Assembly: GCA_014905635.1 (NCBI GenBank)
Contig: CM026547.1
Location: 806,001-870,000 of the forward strand
Length of the DNA: 64,000 nucleotides
Reading direction: 5' to 3'
Origin: Scenedesmus sp. PABB004
Lineage: Eukaryota
Position 1 is the first letter of the stretch. Each line of letters opens with the position of its first letter. Shown here one piece after another: positions 1 to 64,000 of the stretch. The notes beneath the pieces were generated by a model. It ran no database searches and was not told the DNA's origin. It saw nothing but the letters and a program-made list of their open reading frames with translations. The translations under genes were made by a program, and so were the position numbers.

Positions 1-2277
1 CGTCGTGCCGGGCCTTGTCAGCGCCACGGACGCGGCGGCGCAGCTGCTGCAGGCGCCGCCGCCGGGCACGGACGGCGTGCTGGCGGTGCCCGCAGGCGCG
101 CCGCTGCGGCTGCTGCGGCTGTCGACGGACGTGCTGCAGCTGCTGCTGCGCCAGCACCCGTCGTCGGCAGTGCGGGAGCAGGCCTATCTGGCAGGCCTAC
201 TGCCCTTGCTGCGCCTGCAGGAGCAGGCGCGTGGCGCGGCGGTGGCGGCAGCCGTCAGCGCCCCGCGCGCTCGCGGCACTCGCTCTCGCTGCCCCGCCGC
301 CGCGCCGCAGCGGCCGCCGCGCCCGTCGCACCCCACCGAGCGCCGCCCGGCCGCCGCAGGTGCTGGGCGTGGTGCTGGGCCTCCGACGCCGTGTGGCGGC
401 GGAGCACGGCGCGGCGAGCTACGCCGCGCTGGTGTTGTCCGGCAGCTGCCTGGGCCAGCCGGCCGTGGCGTCGGCGCTGCTGGACCAGCTGCAGCCGGCG
501 CTGCGAAGCTATGCTGCCGCCGAGCTGGGCGAGCTGCAGGTGCTCGCCGCGCGCCAGGCGCGCGTGGAGGGGCGCCGGGGCGACGCGGCCGGCGAGCTCG
601 CTGCGTGGGACCTTGAGAGCGCGCAGCGGGCGCTGGTGAGGCGCGGCCGCCGCCGACGCGGCGCGCGCGTGCGCGGCGCGGCGCGGCGCGGCGCGGCGCG
701 GCCGCCAGGCGGGCGCCCGCGCGCCCACACGACGCCGCTGCGGCGCCGCCGCTGCCCCGCAGGTGCGGCAGGTGACGCAGGTGAACTGGGGCCGGGACTT
801 CGCGCCGTACTTCACGCTGCCGGGCATATTCACGCGCATTGACGCGCTGCTCTCTGCCGCCTGCGGGCTGCGCCTGCTGCCGGCCGACGCGCCCGAGGCG
901 CGGCGGCGGCGGCGGCAGCGGCGGCGCGCGCGCGCGCGGGCGCGTGGGGCGCGCACGTGATGCACCTGGCCTTGCTGGACGACACAGGGTGCCCGGCGGA
1001 CGCGGCGCAGCCGCCGCTGCTGGGCCACGTGTTTGTGGAGCTCGTCTCAGGGCTCGGCTTTCCCAGCTGCACCCTGCTGCAGCTGCCGGCCCCGGTGCCT
1101 GCGGCCCAGGGGCCCGCGGCGGCGGCGGCCGCTGCCGTCGCGCCGGGGGCGGTCGTTGTGCGGCTGCCGCTCCCCGCGCCGCCGGCGCTGCTGCGCGTGG
1201 GGCCGGGCGGCGACGCGCAGGCGCCGCTCGCGCTGCCGGGGCCCGCGGCGCTCCAGGCGCTCCTGCACGAGCTCGGGCACGCGCTGTCCTATCTCTGCCC
1301 GCTGCGCACGCTGCGGAGCGCGCTGCGGGGCCAGCCGGCGGCGTCGCCGCGCCCCGGCGCCGGCTGGCTGTTCACCGAGCGCCCCGGCCCGCACGCGCTC
1401 TGCTTGCTCGCGGGGCCGCCGCCCGGCCTCGACGTGCGGGAGCTGAGCTCGCACCTCTTCGAGCACTGGTGCCGCGACCCCGCCTCCCTCGTGGTGCGCC
1501 GCGCGGCGGCGCCGCGCCCCGCGCGCCCGCCGGCGCCCTCGCCGGCCGTGCCCCGCGCGCCCCGCCCGGCGCCCTCGCCGCCGCGCCGGCCGTGCCCCAC
1601 CGCGCCGCGCCGCCGCCTTCCCGCCGGCCCGCCAGCAGGCGCTGAGCTGCCACGCGCGGCTGGGCGTGCCGATCTCGCACCGCGACGCGCGCGAGCTCCC
1701 GCTCCTGCTGGCCGCGTTTGGCGGGCGCAGCGCGGTGCGGCTGCACAACTCGATCGTCGAGGCGGGGGCCGACCTTTCGCTCCACGCGGGCGCCAGGGCC
1801 TTTGAGCAGAACGGCGCGGCTGATAGTCTTGGCGCGGCGGGCGACGCCGCGGCCGCCGCGGTGGCGGCGGCGCGGGCGGCGGCGCGCGCGCGCGCCCTGC
1901 CCGCCGGCGCGGCGCAGCTCGACGAGGCCGACGAGCTCGCGGCAGCCGGCCCCGTCGGCGGGGCCAAGGCGAGTTACGTCGCCGCCCGCCTGCTCGCGGC
2001 CGCCGCGTGGCGGGCGCTCGGCCTCGACGGCGCGGGCGGCGGACGCGGCGGCGGCGGCGGCGGCGCGCGCCTGACGGCCGCGCTGCTCGCGGCGGGTGCG
2101 CTTGAGCCGGCGCACCACGCCGTGCTGCGCCTGCTGGGCGCCGGCCCGGCCGCGCTGGCGCCCGCGCTGGCGGAGGGGGAGGGCACGGCGGGGCCGGGTG
2201 AGGCCGAGGCGGTCGGCGTGGCGGGCTGGGCGCCCGCGCTGGAGCAGCCGGCGTGGCAGGACCTCGACCTGCTGTGA
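1..2277 (+). CDS. Peptidase M3 family (oligopeptidase A / mitochondrial intermediate peptidase-like), 5'-truncated, spliced
   Basis: HExxH motif LLHELGHAL (~1260-1290) followed by DVRELSSHLFEHW, the M3 third-ligand motif. Introns 227-359 (GC-AG), ~636-762 and ~1493-1637. Apparent frameshift near 900-940. Stop TGA at 2275-2277. Confidence 0.75.
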
Positions 2278-2434
2278 AAAGAGCTTTGACGCGCGCCGCG
2301 GGCGTCGTCACGCTGCTGAGCCCTGCTGAGCCCTCGGCGCCGCCGCCCCCGCGCCGGTTGCCGCTGCAGCACCCGCTCACAGCCCGTGCACTACAGGTCA
2401 CCCTCCCCTGGCATCCCGCACACCGCACGAGCGC

Positions 2435-2435
<1 letters not shown>

Positions 2436-2487
<52 letters not shown>
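2436..2487 (+). repeat. (CAG)n microsatellite, about 17 units, intergenic or 5' UTR
   Basis: Directly visible run. Confidence 0.95.
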
Positions 2488-2490
<3 letters not shown>

Positions 2491-2585
2491 CGCCCGCCCG
2501 CCGCCGCCGCCGCGCCCGCGACGCCCGGTCCTCGTCCTGCACGCCCTGCACCCCCGCCGCCGCCCCGATGCGCCCGCTCGACGCC

Positions 2586-3449
2586 ATGCCGCCCAAGGCA
2601 CCGCCGCCGCCCGCGAGCGGCGGCGCCGCGGCGTGCTTCCCGCTCGCGCACGACACGCTGCGCGAGCAGCTGCCGGCGCTGCTCACGGCCTTCATGTCCC
2701 TCGGCTGGCGCGACCGCGCCGCCTACGGCGCCATCGTCGACCGCCTCTACGCGCCGGACGCGACCTTTGACTACCCTCTTGCGCGGCTCGACGGGCGGCC
2801 CGCGATCGCCAGCTTCTGGCGCCAGGCACGCCGCGCATCTCCAGATTCGCGCGCAGCTGCGCGGCGCGGCCCGCCGCTGCGCTAGCTAGCGCGGCGTGGC
2901 AGCGCTGCCACGCTGCCGCGGACGCCGCGCGCGCAGTTCCTCCTCGGCCGCGCGGCGCAGCGGCTCGACGTCTACGGCTTGCGCGTCGAGGTGGTCTGCT
3001 GGGACGAGGCGCGGCTGAGCGCGCTGGTGGAAATGGAGGCCTGGCAGGTCTGGGCGCCGCTGCGCTGGCTCGAGGCCGCGCTGGGCGTGCCGGCCTGGAA
3101 GGTGCGCGCTGCGGCGCCGGCGCGCCGCTCGCCGCGCGCCGCGCGCCGGCGCGCGCCGCGAGTCCCCGCCCGCCAGCAGGTCCACACGGTGCAGCTCATG
3201 CAGTTTGCCGAGGCCGCCGACGGCCTGCGCATCACGCGCCAGGAGGAGCTGCGCGACCAGTTTCTGTTTCTCGGCGTGCTGCCCTTGTCGATCGTGTCGC
3301 TGCGCACCGACCCCGGCACGCCCCTGCACGCCGCGGTCACGGCGCTGCGCCGCGCCGCCGGCCGCGCGATCGCCGCGGCGGACGCCGCGCTGAGCGCGGG
3401 CGAGAGAGCGTGGGGGCACGCTCGCGCTGCGTTGACCGGCGCGTTTTAG
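2586..3449 (+). CDS. SnoaL/NTF2-like fold protein, 3 exons
   Basis: LYAPDATFDYPLARLDGRPAIASFW and C-terminal LRITRQEE are typical SnoaL-like patterns. Introns 2826-2936 (GC-AG) and 3102-3179 keep the frame. Alternative ATG at 2568. Confidence 0.6.
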
Positions 3450-3708
3450 ACCTGCGCGTGCAACGCGGCGCCGGGGCATGCGACCCGCACCGCTGGCGGC
3501 GGTGAGTGGCACCGCCGGCCGCGTGGAGACGTAGTTGTGAGCGAGCGACCCAGCGGCGCCGCCGCCGCTTTTGAACGTCTGCGCATCGCCCCCGAGCCGT
3601 GCAGCGCCCACCACGCACGCCAGTTGAGACGCTGGGAGCCGCATCAGTGACAGCCGCCGCCCGTGCCAGAGCTGCGTCGCGCGGGGGAGGCGGGACAGCG
3701 GCAGCGCG

Positions 3709-4259
3709 ATGGCGCGAGAGAGCGAGCGAGGGCGCAGCCGGCAGCGCCACCCGAGCGGCCCCAGGTGTGTGCATGGCCCCCAGCTAGCGCGTGGGCCGGC
3801 CCGGCAGCAGCTCACGCGCGCCGCTGCTCCAGGGCGACGACGGCGAAGCGCTCGCTGCTCGCCGAGCTGGACCGGCGCCAAAGCAGGTGCGTGCCGGCCG
3901 GGGGGAGCCCCAGGGTCGCGGCCGCAGCCTCACCTCACCGCCGCCGGCGCGCGCCGCGCGCGCAGGTCGCCGTTTGGCACCTCGCCGCGCGCGCGCGGCG
4001 GCGCCGCCGCCGCGGCAGTGGCGGCCTGGCCGCCGGCCGGCGACGGCGCGGCGCTCGACGACGGCGCGGCGCAGCACATCCTGCAGCGCGTGGACGACTT
4101 TGTGCTGGCGCTGCCGCTCGGCGCCGACGCGGCCGCGGCCGAGGTCGAGGTGGCGGTCGCGGTGCAGCTGCTGGCGCTGCTCACGACCAACGCCCAGCTC
4201 AAGGCGCGGCTGGACAAGACCATGGGCGTGGCGGCGGAGCTGCAGGACCTCCTGGTGAC

Positions 4260-4292
<33 letters not shown>

Positions 4293-7200
4293 CGCGCCGG
4301 CGCCGCTGGAGGCGGCCAACGCGGAGTTGCGGCAGCAGCTGGCGGGCGCGACGGCGCGCCTGCTGGAGATCGAGGCGGCCATGGCCGAGCTGCTGAAGCA
4401 GCAGGCGCTGGGCGCGGGGCTAGAGTCGGCGCAGCTGCTCGCGGAGCGCGACGCCGCGCGCGCGGCCGCGGCCGAGGCGTCGGCAGCGGCGTCCGCCGCG
4501 CAGCAGGACGCCGCACGGTTGCGCCGCGCTCTGCTCGACGCTGAGATCGACACGCAGCGCGCCGGCGTGGCGGCGGACGCGTCGCGTGCCAAGGCGGCGG
4601 AGCTGGAGGCCGAGCTCGGCAGGGCCCGCGGCCAGCTCGCGACCGCGCGGGGCGGCGCGGACGCGGAGCGGCGCCGCCTGGCGGCGGCGGAGGCGGCGGC
4701 CGCGAGCTCGCACGCGGCGCTGCTCGAGGCGCAGGCGGCGCTGGCGCAGGCGCAGCTGGAGGGCGCGCGCGCGGCGGCGGACGCCCGCGCGCGCGTTGCC
4801 GCGGCGCAGCTGGAGTGCGGCGGCTGCGCCGCCAAGGCGGGCGCGCTGCTCGAGGCGCGCGAGGAGGCGCAGGCGCACGCGGCGCGGCGCTCGTCGCTGG
4901 AGCTGGCGCTCGTGACGGAGCAGTCGCGCTGCGCGGGGCTGGCAGAGGCGCTGGAGGCCTGCCGCGCGGAGCTCGAGCGCGCCGGCGCGGCGCGGGAGGC
5001 GGCCGAGGCCGAGCGCGCGCGGCTGTGGCACCAGCTGCACGGGCCCGCCTCGCCGGGCGGCGGCGGCAGCCCTGGCCGCGGCACGGCGCTCGCGCTGGCG
5101 TGGCGCCAGCAGTCGCCGCAGCGCGTGCCCGGCGCCGCCGGCGGCGGTGAGGGCGGCCTGGTGCAGCGCTGCGCCGACCTGGAGTCGGAGCTGCGCGAGC
5201 GCGGCGCCGAGGTGCTGAGCCTGCGGGAGCAGCTGCTCGAGCTCCACACGTCCGCATCGGACGCGCAGTCGGCCGCCGCAGTCGCGCAGGGCCAGCTGCA
5301 GCAGGCGCGCGACGAGGCCGCGGCCGCTCGCGCGGCGGCGGCCGAGTCCGCCGCCGCGGCAGCCGCCGCGGGCCAGGCGTGCGACGAGCAGCGCGCCGCG
5401 CTGGCGGTGGCGCAGCTGCAGCTCGCGCAGCAGGCTCCCGAGCTGGCGGCGGCGCTGGCGCAGTCGAGCAAGCTAGAGGCGCAGCAGCGTGTGCTTTTGG
5501 GCGACGCCACAGACATGCTGGCAGCCAACGCCGCCGCCGCGGCCGCCGCGGACGCCGCGCAGCGGCAGCTGGCTGAGGCGCGGGCGGCGCACGGGGCGGC
5601 CAAGGCGGCGTGGCAGGAGGAGCGGGCACGGCTGCTGGGAGACGCGGAAAAGGTGCGCCGCGTGGTGGCCCGGTCGGCCGGGGAGGGCGTCAGCTACGGG
5701 CGCCGACGGACGAAGAGGCTGCGCGCGTCAGTGAACTCACGCCGCTGCCATCCCTGCCGCGCGCCGCAGATCTCGCAGCAGCTGGCCGCTGGCGAGGGCG
5801 CGTCGGCGCAGGCGGCGGCTGACCACCAGGCCCGACTGGCCGAGCTGGGCGCCCGGGTCGACGCGCTGCACGGCGAGCTGGCGGCCGAGTCGGCGCGGCG
5901 CGCCAACAGCGAGGCCAAGGCCTGCGCGGCGCAGGAGCAGCTGTCGCAGCAGCTCGCCGCGGCGCAGGCGGACACGGCGGCGCAGCGTGGGGCCCTGGCG
6001 GCGGCGCAGGCGGCCGCCCAGGAGGCGGCGGCCCGGGCGGCGGGCGCAGAGGCTGCGCTCGCGGCGGCGCGCGCCGACGGCGCGCAGCAGCTCGCGGCGG
6101 CGGCGCGGGAGGCGCAGGCGCTCCGCCAGCAGCTGCTGGAGGTTCGCGGCGAGCGCCTGCAGCTGCAGGAGCAGGTCACCGCACTGCAGCGCAGCTGCGG
6201 GAGCAGCGCGGCGCTGCTGGAGTCGCTGTCCGCGGCGCAGGACGACGCGGCGGCCGCGTCGGCGGGCCTCCGCTCACGCCTGGCCGCGGCGCTGGCGGCC
6301 GAGCGGGAGGCGCAGCAGGCGCTTGCGGCGCTTGCATCCGAGCAGGACGCGCTGAGAGCGCAGCTTGCTGAGGCGCGCGCCGGGAAGGAGGCAGCCACCC
6401 GGCAGGCCGCCGCCGCGGGCGAGAAGCTCGCCGCCGCGGCCGCAGCGCAGGCGGCCTTGCACGCGCAGCTGCAGACGCATCATGACGCCCGCGCGTGCTG
6501 GGAGCAGCCGGCGCCTGGGGGCGCGCCGCCGCCGCGCTCGCCGGGCGGCGGCGCGTCGCGCGCGCAGCTCGAGCGCGCCGGCCGCACGATCGCCCAGCTG
6601 GGCGCGCAGCTCTCGGAGCGCGATGCCGAGCTCACCGAGCTCTCTGCGCAGCTGGCGCAGCTGGCGGACGACAACCGCGCGCTGGCGGAGCAGCTGCAGC
6701 ACGCGCCGGACGCGGCGGACAACGGAGACGCGGCGGCGCAGCAGGTCCACGCGCTCCGCCAGCTGGTGCGCCAGCTCAGCGGCGAGCTGGGCGAGAAGGA
6801 TTCGCGCCTCGCCGCCCTGGAGCGGGAGGCCGCTGACGCGGGGCGCCGTGCGGAGGCGCTGGCGGCGCAGCTGGGCGCGGCCACGGCGGCCGCCGCGCCG
6901 CCGCGCGACGCCGCGGCGCTGCAGCAGCTGCTGGCAGAGGTCATGCAGCTTAAGGCGCAGCTGGACGCGGCGACGAGGCAGCAGCAGGAGCAGCGCGCCG
7001 CGGACGGCGCGGACGCGGCCGCTGCGGCGGCGGCGGCGGCGGCGGCGGCGGACGCGGGCGCGCTGCAGGCGCTGGTCGCCGGCCTGCGCGAGCAGCTCGC
7101 GGCAGCGCACGCGGTGGCCGCGGCGGCTGCCGCGGAGGCGCGGGCCCCGCTCGAGGCGGAGCTTCGCCACCTGCAGCAGCACTTTGAGGAGGTGACGGCC

Positions 7201-8778
7201 GAGCTCCACGCCGCGCAGCAGCAGCTGCAGCAGCTGCAGCAGGAGCAGCGCGGCGCGGCGGCGGCGGCAGCTGCGGCGCTCGCGGAGGCGCGGGCCGGCG
7301 CGCAGGCGGAGCAGACCGCCGCGCTGCAGCAGCTCGCGGCGGCGCAGGGGCAGCTCGCGGAGGCGCGGACGTGCGAGGCGGCTGCGAGGACCGAGCTGGC
7401 CGCCTGCCGGCAGCAGCTGGAGCAGCTGCAGGCGCGGCTCGCGGCGGCCGCGCAGGCCGACAGCGCGCAGTCAGGCAGCGCCCTGCGGATGCAGGCGCTG
7501 CTGCAGTCCAAGGACAGGGACCTGATGGCGCTGCAGCAGGCGCTGCGGGAGCAGCATGCCGAGGCGCAGGAGCTGCGGGAGCAGGTGGCGGCGGCGGCGG
7601 CGGTGGCGGCCGCCGCCGATGTTAGCGGTGCAGAGGCCGCCGAGGCGGAGGCCGGCCGCCTGCAGCGGCTGCTCAGCGTGCAGGTGCACGGCGGCGCGAG
7701 GAGCAGCGGCGCAGCAGAGGAGGCGCCGCGCGTTGAGGAGGGCCGGCCGGCGCAGCAGTCGCTGGGCGCCGTCGCGCGGCGCTCGCTGGACGGGCCGGAG
7801 CTGGACCCCGCCCACCTGCAGCGCAGCCTGCACAGCACCACCAGCTGGCCCCGCGGCGGCGGCGGCGGCTCCGGTGCGGCCGGCACGGGCGCCAGCCGCG
7901 CGCTCAGCCTGGCGCAGAGCGTCGGCGGCGGCGGCAGCACCCGCCGCGCCAGCGGCGAGCCGCTGCGCAGCCTCAGCCGCAGCCCCAGCCGCCGCGCGGC
8001 CGCCGTGCTGGCGGCGGAGGGCCTGGACGCCGCGGCCGCCCGGCCGGGCGCTGGCGGCTCGCCCAGCGGGGGCGCCTCGCTCAGGCCCAGCTCCTCTCGT
8101 GCCTTCTCGCGGGTCAGCAGCAGCATCGGCGCCGACAGGCGGGCCAGCGACAACATCCGCGCGCCTGCCGCGCCCGCCGACAGCAGCAGCAGCGACGAGG
8201 GCGACGAGCCCGGCGGCGTGGGCAGCCTGGGCGGGCTGGACAGCCGGCGCTCGAGCGCGGCGCCTGGCGGAGGCGGCGGCGCCGCCGCGGTGCTGGCGGG
8301 GGCCAGCAGCGCGAGCGACCTGTCGCGCGGGCCCGCCGCCGGCGTGGGCAGCCTCGGCAGCGGCGGCTACGACGCAGAGCGCCTGCGCAAGAGCCTGAGC
8401 GCCAGCGCACGGGCCCCGCCGGCGCAGCGGCAGACGCAGCTGCTGCCCGCACCGCAGGTGGCCGGCGGCGGCGCGGCGGCGCAGCGCGAACGCGCAGCCT
8501 CGGACGTCGGCGCGCTCAAGCCGGCGCTGAGCCGGGCGGCGCGCGTGGCGGGCGTGATGGCGGCGGGCCGGGCGCCGGGGCTCAAGGCTGCAGTCAGCTT
8601 CCGAGACGGCGCCGCCCGGGGCGTCGCGGGCGTGGCGGCGTCCTCGTCCGACGAGTCGGCGCCCGAGCCCGAGGACGGCGCAGCGCGCCCGGGCGGCGGC
8701 GCCGAGCGCGGCGCCGCGCAGGCGGCCGCGCTGGCGCAGGCGGCGCGCCTGCTGCGCGGCTCGTCCGACAGCGACTGA
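3709..8778 (+). CDS. Large Ala/Gln/Glu-rich coiled-coil protein with Ser/Gly-rich disordered tail, function unknown
   Basis: Long heptad-like ORF. Predicted exons 3709-3764, 3832-3886, 3967-5652 and 5770-8778 have GT-AG boundaries and consistent phases. Confidence 0.75.
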
Positions 8779-9046
8779 CCTGGCTGGCCTGAGCTGGGGC
8801 AAGCGCTGGGTGTGACCGGCGCAGTGCCTCGGCCGCACCCGCAAGGGCCCAACTCGCCAGTGCTTACTCAGAGCCAATGGGCTCAGAGCTGCCAGCTCCG
8901 AGCGCTCCCCTCGACTCCCCCGTCGCTCTGCCCCGCTCACGAGCGGCACTCGCCACTCCCGCCCGACCACCGCTTCGCCGCGCTGGCAGCGCGCTTCCCA
9001 GCGTCGCCCCGCCGGCCGGCCGCCGTCCGAGCACCCGCGCCGCCCC

Positions 9047-10555
9047 TCACAGCTCCTCCTTGCTGCCCTTGTCGGGCGCGGCGCCGCTGCCGCCGAACGA
9101 GGCGAGGATGTTGAGCCGCCACTGGAACGTCTCGCGCTTGCCCGCCGCGACCGCCTTGTCGTCCGCCATCTTGCGCAGCCGCTTGCTCTCCTGCGCGGCC
9201 GGCCCACCCACCGCGGCGGCGGCGGCGGTCGGGCGCGCCCGCCGCCGCTGCGCGCGCCGCCACCGCGCGCCCCGGCCGGCGCGGCGCGGCGCGGCGCCCC
9301 CCACCTGCTCCACCCAGGCGTCGCCCTTGTCAATGACGCGGGCCATGACGCGCATGTAGTACTCAACGTAGCCGGCCGCGTCCGGGCTGGCGCCCGCGTC
9401 GACGCCGTCGGCCGCCGCCGCCGCGGCCGCGAGCAGCGCCTTGCGCTCGCCCGGCGGCGCGGCCATGAACTCGCGCGCCGCCGCGTCGAGCGCCGCGACC
9501 TGGCCCTGCGCGCGCGCGCGGGCGCGCGGGGCGCCGCCCGGCCGGGGGGCTTGGCGCGCCGCCAGCCGGGGCTCGGCGCGCCCCCCGCTGCTGCGCGAGG
9601 CTCCCAAACAACAGGTCGCCGCAACAATTCGCCACGCGCCGCGCCTTGACGCACCTTCACGCCCACGAAGACGCCCGTCGCCTCCACGACCCAGCGCAGC
9701 AGCTCGGACGCGCGCTTCATGTCGCCGTCGTAGGGCAGCGGCTTGGCCGTGTCGGCGCCCTTTTTGAACAGGCGGTACACGGGCCATGCGTCGTCCTTCA
9801 CACCTGTCAGCCCGTACCGCGCCTGGCGGGCGGGCGGGCGGCGGCGGCGGGCGGCGGGCGGCGGGCGTCGGCGCCGCGGCTGGCGCGGGGGGCTGCTGCG
9901 TGCGGCGGCCGCTGGCGCTGCCAGCAGCCGCAGCTGCGGCCGCCGCGGGGCGCGGGGCGCCGCGCCGGGGGCGGCCGCCGCCGCCGCGTGCAAGAAAGGC
10001 GCACCGAGAGCTTGGTGTTGACGGGGTAGGTCTCGCTGTTGCTGATCGGCACGCCCACGACCAGCAGCGGCGTGTCGCTGCCGCCCACGGTGGTGGCGAG
10101 CTCCTTGAACGCGTCGTGCTCGTCGCCCCACGCTGCGCGCGCCGCGCGGGGCAGCGCGGCGCTCGGCGCGGCGCCGCGCGGCGGCCGGCGCCGGCCGCGC
10201 CGCGAGCGCGCGGGGCGCTACTCACGGTACTCGCGGTCGAAGCGCACCAGCACGTCCCGGCTCCGGTCCACCACCTGCGGCGGCGGCGGCGGTTGCAGCG
10301 CCGGCCCGCCGCTGCCGCTGCTGCGCTGCGCCGCTGCGGCGCCGCTGCGGCAGCGCGCCTTGTCGAAGGTCATGTCGTCGAGGTAGATGACGCCCTGCGC
10401 GGTCGGCCGGCGGGCGTGGCGTCGCGAGCCCGCCCGGGCGCGCGGGCGAGCGGCCGAGGAAGGATCGTGAAGCGCGCGCCCACCTTGTCCGTGATGGCCC
10501 CGGCCAGCCCCGCCAGCGCGACCAGCGCGACCAGCGTCAGCGCGTGAGCCCTCAT
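9047..10555 (-). CDS. ERP29: ERp29-like ER-lumen protein (non-catalytic thioredoxin fold plus ERp29 C-domain), about 7 exons
   Basis: Signal peptide MRAHALTLVALVALAGLAGA, then GVIYLDDMTFDKVV...VLVRFDREYPWGDEHDAFKELA and YYMRVMARVIDKG...ESKRL...RLNILASF. Ends in the ER-retention signal KEEL. Confidence 0.8.
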
Positions 10556-11079
10556 GCTGGCGCCGAGCGGCGACGCCGGGTGCGCTGGGCGGGCTCGCGC
10601 GCGCGGGAACGGCCGCGCTGGCGCGTTCGCTGCGCGTGAGCTGGCGTGGGGCGGCGCGGCGTGGAGTGTGATTGCCGGCGGCGCGGGTGAGAGCACGCCG
10701 GTGATCGACGGCGCTGCGGCGGCACTGCGTCGTCGTCGTAGCGGCGGCGGTTCCCGCTCCGCCGTGCCGCAGCTCGCGCCAAGGGGCCCTGCGGCCGCGC
10801 CAGACGCACCCCCGCCTGCCGAAGCACAGCCGCCGACACGCGCCCCGCCCTAGCCGGCGAGGCAGGAGCAGCAGCAGCAGCAGCACCCGCGCCGCCCGCC
10901 CGTCCGCGCTCCACGCACCGTCGACCCGCGGCGCCCCGGCCTGTTCCCGGTCCCTCGCCATGCCCGGCGCCCCGCGGCGGCGCGGTGAGCCCGGCGGCGC
11001 GTGAGCCAGCGGCGCGGCAGCAGCGGCGGCGCCCGCGCCCGCGCGTCGCGCGTCGCGCGTCGGGCGGGCCCTCGCCGCC

Positions 11080-14000
11080 ATGGCGCGCTACAACCCCGCG
11101 GTGCGGGACCCCATCCCGCCGGGCTGGTTCGGCTGCCCCAACATCGGGGAGGTCTCGGAGCTGCACAACCTCATCCCGATGAAGGCGCGCGCCGGCGCCG
11201 GCGGCAGCAGCGCTGCGCCCGCGGCAGCAGTGCTGCGGCGGCGGCGCCGCCGCCAGCGCCGGCCCAGCCGCCTCCCCGCAGGTGCCGCTGGGCAACTCGT
11301 ACAAGAACCCCAACATGCTCGCGCGCACGCAAGGCCAGTGGAGCCCGCTCGCCGCGCTGCATGAGGCGCACGCGCTCATCACCGCCAAAAACAAGGCGCG
11401 CGCCAGCGGCGGCGCGGCAGCGGCTGCGGCGGCGCGCCCACGCGCGCGGCCGCGCGCGCGCGGCCACGCGCCGACCCCGCCCGCCGGCGCCGCGGCGTCG
11501 CACGCGCATCTGCTTGCAGGAAGGGCAGATCGGCATGGTGCTGGACCTCTCCAACAGCGACAAGTACTACGACCCAGCAGAGTTCACCGCGGCAAACGTG
11601 CGCTACGCAAAGGTGCGCCGCCGCCGCCGCTGCCGCCGCCGCGCGCTGCCCTGGCAGCCCCCGGCAGCGCGCCGCCGCGGCGGCAGCACCAGCGGCCGGC
11701 GGCGCCGGCGGCGCGCACGCAGCGAGCGCCGCGTCGCGCGCAGGTGCCGTGCCGCGGGCGCGGCGTGTCGCCCGAGCCGCTCGCGGTCAACATGGCGGTC
11801 TGGGAGATCCGCAAGGCCCTGGCCCTAAACCCCAACTTCTACGTGCTCGTGCACTGCACGCACGGCTTCAACCGCTCAGGCGCGCGCGCTCACGCCGCGC
11901 GGCGCGGGGGGTCGGGGGCGCCGGCGCGGGGTGTCGGGGGGGGGGGCTCCCGCGTGGGGCGCCCCTGTCGCCGCTGCGGCTGCCGCCGCGCCGACGGCGC
12001 CGCGTCGCCCCCGTCGCCCGCGTCCGCCGCTGCTGCGTGGCGGCAGGCTTCATCATCGTGTGCGCGTGCATGCGCCTGCTCGCGGCGTCGGGGTACTGCG
12101 TGGAGCGCGGCGTGCGCAAATTCAGGGAGCAGCGGCCGCCGGGGATCTACAAGCACGACTACATCACCGACCTCTTCAGGCGCGGGTCTTTGAAGGTTTT
12201 GAGGGTTTTGAGGGCTCCGCAGGCCCCGCGCCCCTCAGCGCGGAGGCGTGCCCGGCCGCGCCGCCGACGCGCCGCCGCCGGCCCCGCCCGCGGCGTGGCG
12301 CAGGCGGCACAACGAGCACCGCCCAAGGCCGTGCTCACGCCGGCGCTGCCCGAGTGGAAGCCCGCCGACGACGAGGACGAGGACGAGCGGCTCGGCTACT
12401 CCGGCGTCGGCCTGCCCGCTGGCGGCGCGGTGCGCGGCGCGCGCGGGCCCGCTGCTGCGCCATGCCTCTGCCGCGCCGCGCTTCGCCGCCACGGGCATGG
12501 GCAGAGCGCGCGCGCGCCGCGCGCCGCGCCCAGGCGGCCGCGCCGTCGGGGCGGCTGAGCCACAGCGACAAGATCGGCGAGCCGGTGTGCGTGGAGGAGG
12601 CGCGGTGGGTGGTCAACACGGTGTATGACATCATCCAGGGCCAGGTGGGGCGCGCGTCACGCCTTGCGCGTGTGACCTTGTGCGTGTGAGGCATTGGATG
12701 CGTGTGTGACCTGACAAGTGTGCGCGCGTGTGCGACCTGCATCCCTGGCGCCGCCTCGGCCTTGCCTGCGGAGCTGCGGGGGGCGCGGCCGCCGACCTCC
12801 CCCCCCCCCCCCCCTCACACACCCCGACACACGCGCCCACACGCGCGCGCGCGCAGGACAACCTGCTGCGCGGCATCCCGCTGCGCGGCTTCCCGCACGC
12901 CTCCATGGCTGGCCGGCCGCCGGGCGACCTCGTCATCGGCAGCCAGCCGGTCAGCCTGGCACTGGACAACCTCGACCTGGTCCGGACCAAGCGGTGGGTT
13001 TGTTCAGGGGCCAGGGGGGTTAGGGGCCAGGGCTTGGGGCCGACACGCAGCGCCGCACTTGGCGCGGCGCGGCGCAGGCCTGGCGCTGCCAGCGCCGCCG
13101 CACGCGTGCCGCGCCGCCGCCTGCCCGCACCCCCCCCCCCACACACACACACGCACACCAACACACATCCACCCACACCCACACATCCACACCCGCCACC
13201 TTGCACAGCTACTTTGTGACGTGGAAGGCCGACGGCACGCGCTACCTGCTGCTGCTGCTGCGTGAGGGGGCGTACCTCATCGACCGCGCCGGCGAGGTGT
13301 GTGTGTGTGGGGGGGGGGGGGGTGCGGTGTGTGTGGGTGGTGGTGGTGGTGGGGGGGGGGGGCAACGGCTGTGCGGCGCGCCGCGGCGGCGCTGGGCCGG
13401 CGGCTGGAGCGCGTGGGCAGATGCGCGGCGCGCAGGGACGAGGGCGCAGCCGCGCCCGCGCCGCCGCCGTGCCGCCGCGACGGCCGCAGGTGCGCCGCGC
13501 GCACATGCGCTTCCCGACGCTGCTGCCGCCGCCCAAGGACCCGCGCGCGCCGCGGCACCCCGTGGGCCCGCCGCACCACTGGACGCTGCTCGACGGTGCG
13601 GCCGCGCGGTCGCGCCGCGCGCGCGTTTGCTGCTCCCCCTCTCTCTCGCTCCCCCTCTCGCCCCGCCAACCCACAGCGCGCAACCCTCTCACTCCTGCCC
13701 TCCCCTGAACCCCCTCCCTCTCAACCCCCTCCCTCTCAACCCCCTCCCTCTCAACCCCCTCCCTCTCAACCCCCTCCCTCTCAACCCCCTCTCAACCCCC
13801 TCCCTCTCAACCCCCTCCCTCAAAACCCTGTCCCCTAAACCCCTCCTCACCCCCCCCCACCAGGCGAGATGGTGGTGGACGACCTCCACCTCTCCGGCGA
13901 CGCGCAGCGCCGGCGCTACCTGGTGTATGACGCGCTGCTGCTGGGCGGCGAGGGCATCGCAGACCTGCGCTTCTCGGTGAGGGTGGGGTGTGTGTGTGGG

Positions 14001-14273
14001 GGGGAGGGGTGGTGTGGGGGGTGGGGGTGGGCGGGCGGCGCTGACACGCAGCCTCGCTCGCCGCGCTCGACCACGCTCACACCATCACCCCATCACACCA
14101 TCGCACCATGCCCCCCATCAACCCTCAACCCAAAACCCTAAACCCCGTGCCCCCCAACACACCCAGGACCGCTACCAGATCATCGACCGCGAGGTCGAGC
14201 GCCCGCGCAAGCAGGAGGTGGAGTTTTACCGCAAGCACCCTGTGCCCACGTGCGCGACCGCCGCCGGCCGGCG

Positions 14274-14337
<64 letters not shown>

Positions 14338-17028
14338 GAGCGCCAGGCCGTCCACGCGCGCCGCACCTCTCCCCCCTTCTTCCTCCCCCCCCCCTCTCCT
14401 CCACACACGCTCCACCCCCCCCCCCCCCCCGCGCCCCCAGCTTCCTGTACGACTGGGGCCTCGAGCTCTTCAGCGTGCGGCGCAAGGAGTTTTGGCCCCT
14501 CTACAAGGCGCGCAAGCTGCTGAGCGCCTTCATACCCGGCCTCTGCCACGAGAGCGACGGACTCATCCTGCAGGTGGGGGGCGGGGGCGGTGGGGGGGCG
14601 GGCGGGTGGGTGTGGGTGGGCGGGTGGGTGGATGGGGAGGGGCGCCCGGCGCGTGCGGCGGTGCCGGCCGGCGCCAGCGAGCGCCGCACCTCACCTCGCG
14701 CGCGCTCCCACACCCGCCACCACCCACCCATCCTCACACCCCCCCTCCTCTCACTCACCCGCCCCCCCCCCTCCTCCCACTCCCCCGCCAGCCCTGGGAC
14801 GACCCCTACATCCCCCGCACCTACCCCCACCTGCTCAAGTGGAAGTTCCGCCACATGAACAGCGTCGACTTCAAGCTCCACGCCCTGCCCGGCGCGGCGC
14901 CGCGCCTCGCGCTCAACTGCGCGATGCGGCGCAAGCACGGCGCGGCGGAGGTCAACCACCTCACGCTCCAGGGTGCGCGGTGTGCGTGTGTGGTGGGGGG
15001 CTGGGCGTGTGTGCGTGTGTGGGGGTGTGGGGTGTGTGGGGGGGGGGGCGGAGGCGGAGGCGGCGGGGGGCGGCTGCGAGGGCCAGGGGCGGGGCGTGGG
15101 CGTGCGGCGTTGACGCGCGGCGTTCGGCCGCGCCGCCACCGCCGCCGCCGCGCCGCAGATATCGGGCTGGGCGAGCAGCGCGTGGAGTTCCCCGACGGCG
15201 TCGACCCGACCTCGCTGCACGGCAAGGTGAGCCGCCGCGCCGCCGCGCTGCACCGCGCTGCACCGCGCTGCACCGCGCGCCCCACACGCCCTGCCCATGC
15301 GCCCCGCGCCCCGCGCCCCCCCCCCCCCCCCCCCCCACACAAACACACACACGCACACTCTCACACACACACGCCCCCCCCCCCCCACACACACACACAC
15401 GCGCGCGCGCAGATCATCGAGTGCAGCTTTGACGTCGACGCGCGGCTGTGGACCTACATGCGCGACCGCCCCGACAAGCTCACCGCCAACCACCGCTCAG
15501 TCTTTGACAAGGTCATGACCTCAATCACTGACAACATCACAGTGAGGCCGGGGGGGGGGGGGGCGGGGCGGCCGAGGGGCGGGCGCGGCCGAGGGGCGCG
15601 GCCGAGGGGCGCGGCCGAGGGGCGCGGCCGAGGGGCGCGGCCGAGGGGCGCGGCCGAGGGGCGCGGCCGAGGGGCGCGGCCGAGGGGCGCGGCCGAGGGG
15701 CGCGGCCGAGGGGCGCGGCCGAGGGGCGCGGCCGAGGGGCGCGGCCGAGGGGCGCGGCCGAGGGGCGCGGCCGAGGGGCGCGGCCGAGGGGCGCGGCCGA
15801 GGGGCGCGGCCGAGGGGCGCGGCCGAGGGGCGCGGCCGAGGGGCGCGGCCGAGGGGCGCGGCCGAGGGGCGCGGCCGAGGGGCGCGGCCGAGGGGCGCGG
15901 CCGAGGGGCGCGGCCGAGGGGCGCGGCCGAGGGGCGCGGCCGAGGGGCGCGGCCGAGGGCGCGGCCGAGGGCGCGGCCGAGGGGCGCGGCCGAGGGGCGC
16001 GGCCGAGGGGCGCGGCCGAGGGGCGCGGCCGAGGGGCGCGGCCGAGGGGCGCGGCCGAGGGGCGCGGCCGAGGGGCGCGGCCGAGGGCGCGGCCGAGGGG
16101 CGCGGCCGAGGGGCGCGGCCGAGGGGCGCGGCCGAGGGGCGCGGCACCGGGCGGGGGGGCTGCACAGCCGCGCGGCGGGGCGCCCGCGCTGGGCTGGGCT
16201 CGGCCGCGTGCGTGAGTGTGCAGCGAGTGCGTGTGCGGCGGCGCGTTTGGATGGAAGCAACCCCGCGCCGCGTGACCCCGCGCCGCGCAGGAGGAGGTGC
16301 TTCTGTCCGTGTTTGATGAGGCGTTGCAGCTGCCCATCTACAACACTGAGCGCGACTGGATCAGCCAGCCGCCCCCGGCGCCGCAGCCCAGCGGCGGCGC
16401 GGCTGCAGACGCAGCCGGCGCGGCGCAGCGGCCCGGCGCGGCGGCGGGGCCGCCGCCGCCGGCGCAGCAGGGGCAGCGGGGGCCGCCGCCGCGCGACGGC
16501 GTGGTGGCGGCGGCGCGCGGGGCGACGCCGGACCAGCTGCGCGTGCAGCGCGAGCTCGGGCCGCCGACGCGGCGCGGGCCGAGCCCCATCCTCACGCCGC
16601 CCCCTGGTGGGCCCCGCGGCGCCGGGCGGGGCTGTGTGTGTTGCGCACGTGGGCAGCGGTCGGGCCGCGAGGGCCGCCGCCCGCCCGCCCACGTGCGCCG
16701 CCGCGCGCCGCGCGGCGCAGGCGCGACCGCTGAGGACGAGGCGGCCGCCGCGAACGGTGGCTACGACGCCGGCGGCAGCCCCGCGGTGGTGCACGACCTG
16801 CGCGCGAGCGACGGCGACGACGACGAGCCGCCCGGCGGCGAGCTCGGCGACGAGCTCGGCGACGCGGCGATGGCCGACGGCGGCGGTGGCGAGGGCGACG
16901 ACGCGGGGATGCTGGACGGCGGCGGCGGCGAGGCCGACTACGAGCCGGGTGACGAGGACTACCAGGTCACCGAGGCGGGCGCGGAGGCCGGCGGGGACGA
17001 GGGCGAGGACGAGGGCATGGAGGCGTGA
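11080..17028 (+). CDS. RNGTT: Bifunctional mRNA capping enzyme (Cys-phosphatase-type RNA triphosphatase plus guanylyltransferase), many introns
   Basis: [10 protein letters not shown] phosphatase loop (11852-11880 plus next exon). Guanylyltransferase motif [10 protein letters not shown] (~13219-13245), then [21 protein letters not shown] and RDRPDK. Acidic C-terminal tail. Apparent 1-bp indel near 12322. Confidence 0.92.
13700..13850 (+). repeat. 15-bp tandem repeat (aaccccctccctctc) in a capping-enzyme intron
   Basis: About 7 units visible, degenerating into ccctaaac-like units. Confidence 0.9.
14281..14335 (+). repeat. (CT)n microsatellite in an intron
   Basis: Directly visible run. Confidence 0.95.
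15568..16145 (+). repeat. 13-bp minisatellite (gaggggcgcggcc)n, about 44 copies, inside a capping-enzyme intron
   Basis: Near-perfect tandem array with a few units lacking one G. Lies between the donor at ~15542 and the acceptor at ~16290. Confidence 0.95.
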
Positions 17029-17807
17029 GGCGCCGCGAGGCGCCTGTCCCGCCGCGCGCTCTGCACCCCCCCCCCCCCCGCGCGGCGGCGGCCTCGGGCC
17101 GGCGCGCGCGACCAGCCGCGGGCGCCGGCGCCTGCAACCGGGGCGCGTTGGTTCGCGCGGTGCGCCCTGGCGCAGCCGGCGAGGGAGCGGGCCAGCAGCG
17201 GGGCTCACGCGGGCAGAGCCGCGCGCCCCGGCCGGCCCGGCGCGCTCCGCGCTCGCAGTGCCCGCCCGCCCCGCACGCAGCCGGCCACACTCGCGCCACG
17301 TCCCTTGCGACCGCCCCCGCGTCGCCTGCTCGCGCTCAACCACCCCACCCGCTCGCAAGGGCGCGCAGCCAGCCCGGCGCGCGCTGCGACAGGTGTGTAG
17401 GCGCGGGCGTGGGCGCGACCAGGCCGATCGCGGCGAGCACAGGCGCCTTTGGGCTGCGCGTGCGCCATGCGGCTGCGCAGCGCCAGGGCCGCGCACGGCC
17501 GCCCGCGCGCCACGCCCGGTGGCTCTGCGATGTGTGGCAGCGTCGCTGGAGCCTCCGGACGGCCCGGCCGCATCGGGGCGGCCCCCCTTGGCTGGCCGGT
17601 GCCAGCTGCTGCCGGGCCCTGCTGCTGCCGGCCCTGCCGACCGGCGGCCCCCTGCTCATGCGGCCCGTCCCCCTCGTCTGGGCCCGCTTACACCCGCCGC
17701 CGCCGCCGCCGCGCGCAGGCCGCCGCCCGGCGATGCGGCAGCAGCGCCGCAGCTGCCGCCGCGCGTAGCGCGCCCGCCCGCGCCGTCGCGCCGCGGCACC
17801 CGCCGCC

Positions 17808-20800
17808 ATGTCGGCGGCCAACGCCACGTCGCCCGCGGGCGGCGACGTGGTGGCGGGGCTGGCCATCGAGCCGTACGGCGCCATCCCGGCGCTCTGGCTG
17901 ACCTGCTTTGTCTTTGGCAACGCCTTTGCGATCTTCTGGCTCGCCCGCGCGTTCCTCAACGCCCACCCAGAGGTCGCCTACCAGGCGCGCGTCGTGCTCG
18001 GCCGCCTCGGCCTGCGCCGGCGGCGCCGCGCGCGCGCGGCCGCCGCGGCCGCGGCCGCGGCCGGCGCGGCGGGCGAGCCGCCCGCCGGCGGCGGCGCGGC
18101 GGCCGCCGCGGCCGCCGCACTCGGCGCGGGCGCCAAGGCGGCGCCACCGGGGAGCCCGCTGAAGCCGGGCGCGCTCTCGCGCGTGCTCGCGGGCGAGCCG
18201 AGCGGCGAGCAGCAGCTCGTGGGCAGCCCGTCGGGCGCGCGGCGCCGCCAGCACACGCACCTGCCGCCGCCCATCATCTGCACGCCGTCGACCGAGCTCG
18301 AGGGCCCCGGCTCGGGCCGCCTCGGCTCGGGGCACCTCAGCCCACGCTTCAGCCGCCTCGGCGGCTCGCCCTCGGCGCGCAGCGGCAGCACGCCGCGCAG
18401 CCCCGCCGCCGGCGGCGGCTTTGGCCCCGCGCCGCGCAGCGAGGCGGGCAGCAGCAGCGGCAGCGAGGGCGGCAGCAGCTGCACGAGCCTGTCCAGCCAG
18501 GACCTGGCGCTGGACACGCCGGTGCAGCTGGAGTGGGTCAACATGCAGTGCACCGTCAACGCCGCCGGCGGGCGCAAGACGATCGTGCGGGTGCGCCGCG
18601 CCGCGTCCTGCTGTGCGCCGCGAGTGCTGCGGCCGCGCCGCTCACGCGCTCACGCCGCGCCGCTGACGCCTCTGCCGCCGCCGCCGCCGTCGCGCCGCAG
18701 GGCGTGTATGGCGTCGCGCGGCCGCGCGAGCTGCAGGGCCTCATGGGCCCCAGCGGCGCGGGCAAGAGCACGCTCATGGACCTCCTCGCCATGCGCACCG
18801 ACCACGACGGCGCCGCCGCCGCTGCGGCCGGCGGCGCCGCGGGCGACCGCGCGGCGGCCGAGGCCGGCGGCGGCGGCGGCGGCGGCGGCGCGCCGGCGGC
18901 GCCGCCGGCCGCGCTCGGCGGCGGCTTTGCCGCGCTGCCGAGCCAGCTGCTGGTCAACGGCGTGCCGGTCAAGCGCCAGACGTTCATGGCGATCAGCGCC
19001 TACGTGCCCCAGGTGCCGCGCCGCGCCCCGCCCCCGCCCGCCCGCCCCGCCCGCGCCCCGCCCGCGCCCCGCCCGCGCGCCGCACCGCGCCCGCCGCGCC
19101 CCGCCCGCGCCCCGCCCGCGCCGCCACATGCCTATAGTACTACGGAACGCGCTGGCCGCGCCGCTTGCTGACGCGCCCCGCGCGCCGCCCACCGTGCCTC
19201 GCTGCGCGCAGCACGACAACCTGGTGCCCACCATGTCGGCGCTCGAGGCGGTCACCTTTTATGCGAGCATCGTGCTGCCGCCCGACACGTCCAAGCACCT
19301 GCGCCGCGCGCGCATCGCGCGCGTGCTGCGCATGATGGGGCTCGAGCGCCAGCAGCACACGCTGGTGGGCGCGCACGCCGGGTTTTAGGGGTTTGTTTGG
19401 CTGCGCCGCCCGCGCGGCGGCGGGCTCGCCGCGGGGGAGGGGCTCGCCGCCGCGGCGCTGAGCGTCGGCCGCGGCGCCGCAGGTCGGCGGCACGCTGCCG
19501 GGCGGCATCATGCTGCGTGGCATGAGCGGCGGCGAGCGCAAGCGCCTCGCCATCGCGTGCGGCGTCGTCGCGGGTGCGCGCCGCGCCCGCCGTGCTGCGC
19601 GCCGCCGCCGCCCGCCAGGCGCCTGCCTCAACGCCGCCGCCGCCCTCCCTGACACCCTGCCGCCGCCGCCGCCCGCGCGCGCGCGCGCCAGGGCCGAGCC
19701 TCGTCTTCCTGGACGAGCCCACGAGCGGGCTGGACAGCTTTGCCGCGCTCAACGTGGTGCTCTTCCTCAAGTCCATGGCCACCGACCGCGGCGCGACGCT
19801 GCTCGCGAGCCTGCACCAGCCGCGCAGCGCGATCTGGAACCAGCTCGACCAGGCGCGCGCCGGCAGTGTGCACAGCAGCGGCGCGCGGCGGCGGCGCGCG
19901 GCGGCCGACCGTGCGCGGCGGGCGGCGGGCTGACCCCGCCGCGCGTGTGCTGCGCCCGCAGGTCACGCTGCTGGCGAGCGGGCGGCTGATGTATAGCGGG
20001 CCGACGGGCGGGCTGGTGCCCTGGTTTGCGAGCCTCGGCTACGCCTACGACCCCGAGGCGCACGGCATGGCCAGCGACTGGGCGCTCGACCTCGTGTCGC
20101 TCGGCTTCACCAAGCCCCAGCACCACGCCGCGCCAGCTGCGGGGGCGGCGGGCGCCGCGCCGGCGGGCGCCGCGCCGGCGGCGGACGCGCGCGCCGCGGT
20201 CGCGACGCACAGCTCGGTGCAGCCGCACGGCGGCGGGGGCGGCTGTGCGGGCGAGCGGAGCATGATGGCGAGCGGCGCGGAGCTGAACGACGCCGCCGAC
20301 GCCTTCCTGGGCCGGCTGCAGGCGGAGCACCCGCACTGGTTCACGCCCGGCGGCGCCGCCGACGCGCGCGGCGCGGCGGCGGCCGACGCGGCCGAGGCGG
20401 GCGGCGGCAGCCCCGCCGGCGGCAAGGCGCCGCCCGCGCGCGGCGCCGCGCTCGAGGCGCGGCGCTGGTGGCGCAGCGACGCGGGCGCGCCGCCGCCGGC
20501 GGGCGCGCCCGACGGCGCGGCCGGCGGCCAGGGCGCGGCGGCGCCGCGCGCCGGCGCCGCGCCGTACAGCCAGCGCAGCGCGGACGAGGCGGGGCCGTTT
20601 GCGAGCGCGCTCGCGGCGGCGAGCTTTGCCGCGGCGCAGCAGGGCGGCCGCGCGGCGCCGCTGCCGGCGCCGCCGCTGCGCGGCGGGCAGCGCGGCGGCG
20701 CGCTGCAGCGCCTGCGCGCCGGCGGCCGCAAGTACAAGGCGCTGCTCTGGCGCGAGCTGCTCATCACGACGCGGTGCGGCGGCGCCGCCGCGCGCAGCCG

Positions 20801-22612
20801 CCGCCGCGCGCAGCCGTTCGCCGCGCGTGCCTCCTCCTCGCCGCGCCGCGCCGCGCCGACGGCGCCGCGCCGCCGCCGCCGCCGCCGCAGCAACCCCGCC
20901 GACGTGGGCGGGCGCATGATGACCTTCACGTACGTCGCCCTCATCAGCGGCCTCGTGTCGTGGAGCCTGCCCGGGGACGCCAACAGCATCTTCCAGCGCA
21001 TGTCGGTGCGTGCGCGGCGCGGCCCGCGCGCGCGGAGCCAGACCGACGCGCGCGGCGCGTGCTGCGCGCCGCCGCGCCGCGTTGCGCTGCGTTCGGGTCG
21101 CGCCGCCGTGCGGGGCTGGGGCGAGCGCGTGCCGGCTCTCTTGCTCCTCGAAGTAGAAGACGACCTCGCTCGGCGGCCGCCCCTTCCTTCACGGAGCAAG
21201 AGAGCCGGCACGCGCGCGCCAGCCCCATGCCCCCCCCCCCCACCACCACCACCACCCACACACCCGCACACCGCCCACGCGCGCGCGCCCGCGCCGCCCC
21301 TCGCACGCGCCGCCGCCGCCGCGTCGCGCCGCCGCCGCCTCGCGGCCAGGTCGCGTACGCGGTGCTGACCTTTTACTTCCTCATGCCCTTTGTCTTCATG
21401 TCCATCTTCACCGCCGACAAGCGCTTCTTCGCCGCCGACACCGCGGGCCGGCTGTACCACCCCGTGCAGTACTACGCGGCAAAGGCGCGCGCCGCGCACG
21501 GGCCGCCGCCGGGGGCCCGCCGCGCGCGCTCGCTCACGTGCTGCCTCGCTCGCCCGCCCGCTGCTCATCCGCGCGCGCCCGCGCCGTCCCGCCCCTCGTC
21601 CCCCTCCCTCCCCCTCCCCTCCCTCCCCCTCCCCCTCTGCCTCCAGGTGACCGCTGCGCTGCCGTTCAACGTCGTCGTCGCGGTCGTCTTCCACCTCATC
21701 TACTACGGCATGGCCGGCATGCGCCACGGCCCCGCCCCCATGGCCGCGAGCTGCCTCATCTGCCTCCTCACCGGCCTCATCGGCATGCAGGCGCGCGGCG
21801 CGGCGTGCACGGCGCACGGCGCTCGGGCCCCGGCCGCCGCGCCGCGCGCGGGGCTCGGTCACACACATTCACACGCTCGTCGCCCGCCGCCGCGCACGCG
21901 CACACACATTCACACGCCCATCACCCGCCGCCGCGCACACACACGCGCACACGCCCGCCAGGCGGTGTACTGCTGCGCGATCGTGGCGAGCAGCCAGGAC
22001 CTCGCGTTTGTGTATGCCATCGGCTGGACGAGCCTCAACCTGCTCGTCAACCCCTACATGGCGCGCTACGAGACCTACTCCCTCGGCTGGGGCTTCTCCT
22101 GGCTGCGCTTCGCCAGCCCCTGCAGCTTTGCGTGGCAGGCGCTCGTGGACATCGAGTTCACCGGCCGCGGCTTTGACTGCAACGCCGGCTCCGGCGCGCA
22201 GGCGGTCGGCCTCATCCCCTGTGAGCGGCCCACGCGCCGCGCCGCGCCGCGCCGCGCGCGCAGCGCACCGCCGCGGCCGCTGCCGGCGCCCCACCCCGCG
22301 CTCGCGCCCCGCGCCCTCACCCCGCCCGCCCGCCCCCGCCCGTGCCTAAACCCTGCCCGCCGCTCGTAAAACCCCGCAGCGCTGCTGCCGGACGACCCCG
22401 CCTACGCGCTCATCCGGTCCAACATCAACTCCCTCGGCCGCATCTCGCGCGGCGGGCGCTGCGTCGCGAGCGGCGACGCGATCGTCGCGATGTACACGCA
22501 GGGCATCCCCTACGCCGGCGTCGTCGGCGTGCTGCTCGGCTATTACGTCCTCTTCCTGGCCGCGACCTACGCCGTCGTGGCGCGCTCCGCGCGCGCCAAG
22601 AGCAAGGTGTGA
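17808..22612 (+). CDS. ABCG (White-type) half ABC transporter, NBD followed by TMD, about 12 exons
   Basis: Walker A GPSGAGKST (~18745), AYVPQ|HD, signature GMSGGERKR (~19520), Walker B FLDEPTSGLD and H-loop SLHQPR, followed by hydrophobic TM exons. Stop TGA at 22610-22612. Confidence 0.9.
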
Positions 22613-23254
22613 GCGAGGCGTGAGCCCTGAGCCAGGTGTGAGCCCAGCGGCGAGAGGCGCGTGGGGCGTGACCGCGCGGCGAGGCGCGCGCCGGGAGCGA
22701 GGCGCGCGAGCGCGGGCGTGTGTGCGGCGGCGGGGCGTGCTGCTGACGTTGGCGCCCGTGCGCGCTGGCTGGCTGCTGCTGGTTGGGGGCGGGGTGGGGG
22801 AGAGTCGCTCGAGCGTTGCTGACGCTGTGTAGAGTAGCTGCTCGCGCAGAGCCCGCGCGCGTTGTTGTGCGGGGCGCGTGACTGACTGGCGGCGCCGGCC
22901 GCGAGCTGCGGCCGCAGCCCCGCGACGCCTCGACGGCTCGCGCCGGCTGGTGGCGCGAGTTGAGTTTGACTGCTGCTGCTGGGCGGGCCCTGCGCAAGGG
23001 ACCCTCGCCCGCGCACAATACGGCTGCGCGGACGCACGCGCGGCGGTGGCAACCAGAAAAGGACCAAGGGCGGCCTCTCCTTACCGCCGGCGCGCGCGTG
23101 GCAGCCCGCCGCCCGCTGCACCACGCGCCCCGCCCCGCGCCTCACTCCAGAGGCGGCGTCGCCGGCTGCGGCGCGGCCGTGACCTCGGGCTCGGGCTCCG
23201 GCCGCGGCCCCGGCGTCGTGCTGCGGGGCGGCGCGCGCGGCGGCGGGGCGCGCC

Positions 23255-23623
23255 TCAGCCCAGAGGCCCCGGCAGCCGGCGCGTCGCAGCTGCCTGCCGC
23301 CCGCTGCGCGGCACGCCGCGCCGCGCGCCGCACCGGGGCAGGTGGCAGCGCTCGTCGTACAGCAAGCTGTCGGCCACCATCTCCTCCTCGTCGTTCTTGC
23401 GGTGGCTGTAGTCCTTCCACCACCTGCGCCGCGGGCGTGGTCAGCGCGCGCCGTCGGCGCCGCGCCAATGCAGCCGTGCCCGCGGCGCGCTGCAGCAAGC
23501 AGCCGCCGCGCACTTTTGCAGCGACTCGTTGTACTGCTCGCGCTTCTGTGCGCCGTCCACCTGGCCGTGGATGACTTTGAGCATCTCCGCGCTCAGCGCG
23601 GGCCGGGGCGGCGGGGCCGCCAT
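23255..23623 (-). CDS. Small unknown protein, spliced; 3' end uncertain
   Basis: MAAPPPRPALSAEMLKVIHGQVDGAQKREQYNESLQK|WWKDYSHRKNDEEEMVADSLLYDERCHLP. A GT-AG intron at 23513-23424 joins two exons with coding-like composition. Confidence 0.45.
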
Positions 23624-24019
23624 CGCGCCGCCGCGACCGCGCCGCCGCTGCCCGCCGGTGCGCAGCGGCGAGCGCCCTGCGAGGCGGTGTGCAGAGCGGA
23701 CCGCTGGCCGCCCGGCCCCGCATGGCCGTGGGGCCGGCGGCAGCAGCGGGCGCTGTTGCCGCTGCACGCCCCCACCTGCACCTCGCCGCTCTCGGGCTGC
23801 CGCGCGGCGCGCGGCTCCGGCTTCCGCGCGGCTGGCGGGGGCGCTGCGCGCCGGCTGCACCACGCGGCGGCGCCGCTGCCGCTGCTGCTGCTGCTCGCCG
23901 AGCCCGCGGCGGCCCTGGGGGCCAGGAGGCGCGTGGCTGGGCGCTGCAGGGCCACTGAGGAGCTCGTGCGGTCGCAGCGCCGCGCGGGTTGCAACTCTGG
24001 ACCGCCGCCGCCGCCAACC

Positions 24020-24497
24020 CTAGACCGCCGCGGCCCGCAGCGCACGATACGCGGCGACCAGGCGCGCGATGCGGTTGGCCGGCCCCGCGCGGCCCGGCCG
24101 CGCCGAGGGCGTCGCCGCACGGCGGCCGCCGCCGATCGCGCCGTCGCTGGCGCTGCCGTTGCTGGCGCCGCTCGTGTCCACGTCGGCCTCGCAGCCGCGC
24201 TCGCCGGGCGACGCCCAGCTGCGCTCGGCGCTCAGCGGCGCGCTCGGCGGCACGTCCAGCGCGAGGTGCTGCTGGAGCAGCGCCTCTGTGCTCGCCCAGC
24301 GCGGCGGCTCGTCGACGCCGCCGCCGCGGGCAGCAGCTGCCCCAGCACCCGGCGCGCCGACGGCGGATAGAAGCGCGCGGCAATGGGCACCGGCCCCGCG
24401 GCCGCGGCCGCCGCCGCGGCCACGACGCGCTCCGGCGAGCCCTGCGCGGGCGCCGGCGGGCTGCCGGCCGCGCCCGCGCCCGCCGGCGGCCAGCCGC

Positions 24498-24541
<44 letters not shown>

Positions 24542-27102
24542 GCGGGCGCCTCGCCGCCGCGCGCCGCCGCAAAGCCGGCCCGGTAGGTCCCCAACAGTCG
24601 CTGCAGCGCGGGCGAGCCCAGGCGCGCAGCAGCCGCGGCCGAGCTGCCGGCGGCCTCGCGCGGCGGCGGCGCCTTGGTGGGCGTGGCAAACTCGTCGCCG
24701 CCGCCCGCGCCCGCAGGCGGGCGTGCCGCGCCGTACGCTCGCATGGGACTCAGGTGAGGCCGGTCCGCGCCCGGTCCGAGCTGCGGCCAGGGCAGCGGCC
24801 GCCGCTCCTGCCAGCTCGGCTGCGCCGCCGGCGCCGGCGCCGCCACGCCGCCGCCGGCCGCGCCCCCGGGGGCGAGGCAAACAGCGAGCGCACCACGCGC
24901 GCCCCGGGCGCGTCGCCCGCTGCCTCCTCCCACGCGGGCCGCTGCTGCTGCGGGCTCCAGCCCTCGCCGCCCGCTGCCGCGGCCGCCGACACGCCCGCCG
25001 CGGCGGCGGCCGCCGCCACGTTTGCGTGCGCGCGCGCGCTGCCCGGCGACCCCGCGCCGGCCACCGTGGCGGTGACGGCCGCCGCGGCAGCGACGGCAGC
25101 CGCGACCGCGACCTGGGACACCCCGGCCGCCGCCGCCGCGCCGCGACCGGCGCCGGCCTCGCGCCCGGGGCTGCTGCCGGGCAGCGGGGCGGGCAGCCAG
25201 CCGGCGCCAGGGCTGCCGATCGCGGCCACCGCCGCGGCCGAGGCCGCAGCGGCGACGGCGGCGGTCAGCTCAGCCGCGCACGCGTCGTCGTCGTCGGTCT
25301 GCACCGCCTCGTCCTTTGGCGGCGACGCGGTCTGCGTGGCGGCGTCCGTGCCCGGGCTCCACGGCGCGCTGCTGCCAGCGGGCGGGCCGGGGCCGCCCGC
25401 GCCCTGCAGCCGCTGCTGCCAGCGCTGCTGCTGCCGCGCCTGCAGCCCCTGCCAGGGCGGCCGGCTGCCCGCGTGCGGCGCCGCGCCGCGCTGGCGCGCT
25501 GCGCTGCCCCCGCCGGGGTGGCCCGGCGGCCGCCAGGCGGCCCCTGGCCGCTGCGGCGGGCTGGCGGACGAGGGGCTGCTGCTGGCGGCGCGCTGCGCTC
25601 CTGGGATGCCGCCGCCTGCGGCCGGCCTGCTGCTGGCCGCTGCTGCGGCGCCGGGCATCGCGCCCGGGAGCGAGCTCGCCACGTCGGCCACGCGCTGCCT
25701 GGCCCGCCGCGCCGCCGCTGCGGCTGCCAATGCGGCAGGCGAGCCGTGCGCGGCAGGCGAGCCGTGCCCGGCCGGCGAACCGGCGGCAGCGGCGGGCGCT
25801 TGCGGCGGCGACGCGCTCGCTGAGCGCGCCCGCTCGCTGCTGAGCTCCCGTTGCAGCTGCGGCACCAGAAGGCGCAGCTGCTCCAGCTGCTGCTGCATGT
25901 CGGCAACCACCGCAGCTGGCAGCTCCGGCCGTCGCCGCTCCTGCGGCGACGCGTGCGGCGAAGCGTGCGGCGACGCGTGCGGCGACGCTGACGGTCGCCT
26001 CGGCTCCTGCTGCTGCTGCTGCTGCAGCTGCTGCCGCTGCTGCAGGGGAGGCGCATCCTGCCGCTCCTGCTCCGGCTGCCTGCCCTCCAAAAGCTGCTGC
26101 AGCTGCGCCTGGTTCTGCTGCAGCAGCTCGCCCAGCCGCGCGTGCAGCGCCTGCTGCTCCGCCTCGCTGGGGGCTGCCGCGCTGGCTGCCGCCTGCCGCG
26201 TCGGTGCCTGCTGCCGCCGCCCAAGTGCCGCCTGCTGCTCTCGTGCCTGCTGCGCCTGCGCCTGCCCCGGCTGCGTTGCTGCGAGGGTGTGCAGCTGCTG
26301 CAGGTTTTGCCGCAGCAGCCAGCTCAGGCGCGACGCGCCGGCGGGCGGGCTGTCAGCGGACGGTTGCTCCAGCCCCCTCTCCAGCTGCGGCAGCTGCTCG
26401 CCGCCCGGCGCGAAGGGCGGCAGCGGCGACGCCGCGCGCTCGCCGCGGGAGGGCGAGGCAAACTCAAAGCTGCCCCTGCGGCCGCTGGCCGTGCTCGGCG
26501 GCTCTGGGTGCGGCTGCTGCGCCGGCGCCTGCTCCGACGCCTGCTCCAGCAGTTCCTGCTGTTCCTGCTCTGGCTCCGGCCCCTGCTCCCGCTCCAGCTG
26601 CTGCTCCTGCTGCTCCGGCGCGGCGTGCTCGCGAAAGGGAATGCCAGGCAGCGTGAAGCTGCAGCTCGGCGTCGGCGAGTCGCCCTGCGGCAGCGCCGGT
26701 CGACGGCGTGCGTGCCAGATATCAGTCCCCCACCCCTCACAACACACACTCTCTGACTGGCCAGTTGGCAGGGCGCCCACGCGCGGCGCCGCCGCCGGCA
26801 GCAGCGGGCGCGCGCCGCACCCGGGCCGCCTTGAGGGCCGTCAGCGAGTCGAACCAGCCCTGGCAGCGCTCCTCGAGCTGCTCCGAAAGCTCCAGCGGCA
26901 GAAATCGCGGCTGGGCCGCGGGCTCGGCCTCGATCGGCGCCGGGCTCGCGCGCGAGAGCAGCTCGATGTCCAACTCAACAACGCCGCCCTCGCCGCCGCC
27001 GCCCGGCGCTGCCGCATCGCCCAGCACGTCAGCCAGGTCCGGGAAGTTTATGCGCTCTGGCCCCGCCGTGTCGAAGGGGTTCCAGGCCTCGCGGCGCGGC
27101 AT
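24020..27102 (-). CDS. Unknown low-complexity Gln/Ala/Pro-rich protein with coiled-coil segments
   Basis: Exon 1 MPRREAWNPFD...WFDSLTALKAAR, then a long open Q-rich frame to ~24870. The continuation needs two apparent frameshifts (~24870, ~24325). Confidence 0.5.
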
Positions 27103-27461
27103 CGCTGCTGCGCCGGCGCGTGCGCGCGGCGTGCGCGGCGCGGCTGCCCCGGTCGGGGGCCGCCGCGGGCCGGGGAATGCCGCAGCGTCTGCCGTGCACC
27201 GGAGAGCTGCTGCACGCGCCAGCTGTCGCCCCGCCGTTCGCGCCTGCGCCCCGCTGCGCCCTGGCGCGGCGGCCGCCGACGGCGCGGCGGTGCGTGGGCC
27301 GCACCAGCGCCAGCACCAGCTCCTGCTCCCGAAGACTCACGACGCTCCGCCCGGCGCGGCCCGCGTGCTCCGCCCCCGGCCGCCAAGCTCCAGCACACCG
27401 GCGCGCCCCGCTGACCACCTCACGGGCGTCGCGGCAGGAGCGGAGTGCCACAGACGTCACC

Positions 27462-28939
27462 ATGCCGCGGCGCCAGGCGCAGCAGCTGCAGCGCGGCGCC
27501 GCAGCAGCAGCAGCAGACGCCGAGCCGTCCAGCAGCGATGGGGGCGGCGCTTCGGAGCCGTCAGATGATGGCGACCACGGCGGTGAGGCGCGCCGGCCGG
27601 CGCGGCACCCGGCAGCCGCGCGCGAGCCGCCGCCGCGGGCGGCGCCGCTGCCGCCGCTGGCGGCTGCGGGCTTCGCGGCGCGGGCTGCGGCTGCCGCGTC
27701 GCGATGCCGGTACCGCAGCCGTGTGCGCTGGCGCTGGCGCTGGCCAGCCGGCCGGCCCCCCGCCCAGCGCGGCGCGCGCTCACGCGACCGCCCGCGCCTG
27801 CGCCCGCGCGCAGCGCCGGACCTCGACGCCGGCTTTGACGCCGACGCGGAGGGGGGCCTGAGCAGCAGCGACGGCGGCGACGACGAGCCGCCGAGCAGCA
27901 GCGACGGCGGCGCTGGCGGTGCGGCGCCGGGCGGCGGCCCCGCTGCAGGCGCAGCGGCGGCCGACGGCGACGCGTTCTCGGACAGCGAGCTCGACGCCGA
28001 CCTGGACGCCGACGACGGCCCCAGCAGCAGCGGCGGCGGCAGCGACGACGACGACGAGGGCCTGGACGACGGCGACGCGCCGCCGGGCAGCAGCGACCCG
28101 GGCAGCAGCGAGAGCGGCGGCGAGGGCGAGGGCGGCCCGCGCGGCGGCGCGGCGCGCGCCTCGTTCCTGGACGGCGGCAAGGCGGCGTCGTTCGCCAAGG
28201 CGTTCTCCAAGATCATGGACAAGCCCGCCAAGGCCGCCGGCGGCGGCGGCGGCGGCGGCATCCTGTCGGAGAGCGCCAGCCTCGCCAAGCGCAAGGCCGA
28301 GGCCGCCGCCGACGACGCCGCCGCGCGCGGCGCCAAGCGGGCGCGGCAGGAGCTGCGCAAGCGCGGCCACCTGGTGCGCGCGCGCACGCCGCGCCCGCGG
28401 CCGCCGTGCCCGCAGCTGCCGCCGCCCCGGCCGCGGCCCACGCGCCGCCGCCGTGACCGCCGCCGCAGCGCGTGCCGCGCAAGGGCGAGGACCCCGCGGC
28501 CGACGCGCGCGAGAAGCAGCTGCAGAAGCTCGCCACGCGCGGCGTGGTGCTGCTGTTCAACGCGGTCAACAAGGCGCAGAAGGCCAAGCGCGACGCCGAC
28601 GCGGCCGGCGGCAAGGCCGCCAAGGGCGCCGCCAAGGCCAGCCGCGCGGGCTTCCTCGCCGAGCTCAAGGCCGGCGGCGCGGCGGCCGCGGCCGCGGCGG
28701 GCGCCGGCGCCGGCGCCGGCGACGAGCGGCTCGTGCCGGGCGGGCGGCCGCGCGGCGCCGCGCCCGCGCCCGCGGCCGGCAGCGCGGGCTGGTCGGTGCT
28801 CGGCGAAGGCTTCCCCGGGCTGAGCGGCGGCGTGAAGATGAAGGACTGGGACAAGGCCGCGCCGAGCGACGACGAGCCCGACGGCGCGGCGCTCGCGGGC
28901 AGCGACGACGGCGGCAGCGACGACGGCGAGGGCTGGTGA
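27462..28939 (+). CDS. RRP15: RRP15-like ribosome biogenesis protein
   Basis: Acidic N-terminus, SFAKAFSKIM...ILSES, EKQLQKLATRGVVLLFNAVNKAQK and GWSVL...KMKDWDK. Intron 28374-28468. Confidence 0.88.
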
Positions 28940-28948
28940 GGCGGTGCG

Positions 28949-28953
28949 TGTAA
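28949..28953 (+). promoter_or_regulatory. TGTAA polyadenylation signal after RRP15
   Basis: Chlorophyte UGUAA motif about 10 nt after the stop, conspicuous in this GC-rich background. Confidence 0.6.
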
Positions 28954-29187
28954 GGGAGCCGCCCGTCAGGCGCCTGGCCGACCCGGTGCGCCGTCCGCGG
29001 CCGCACGCCGTTGTGCCCTCGCGCTGCGCCGCCGCGTCGGCTTTTGCGGCTGGCGCGGCGCTGCGTCAATTGCGCTCGCGTCCCGCGCGCGCGCCCATCG
29101 CGACCGCCCCGCCGCGCCCTCGCGCACCGACCAGGCCCCCCAGCGCGCAGCAGCAGCTCAGGCCCGAGCAGCAGCAAGATCCGCGCC

Positions 29188-29895
29188 ATGCAGCTCGCCC
29201 GCGCGCCCGCGGCGCGGCTGGGCCGCCCAGCGACGCCAGGCGCGCCGGCGCGACCGCTGCGGGGCGGCGGCGCGCCGCTGCGCGCGCCGCGGCTGGCGTG
29301 CCGGGCGGAGCAGCAGCAGCAGCAGCAGCCGGCGGCGGCGGCGGACGGCGGCGGCGAGGCCGGGCCGACGGCGGGCCTGGACAAGCAGCTGAGCAAGCTT
29401 ACGCGGCAGACGGCGGGCACGTTTGCGCCGCGGTCGAGCACGGCCAAGGGCAAGAACCCGGCCGTGAAGGGCAGCGCGCTGTACACGGTGTTTGAGGTGC
29501 AGGCGTGGGCGGCGGTGCTCGCCGGCGGGCTGCTCTCGTTCAACCTCATCTGGCCGACCGACGAGCCCGCGATCCCGCGCCTGCTCGGCATGTGGAGCGT
29601 GTGGATGTTCACCATCCCGAGCCTGCGCGCGCGCGACTGCAGCGCGGCCGAGAAGGACGCGCTCAACCTGCTCTTCCTGCTCGTCCCGCTCATCAACGTG
29701 GCGCTGCCGTTTGTGTGGAAGAGCTTCGGCTTCATCTTTGCCGCCGACGTCGCCGCGCTCGTGGGCGTCTACGCGGCAAAGGGCGTGTGGGCGGGCACGT
29801 ACGGCATCCCGCTCGGCGCCGCCGCGGCCGCCGGCGACGCGCCGCCGCCGGCGGCGGCGGGCGACGGCGCGGCGGAGGGCGGCGATGCTCAGTGA
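29188..29895 (+). CDS. RPH1: RESISTANCE TO PHYTOPHTHORA 1-like chloroplast membrane protein, intronless
   Basis: Transit-peptide-like N-terminus, then TFAPRSSTAKGKNPA...LYTVFEVQ...GMWSVWMFTIPSLRARDC...EKDALNLLF, matching plant RPH1 as I recall it. Confidence 0.85.
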   Translation: MQLARAPAARLGRPATPGAPARPLRGGGAPLRAPRLACRAEQQQQQQPAAAADGGGEAGPTAGLDKQLSKLTRQTAGTFAPRSSTAKGKNPAVKGSALYTVFEVQAWAAVLAGGLLSFNLIWPTDEPAIPRLLGMWSVWMFTIPSLRARDCSAAEKDALNLLFLLVPLINVALPFVWKSFGFIFAADVAALVGVYAAKGVWAGTYGIPLGAAAAAGDAPPPAAAGDGAAEGGDAQ

Positions 29896-30327
29896 GCGCG
29901 CACGGGGCGCAGCGCCGCAGCGCGCCGCAGCACGGGGGCGGCAGCGCAGCGCGCCGCAGCGGGCCGAGGAGCGAGAGAGCGGGGGGCGCGACGGTGCTGT
30001 GTGACCAGCACCCCCCTTGCGCCGCCGCCGCGCTCGTCCAAGCGCGCCCGCTGGCGCGCGCCGCGCCGGCCCGCGCGGCGCGCCGGCGTGCCGGCGCCCT
30101 CGGCCGCCCGCGCGCCAATGCGGCGGACGCGTCGTGAGGCCCATCGGGCCCGCGGGCAGCTCGATTCGACAAAACCGCGGCAGCTCGGCGCGCGCGCTCG
30201 GCGCGGCCTGGTCGCGCGCGCGCCGCGGCCCCGGCCTCTCCGGGCCCTCTCCTGTCCCACCGTGCTACCCTCCGCGGCAGCACTCGCCCCACACCCCCCT
30301 CTCGCCCACCTCCCGCCCGCCGTCACC

Positions 30328-31394
30328 ATGTCTGAGCACGGTGAGGCGCGCGCGGCCTTCGGAGGCTCTGGGGACCGCCAGCGGTGCCAGCCGGGGCAGC
30401 AGCGGCGGCAGCACCGGCGGGCGCTGCTGCCGGCGCCAGCAGGCGGCGGGGGCAGGCGGCATGCATGCCCGCACCCCCGTCGGGCGGAGCGGCGGTCCCC
30501 GCGCGCAGCTGGAGCCGGCGCGGGCGCGGCCGGGCGCGCGGGGCGGCGTGGCCGCCGGCGCGGCGATGGCCCGGCCATCACGGCCCCCCCTGCGCCTCCC
30601 CGCGGCGCCGCGGAGCCCCGCGGCGGCGCGCGGGCGCCAGCGTGTCCCGTTGACGTGGGCGTCAGCCCGCGCCGCGGTCGCGCGGCGGCCCCTGCCGGCC
30701 GGGAGCAGGCGCTGCTGCCCGGCCGGGCGGTGGGCTCGCCCCGGGGCCGGGTTGCCGCTCCCCGCGCGCGCGTGACGCCCGGCGCCGATTAGCGGGCCCG
30801 GGGCCGCGCGCCGGCGGAGCGGCGCCGTGCCGGCGCGCCGGCGGCGCGGCCGCCGACCCGCGCCGCCCGCTGCCGCCCGCGCGCCGCCGCGTAGACCACG
30901 AGACCTTCGAGTCGACCGACGCGGGCGCGTCGCTCACCTTCCCCCAGCAGGCGGGCACCATCCGCAAGAACGGCTTCATCGTCATCCGCGGCCGCCCCTG
31001 CAAGGTGCGCAGCAGCGCAGCGCAGCAGCGGCGCCGCTGCGCTGCGCGCGGCGGACGGCGGCGGCCGCAGCAGCTGGCGCCGACGGCGGCCGGCGCCGCG
31101 GCGCAGGTCGTGGACGTGTCCACCTCCAAGACCGGCAAGCACGGCCACGCCAAGTGTAACTTCACCGGCGTGGACATCTTCACGGGCAAGAAGTATGAGG
31201 ACATGACGCCCTCGTCCCACAACATGGACGTGAGTCGCCGCGGGCCGGGAGCCGCGCCCGCGTTCCCGGCGCGCCCTGCGGCGCGCCCCGCGGCGCCCCG
31301 CCGCGGCTGCGCCGGGCACCGCGCAGCTGGCGCGCGCATCGGCCCGGCGCGCCGCCTCTTTCGGGCGCGTGCGGCGCTCCCGCCCACGCGCTGC

Positions 31395-31439
<45 letters not shown>

Positions 31440-31852
31440 CCCAGGTGCCCAACATCTCCCGCATCGAGTACACCATCGTCGACGTGAACGACGAGGGCTT
31501 CGTGAGTGCCCCGCCGCCGCGCCGGGGCCGCGCCCGCCGCCGCGCGGCGTGCCGGGGCCCGCCGCCGCGCGCCGCGCGCCGCCCGCCGCCGCCGCCGCGC
31601 GCCGGGGCCCGCCGCTGCAGCGCGCGCGCCGACGCCGCCCCGCGCCCGGCTGGCCGCGCGCACCAGGTGACGCTGATGCTCGAGAACGGCGACACGCGCG
31701 AGGACCTCACGCTGCCCAAGGGCACGGAGGAGGCGGAGAAGCTCGCGGAGCAGATCAAGGAGCAGTTTGCGGCGGGCCAGGAGATGGTCGCGTCGGTGCT
31801 CAAGGCCATGGGCGAGGAGATGATCAACTCGATCAAGATCATCCAGCAGTGA
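30328..31852 (+). CDS. EIF5A: Eukaryotic translation factor eIF5A, 5 exons
   Basis: Hypusine motif [12 protein letters not shown]. Exons 30328-30340, 30895-31004, 31108-31230, 31445-31501 and 31667-31852. Confidence 0.97.
31398..31437 (+). repeat. (CTG)n microsatellite at the 3' end of eIF5A intron 3
   Basis: Directly visible run. Confidence 0.9.
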
Positions 31853-32656
31853 GCCCGCGCGGCACGCGGAGCCCGGTGCGACGGAGGGCCGGGCGCGGCC
31901 GGCCGGCGCGCGCGGACGCGGGAGGGCGCGCGCCGCGCCGTCCGCGGCAGCTGCCGCTGCCCGCAGCAGCTGGCGGCGGCCGGCGCGGCGCCCTGCGGGC
32001 GGAGCTCGGCCGGGGACGCCGGCCCCGGCGCGGCGGTGTGGTGTTGGCGCGGCCGCACGGGCCGCCGGCGCGGCTGGCGTGCGCACCTCGTGCGCAGCCC
32101 CGCGCCGGCGGGCCGCGGCAGCGACGCTGGTGTGCTGGCGCGACGCGCGCCGGCGGCGGGCGGGTGGGGCGGCCCGCGGCCGCGCGCTGCACGCGGCGCG
32201 GCGCGCGCGGCGGCCCGCCGCGCATGTGCATTGCTGCGCGGCGGGCCGCCGCCGCGCCGCGCGGGCCGCGGCATCAGCAGGGAGGGCGGCATGGAGAGCA
32301 CGGAACGAGCGGCCTGGGGGCCCTTGCGTGCGCTGCCTCGCCGCGCGCGGGGCGCACGGCGCCGCAGTAGCGGCGGCGGCGTCGGGGAGCAAGCACAGGT
32401 TGTGTACGTCTTTACACACGGGTGTTGTTGCCGGCGCGGCCCCTCGCACGTAGGCAGAGGTAACACAGGGAGCTCGGACGCGCGCCCGCTCGTGGCCCAG
32501 CGCGGGTTTGGGTTATCGCCCACCAGGGCCCAGCAGCGGTCAGTGATGGAACAGCTGCGGCCGCCGCCGCGGCCGGCCCGGGCAGCAATGCGTCGCGGGC
32601 GCAACTCCAGCGCTCCACAACTCCAGGCGCCGTGCGCTGCGCTGCGCGCGAGCTGC

Positions 32657-34311
32657 TCACACGGCGAGGTGCCGCATGAGCAGCTGCTCGAACAGGCCTG
32701 CGCGCGCGTGCGGCGGGCGCGCATGCGTGGCGGCGCCGGCAGCCGGCCCGCCAGGCGCCGCCGCTTTTGTCTGTCCCGCCGCCGCGCGCGCCCGCACGCT
32801 TGCGCGCTGCCCGGCCCCGCGCCGCGCACCGTAGAGGTCGGCGTTGCCCGCGCCAAAGAGGCCCCGCGCCGCGCCGAGCGTGTCCTCCCGGCTCGCGCGG
32901 CCGCCGTTGAGCTCCTTGATCGCGACCAGGAACTGGCTGAACTGCTCGTACGACAGCCGCGCCCTGCGCACACGGCGGGCGCCCCGCGCGGGGCGGCGTC
33001 GGCGGGCGCGGCGCGCCGGCCCCGGCGCCGGGCTGCGGCGCCCCCGGCGGCCCGTGAGCGCGCGGCGCCGCGCCGCGCGGGCGCACCTGGCCTGCCGGAA
33101 AAACTCCTTGCCGTCCACGCGCGGCGAGCTGGCGGGCACGCCGCCGCCGCTGCCGCTGCCGCTGAGCCGCCCCGGCGTGCACGCCGCGCCCTGGCACGGC
33201 GAGGCCGGCGACGCGCGGACGCGGGCGTAGGGCTGGGCGGGCCCGCGCACGGCGCCGGCGACTTGTCGCCCCTATACGGCGACCGCGAGGCGTAGGGGTT
33301 GGCGCTGGGGCTGGGCGGCGAGCCTGAGCGGCGGCGGCGGCGGTGGCAGGGTCGGCGGCGGGTGGTGGTCGGCCCCCCCGCGGGTGCAGGCGCCAGCGCA
33401 GCGCTGCTGCGGCCCAGCCGCCCGCCCAGCGCACCGAGCGCTCTGCTGGCCGCCGAGCCCGCGGCAGAGAGCGCGCCCGGCTTTGCCGGCGACACGCGGC
33501 TGCCCAGCCTCTGCTGCTGCTGCTGCGGCTGCTGCTGCTGCTGCTGCTGCTTCTGCTGCGTCTGCGCCTGCTGCGCGCCCGCCGCGGCAGCTGCCGCGGC
33601 CGCCGCTGCCGCGATGCCGTCGGCGCTGTGCAGCACCTCGCTGACCAGGCGCTCGGTCGTGAGGTCCACCGCCGCCAGCGACGGCGCAAAGCCGCCCGCC
33701 GAGTCGGACTGCGGGGCCGCGGGCGCGGGTGAGCGCGGCGGGCGGGCGCGGGGCAGCGAGCGAGCGCGCCGTCGGCCGCGCGCGGCGCCGCGCACCTCCT
33801 CCTCGTCCTGCAGCGTCTGCAGCAGGTTGCGCTTGAAGTGCTCCAGTCGCGCGACCTCGCGGTTGAGCCGGCGCACCGTCTCGATCAGGGCGCTCTTCTC
33901 GGCCACGAGCTTGTGCTGCTCGCCCAGCGCGGCGCGCGCGCGCGCCTGCGCGTCGGCCGCCTCCGCCTCGGCGGCCCCGAGGCGCCGCTCCAGCGACTCC
34001 GCGTGCGCCGCCGCCGCGTCCAGGTCGGCGGCGAGCTGCCGGTTCTCGCCCTCCAGGCGCGCCGCCTGCGCGCGGCGGCGGCAGTTGGCGCGCCCGCTCG
34101 CCGCGGCGGCCAGCCCTCTGCGCCGCCGCCCCCGCCCCGCCTCCGCCACCCGCACCTGCTGGCCGTACGCGTGCGCCGCGATGGCATGCGAGAGCGCGAG
34201 CTGCGCCGCGCCGTCGCGCGGCAGCACCGCCAGCACGTCCGGCGGCAGCCCTCCGCCGCTTCCCAGCCGGCCTCCGCCGCCGGGGCGCGCGTAGGCGTCC
34301 AGCTGCTCCAT
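32657..34311 (-). CDS. At4g15545/NAIP-like coiled-coil protein
   Basis: LPPDVLAVLPRD, LNREVARLEHFKRNLLQTLQDE and C-terminal VDGKEFFRQARARLSYEQFSQFL..IKELN...LFEQLL. Minus-strand TGTAA at 32412-32416. Confidence 0.85.
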
Positions 34312-34581
34312 TCGGGGGTCCTCGGCGCGGGCTGTCGCACCAAGTTTGTACCTGCACACGCCTGACGCGCCCGCGCGGGCCACGGATGAGCGGTGGGCGG
34401 TGAGCACGATCCACGGCCGGCCCGGGCGGCGCAGCCGATGAACCGGGCGGGCGTAACATGGAGACCCTCTGACTGCGACCCTGCCGCGGGCCTGGATGCC
34501 GGGGTCACACTCACGCCGCGACCCGCCCGGGAGCGCTGCCGCGGGCACGCCACGACGGCCGGGTGGCCCGCGCCGCCGGCG

Positions 34582-36619
34582 ATGAACGCGATTGCGAGCA
34601 GACATGCGGGCCCCGCGCGCCTGGCGGCGCGGGGCCGGCCCGCCCCGATCCTGGGCGCCCGGACGCTGCCCCTCCGCGCGCCACAGCAGCCCGCCTGCGC
34701 GCCGCTGAGCCTGGCGCCCGCAGCAGCAGCAGCAGTCCGCAGCAGCCCGCCCGGGCCCGCCTGGGCCCGGCAACCGCAGCACCGGCCGGCGCCGGGCGTG
34801 TGCCAAGCAGCAGCAGCGGGCGACGCAGCAGGTGCGGCGGCGGCGCGGGCGGCGGCGCGGGCGGCGGCGCGGGCGGCGGCGCTGCGCGTCGGCAAGCGAA
34901 GCGGCGCCGGCAGGGGGCGTCGGTCGCTCCCGCCGTGTCCAATTGGGCGCCGCGCCGCGCCGCGCCGCGCCCGCGCCCACCCCGCGCAGCGGCCGACGAC
35001 AAGCCGTCGGGCGGCCTGGTCGCGCTGCTCGGCCTGGGCGCGCTGTTCGCGGGCTGGTACCTGGCCAACATCTACTTCAACATGTGCGCGGCGCGCGCGC
35101 GGCGCGCCCCGGGCCCGCAGCGGCGGCGAGCAGGGCACGGCGCGCGCCGGTGCAGCGCGGCCGGCGGCGGCAGCCGGCGCGCCGACTAGACCGCGACCGC
35201 CGCGACCGCGACCGCCGCGCAGCTTCAACAAGACGCTGCTCAAGGGCTTTGCGCACCCGCTGACGGTGACCAACATCCAGTTCCTCATCGGCATGGTGCT
35301 CTCCGCGGTCTTCTGGACCACCGGCCTCGTCAAGCGCCCGCGCCTCGACGCCGCGACGGTGCGGCGCCGCGCGCTCGCCCGCGCTGCGCGCTCGCCCGCC
35401 GCGCTGCCGCTCAGCAGCGGCGCGCCGCCGCGTCCGTGCTGCTCCCGCCGCGCGCGCTCCAGGTCGCGAGCGTGTACCCGCTGGCCATCATCCACGTGCT
35501 GGGCAACGTGCTCACCAACGTCAGCCTCGGCAAGGTCGCGGTCTCCTTCACGCACACTGTCAAGGTGCGCGCCGCCCCGCGCGCCGCCGCCCCGCGCGCC
35601 GCCGCCCCGCGCCCGCGCCGCGTTGCCACGCCCACGCCCACCCTCGCGCCTGCCCGCTCACGCACGCCCTCTCCTCCCCCGCCCGCCCGCCCGCCCGCCC
35701 GCCCGCCCGCCCGCCCGCCCGCCGTGGTCCCCCCGCCGCGCGCCAGGCGATGGAGCCCTTCTTCAGCGTGATCATGTCTGCCATCTTCCTCGGCGACGTC
35801 CCGCCCGTGCCCGTGCTGCTCACGCTGCTGCCGATCGTCGGCGGCGTCGTGCTCGCGTCGCTGAGCGAGACGACCTTCAACTGGACCGGCTTCCTCGCCG
35901 CGATGTTCAGCAACATCACGTTCCAGTCGCGCAACGTGCTGAGCAAGAAGTTCATGATCTCCAAGGGCGCGATCGACAACATGAACCTCTTCCAGGTCAT
36001 CACGATCATGGCCTTCTTCATGCTCCTCCCCGTCACCGTGCTCGTCGAGGGCCTGCCCTGCCTCCCGCACAAGCTCGCGGCCGCGGTGCGGCCGCCCACG
36101 CTGCGCGCGGGGCCGCGGCGCCTGCCGCCGCGCGCCGACGCCGCGCCGCCGCCGACGCCGCCGCCGCGGCCGCGGCCGCGCGCCCCGCGCGCGCGCAGGG
36201 CTTTGACTCTGCGGCGCAGGCCGACCTCGCGCGCCGGCTGCTGAGCGCGGGCATCTGCTTCCACGGCTACCAGCAGCTCAGCTACATGATCCTCTCCCGC
36301 GTCTCGCCCGTCACGCACAGCATCGGCAACTGCGTCAAGCGCGTCGTCGTCATCGTCGCGAGCGTCGTCGCGTTCCAAAACCCCATGGGCCCGCAAAACG
36401 CGTTCGGTGCGCGCCGCGCCGCCGCCGCCGCGGGGCCGCGCCGCGCCGCGGGGCCAGCCGGCGGGCGCGGTTTCGATGCGGCGCCGCGGCGCCCGCGCCC
36501 GACCCGCACGCCCCGCGCCGCGCCGCGGCCGGCGCGCAGGCACGGGGCTGGCCATGTTTGGCGTCTTCCTCTACAGCCAGGCGAAGCGCAAGTACAAGGG
36601 CAAGCCCGCGCAGGCCTAG
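34582..36619 (+). CDS. PPT: Plastid phosphoenolpyruvate/phosphate translocator (TPT family)
   Basis: Transit peptide, then [44 protein letters not shown] and [17 protein letters not shown]. Confidence 0.88.
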
Positions 36620-37575
36620 GCGGCGGCACACGCGCGCGCCCGCGCGCAAGGTGGCCGCGCGGCCCCGCCGCGCGCCGCGGCCCGCGTGCGGCCGCGGCGC
36701 GGCGCGCGGCGCACGCGCCGGCGGCGGCGTCGGAGCGCGCGGCAGCAGCGGCTGCAGCAGCGGCGCGCGTGGGGAGGACGGGGCTGGGCGGGCGCGGCGG
36801 GGGCTGTGAGCGCAGCGGGCGTTGCGGGGGGAGCACTGGAGCCCAGGCGGCTGCCGCGGTCGGGGGCGTTAGGTGCGGGCCAGCGCCCGCTGGCAGGGGG
36901 CCCGGCCGGCGCTTCATTCGTGCCGCCGGTCTTGCATAGGCGATTGATTGCGCGCTAGAGGCCCGTTTTTGGACGTGCGTGCGACGTGCGTGCGACGTGC
37001 GCGGGCGCTGGGTGCTGTGACGCACCGGCGCGGGAATTGTGTGCATGCGCGCGGGGCAACGACGCGCGTCGACGACCGCGCCGCCGTGGCGCAGCGGGCC
37101 AGGGCCTGGCGCTGCGCCGCCACGGCGCTCCTGCGGTGTCGGTGCCCGGCCCCGCACACTCACCAGCCCGACGCGACCGCGCAGCTCGTGGCCAGCGCGT
37201 CAGGGCGGCCGGGCGGCGGCGCCAGAGGCGCCGGCGCGTCTGCTGCTGCTGCTGCTGCTGCGCAGTACTGCGTCGCGGGCGGCGCGTACCACCGCTCGAC
37301 CTCTCGGCAGCACGGGGACCGCGATCCCCAGCGCCGCCACGCGCGCACCAGCCCGGCGAGAGGGCATCGCCCAGGGCGCCACCGCCAGGCGCGAGCGAGA
37401 GCGCTCTTGAGCTGCGCCGTTCGCGTGGTGCGGACCCCAGACTCTCGTCGCGCCGGGCAGGTGCAGCGCGCCGAGCGCCGGCGGCGCCGGCAGCGGCGGC
37501 AGCAGCGGCGCGGTCCGCGGCGTCCGCGGCCGCAGCAGCAGTGCGCAGCTGCCGGGCCTCTCTCCCTCTGCAACC

Positions 37576-39012
37576 ATGGTGGCGGCGGGCACGGTGGCCC
37601 TGCTGCTGCTCTGCCTCTCGCTCAAGCTGGCACTCCTGGCGCTGCTCCTCGCCGCCTCGCTGCTCGGCGGCCTCCTCGCCTGGGCGGCGGGCGTCGTCGT
37701 GCGCCCCGTGATCGAACGCGCCGCGGCCAACGCCCTGGAGGAGGCCGCCGGCTGGGTGTCGTGGCCCGCCCTGCGCCGGCGCCTGCTGGCCGCGCTCGAC
37801 CCCGCGCTGGCGGCGCGGCGCTTCCATCCCGCGTTCTTCGGCCGCCGCCCGGCGCCGTGCGACCTGTACGCCGGCATCTGCATCACCCTCGACTGGCTGC
37901 GCGGGCAGGCGCCGTCGGGGCTGACGCCGCCGCTGGTGGTGTACCTGCGGCTGACGTGCAGGGCGCTGCACCAGTCGGAGCAGCTCGCGGCGACGAGCCT
38001 GTGCGTGCGGAGCCCGCTGCGCGTCGTCGACGTCGCGGGCGCGCTGTCCACGCCGGCGCGCTGGCGCCGCGTCGCCGCAGTGACGGCCGCGCACAGGCCC
38101 GAGGCGACGCCGCTGCTGCTCCTCCTCCTGAGCGCGCTGCCCGCGCTGCGCTCGCTGCGCGTGAGCGCGGGGCGGCCGGCCAGCGCGCTCGCCGCGCCGG
38201 GCGCCGGCGGCGCGGCCGACGCGCTGCTCGCCGCGGTCGCGGCCGCCATCGGCGCCGGGCGGGGCGGCGGCGACCGCGACGGCGCCGCGCGCGCCGAGGC
38301 GGCGGCCAAGGGCCTGCCCCACGCAGCCGTGGCCGGCCCGCAGCAGCAGCTCGGCTCGGCGGCCGGCGCCGCGGCGGCAGCGGTGGCAGCCGCGCTCCGC
38401 GTGGCGGCGGCGGCGGCGGCGGACGCCGCTGCGGCCGTGCAGCAGGCCTTCCCGCCGCCGGCGTCGGGCGAGGGCGGCGGCGGCGGCGGCGGCACGCGCG
38501 CGAGCGGCGGCGGCGGCGCCGGCGGCGCAGCGCCGGCCAGTGATGCCACCATCGACCTCGTCGCGGGGCTGGCCATCTGCGGCGCTCACTGGCCGGCCCT
38601 CCAGCGCCTGGACCTGGCGCACCTCGGGCTCACACCCGTCGCCGGGGCGCTGCTGGCGCAGGCGCAGGCGCGCGGGTGCTGGCCGCTGCTGGCGACGCTG
38701 CAGCTGGCCGGCAACCGCCTGGGCCTCCCAGGCGTGCGCGTGCTGCTGGCGGCGGCGGGCGCGCGCGGCTGGCGACGCCTGGAGCTGCTGGACCTGCGCG
38801 GCAATCTCGGCGACCGCGGCAGCGACGGCGCAGAGCTGGCAGAGCTGCTGGCGGGGCTTGAGGGCTGGACGGTCAGCAGCGACGCAGGGCCGCCGGCGGC
38901 GGCACCCGGCGAGCTGCTGCTGGCGCGTGGCGGCTGCGCGTGGGAGTGGCCCGGCGCGGCGGCGCCGCCGCCGCCGGCCGCGCGGCGCGCGGGCAGGCGC
39001 CTGCTGCTGTGA
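37576..39012 (+). CDS. Intronless protein with N-terminal hydrophobic segment and RNI-like leucine-rich repeats
   Basis: LQRLDLAHLGL, LATLQLAGNRL and LELLDLRGN match LxxLxLxxN repeats. Confidence 0.6.
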   Translation: MVAAGTVALLLLCLSLKLALLALLLAASLLGGLLAWAAGVVVRPVIERAAANALEEAAGWVSWPALRRRLLAALDPALAARRFHPAFFGRRPAPCDLYAGICITLDWLRGQAPSGLTPPLVVYLRLTCRALHQSEQLAATSLCVRSPLRVVDVAGALSTPARWRRVAAVTAAHRPEATPLLLLLLSALPALRSLRVSAGRPASALAAPGAGGAADALLAAVAAAIGAGRGGGDRDGAARAEAAAKGLPHAAVAGPQQQLGSAAGAAAAAVAAALRVAAAAAADAAAAVQQAFPPPASGEGGGGGGGTRASGGGGAGGAAPASDATIDLVAGLAICGAHWPALQRLDLAHLGLTPVAGALLAQAQARGCWPLLATLQLAGNRLGLPGVRVLLAAAGARGWRRLELLDLRGNLGDRGSDGAELAELLAGLEGWTVSSDAGPPAAAPGELLLARGGCAWEWPGAAAPPPPAARRAGRRLLL

Positions 39013-39072
39013 CCTCTCCCCTGACCTGACCTCCTGACCTTACCTCCGGACCTGACCTCCTGACCTGACCTC
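39010..39072 (+). repeat. Degenerate (cctgacct)-type tandem repeat just after the stop codon
   Basis: Directly visible. Confidence 0.75.
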
Positions 39073-39346
39073 TGGCAGCTTCTTGCGTGCTGACCTCTGT
39101 ACGATCAGTGCCGTCGGTGCCCATTCGTTCAATCCGGCCCTGACCGCACTGCGTTGTTCTGTCGTGCTTGCTTTGCTCAGCCTAGAGTCAGGGCTTGACG
39201 CCAAAGCTTGACGTGCTGACTGGTGCGCGAGCGCGCGCGCCGAGGGCTTGCTGCTTTGCTGTCTGTCGGCGGAGCTCCGCCGGCGAAGAATCGGGCTGCG
39301 GCCGGGTGGCGGAGAGTGGTTGCAACTCCCAGAGGCCGCCCTGCCA

Positions 39347-42300
39347 CTACGGCACCTCCGCCGCCGCTGACAGCGCCCAGCCGCCGCGGCCGTCGCCAGA
39401 GACGACCAGCAGCGCGCCGTGCGCGCCCGCCAGCGCGGCGCCGTGCCCCACGGTGACGTAGCTCACGCCCGCGTCCCGCAGCGCGCGGAACAGCGCCAGC
39501 GCCGCGTCGGCCGGCAGCGACGACGTCGGCTCGTCCAGCAGCGCCAGCGCGGGGCGGTGCAGCAGCAGGCGCGCAAAGGCGAGCCGCTGGAGCTCGCCCG
39601 GCGACAGCAGGGCGCCCCAGTCCGCCGCGGCGGTGTCCAGCCCCGCCGGCAGCCGCGGCAGCAGGTACGAGAGGCCTACCGCGTCCAGCGCGCCGAGCAG
39701 TCGCTGACAGGCGCCGCAGCACGCGCCGCCGCCGCTGCCGCCGGCGACCTGCTTGTGCGGCGCGTCCCCGCGCGGCGCAACGAGCTGCTCACGCTGCTGC
39801 TGCGCGCCCAGCTGCTGGTGCTCGCGCAGCACGCCGCACGTGAGCCAGTCCTGCCACCAGCCGCCGCTGCCGCGCTGCAGGTGCTGCCGCCGCCGCCGGT
39901 GGTGCCGCTGCTGCTGCACGAGCGCCGCCTGCTTGTCGCCCTGCCAGCCGCCGCCGTCGCACGCGCAGCTGCAGGCAAACGCCGCCCCCGGGCTCGGGTG
40001 GGCCAGCTGATCTCGTAGGCTCGGCCCCGGCGCCGCGAGCACGCGCTGCGGCAGGAACATGGCGCCGCCGCCGACTGCGCCGCCCTGCTGGCTCGCCGGC
40101 GCCGGCACGCTGAAGCGCCCCGCCTCGGCCGGCCACAGCCCCGCCAGGCAGCGCAGAAGCGTGGTCTTGCCGCAGCCGCTGGGCCCCCGGATGAGCAGGG
40201 AGCAGGGGCCAGGGCCCAGCCGCAGGTGCAGCTCCCGCACGACCGGCACGCCCGCGGGCGTGCCCACGCTGAGGCCGCAGCACGCCAGCAGCGGGGGACC
40301 CGCAGCACGAACCGCCGGCGGCCATGCGACTGGCGGCGGCGCCGCCGCCGCCGGGCCGAAGCAGCCGCCGCCGCCGCCGCCGCCGCTGCTGCTGCTCGTG
40401 CTCGCCACGCCGGCGCTCAGGCTGCAGCTGCCGCCGCCGCCGCCGCCGCAGCCGCTGCCGCCGCCCGCCGCGTGCCGCAGCGCCTCGTGCACGAGTGGGA
40501 GCGGCGCCGACGTGAAGAGCGTCGCCGGGTAGATTGCGGTGCCGGCGAGCGGGTGCCTGATGAGCGCAAAACCGCCGCCGCTGCCGCCGCCGCCGGGCTG
40601 CTGCTGCTGCTGCTGCGGCTGCTGCTGCTGCTGCGGCTGCTGCTGCTGCTTGGCGTAGCCCAGCAGCACGCTCGCGCCGATGACCTCGTCATACGCCGCG
40701 CCCGCCCCGCGCCCGCGCAGCGCGGCGCCGCTGCGCGGGTCGACCGCGTCCGCCCAGTGCCCCCTGCGGCGCCGCGGCCGGACAGCAGGGTCGGCGGGGT
40801 CGGCGCGGTCGGCGCGCCGGCGCGTGCGCTGCGGCCGCGCCCCGCGGCGCGCGGCGCGCGCGCACCTGGCCGCCAGGAAGCTGCACACCGCGCCCTGCCA
40901 GGCCAGGAAGGTGTCCAGCATGTGCCGCATCTCGCCCGCGCTGCACACGCCGCCGGGGCCGCCGCCCTCGCTGCTGTCGCTGTCGCCGCCGCCGCCCGCG
41001 CAGCTGTCGCCATCGGCGCCGCTGTCGCTGCCGCCGGCGAGCACGCCGAGCGGCACCTCCGCCTGCCCGCGCGCGCGCGCCGCGCCGAGCGCGCGCGCCA
41101 GGCGGCGCCGCGCGGGCCCGCAGAACTGCACGCTCACCACGGCCAGGAGCGGCGCGAGGCGGGGCGAGTCGGGGAAGGCGCGGCGCACCTCCTGCAGCAG
41201 CACGTCGCTGCCCAGGCCGTGCACGCTGACCTGCAGCACCTCCGGCTCGGCCGCACCGCCCGCGCCGCCCGCGCCCGCCGCGCCGGCCGCCGGCGCGACG
41301 GCCACGAGCGCCGGCGGCTGCAGCGTCACCGCCTGGCTCGCGAAGCGCCGGTGCGCCGGCGCGGCGCCGTCGCCGACGAGCTGCAGTGGCCACGCGCCCT
41401 CCCACGACGCACGCGGCGGCGGCGCCGGCGGCGCGGCCTGCTCCTGCTCCTGCTGCAGCTCCAGCCGCGCATACTGCTGCGGCTGCAGCCGCTCCAGCTC
41501 CTCCAGCAGCTCGCTCACGCGCGCGGTGAGGCCGGCCAGGGTCGACGCCTGGCCGCCGAGGTCGAGCACCTGGCGCCCCCGGCGGGCGGCGGCGCGGCGC
41601 GGCGTGTCGGCGGCGGCGCGCACTCGGCCCCGGGCGCGTGCACTGCCGGCCGGAGCACCATCTCGTGCAAGTGTGTGATGGGAGTCCGTGCTTGATGGGA
41701 GTGCGGGCGCGCTCCCATCACACACTTGGGAGCGCGCCCGCACTCCCATCAAGCACACTTGGGAGCGCGCCCGCACTCCCATCAAGCACTGGCTCCCATC
41801 ACACACTGGCACGAGCGCTGACGCGAGCACCGCTGGCGCTCCCACACGGCCGCCGCCGCACCTGTGTGAGGCTGTTGATGAGGGTGAGCAGGTAGAAGCT
41901 GGCCAGCGACACGCGCGCCGCGAGCCCGCCGGGGCTGTGCCGCGCGTCGGCCCAGCCGTCGCCGCCAAACACCGCGGCCGCGAGGCACCCAAAGCTGACG
42001 ACAAGGCCGCCGTAGTCGAGGGCCTTGGTCGCGCACGTCAGCGCCGCGCGGCGCAGCACGAGGGCGCCCTGCGCGCGCAGCACGCGCGCGAGCGCGCCCG
42101 CGAGCGCCGCGCCCTCGGCCGGCGCGGCGCGCGCGAGCGCTACCTCGGGCGCCCACGCGCGCAGGCGCATGTGCGCGTAGCGGTAGCCGCCCTCCGCGGC
42201 CTCGAGCGCAAACACGCCCGCCGCGACCGGCGCCATCGCGAGGCGCTGCAGCAGCGCGCCCGCGGCAAAGTAGGCGCCCGCCGCGAGCACGGGCAGCCAG

Positions 42301-42896
42301 CTGCCAAACACCTGGCGCGTGAGGTGGGCGTACCAGAGCGCGCCAAACGGCGCGCCCGCGAGCACGCCCAGCACGTCGGCCAGCGCGTCGGTGAGCAGCG
42401 GCAGGTCCTGCGCCAGGCGCTGGTCGGGGCTGTCCGCGCGCAGCGCGGCGCCGCCGGCGACGGCGGACACGTAGAGCGCCTGCGCGTGCGCCGCGAGCGC
42501 GCCGCGCCAGCGCCACGCGAGCGCGTCGCGCAGCGCGGCCTTGGCCGCGTAGAACGCGGCCGCGCCGGCGTAGGCGCCGCCGCTCCAGGCCAGCAGCCCC
42601 GCCACGCGCCCGCGCTGGTCGTCGAGGAAGGCGGCGTAGAAGGCGGCCGACACCGCCCCGAGCCGCGACACGAGCAGCGCCTCGGCCACCGCGACGCCCG
42701 CCAGCGCGAGCGCCGGCCACGCGCGCAGCAGCACGAGCAGGCGCGACAGCCGCCGCGCCAGGCGCCAGCCCAGGTCCACCGGCGGCCGCCGCGCAGGCGG
42801 CGGCGGCGGCGGCGGGCCGGGGCGCTGCCGCTCGTGCGGCGGCAGCAGCGGCGCCGCCGCGCCGCGCGCCGGGCCGTCGGCGCCGCGCGCACCCAT
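39347..42896 (-). CDS. ABCD4: ABCD4 (CblJ)-like half ABC transporter with an internal MMADHC/CblD-like domain, 3 exons
   Basis: Exons 42896-41862, 41569-40866 and 40763-39347. TMD: DSPDQRLAQD, PFGALWY, EGGYRYAHMRLR, LDYGG, LAGLTARVSEL. NBD: GPSGCGKTTLLRCLAGLW, FLPQ, LSPGELQRLAFARL, LLDEPTS, TVGH. Insert: FLAWQGAVCSFLAARGHWADAVDPRSG...IRHPLAGTAIYPATLFTSAP. Confidence 0.85.
41662..41815. repeat. 154-bp inverted repeat (56-bp arms) inside ABCD4-like intron 1
   Basis: 41662-41717 is the reverse complement of 41760-41815 at 53 of 56 positions. The 42-nt loop carries a further partial arm copy. Confidence 0.92.
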
Positions 42897-43295
42897 CACG
42901 CCCGTTGGACGAGTGGGATCAGAGCGGGTCCATGGGACACCGGGGCGCGGCGTGGGGGGTGCGCTGCGCGGCCCTCGCTGCTGCTGCGGCGGGCTGTGGC
43001 GGGCGGGCGCGGCGTGGCGGCCAGGCGCGGTCGGGGGCGCCTATCTCGGTGCTCTGTATCTCCCAGCGGGCGGCGAGGGGCTGGCGCTGAGCCCCGGTGG
43101 GCACTGCCCTGCCGCCTCGCCTGCCCGCGCCCCTGCTCGCCCCGCCCCGACCCGCCGCGCGCCGCCACTCCTCCCACCGCTCGCCCACTCTCCGTACCTC
43201 CCGGAGCGCGCCCCCTCCCGCCCGCTCGCCCTCGGCCGGGGCGCCATTGGCAGCAGCAGCGGCGTCGATCCCCGCGCCGCGCCGCCGCCGCGGGC

Positions 43296-43733
43296 ATGGC
43301 GCTGCGCGCCCTGGGCCGCGCGCTGGCGCCGGCGCTGACGCGTGCCAGCAGCTCCACGCCCACGGTGTTCGACCGCATGGTGCAGATCTTTGTCATCGAC
43401 AAGAGCGGCGTGCGGCACACCGTGCGGGGGCTCGAGGGCGCGTCGCTCGCGTCGGCGCTGCAGGAGTACGGCGGCTTCGGCGACGACAGCTTCATGCCGC
43501 ACGTCTTCGAGCCGGGGCTGCCCGACTGCCACGTCTACGTGCAGGGCGACTACCTCGACAAGCTGCCGCCGCTCGACGGCGAGGCGGCGCAGGACCACGC
43601 GCGCGTGCTCGAGACCGCGGTGCGCGCCAAGGCGCGCGACAACAGCCGCATGGCGCACTACATCGCCCTCACGCCCGCGCTCAACGGCATGACCGTCGCG
43701 CTCGGCGACGTCGAGCCGTGGGAGACGCAGTGA
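43296..43733 (+). CDS. Mitochondrial complex I bridge ferredoxin (C1-FDX/NUOP3-like), intronless
   Basis: Presequence MALRALGRAL, then DRMVQIFVIDKSG..RGLEG, CHVYV..YLDKLPP and NSRM...LNGMTVAL..EPW. Adrenodoxin-like fold with only one Cys. Confidence 0.8.
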   Translation: MALRALGRALAPALTRASSSTPTVFDRMVQIFVIDKSGVRHTVRGLEGASLASALQEYGGFGDDSFMPHVFEPGLPDCHVYVQGDYLDKLPPLDGEAAQDHARVLETAVRAKARDNSRMAHYIALTPALNGMTVALGDVEPWETQ

Positions 43734-44131
43734 CGGCGCGGGCGCGCGGCGGCGCGGCCGCGCAGCCGCAAGGCGCGCCAGCGGGCGCGGCGGCGCGGGC
43801 GGCGAGCTCGCTGGCGGGGGCGGCACATTTGGGTGACCGGGCGGCGGCGGGGATATGGGGGACTGTAGCGAGCGCAGCGCGCGTGGTGCTGCTGCTGATT
43901 GACCTGCGCCGCCGAGAGCGGCGGCGGCTGCGGGGCGCGAGCAGCGGCGTACGGGCGCGCCGGCCGCGCGCGCGGCGGCAGAGTAACCGCAAGGCGGTCG
44001 CGGCCCGTTGCTCGGCGTGCCCCCCGCGGCGCTCGCTTTGCAGCGGCGCCCCACCCACCCGCCCGACCGCGCTCGGGCCGCGGGCGCCCGGCGCTGCGCT
44101 GCGGCCCTCGAATGGACAACGCGGCGCCGCG

Positions 44132-45966
44132 TCAGGCGGCCTTGAAGTGGTCGTCGTCGCAGGTGGTGTACACGTGCGCCTCGCTGGTGAGGCTCTCGAT
44201 CGCGGCGTCGATCGCCGCCTTGCCGTACTGCCCGCTCAGCTTGGTGTAGAGCTGCGGGCGACGCCGGCGACGCGGCGCGCGTGCGCGCGTGCGCGTGCGG
44301 TGAGAAAGCCCGCTCCGGGCGGGAGCGCAGCGAGGCGCTCCGCCCCGCCCGCGTCGCGCGGGCGGCCGCGGCCGTGTCGCGCGCCGTGCGGCGCGCACCT
44401 CGTGCTTGTGCGCGCCGTTGTCGGAGTTGGCGGCCTGGATTATGGCCATCACCGCGGCGGAGCACGGGTCGCCCGCGCCGCCGGCGGCGCCGGCGTACGC
44501 GGTCGCGCCGCCGGCGCCGCCCCAGCCGCCCGCCGCGGCGCCGCCGCCCGGCGCGCCCAGGCCGGCCATGCCGGCGCCGCCGGCGAGGCCCTGCGCGCGG
44601 GCGCGGGCACGGCGTGCGCTCGCGGCCAGCGCTCGCGGCGTGCGCTCGCGCGCGCTGCCGCCGGCGCACGGGCGGGCGCCGGCAGCCGCGCGGCGCGCGG
44701 CGCGCCTGGCCGGGCGCGCCCGCGCCGCCCTTGGTGATGTGGAGGTGCTCAAAGATGCATCGCAGGAAGTGGTACGTCACCTGGGCGGCGGCGCCAGGGT
44801 TCAGGGGTCAGGGGCCAGGGTTGAGCGCGGCGCCCGGTGCGGCGCCGGGGCGGGCGGGCCACGCCGCGGCCCGCAGGCGCGCGCCGCGGCGCGGGGCCGC
44901 TGCGGCGCGCGGTGTCACCTCGTTGAAGTTGGTGATGGAGCGCACGTTGAAGGCTTGCAGGTTGGGCGCGTGGCTGTGCTGGCTGCGGCGCAGGTGCCCA
45001 AACGCGCGCACGTACACGCCCGCGCGCCACTCGGCCTTCTTGTTCGCCGCCGTCTGTTGGCGCACGGGCGCGGCGCGGCGCGCGCGTCAGCCTGGCTGAC
45101 GCGCCGGTGGCGCTGCCGGCGGCTGCGGCGCCTGCTGCCGCGTGCGCGGTGCGGGCGGCGCACCACGTCGCTGTCGTCGCTGATCCAGTGGTCCAGCTCC
45201 ATGGTGCCGGTGCCGTCGCTGATGGTGAGCGTGAGGTTCATGTTGCTGTCCTTCACGCCCACGATCTTGCCCAGCACCGTCACCTGGCGCGGGCGGGGCG
45301 TGTGTGTGTTGGAGGGGGGGGGGGGGCAGCGCGCGTCGACGGGCGCGCGCGGCGACGGGCGTCGGCGCGCGGCGCGCCCGGGCGCCCGTGGGCGCCGCCG
45401 GGCGGAGAGCAGCGCGGCGCGCACGTTGTTGAGCTCCACGCCGTCAACCTTGAAGACGTCGTCGTCGGTGTTGGCCACCGCCTGCGTGCGCGGGGTTCGC
45501 GCGGGCCGGGCCGGCGGCGGGCCGGGCCGGGTCGGCGCGCGGGCTCGGGCGGCCGCGCGCGGCGCGCGGCGCGCCCGGCGGCGCGGCGCCGCACCTTGAC
45601 CAGCTGCCGGATGGTGAGCGTGCGCAGCGTCACGGCGCTGCTGCCGCGGGACTGCGCGCGCGGCAGCGGCGGCGGCGGCTTGGGCGGCCTGCGCCGGCGC
45701 GTGGCGCCGCGCCGCTGCCGCGCGCCGCGCCGCGCACCCGCCCGCCGGAGCCGGCGCCGCCGCCGAAGCCCTGGTCGTTGGCTTGGCTGCGCGGGGCGGC
45801 GGCCGGGCGGCGGCGGCTGCGGGTGAGCCGGCGCGCGGCGCGTGCGGGCGGCAGCGGCGGCGCGCCGCGCTGCTGTCGCGCCGCCGGCCCGCCTGGGCAT
45901 GAAGCCGCCGCCCGCGAACTGGTTGCCCGCGTCGCCGCCGAAGCCGCCGCCAAACATGCCCGCCAT
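44132..45966 (-). CDS. RPA2: Replication protein A 32-kDa subunit, about 9 exons
   Basis: FAGGGFMPSQ, TLTIRQL, VDGVELNNV, ISDGTG, YVRAFGHL, ITNFNEVTYHFLRCI and winged-helix end VYTTCDDDHFK. Confidence 0.92.
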
Positions 45967-47023
45967 GGCGCCTGCTGCGGAGCAGAGGCAGCAGCGGGGG
46001 ATGCGGCAGCAAGTTTGAATGGCGCGCCGCGCCAAACGGCCGCGGGCCGGCGCCCAGACGCGCCCGGCGCGTCGATCGGTCGCTTAAGCACCGCGCCGGG
46101 AGCGCCCGGGCCGCCGCGGCGCCGCGGCGGGCCACGACACGCCGAGCACGCGGGCCGCGGGGCCGTGCGGGCCGCCCGCGCTGCCGCACGTCGCGGCGCG
46201 CTCACCGGAGCTGTGTGAAAGCGAGACGGCGCCGGACAGCCGCGCCGCGGGGCGCGAGGGGGCCGCGGGGCGGCGCTGGCGCGGGGGGAGCTCGAGTCTG
46301 CAGGCGCGGAGGCTGGCGAGGGTGCGGCTGCACGGGCGATGTGGGCGGGGTGAGCCCCGGGGTGCCCCTGCGTGCCCCCCGCGCGCAAAGACCTGGGCCG
46401 CGGCGATGGTGATGCGCGCCCACCACCCCGCGCCTGCAGCGCGCGCCGCCCCACATTGGCGCAGCGTCGCGGCCGTCCCCGCCCCCGCACCACCGCACGC
46501 GACCCCGGCGAGCCAGGTGCGCACCGCGCGCGCACGCCGGCGGGCGCGGCGCCCCGGCGCGCGCAGCGGGCGCGGGGGCGACCGGGAGTCGGCGGCGGGC
46601 CGGTAGCAGGCCGCACGAGGGGCGCCAGGGCACCCCGCGGGCGGCCCAGGCGCCTGCGCGCTGATGGAGCGTTACAAGCGCTCCCGCGGCCTGCACCGGG
46701 CGCCTGCGGGCGCGGGCGCGCGGCGGCGGCACCGTCCCGGCTCCTGGGTGGCGCGGGGCGGCCGAGCGGCGGGGCAACTGCAGCAACGGTTCCCTGATTG
46801 CGCCTGCGCCCCGCCCAGCCGGCCGCGCGCGCCCGGATTGCAGGGTGCCGCCCCGCCCCCGGGTCGGCGGGCGGGCCGGGCGGGCCCCGGGCTGCGGGCG
46901 GGCCCGGCGGCGGGCCGCGGCGCCTCCGGCGGCGCGGCAGCAGCGGCGGCGCTGACGCTGCTGCCGCCGCCCCGCCCGCGCCCGCGGCCGCCGCAGGCCC
47001 CTCGCCGCCGGCGCTCCACCGCC

Positions 47024-48709
47024 ATGGCGTCGCTCATGGCCAAGGCCCAGACCGGGCGCGCAGCCGGCGCCCGCGCGCAGCAGCCGCGCAGGTGCGCGAC
47101 GCCGCAGCAGCAGCGCGGGGCAGCAGCAGCAGCAGCACGCGGCGCGGCGGGCGCGCGAGCGCTCGCCCTGCCCGCGCGCCCGCGCTCACCCCGCCGGCCC
47201 TCCCCGCCCCCCGCGCTCAGGGCGCCGCTCGTGGTGCGCGCGGTCGCGACGACCGCCAAGAAGGACGGCACCTCCGCGGCCGCGGCCAAGGCGGGGCTCA
47301 CGCCCGAGGTGGCCAAGGACCTCTACTACGACATGGTCCTCGGCCGCGAGTTCGAGGAGATGTGCGCGCAGGTGCGGCGCCCGGCGGCGCTGTCGCGCTG
47401 GCGCCGGCGCTGCCGCGCGCTGCTGGGCCCTGCTGGGCGCTGCGTGCGCGCGCGGAACTGCGCCGATCGCCCGCACCGCGCCGCCCCGCGCGCGCCCGGC
47501 CCCGCCGCGGCGCCAGATGTACTACCGCGGCAAGATGTTTGGCTTCGTGCACCTCTACTCCGGCCAGGAGGCCGTGTCCACGGGTGCGCGCGCCGCTCGC
47601 CCGCGCCGCCGCGCGCGGCCGCGCCGCCGCGCGCTGCGCGCGCGCCGCTCGCTGACGCCGGCGCCGGCGCGCAGGCATCATCCGCTGCCTGCGCCCCGAC
47701 GACTACGTGTGCTCCACGTACCGCGACCACGTGCACGCGCTCTCCAAGGGCGTGCCCGCGCGCGAGGTGCGCGCCCCGCGGCCCGCACCCGCTCCGCCGC
47801 GCCTACTGTCTCCCACCCACGCCCACGCCCACCCACGCCCGCCCGCCCGCGCCCGCGCCTCTTGCCGCCGCCGCCAGGTCATGGCAGAGCTCTTTGGCAA
47901 GCAGACGGGCTGCTGCCGCGGGCAGGGCGGCAGCATGCACATGTTCAGCGCCAAGCACGGCGTGCTGGGCGGCTACGCCTTCATCGGCGAGGGCATCCCC
48001 ATCGGCGTCGGCGCGGCGTTCAAGTCGGCGTACAAGTGAGCCCAGCCTGAGCCCGAGCTGGGCGACGCGGCGGCGCCGCAGCTGCGGCGGCGCTGCGCGC
48101 GGCGGCGGCGCGGTCAGGGCCAGGGCCGGGGCGGCGCGGCCAGGCGCGGGCGCCCACGCGCCGCGCCACGCGCGCCCCGCCGCGCGCGCTCGCAGGCGCC
48201 GCGTGCTGGGCGACGAGTCGAGCGACAGCGTGACGTGCTCGTTCTTTGGCGACGGCACGTGCAACGTGGGCCAGTTCTACGAGTCCCTCAACATGGCCGC
48301 CCTGTACAAGCTGCCCCACATCTTTGTCGTCGAGAACAACATGTGCGCGCGCGGCACGCGCCCGGCAGCTGGTTGACTGACCCGGCGACAGCCGACTGAC
48401 GCGGCGGCAGACGCGGCGGCAGACGCGGCAGACGCGTCCGCTCACTGCCGCCGCTCCTTTGCCGCCGCAGGTGGGCGATCGGCATGAGCCACCTGCGCAG
48501 CACGAGCCACACGCTCGGCGACGCCGACTTCCCCTACATCTACAAGAAGGGCCCCGCCTTTGGCATGCCCGGCGTGCGCGTGGACGGAATGGACGTGCTC
48601 AAGGCGCGGCGCCGCGGCGCGGCCGGGGGGCGCGGCGGGCGCGAGGCAGGCGCCCGGGCCGGGGCTGGCGCGGGTGCGGCCCTGCGGGGCCGCCGCGACC
48701 CCATGCCAA

Positions 48710-48772
<63 letters not shown>

Positions 48773-49509
48773 GCGCCTGCCCGCGTGCGCGCGCAGGTGC
48801 GCGAGGTCGCGCTGGAGGCGATCGCGCGCGCGCGGCGCGGCGACGGCCCGACCCTGATCGAGGCGGAGACCTACCGCTTCCGCGGCCACTCGCTCGCCGA
48901 CCCCGACGAGCTGCGCAGCAAGGAGGAGAAGGCGCGGTACCAGGTGGGTGGACCCCGCCCGCGCGCGCGCGCGCGCGCGCGCGCGCCGGCCCGCGGCGGA
49001 GCCCCGACGCGGCAGGCACACACACAGCGTGCACCTGCGCGCCGCCCGGCGCGCCGCTGACGCCCGCGCGCGCCGCCGTCCCCCGCCGCCATGGCCTGCC
49101 GCTGCCCGCGCAGGCGCGCGACCCCATCCCGCAGCTGAAGCGCATCATGCTCGCGGAGGGCCTCGCCACGGAGGACGACATCAAGGCCATCGAGGACAAG
49201 TGAGGCTGCTCCGCCGCCCCCGCGCCGCCGCCGCGCCGCCGCGCTGCGCGCCGACCGGCGCCTGCCGCGCCGCGCCGCTGCGCCCGTGCGGCGTGCTGAC
49301 GCGCGCGCGCGCCACGCGCGCCCACGACGCGCAGGGTCGCCGCCGAGGTGGAGGACAGCGTGCAGTTTGCGGACGAGTCGCCCAAGCCGGAGAAGGGGCA
49401 GCTGCTGGAGAACGTGTTTGCCGACCCCCGCGGCTTTGGCATCGCCGCCGACGGGCGCTACCGCTACGAGATGCCCGGCTTCACCAGCGGCACCGCCGCC
49501 GTGTCCTAG
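47024..49509 (+). CDS. pdhA: Plastid pyruvate dehydrogenase E1 alpha subunit
   Basis: [41 protein letters not shown]-binding FFGDG...VENN and [18 protein letters not shown] at 49969-49973. Confidence 0.96.
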
Positions 49510-50284
49510 GCCGCTGCCTTGCAGGACGCACCGGGCGCGCGGCGCGCGGCCCCCGGCGGGCGCGTGCGCGCGCGCGGTGGGCGGCGCCCGCCCGGGCGGG
49601 CGCGCCGCGGCGCCGGCGCCGGCGCGCCGGCCCACACATCGGCACAGGGCGCCGAGATGCGCGCGTCGCATTCGGCCCCGGCCGGCGCGGCGGCGGCGGC
49701 GGCGCGCGCGCGCGCCCGCTGCGTGCGGAGGAGAGCAGGAGCGGGGGCTGGCCGCGGCGGCTGGCGGCTGCGGCGGGCCAGCAGCATGGCACGTCACGCG
49801 TCGCGCGCACTCAGATTGTGTGGGCGTTGAAGCAGGGCGGGCGGGCGGGGGCGTCTGGGTCGCGCCTTCTCTCTCTCTCAGGGGGGTCGACCACTTGCGC
49901 GGGCGCGCGCCCCTGGGCGGCGCGCGGCGCGAACGAGCGGCGCGCGTGCCGCTGGGCGCGAGGCCATTTGTAACATGCGCAACGAGCGCTGCGGCTGATC
50001 CCTTCCGCTCTGGACGCAGGCGCCGAGGCCGCCGCCGCCGCCGTTCAAACCCGAACCGCGCACGGCGCGGCCCCTGTCCTGTTCCGCTCGCCACACGGCC
50101 GCTGCGCCGCCGTAGAGCTGTGTGTCCCTGGCAGTCGCGCGAGGCGCGCCAGCGTGCCTCGGGAGCGGGAGCAGCAGCAGCTCACTGCCAGCCGTGCACC
50201 GCCGATCGCGGCGCGGGCTTCGCGGCGTCCGGTCCCCAGACCCAGGGCCGGCCGCCTGGGCGGGCGGGGCGGCCCGGCGCCACC

Positions 50285-53062
50285 ATGCGCGCCAAGACGC
50301 TGCAGATTGTCTGGCACGCCAAGGAGCCCGTCTTCTCCGTCGACTTTCACCCCGTCGACGGCTACCTGGCGACCGGGGGCGCCGACAAGGACGTCAAGGC
50401 GCGGGCCGCGCCCGCAGCGCGCCCGCCGCCGGCCCAGCAGCAGCCGCGCGGCGCGCGCTGCCGCAGCGCGCGGAGCGCGCGCCAACCGCCGCTGCCGCCG
50501 CCGCCGCCGCCGCAGCTATGGGAGCTCTGCCCCGAGCCGGACGGCACGCCCGCGGTGCGCTACGTGCGCAGCCTGGAGGGGCACAGCCGCACCATCAACT
50601 GCGTGCGCTTCTCGCGAACAGGCGCGGCACGGCGGTGGCCCCGCTGTGGGCGCGCCCGCGGCGGCAGCGGCGGCGCGAGCGCGCCGTCGCCAACGGCGCG
50701 CGCGCACCGTGCCGATGCCCGCCCACAGGCCACTGCCTGGCGTCGGCGGGCGACAGCGGCGAGGTCATCGTCTGGCGGCTCGCGCCCGGCGCGGCGGCGG
50801 CGGCGGCGGCGGCGGCAGCGGCAACGGGGAGCGCGGCGCGCGGCGGCGGCGCGGGGCCCGGCACGCCGGCGTCCGTGGCCAAGCCCCCCGACGCCGCCGG
50901 CGCGCGCGGCGGCTCGCCCTGCGCGACGCCCGCGGCGGCGCCGGCCGCCCGCGGCAGCCCCGCCGCGACGCCGGCGCCGGCGCGCGCCGCCGCGGGCGCG
51001 GGCGCGGCCGGCGAGGGCGACGCCGACGGCGACGCGGCGCGGGAGCCGCGCTTCGCGTGGCGCATGGCGGCGAGCCTGCGGGGCCACCACGACGACGTGA
51101 CCGACCTCGCGTGGAGCCACGACGACGCGGCGCTGCTGAGCGGGAGCGTCGAAAATGACGTCATGCTGTTTGACGTCGAGCAGCGCACCTACCTGGTGCG
51201 ACGCGCGGCGCGCGGCGCGGCGGGCAGCCGTAGCGGGCGGGCGCGGCAGGCGGCCGTGGCGTGCAGGCACGGGAGGCGGGCGCTGAGCTCCGCCGCCGCG
51301 CCCGCTGCCGCCGGCGCAGAACCGGCTGGTCGGGCACCGACACTACGTTCAGGGCGTGGCGTGGGACCCGCTGGGCGCGTGGCTCGCGAGCGCGAGCGCG
51401 GACCGCAGCGTGCGCGTGCACGCGCCCAAGCCGCCGCCGGCGGCGGGCAAGGGCTCCGGCGCGGGCGCGATCAAGGGCAGCACGGCGCTGGCCAAGGAGC
51501 TGGTCCACGCCGCGACGCTCGCCAAGCGCACGCTGCCGCTGCCGCCGACGCCCGGCCGCGCGCCGCCGGGCGCCGGCGGCGAGGGCGGCGGCGACCCCGC
51601 GGCAGCGGCGGCGGCAGCGCAGCAGGAGCCCGTCGCCGGCGGCGGCGGCGAGCCCGCGGCGGGGACGCCGGCCAAGGCGCTGCAGGTGTCGCTGTTCCAC
51701 GATGAGAGCCTGCAGGTCTTCTTCCGGCGCCTGGCGTGGTCGCCCGACGGCTCGCTGCTCGCCGTGCCGGCGGGGCTCGCGCGCGACGAGAACGGCGCGG
51801 CGCCGCGGGCGCGCAACACAACGTACCTCTACGCCCGGGGCCAGTGGTGCGGCCGCCGCGCCGCGCCGCTGCCCACCTGGCGCGTGCAGGGGGGCGCGCG
51901 CGTGCGCGTGCGCAGCGGGGCGGCCGCCGACGCGCCCCGCGCGCGCCCCCGCGCCCGCCCGCAGGGGCAGCCCGCTCGCGTCGCTGCCGTGCCCCGCCAA
52001 GGCCTCCACCGCGGTGCGCTTCTGCCCGCTGCTCTTCCGGCTGCGCGGCGGCGCTGGCGCCGGCGACCAGGCCGGCGGCGAGGCGGGCGGCGGCGGCGGC
52101 GGCAGCGCGCTGGGCCTGCCGTACCGGCTGGTCCTTGCGGTGGCCACGCTGGACAGTGTGCTGCTCTTTGACACGCAGGTGGGGCCCCTGCGTGTGCGCG
52201 CGCGCCGTCTTTGCGCGTGCGTGCGGCCGCCCCCGGCCGTTCCCGGCCCCACGCGCTGCTGTCCGCGCCGCCGCCGCGCGCGCGCAGACGCTGGAGCCAT
52301 GCCTGCTGGCGGGGCCGCTGCACTACGCTCCCATAACCGACCTCGCGTGGTCGCGCGACGGCGCCGCGCTCGCGGTCAGCTCGCACGACGGCTACTGCTC
52401 GCTGTTGACCTTTGCGCCGGGGGAGCTCGGGGAGCCGCTGCCGCGCGAGGAGCTGCCGCCGGGGCTGGCCGAGGGCATGGCGCGCGCCGCCGCGGCCGCG
52501 GCGGCCACGGCGGCGCGTGCGGGGGCGGCGGCGCCGCGACGCCGCCGCCGCAGCCGCCGCCCGCGCCGGCGGCGACGCCCGCGGCGGCCAGCAGGCGGCG
52601 GGCGCGGCCGCCCCCGGGGGCGCGGGGGCGGCGGGCCCCGCGCCCAAGCGCATCCAGCCGCAGGCGGTCGGCGCGCCGCCGGCGGCCGGCGGCGGCGGCG
52701 GCGTGCAGCCGCGGCGCATCAACCCCTCCCCCGTGGCGGCCGCGGCGGCGCCCGCGCCCGCGCCCGCGCCGCGCCGGCTGACGCCCACGCCCGTTGCCGA
52801 GGCGGCCGCGCAGCCCGCGCCGCGCCGACTGACGCCGCAGCCGGTGGCGGCGCCAGGCGGCGAAGGCGGCACGGCGGCGCCCCCGCTCGCGCCGGCGGCG
52901 CAGCCGGCCGCGCCCGCGGCGCCGGGCGGCGGCGGCGGCGGCGCGCGCACCGCGCTGGCGGCGGTCGCGGCCGCGCGCGCGGCGGCCGAGGCCAAGCGCA
53001 AGGCCGCTGCCGCGGCGCTGGACGGCGGCAGCGAGGACGGCAAGCGCGCGCGGCAGGCGTGA
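50285..53062 (+). CDS. CHAF1B: Chromatin assembly factor 1 subunit B (p60/FAS2/Cac2), WD40
   Basis: [45 protein letters not shown] and [18 protein letters not shown]. Frame change near 52520 (37-nt intron or indel). Confidence 0.9.
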
Positions 53063-53331
53063 CGGGCTGGGCGCAGGGCGCGCCGAGCCCTCGTAACGGG
53101 TGTCCGGCGCCGGCCCATCTGCCTTCCGCCCATCCGCCCGCCCGTTTGTGAGCGCCCCAAGGCGCCCCGTGCAGCCCGATCTCGCTCGGGGCGACGCCCC
53201 GCTCGCGCACGCGACGCGTCGTCGCGGCCGCAGCGCGCCCGCGCCGCCGCCCCAGCAGCCGCATTCGCGCCTGGGCGCCCCTCCCGCGCCCCTCCCGCGC
53301 TCTTCCCGCGCCACAGCGAGCGGCAAACGAC

Positions 53332-55786
53332 ATGCTCGCCGCCGCGGCGCAGCGGCAGCGGCCGCTCACGGCGCGCGACGCGCCGGGGCGCCGCCCGTTC
53401 CCCCTGGCAGCAGCGCCCCGCCGCCGCCGCCGCTGCTGCTCCGTGCGCGCGGCCGCGCCGCGGGCAGTCGTGGTGGGCGGCGGGCCGGTCGGCGTCGGCG
53501 CGGCGGTCGGACTCGCGCGAGCCGGGTTCGCAGTCGAAATGCACGACGCCCGGCCCGCGGCGGGGGCCGCCGCCGCCGAGGACGGGCTGCTCGTCGCGCT
53601 GGGGCCGCGCGCTGCGGCGGCGCTGTGCGCGCTGGCGCCGGCCGCGCCGCTGCGCGTCGGGGGCGCGCTGACGCTGCTGCAGGGCGTGGCCCAGGTCGGC
53701 CCGGCGGGGCCGCGCCGCGTCGAGCGCTTCACGCAGGGGGGCCTGGCAGTGGGCGGCGGGACGCCGACGGGCGTGGGTGCGCGGCGCGGCTGCGCCTGCG
53801 CCGCCGCGCGCGCGCCACAACCTGGCGCGCCCGCGCGCGCCCACGCCGCCACCCGCCCACGCCGCCACCCGCCCACGCCGCCGCCCGCCCGCCCGCCGCC
53901 CCCAGCGGCGATTGAGCGCGGTGCGCTCGCCGACGCGCTGCTCGAGGCGGCGGGCTTTGCGAGCGCCGCGGCGCCGACCGGCGCGACGCCGCTGCGCTCT
54001 GCGGGCGCGGCGGCGGCCGGCTCAGCAGAGGAGGCGCAGGAGGCGGCCATGCCGCCGGTCGCGCCGGCGCCGCCCGGCGCGCCCGCCGCGGCGGCGGCGC
54101 CGCCGCGCGGCGCCGTTCGCGTCCACCACGGCAGCCGGCTGGTGCTCCTCGACTGCGCCGGCAAGCGCGCCACGTTCGTTGGCCCCAGCGGCGTGGCGTC
54201 CGAGGCGGTCGTGGCCTCGTATGACGTGCTGGTCGCCGCCGACGCGGGGGGCGGCGCAGGCGGCCAGCTGGTCGCGACCGCGATCGAGCAGCTCGCGGCG
54301 ACGCGGCGCGCGGCGCATGGCGCCGCCGTGCACCGACCCATCTTCCTGAGCCCCGCCGCCACCGCCGCGTCGGCGGCGGCCGACACGGAGCGCGACGCAG
54401 GCGCGGGCTCCACCGCGGCGGGCCCCGCGGCGGCCGAGCTGGAGTTCAAGTGCTGGCACGACCTGCCGCCGCCCTCTCGCGCGGAGCTGCAGCGCCTGCT
54501 GCCCGCGCCGGGCCTCGCCGACGGCGCGGGCGAGGCGGGGTGGGCGGCCGCGCGCGTGCCCGCCACCTGGGGCCTGGGTCGACCCCAGCGCTGCTGCCCG
54601 CGCCGCGCCCGACGCTGACGCCCGGACGCCGCCGCCGCCGCAGGCGGGCGGGGCGGGGCTGCGTCCTCGTGCTCACGGGCGCCGGCGGCGGCGCGCCCGG
54701 CTGGCCGCCGGGCGGGCCCCGCTGCACGCTCATGGCGTGGCCGGCGCGCGGCGGCGGCGCGTGGTCGGGCGTTGTGACGACCGAGCCCCAGGCGCGCCCC
54801 CGCGCAGCCAGCACGCCGCCGGCGCGCCGGCGCCCGCCCACGCCGCCCACGCTGCCCCGCCGCCCCGCCGCGCGCAGGTGTTTGAGGCGCTGCGCACACA
54901 GGCTGACTACGAAGGCCTGCTGGCGGGCCTGCGCGCGGGCGACCATGGCGGGCTGCCGGGGCTGTGGGCCAAGGCCATCGCCGCGCAGCTGCGCGGCGCC
55001 AGGGTCGGCAGGTGCGCCCAGTCGCGCATGGGCCGCCGTGCAGCCGCGCGGCCACGCCGCCTGCTCAGCCGCCCTCCGCCCCCGCGCAGGGCGGCGCCGC
55101 CCTGCGAGCCGGTGCCGGCGCACGTCGTGGCAGCGTCCGCGGGCCTGGTGCTCCTCGGCTCGGCGGCCGGCCTTGCGCCGCAGCCCCATCTGCTGAGCAT
55201 CGACGTCGCCGCCGGCCTGGAGCAGGCGGCCGCGCTGGCCGCCGCGCTCGCCGCCGCCGGCCCTGCCACGCGCGCCGCCGGCAGCCCGGGCCTGGCCGCC
55301 GCGCTGGAGGGCGCGCTGCGCCGCTTCGACCACCGCAGCCGGCCGCAAGTGGCAGCGCTGCAGGCCCTCACGGCGCAGCTGGCGGTGCTGCGGCAGCCCT
55401 CGGGCCCCGCCGCGCTGCAGTGCATGCCGCCGCTGTGGCTGCTGGCGCTGCAGTGGCGCTGCCTGCGGGGCCTGCTGCCGCTGCTCGCCGCGGCGCGGGC
55501 GCTCGGCGGCGGCCGCCCTGCGGCCGCCGCGGCGGCGCCGCGCGCCGCCGGCGGCGCGCCGGGCACGTGCGAACTGGCGGCGGCCATGGCGGCGCCGAGC
55601 GGCGCGGGGCTGCTGGCGGTCTTGGGCACCACCGCGGCGCCGTTCACGGCGATCCAGCGCCTGCTGCGCGCCGCGCCGCTGCTCGCGGGCGTGCTGTGGG
55701 CGGCCGCGGCGGCGGTCGTGGCCGCGGCGGCGCGCTGGGCGGCGCTGGCCGTGCGCGCGTGGGCATTTTCCCAGACCGCCGTCTAG
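53332..55786 (+). CDS. Divergent FAD-dependent monooxygenase-like protein with hydrophobic C-terminus
   Basis: Rossmann motif VVVGGGPVG...FAVEMHD, DG-like YDVLVAADAG and GD-like LVLLGSAAG. TGTAA at 55823-55827. Confidence 0.6.
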
Positions 55787-55946
55787 GCTGGGCGCCGAGG
55801 CTGCTGCGGTCGTCGTTGCCGTTGTAATAACACATCGTTGCACCGTCACCGCTCGAGGCGCTGCGAGCCCCCCTCCGCCCCCACACCCCCCTGCCCGCCG
55901 CGCGGCCGTGCGGCAGCAGCAGCCCTCAAGGCCGCCGCCCCGGCTT

Positions 55947-56736
55947 TTACCTCCGCCCCTTGAGGTACGCCGCGCCGCCCAGCACGAGCAGCGCGCCGGC
56001 CATGGCCGCGAGCACGCCGCCGCAGAGCAGCAGCGCGTCGGTGTCAAAGACCTCCGACAGCGCCCAGCCCTGCGGCGGCGGCGGTGGCGCTGCCGCCGCC
56101 GCGGCAGCGCTGGCCTGCGTGCGCGGGCAGCGACGGGGCGCGGCGTGGCCGGGCGCCCCCGCGCGCGGGCCGCGGCGCCCGATGCCAGCGGCAGCCGCCG
56201 CGGTCGGTCACCTCTCTCTCGTCGGTGCTGGTGCTCTCCCACTCGTCCTCGTCCAGCGTGTCGCGGGACATGCGCAGGTTGAAGCTGCCCGGCGACAGCC
56301 CGCCGCCGCCCTTGGCCAGCGCGCGCTCGCCCGGCGCGGCGGGGCGCGCCGCCGCGGCCGCGCTGGACCCCGCGGCCGCCGGCGGGGGCGGCGCGCCGGC
56401 GGCGCCGGCGGCCGCGCCCGCGCGCGACAGGCCCGGCGCGCCCGCCCCGCCGCTGCGGCCGGCGCCGCCGCGCACCGCGAGCGCCGCGGGGGCAGTCGCG
56501 CTGCTGATCGTGCTGCCGCCGGGCTTGCCCTTGCGCTTGGGCCCCAGCCCCGCGCCACCCAGGCCCTTGCCCAGGCCCAGGCTCTTCACGCCGCCGGGCT
56601 CGCCCGCGAGGCTGCTCGCCTTCTGCGCCGCCGCGGCGGCCGCCGCGGCGGCGAGCTGCTCCGCGGTCGGCAGCGGGTCCGCCGCGAGCGGGTCGGGCAC
56701 GGGCGTCGGCGCCGCCGTCGCCCCTGCGTCTGCCAT
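55947..56736 (-). CDS. Small tail-anchored membrane protein of unknown function, 2 exons
   Basis: Low-complexity N-terminus and DEDEWESTSTDERE|GWALSEVFDTDALLLCGGVLAAMAGALLVLGGAAYLKGRR*. One C-terminal TM helix plus a basic tail. Intron ~56211-56070. Confidence 0.6.
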
Positions 56737-56771
56737 GCCGCTGCTGCTGGCGCGGGCCTGGCGGCGGTGGC

Positions 56772-57277
56772 TCAGGCGCTGCTGCCGCGATCAAACTCAA
56801 ACGCGAGCCCCAGAGCAAACGCCAGCAGCCGGCTGTCGACCGCCCAGCCGTTTGCGCGCTGCAGGCCGAGCAGCGCGTCTGCGAGGCCCCGCAGCGGCAG
56901 CAGCAGCACCTGCAGCGTCTCGCCCAGCTGCGGGCGGGCGGGCCGCGGGCGAGCGGGCGAGCGGGCGGCGTCGGCGTCGGCGCCGGCGCCGGCGCACGCC
57001 TGGCGCTGTGGGCGGGCCCCGCGCCGCGCACCTCCAGCTGGGGCTTCGGGTCGGCGTTCTCGGGCGCGGCGGCGTCGACCGTGGCAAAGGCAAACTGCAG
57101 GCGCCGGGCGGCGGCGCTCAGCAGCGGCGCTGCCGGCCCCGCGCCGAGGCGCTGCGTGCCGCCTCGCACTCACATTCAGGCAGCTGTTGCAAAGCCCCTG
57201 GTCGTTCGTGCACTCGGGCGTGACGCGCGTGACCGCGCCGGTGAAGCCTGCGGCGCGCTCCCGCGTCGGCGGAGCGC

Positions 57278-57313
<36 letters not shown>

Positions 57314-57956
57314 AGAAGCCCACCTGTCTCCTCGCGGAGCTCGCGCACCGCGACCTGCGCCGGGGTCTCGCCGCGCTCGATCACGCCCGCCGGCAGCTCG
57401 AGCACAAACGTGCGCACGGGCGGCCGCCACTGCGCGATCACGAGCAGCCGGTCGGGCTGGCCCTGGGCCACGACCTGGCGGTCGCGCGCCGCGCGGCGTC
57501 GGCGGTGAGGGCGGAAGAAGGCTTGCTGCAGCATGTGCGGCGGCACGCGCAGCACGCACGCGCGCGAAGACGCCGACGCCGTCGGTCTCCCGGAACTTTG
57601 AGACGCGCTCAACAAACTCCCAGTCGTACGTCCTGCGCCCCGACGGCCGCGGCGGTCACGCGGCGCGCCAACCGCCGCGCCGCTGCTGCCCGCGCCAACC
57701 GCCCCCGCCGCGCCACTGCTGCCCGCGCCAACCGCCCCCGCGCACCTGCCCTGCGCGTCCCTGCACTGCGTAGGAGGGGGAGCGGCAGCGGCGGGAGCGG
57801 CCGGTGAGCCTGCGACGGCCCAGCAAGCTGCGTCGGCGGCGGATGGGCCAAGCGCCGCACCTGCAGCGACCGCAAGCGGAGCCACTTGGCGGCCGGCGGC
57901 GTGAGGTCGTGTACATCCAGGACCTCTGGAGCTGCGGGGGGCGCCGCGGTGGCCAT
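56772..57956 (-). CDS. Nudix hydrolase, NUDT5/ADP-ribose pyrophosphatase-like, about 7 exons
   Basis: WEFVER..DGVGV, QWRPPV..VLELPAG, Nudix box GVIERGETPAQVAVRELREETG and C-terminal VDSRLLAFALGL. Confidence 0.88.
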
Positions 57957-58198
57957 TTGGTGGGCGCGTGGCGGCGGCGGCGAGGCGAGGCGGTCGCGGG
58001 CGCGATGGGTTGAAAACCCTTCGACCAGAACGCTTCTGAGCTGTCATGCCACCCACCCATCTCTTGACAACCTGCGCGCTTTGATCCATTCGCGCCGCCC
58101 GCCCGCACGCCGCGCGCACGGCGCCGTGCAGAGCAGCGGCCGCCGCGAGCTGCCGCAGCCGCCCACGCCCGCGCGCGCCGCCGGGCCGGCCAGCGCCA

Positions 58199-59720
58199 AT
58201 GGCGGACGATGAAGCCAAGCTGGCGGCCTTTCGGTGGGTGGCCGGGACAGGCGCTTGGGGGACGTGTGCGGCGGGAGCAGCGTGGGCGGGTGCTGGCGCG
58301 CCGGCCGACTGCGCGGCCGACTGCGCGCCGGCCTGCAGCGCTCGCCCGCGCCTAGAGCCAGCCGACCCCACGACGCCCGCGGCGACACAGGGCGTACGAC
58401 TGGGAGTGCGAGGCGTTCGCGTCGCACCTGAGGAACGTGGAGCTACCAGGCGCCGCGGCGCCGGCTGCGCTGCTCAAGGCACGCGCAGCGCGCGCGGCCG
58501 CGGCCCGCAGCGCGCGCGACCGCGCTGCTGCAACTAGTCTCAACTGCCCGCAGGTCAAGGCCAAGTGGTTCAAGCGGCACGTGGACCCCGACTTTGAACC
58601 GGCGCTGGTCACCGGCGCCGCGCCCGCGCCCGCCAGCCAGCCGCCGCCGCCGCCGCCGCAGCAGCCCCGCAGCGGCGGCGCCGGCGCGCCGGCCGCGGCG
58701 GCGGCGGCGCCGCCGCCTCGGGCGTCGAGCGGGCCCGTGCCCGTCGCCGCTCAGGCCCTGGCGCGGCTGCCCTACGAGCGGCAGCTACACATGGCGTTGC
58801 TGTATCTGATGGTGAGCGCCGCGCCGCGCGCGCGCACACGCAGGCGCCGCCGCGCTCTGCCGCACGCTCGCAGGCGCCGCCGCGCCGAGCCCGCCGCCCG
58901 CCCGCCCGCGCGGCGCGCAGATCCTGGTCCTCACGCTCGCCGTCGTGCAGCCGTTCAGCCTGCGCCTCGCGACCTGGGCGTACCTTCGCCTCGCGCTCGC
59001 GGTGCTCGCGTGCCAGGCACTCAAGGTCCACGCCGCGCAGGGGCTGCCGCGCAGCCTCGCAGACCTGGCGGCGCTGCGCGCATGGGCGGCGCGCGTGCTC
59101 TCGCACACGGACGGGCAGTGGGCCCTGCTCGCTGGCGCGGCGGCGGCGACCGCGCGCGCGCCCTTCACGCCCCTCGTAATGCCCTGGGCCACGGTTGCGC
59201 TGGTCAACGTCGCGTGGTTCGCCCACGAGCACCACAGGGCGCATCCGGTCTGGGCGGCGCTGCGGGGCGAGGCGCTCTTCGCGTGGCTCGCATCGCGCCA
59301 GGCCGCCGTCGGGCTGTGGGTGGCGCAGAGTGAGATTGCGGCGGCGGCAGGGCTGACGGTCATGCTGCTCACGCCGCGCCGCCAGCCGCTGCTGTGTCTG
59401 GTCGCTTGGAACGTGCTGCGCATGCGCTTCTGGAGCGTCGACGCCGCGCTGCAGCACCGGCAGGCACGTTCTGCTGCGGTTGGCGCGCGCGCCCACACCA
59501 ACCAGCGGCCGCGGCGGCGATTGGCGCGCGCGCGCCAACCAGCGGCCGCGGCGGCGACGCGCCCGGGCCCGCGCCCCTCACGCCGCACCCCGCCCTCGCG
59601 CCGCAGGTGTGGGGAGCGATCGGCGCGCTCACGGCACGCTGGCGGGCGCAGTTCCCGGTGCTGCAGAAGGTGGCGGACTTTGGGACCCGCTACTTCCACG
59701 CCGGCCGCGGCGCGACGTGA
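58199..59720 (+). CDS. TMEM33/Pom33-like ER membrane protein, 5 exons
   Basis: Plant-type N-domain AYDW...NVELP...KAKWFKRHVDPDF, several TM segments and WNVLRMRF...HRQVW. Confidence 0.7.
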
Positions 59721-60083
59721 CCGGCGGCGCGGCGGATAGCCGGGCCCGCCGCCAGCGCGCCGCCGCGCGGCGAGGGGACCCCCGGCGGGCGCCTGGCGCC
59801 GCGCGGGTGCGTTGGGAGGAGGCGGCGGCCGGCGTGGCGGCACTGCACGGGCCGGCCCTTGCTTAATTGACCGGCAGCAGGTCTTTGGGGCGTCGGCATG
59901 CGCCCGCCCGTCTCCGCGCCCGCGCCGCTCGCGCGCCCCCACCCTGTGCCAGGCGATCACGCGCGCCGAGAGCCCCGCCACGCGCGATCGGTCGGACCGC
60001 GGCGAGCGCCAGGGACGCGGCCCCGGCACATGCGACGCTAGCGAGGCACGCCGCGGCCCCAGGGCGGCACCATTCGCGCCGGC

Positions 60084-60946
60084 ATGGCGACCGAGGATGG
60101 TGATGCCGCGTACACGGCGTCGGAGCGCTATTTCTGCCCCTTTCCGGGCTGCAAGCGCAGTTTCGCTGAGCTGTGGCGCCTGAAGGTGCATTACAGGTGA
60201 GCCACTCGCGTCCCGTGCGCGCCGGCGCGGACGGGCCGGCCGGGAACGAGCCCCGCCCGACCGCGGCGCCCCGCGCAGGGCGCCCCCGGACATCCGGGGC
60301 AGCGGCAAGGAGCGCGGGCACGGCACGGAGCTCACGCATTGCCCCAAGTGCGGCAAGGGCCTCAAGCCGGGCAAGCACCACGTGGGCTGCGCCGGCGGCA
60401 AGTCGGCGCCGCGCGCGGCCAAGCGGAGCAGGCAGCTGGTGCGCCCGCCGCGCGACGGGGGGGCATTGCACCGGCCGCGCGCGCCCCGGGGCGAGCGGGG
60501 GCTGCGAACCGGCCGACGCGCCGCCCGCCGCGGCGCGCCGGCGCGGGGGTGGGGCGCCCGGGCGGGGAATCCCGCCCATGCTGCTCGCCGCCCGCCACGC
60601 GCCCGCCAGGCCGCCGCCAATGCCGCGCTGATGGCGCCGGAGACGCTGGGCCACCACGACCCGGCGGCCATGTACGCGGCGGGCATGATGCTGCCGCCGG
60701 GCTACGGCGGCGGCGCCGTGCCGGGCGCGCTGCCGGGCGGCAACGGCTACGGCGCCGGCCAGCTGGGCGCGCCGTACGGCCAGCAGTTTGCGCAGCAGCC
60801 CGGCTACGGCCAGCAGTACGTGCACGCCGACATGGCCTATTATGCCGCGACAGCGATGTGCGCGCCGCCGCGCCGCGCTGCGCAGCGCCACCGCCGCGCC
60901 TGCCCGCGCGCGCGCGCCGCGGGCCGCGCCGCGCGCGCGCCGCTCA

Positions 60947-60979
<33 letters not shown>

Positions 60980-62464
60980 TCGCGCAGGCCCGGCGGCGTG
61001 ATGCCGCAGCTGCAGGGGCAGCAGCCGTCGCCGACGCTGGGCGGGCTCGGCGTCGCGGACCCGAGCGGCCAGCAGCAGCTCCTGCCGCCGCCGGGCGGCG
61101 GCAGCGGCGAGATGATGCAGCTGCAGGGCATGCAGCCGTACGGCTACGCGGCGCAGGGCCAGGCGCAGCAGCCGCTGGGCGTGCACGACCCGAGCGGCCA
61201 GCTGCTGGCGCCGCCGGGGCATCAGCCGCAGCTGGGCGGGCTCGACCTCCAGGCGCACATGATGCTGCAGCAGCAGCACCACGCGGCGCCGCACGCGGCG
61301 CAGCAGCAGCAGCAGCAGCAGCAGCAGGCGCACGTCAAGCAGGAGCCGCTCGCGCCGCTCGGCGCGATGCCAGGCCTGCCAGGCCTGCCCGGGGGCGCGG
61401 GCTTCATGCCGGCGCAGCACCACGCGCAGGCGCCCGGTTACCACCTGCCGCCGCAGGACGCGGCGGCGGCGGGGCTCATGCCGCCGCCGCCGCCCGTCCC
61501 GCTGGCGCAGCTGCCGGCGACGGCGGCGGCGGCGCAGCAGCAGCAGCAGGCGCTGCTGCCGCAGGCGCCGGGCGGGCCGCCGCCCGGCGCGCCGCCGGGC
61601 GGCCGCATCAGCAGCACCATGTTTGACGACATCGACAGCCTCGGCGGGCACGACGCGCCGGGCGGCGCGCCCGGCGGCCCGCCCGGCGGCGCGCCCGGCG
61701 CGCAGGGCGGCGGCCCCGGCGGCGCGCCGGGGCGCGTGCCGAGCCCGCCGCCGCTGCCGGCGGACTTCCCGTCGGCGCTCGGCTGCGGCACGCTCTTCAA
61801 CTTTGCCCAGTTCAGCGGCCGCATGCCCGCGGCGGGCGGGCCGAGCCAGCAGATGGCGATGATGCCGCGCGGCATGGAGGCGGAGCTCCCGCCGAGCATG
61901 GACGAGCTGTGGACGCCCGAGGCGACGTACGACCACCACAGCGACGGCGACCTCATGCAGCTGCTCTTTGGCGCGCCGGAGCAGCCGCCGACGATGGCCA
62001 CCATCCACCTGCACCACTTCCTCGAAGACGACGCGTGCAGCAGCCCGCTGCTCGGCGGCATGCTCGGCGGCAGCATGGACGACCTCGCGGCCGCGGGCGC
62101 CAAGGCCGCGGCCGCCGGCGGCGGCGGCGCTGGCGCGCCGGGGGGGCAGCAGCAGCCGCAGCCGCCGCAGCTCAAGCTCGAGCAGCTGGCGCCCGGGGGC
62201 GGGCAGCAGCAGCCCAGGCGGCAGCCCGAGCAGCAGCAGCAGCAGCAGCAGCAGCACCAGCAGCACCTGCAGCACCAGCAGCAGCACTCGGCGCAGCAGT
62301 GCGGCGCGGCCGCCGCGCACGCGGCGCCGCTCAACGGCACCAACGGCGTGCTCGGGGGCCAGTGTGGCGCGGCGTCGGTGCAGCTGCAGCTGCACGTGCA
62401 GCTGGAGGCCAGCGCTGGCGGCGTGCAGATCAAGGGCGAGGCCATGGCCAGCCGCGCGACGTGA
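60084..62464 (+). CDS. CCM1: CCM1/CIA5 zinc-finger regulator of the CO2-concentrating mechanism, 4 exons
   Basis: CPFPGCKRSFAELWRLKVHY|RAPPDIRGSGKERGHGTELTHCPKCGKGLKPGKHHVGC is nearly identical to Chlamydomonas CIA5 as I recall it. Exons 60084-60196, 60279-60438, 60610-60857 and 60988-62464. Exon 1 is absent from the ORF track. TGTAA at 63421-63425. Confidence 0.92.
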
Positions 62465-63548
62465 CGCCCTCGGCGCGCACGACCGGCGGGCGGGGCCATC
62501 CAAGCGGGGCTGCGGGCCGCGCGGGCGAGGGGGATGCTTAACGCTCTGCAGGCCTGCCTGGTGCGTGCCCGTCAGGCGCAAGTGGTGGTGTGGGGTGCAC
62601 GAGGCCGCGCCCGGCGGCGGCCTCCGGAGACGCCATGAACCCGCTGGGTTGGGCGGGGCGCTCGTATTACCAGGGCCGTGTGCTGGTTTGGGGGCAAAGC
62701 ACGCGCGGTGTGCTGGAGTGGCAGCCGAGCGCTGCGCGGGCCTGGCCCGGCCAGGCCGGGCGCGCGCCGGCGCGCCGCCCGCCCCTCGGGCCACCGCCGG
62801 GGCGCCGCTGTTTTGGCACGGCTCGCGGCACGGCCCCCACGCGTGCGTGTGTGCGAGCGCGCGTGGGCCGGCAGAGCTGCCGCCGCCCCTGCTGCTGCGA
62901 GCATGACGCGGCGCCCACGCGCCGACACGCCACGCGCGCGCGCCGGGCGCCGGGCGCGGCGGCGGCCGCCCGAGCTGCCGCCGCCGGCGCCCGGGCGCCC
63001 ATGCCGGTGTCCGTCGAGCGTGTGCGGCGCCTCCAACCCAACCTCCTCTCGGTGCCCCGTACCCCTATTACCCCCTGCATGCATGCCGAGGCCACGTGCA
63101 CTCGCCACCCCTCTTGGGGGGCGGCGCAGCACGGGCGCGGACGCTCCCGCGCGCGCGTGTGCTCGGGCGCCGCCGTCGCGTGGTCGGGCGCCGCCGTGTG
63201 GCGGCTGGCTGCCTGCGCGCTCTGATTGCCTGGAGAGGCCTTGCCAGTCCCGCCGCGCCCGAGTTGTTTGTTTTGTGCCACGCTCATGGGTGGGCCAGCT
63301 TGGCCGCGGCGATGCGAGCACTGGAATTGCTGTCGGGCGGTGCTGGCGCGCGGCTGCGCGGCCGGCCATGGCGTATGGACACCACCCAAAACCGCGCGGG
63401 CTTTCTCGTACGACCACTGCTGTAACTCCCCTTTTCTTACCGCCACGATCCAGCAGCTCCGCACCGCACCGCCGCCGACAGCCCGGCACGCGAGCAGCAG
63501 GCCGCGCTGCCGCCGCTGCTGCTGCCGCCTCTGCGGCCGTCGCCGCTC

Positions 63549-64000
63549 ATGGGCGACAGCCTGGAGCTGCTGCAGACGCTGCAGGGCCACACAGACCGCG
63601 TCTGGCACTGCGCGTGGTCGCCCGACGGTGCGGCGGCCGCGGCGGATGGCGGCCCGCCGCTGCGCCCGCCCCCGCGCCCAGCGCGGCTCGATCGCCCCCG
63701 CAGGCAGCGCCCTGGCCTCCTGCAGCGGAGACCGCACCGTCCGCATCTGGAGCCGCAGCGCGCAGCGCGAGCGCGGGTGGCGCTGCGCCGCCGTGCTCGA
63801 GGACACGCACACCAAGTCCATCCGCAGCTGCTGCTGGTCCCCGGGCGGCACGCACCTGGCCACCGCCAGCTTCGACGGCAGCACCTCCATATGGCAGCTG
63901 CAGGGCGGGCTGTGGGAGGAGGTGCGCCGCCGGCGCTGGCTGCGTCGGCGCGGGCGCTGCCGCTGCGCTGGCGCTGGCGCCGCCGCCCCGGCCGGCGACC
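63549..64000 (+). CDS. CIAO1: Cytosolic Fe-S assembly WD40 protein CIAO1/Cia1, 3'-truncated
   Basis: LQGHTDRVWHCAWSPD|GSALASCSGDRTVRIW...HTKSIRSCCWSPGG.HLATASFDG. Confidence 0.88.
   Translation, partial: MGDSLELLQTLQGHTDRVWHCAWSPDGAAAAADGGPPLRPPPRPARLDRPRRQRPGLLQRRPHRPHLEPQRAARARVALRRRARGHAHQVHPQLLLVPGRHAPGHRQLRRQHLHMAAAGRAVGGGAPPALAASARALPLRWRWRRRPGRR

Follow-up and report, generated by a model that had tools for sequence, protein, structure and literature searches.

In the available text of two articles, the exit of vitamin B12 (cobalamin) from endomembrane compartments to enzymes is described as poorly known outside mammals, and the intracellular route in algae as essentially undescribed (PMC10828217, PMC11439496). 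A sequence-only reading of a locus in Scenedesmus sp. PABB004 had proposed that an ABCD4-type (CblJ) transporter and a CblD/MMADHC domain are joined there in one polypeptide. The locus raises two questions: whether one gene really unites the two parts, and what a protein of this architecture would do. We examined the gene within its window, by which we mean the whole 64-kb stretch of DNA that was analysed.

One Spliced Reading Frame Spans Transporter and Insert

Two long minus-strand ORFs (43040-41799 and 42037-39347) underlie the gene; the first ATG in the upstream one lies at 42896. A GT..AG intron (41861-41570) joins the two ORFs in phase (...INSLTQ/VLDLGG...), and the resulting frame, which occupies 42896-39347 of the minus strand in three exons, comprises 3156 nt with the stop codon and encodes 1051 aa with no internal stops. 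Along this frame, an ABC_membrane_2 transmembrane domain (TMD) is followed by an insert of ~300 aa and then by a complete ABC ATPase domain (NBD). The exons and introns are as follows:

41862..42896, minus strand: exon 1, beginning with the ATG (42896) and covering the N-terminus and the larger part of the TMD, ending ...INSLTQ (ORF and sequence, spliced model)
41570..41861, minus strand: intron 1, GT..AG, 292 nt, containing a 33-bp tandem repeat (sequence; in-phase ORF join)
40866..41569, minus strand: exon 2, remainder of the TMD helix (VLDLGG...ELLEEL), linker and N-terminal half of the CblD fold (sequence, alignments)
40764..40865, minus strand: intron 2, AG/GTGCGC...GCAG/G, 102 nt, in frame and without a stop, inside the insert (profile score and alignment gaps)
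39347..40763, minus strand: exon 3, C-terminal half of the CblD fold, Gly/Ser-rich linker, ABC ATPase domain and stop codon at 39349-39347 (sequence, Pfam, spliced model)

The sequence-only reading had placed the TMD, the insert, and the NBD in a single frame with both junctions inside exons, and the spliced model bears this out: the TMD-insert junction falls within exon 2 (41569-40866), the insert-NBD junction within exon 3 (40763-39347). With intron 2 removed, the protein scored 96.0 bits against a CblD profile, compared with 79.3 bits when the intron was retained, and the 34 codons of this intron face gaps in 9 of 10 aligned relatives; the gene model of one relative, P0020, reads through at the position where intron 2 sits. 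An HMM built from the family of fused proteins (described below) scored 631.9 bits on the spliced protein. The repeat in intron 1 was recovered by TRF as 2.9 copies at 41696-41789, and an exact 30-mer is present twice.

The Insert Resembles CblD/MMADHC in Sequence and Predicted Fold

The region between the two transporter parts can be described in a single line:

40466..41359, minus strand: CblD/MMADHC-fold domain, including intron 2 and two low-complexity loops (AF2 model residues 14-311, Foldseek, sequence searches)

We found that the proposed likeness of the insert to MMADHC held in sequence searches, in profile comparison, and in structure prediction. A phmmer search with the insert against 1.84 billion representatives returned 123 matches at E ≤ 0.001, with 19 at E ≤ 1e-10, and the Pfam MMADHC domain was detected at E ≤ 1e-5 in 83 of these 123 proteins (28/57 plus 55/66). 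An HMM made from 74 stand-alone MMADHC rows gave the spliced protein 96.0 bits, against 6.1 bits for the best of 1000 shuffled inserts, although this score is not fully independent because the rows were chosen among matches to the same insert. The AF2 model of the insert has a mean pLDDT of 80.5 and a pTM of 0.82, with a confident core. When this model was used as a Foldseek query, ranks 1-8 were all CblD structures (5cv0, 6x8z, 9mrs, 5cuz, 5a4r) at probability 1.00 and with target-normalised TM scores of 0.65-0.72; no other fold matched the model at E < 1, as every hit from rank 9 onward had E > 1. The insert and the Pfam-positive CblD proteins have in common the blocks WAD.(V/I)DP.SG, EV.GA..LLGY, and HP..G...YPAT.FT.AP, and pairings proposed in the sequence-only reading (rghwadavdprsg with egywadfidpssg, and alirhplagt with kvirhslwgt) were reproduced in the alignment.

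Two details of the original proposal fared less well. Pfam had been expected to recover ABC_membrane_2, MMADHC, and ABC_tran in that order; the first and the last were found, but MMADHC (PF10229) gave 14.2 and 16.4 bits (the latter with E 0.008), below the cut-off of 27, with unspliced or partial translations as input. Seven relatives from the same clade do exceed the cut-off (P0051, 60.2 bits; P0034, 41.6; P0128, 41.0; P0053, 40.1; P0033, 37.7; P0111, 36.6; P0019, 28.8). The start of the domain had been given as 41242, but the folded domain of the AF2 model begins farther upstream, at ~41359.

Judged from these searches and from the predicted structure, the insert is a genuine CblD/MMADHC-fold domain. 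It has the fold and the conserved blocks of MMADHC (PF10229; PDB 5cv0, 6x8z, 9mrs, 5a4r), but it differs from that protein in that it is not free, a transporter standing in place of the N-terminus, and in that its loops are expanded and its hairpin lacks the cysteines discussed in the following section. The insert also has long low-complexity loops. An initial word-based search for homologues of the insert returned a single match, P0003; low-complexity words probably swamped that search.

The Hairpin Cysteines Are Replaced

According to the available portion of a study of the human proteins, MMADHC clasps B12 that is bound to MMACHC, the hand-off relies on the thiolate of MMADHC Cys-261, and MMADHC with a C261S substitution does not detectably form a complex with MMACHC-cob(II)alamin (PMC12501144). 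The corresponding region of the Scenedesmus protein is altered:

40550..40650, minus strand: CblD hairpin region, with a poly-Gln/Gly expansion followed by ...GGGFALIRHP (alignments)

Gly-Phe (40573-40568) occupies the positions of human Cys-261 and Cys-262, and this copy therefore cannot use the Co-S chemistry known for the hand-off. A hand-off of B12 as it occurs in humans, which the sequence-only reading had implied, is thus not supported. At least one hairpin cysteine is present in 89 of 108 aligned rows and none in the other 19, the Scenedesmus row included; because these members of the family lack it, the cysteine is a trait of mechanism and not a marker of descent. Among the ABC-linked relatives, 13 of 19 have one hairpin cysteine and six have none, which indicates that the ancestral fused form probably used the cysteine. 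The nearest NBD-linked relatives, P0017 and P0020, are among the proteins without it.

These observations bear on an alternative that has the same architecture, in which the CblD-fold domain is no B12 chaperone here and is instead a structural or regulatory spacer between the TMD and the NBD. Such a domain might, for example, gate the ATPase activity, and the cargo of the transporter could be cobalamin or not. The loss of the thiol ligand in this protein and in P0017 and P0020, the effect of C261S on complex formation in the human system, the long low-complexity loops of the insert, and the poly-Gln/Gly expansions in its hairpin would all fit a spacer. However, the remaining core is well conserved with that of Pfam-positive CblD proteins and is confidently modelled, and most ABC-linked relatives keep the cysteine. 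In addition, MMADHC has a second role: the accessible part of another study reports that the human protein binds the C-half of apo-methionine synthase (PMC13376404). We regard the spacer as unlikely, though it is an explanation that has to be kept in view.

The Fusion Is Conserved in Other Eukaryotes

ABC_membrane_2, MMADHC, and ABC_tran are Pfam-confirmed together in seven other proteins, the same seven that exceed the MMADHC cut-off above. As this three-domain architecture occurs in several eukaryotes, the Scenedesmus protein belongs to a conserved family and is not a one-off. The fused relatives (the seven and P0127) have the same domain order, fall in the same clade, and are 34-40% identical to the Scenedesmus protein across the aligned parts. 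They mostly keep one hairpin cysteine, and they lack both the poly-Gln loop and the NBD insertion of the Scenedesmus protein. Two of them, P0019 and P0127, come from transcriptomes, as ORFs that are labelled as complete.

We placed the transporter parts in a tree of 51 rows and 576 columns, from which the insert columns were omitted and which was obtained by a quick search. The Scenedesmus protein and nine other fused proteins formed one clade with an SH-aLRT support of 100, although the Scenedesmus row sits on a long branch (1.26) and is atypical in composition.

The conservation of the fusion also bears on whether the open frame could be a high-GC read-through artefact, with a pseudogene or two to three distinct genes in place of one and a frame across the insert that is open by chance. 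The DNA is ~80% GC, long open frames occur in all six frames, and intron 2 and the NBD insertion were read from sequence alone, all of which would favour an artefact. The insert is nevertheless flanked by the TMD and the NBD of one ABCD-type half-transporter, with frame and order matching those of the seven Pfam-confirmed proteins; two relatives are complete transcriptome ORFs; the protein clusters with the fused proteins at full support; and the spliced protein has both a high family-HMM score and no internal stops. We consider an artefact very improbable.

A literature search found no printed description of an ABCD4-CblD fusion, in agreement with the sequence-only reading, whose author knew of none. 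When P0051 was used to query the ESM Atlas, the clusters found were all generic ABCD or ABCD4 ones, with no fused cluster among them. For prokaryotes, two peptide patterns were run against a single genome of each species, a narrow scan that is not proof of absence; 50 pattern matches yielded one confirmed locus. We rejected that locus as a CblD, since it consists of a chance FWADYIDPASG with which a 458-aa ORF, otherwise unlike CblD, begins. By eye, this ORF appears integrase-like.

The Transporter Parts Are ABCD4-like

The features of the transporter parts are as follows:

41967..42713, minus strand: ABC_membrane_2 (PF06472) TMD, whose last cytosolic helix extends into exon 2 to ~41480 (Pfam E 6.4e-22, residues 110-358 of P0002)
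39521..40231, minus strand: ABC_tran (PF00005) ATPase domain (Pfam E 2.5e-15, 57.7 bits)
40186-40163, minus strand: Walker A, GPSGCGKT (read from sequence)
39607-39593, minus strand: signature, LSPGE (read from sequence)
39735..39990, minus strand: NBD insertion of ~80 aa, between the Q-loop region and the signature motif (gaps in 10/10 aligned relatives)

All of the ATPase motifs are intact, namely GPSGCGKT, the Q-loop LPQR, LSPGELQR, the Walker B motif LLDEPT with its Glu, and the H-loop His in VGHG. The insertion in the NBD may be a lineage-specific low-complexity segment or a further, unrecognised in-frame intron; we scored 22 in-frame GT..AG candidates, and with the best of them removed the family-HMM score rose only to 655.3 bits, from 631.9.

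A search of the PDB with the TMD returned five sequences at E ≤ 0.001, of which three are ABCD4 (best 6jbj, E 4e-20) and two are plant ABCD1 (4.8e-9); no human ABCD1-3 chain was found at this threshold. Motif pairs of the TMD that the sequence-only reading had proposed recur in the HMMER alignment to 6jbj (adspdqrlaqd with idnpdqrisqd, and eggyryahmrlr with egdfrfkhmqir). A profile of the fused proteins scored 477-481 bits with ABCD4, 303-307 bits with ABCD1, and 295-301 bits with ABCD3 per half-transporter. The top match of the profile search was a plant full-size ABCD1, but it attained this rank through four matched stretches across two halves. The NBD alone does not discriminate, giving 104.7 bits with ABCD1 and 101.9 bits with ABCD4.

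The tree gave a consistent picture. The fused clade is sister to the named fungal and animal ABCD4 proteins, and the ABCD1/2/3 clade and the plant chloroplast ABCD2 clade (each with a support of 100) both leave the Scenedesmus protein outside. The claim that the TMD and the NBD are of the ABCD4 type and not of the ABCD1-3 type was therefore upheld by the tree, the PDB matches, and the profile scores. By these sequence comparisons the transporter half is ABCD4-like and is assigned to the ABCD4/CblJ type, with a union with ABCD4 that is moderately supported (SH-aLRT 85, from a quick search). That the protein is a peroxisomal ABCD1-3-type acyl-CoA transporter, or a plastid or bacterial SbmA-BacA-type transporter, with an extra domain is hardly credible: the slight preference of the NBD for ABCD1 and the top-ranking plant ABCD1 would point that way, but the TMD finds ABCD4 and no human ABCD1-3 chain, the score per half-transporter is ~480 bits for ABCD4 against ~305 for ABCD1 or ABCD3, and both rival clades exclude the protein.

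ABCD4/CblJ, the lysosomal cobalamin transporter (PDB 6jbj, 24vc), likewise combines an ABC_membrane_2 TMD with an ABC_tran NBD in a half-transporter, and the motifs D(N/S)PDQR and EG..R..HM..R are common to its TMD and that of the Scenedesmus protein. The two stretches of ABCD4 that the profile matches are nearly contiguous in the chain, whereas in the Scenedesmus protein a domain and linker of ~300-400 aa separate the TMD from the NBD. The NBD insertion is a second difference from ABCD4.

A Candidate Cobalamin Exporter with a Tethered Adaptor

With a probability of roughly 60%, we propose that the gene encodes a single-chain ABCD4-type half-transporter that acts as a cobalamin exporter and whose CblD insert acts as a docking adaptor. 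By analogy with ABCD4, the protein would be a homodimer in an internal membrane, possibly lysosomal or vacuolar. The CblD-fold domain follows the last transmembrane helix and precedes the ATPase domain; both ATPase domains and both CblD domains would face the cytosol. Cobalamin would be moved from the lumen to the cytosol, and the tethered CblD domain would serve as a docking adaptor at the exit of the transporter, to which a CblC-type processing protein and/or apo-methionine synthase could be bound as the next acceptor. With the acceptor held beside the transporter, B12 could then be passed on without free diffusion. Because the cobalt-ligating cysteine is missing, docking in the Scenedesmus protein would depend on protein-protein contacts and not on the Co-S clasp of the human system.

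Against the proposal, we found no B12-related genes among the 174 other ORFs of at least 220 aa that were scanned in the window. Rfam at gathering thresholds gave 0 matches there, with no B12 riboswitch-like element recognised. LMBD1 (CblF), the escort of ABCD4, targets it to a lysosome-type compartment, as stated in the available text of PMC4960490. In the accessible part of a published survey (a preprint), CblF/LMBD1 occurs among algae almost exclusively in dinoflagellates, and a lysosome-type route in green algae, the presumed setting of this protein, is therefore not established.

That an exporter (CblJ) and a branch-point adaptor (CblD) are joined in one conserved gene argues strongly, at the genomic level, for a joint action of the two. 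The fusion links two steps that animals perform with separate proteins, and it provides a concrete, testable candidate for B12 trafficking in algae. A further prediction is that ABCD4 and MMADHC, which are separate proteins in humans and both products of disease genes, are in contact. A wider interpretation, which is possible but which we hold to be doubtful, is that the fusion can be read as a Rosetta stone of the entire B12 pathway in eukaryotes. CblD would then stand at the ABCD4 exit in a membrane-bound relay from the transporter to CblC/CblD and on to methionine synthase, and the unfused human proteins would likewise be in contact. The fused clade would represent either an ancient fused state, which animals and fungi later took apart, or one early fusion event in an ancestral alga or protist, and the members without the cysteine would pass B12 on without a Co-S bond.

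The fusion may also affect gene counts, as surveys that score CblD and CblJ as separate genes (for example PMC11439496, going by its available text) may count one protein twice. Fused and stand-alone forms differ at the start of the long helix of the CblD domain, which reads E-M-D in the former and E-K-D in the latter.

A Single Spliced Frame Encodes TMD, Insert, and NBD

The G+C content of the window is about 75–84% throughout, and all six frames carry long ORFs, so an open frame alone is weak evidence for a gene. On the minus strand, the ORF at 43040-41799 has its first ATG at 42896 and makes coding sense as far as ...INSLTQ, followed by a GT at 41861; coding resumes in phase with VLDLGG... 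after an AG at 41571-41570, within the minus-strand ORF 42037-39347. We found a second, in-frame intron at 40865-40764 (102 nt, GT..AG), which keeps the frame open, so that the unspliced translation looks like a plausible protein. Its 34 codons fall on gaps in nine of ten aligned relatives, and the protein scores 96.0 bits against the CblD profile with the intron spliced out but 79.3 bits with it left in. At this position an intron also seems to have been translated in the public gene model of the relative P0020 (…RCAR…). The spliced coding sequence of 3156 nt yields 1051 aa with no internal stop, which confirms the observation in the sequence-only reading that TMD, insert, and NBD occupy one spliced frame.

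Intron 1 carries a 33-bp tandem repeat (2.9 copies, 41696-41789); an exact 30-mer within it occurs twice there and nowhere else in the window, and the flanking sequence has a partly palindromic look. In the NBD, some 80 aa rich in His, Arg, and Gln (~39990-39735) are missing from all 10 aligned relatives; they might be a loop particular to this lineage or the translation of an in-frame intron that went unrecognised. Scoring 22 intron candidates there took the family-HMM score from 631.9 bits to at most 655.3. Long NBD insertions occur in P0017 and P0020 too.

The Insert Is a CblD Domain

When the window's own pieces were searched with Pfam, ABC_membrane_2 (E 6.4e-22) and ABC_tran (E 2.5e-15) were found as the sequence-only reading had predicted, but MMADHC, which it expected between them, reached 16.4 bits (E 0.008), under the cut-off of 27. 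Matches of the insert to the PDB (phmmer) were weak but colinear, and four of the seven at E <= 10 were MMADHC. A phmmer search with 40451-41398 against 1.84 billion representatives returned 123 matches at E <= 0.001, of which 83 (28/57 and 55/66) contain Pfam MMADHC at E <= 1e-5; one match, P0106, was rejected as a CHU_C/SprB protein matched spuriously through low complexity. An HMM of stand-alone CblD, made from 74 of these insert matches that show no ABC family, gave the spliced protein 96.0 bits at residues 558-679, a score that is not fully independent because the HMM rows were chosen among matches to the same insert; a weak N-terminal piece scored 5.4 bits, and the best of 1000 shuffled inserts reached 6.1 bits.

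AlphaFold2 modeled the insert from a 124-row alignment with a pLDDT of 80.5 and a pTM of 0.82, the core being confident and the low-complexity loops disordered. In a Foldseek search of the PDB with this model, ranks 1–8 were all CblD (E 7.5e-5 to 1.4e-2, probability 1.00, target TM 0.65–0.72), and no other fold appeared at E <= 1. Profile, fold, and homologues thus uphold the identification of the insert as a CblD domain, but not its proposed start at 41242: the domain begins earlier and spans ~41359 to 40466.

The Transporter Is of the ABCD4 Type

The NBD has complete Walker A, Q-loop, signature, Walker B, and H-loop motifs. The TMD matched PDB ABCD4 at E 4e-20, in an alignment that reproduced the TMD motifs named in the sequence-only reading; the only other PDB match under E 0.001 was plant ABCD1 (4.8e-9), and no human ABCD1–3 chain fell under that threshold. 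The NBD alone is undiscriminating (104.7 bits to ABCD1, 101.9 bits to ABCD4), and a profile of the fused family (ABC_membrane_2, MMADHC, and ABC_tran on one chain) scored ABCD4 at ~480 bits versus ~305 bits for ABCD1 or ABCD3.

We also built a tree of 51 rows and 576 columns (IQ-TREE quick search), with insert columns removed by a 60% fill rule and named references picked by name out of one search listing. The window and nine fused proteins formed one clade (SH-aLRT 100), although the window's row is a long branch of odd composition. This clade united with named fungal and animal ABCD4 (support 85), and the ABCD1/2/3 clade and the plant chloroplast ABCD2 clade (support 100 each) were placed elsewhere, so that the grouping with peroxisomal ABCD1–3 that would have told against the sequence-only reading was not seen. 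The structural interpretation, an ABCD4-type transporter with a CblD domain, is supported.

A Conserved Fused Family

ABC_membrane_2, MMADHC, and ABC_tran occur on one protein in the relatives P0019, P0033, P0034, P0051, P0053, P0111, and P0128; P0127 has MMADHC at 23.5 bits, and P0035 has both ABC domains with an insert match at E 1.7e-7. Shorter models contain MMADHC with ABC_tran (P0040, P0046, P0109) or an insert match adjoining ABC_tran (P0003, P0017, P0020, P0022, P0025, P0045, P0048, P0060, P0098), and the closest matches, P0004–P0010, begin at the last helix of the TMD and continue into the N-terminal half of the insert. P0019 and P0127 are transcriptome ORFs labelled complete, and therefore the three domains share one mRNA in relatives. 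The amino-acid composition of the fused proteins differs widely, which suggests that they come from several lineages. Where the long helix begins, alignments A1 and A2 show E-M-D in fused CblD domains versus E-K-D in stand-alone CblD.

Scanning a single genome for each prokaryotic species with peptide patterns brought up no relative of CblD. The sole confirmed locus, L001:3947-5323 in a Planctomycetota MAG, was rejected as a chance FWADYIDPASG motif at the N terminus of a 458-aa ORF, which looks integrase-like by eye.

The gene combines two known kinds of protein, ABCD4 and CblD, and belongs to a conserved fused family. The sequence-only reading knew of no description of such a fusion, and full-text searches of openly accessible papers likewise brought up neither an ABCD4-CblD nor a CblJ-CblD fusion. 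It is unmentioned in the available passages of PMC10828217, PMC2995210, 10.1101/2023.06.07.544158, PMC8085122, PMC11439496, PMC11910325, and PMC11311337. A large plant and algal survey identified CblD from PF10229 and CblJ from PF00005 and counted them as two different proteins; its main text contains neither "fused" nor a CblD-CblJ fusion (PMC11439496; 10.1101/2023.06.07.544158). An older published hint of an ABC link exists. Public proteins show the fused architecture in their precomputed Pfam annotation, and it is therefore already in databases, though we did not find it discussed in print.

The Hairpin Cysteine Is Missing

In human MMADHC, Cys-261 on a β-hairpin is reported to ligate the cobalt of MMACHC-bound B12; the Co-S bond is the chief source of affinity, C261S gives no detectable complex, and Cys-262 has a proposed role in cofactor release (PMC12501144). 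Opposite human C-C-K-V-I-R-H-S, HMMER alignments place ...G-F-A-L-I-R-H-P in the window, just behind a poly-Gln/Gly expansion. Among 108 aligned rows, the hairpin position is occupied by a vicinal Cys pair in 24, a single Cys in 65, and none in 19, the last group including the window. Fused forms never have more than one hairpin Cys: 13 of 19 ABC-linked relatives have one and six have none, among them P0017 and P0020, the nearest NBD-linked relatives of the window. The remaining CblD core is conserved despite the missing Cys, which argues for continued constraint on the domain.

Possible Function of the Fusion

ABCD4 releases B12 from lysosomes (PMC4960490, PMC5059523), and MMADHC is described as clasping MMACHC-B12 (PMC12501144) and binding apo-methionine synthase for loading (PMC13376404). 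The CblD domain follows the cytosolic extension of the last TM helix and precedes the NBD. It would lie on the cytosolic side, where the ATPase is, and a presumed homodimer would have two copies. Given this placement and the known roles of ABCD4 and MMADHC, we consider it most likely, and plausible, that the protein exports B12 and has a built-in adaptor at which the next acceptor would dock. Most family members have the Cys, and in them the Co-S clasp could work at the transporter; for the Cys-less copy of the window, only protein-protein docking would be possible, for example to methionine synthase. That missing cysteine qualifies the export and hand-off interpretation proposed earlier, which is plausible; a less likely alternative is that the CblD domain has turned into a structural or regulatory module. 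An algal survey recorded CblF/LMBD1, which escorts ABCD4, in hardly any algae other than dinoflagellates (preprint 10.1101/2023.06.07.544158), which cautions against assuming the lysosomal route of mammals.

Genomic Setting

A Pfam scan of the 174 other ORFs of at least 220 aa in the window found only scattered pieces of eukaryotic housekeeping genes and no B12-related gene, and Rfam gave 0 matches in the window. Because of these neighbors, the window fits a nuclear, intron-bearing eukaryotic region.

Neighboring genes identified by Pfam on raw ORFs
9050-10369, minus strand, ERp29-like gene
13024-15500, plus strand, mRNA capping enzyme gene
30654-31484, plus strand, eIF5A gene
34390-36936, plus strand, TPT-family transporter gene
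46607-48373, plus strand, E1 dehydrogenase gene
49139-53148, plus strand, CAF1B/HIR1-like WD40 gene, multi-exon
57121-58473, minus strand, NUDIX gene
63226-63999, plus strand, WD40 protein gene at the window edge

About 400 bp upstream of the transporter ATG lies a divergent ORF (43310-43733, plus strand, ~140 aa, starting MALRALG…), and a convergent ORF (37411-39009, plus strand) reads like leucine-rich repeats (…LDLRGNLGDRG…); neither has a Pfam family at E <= 0.01. In the gap before the convergent neighbor, ~280 nt past the transporter stop codon, a 13-nt unit, CCTGACCTGACCT, is repeated 4.1 times (39020-39072).
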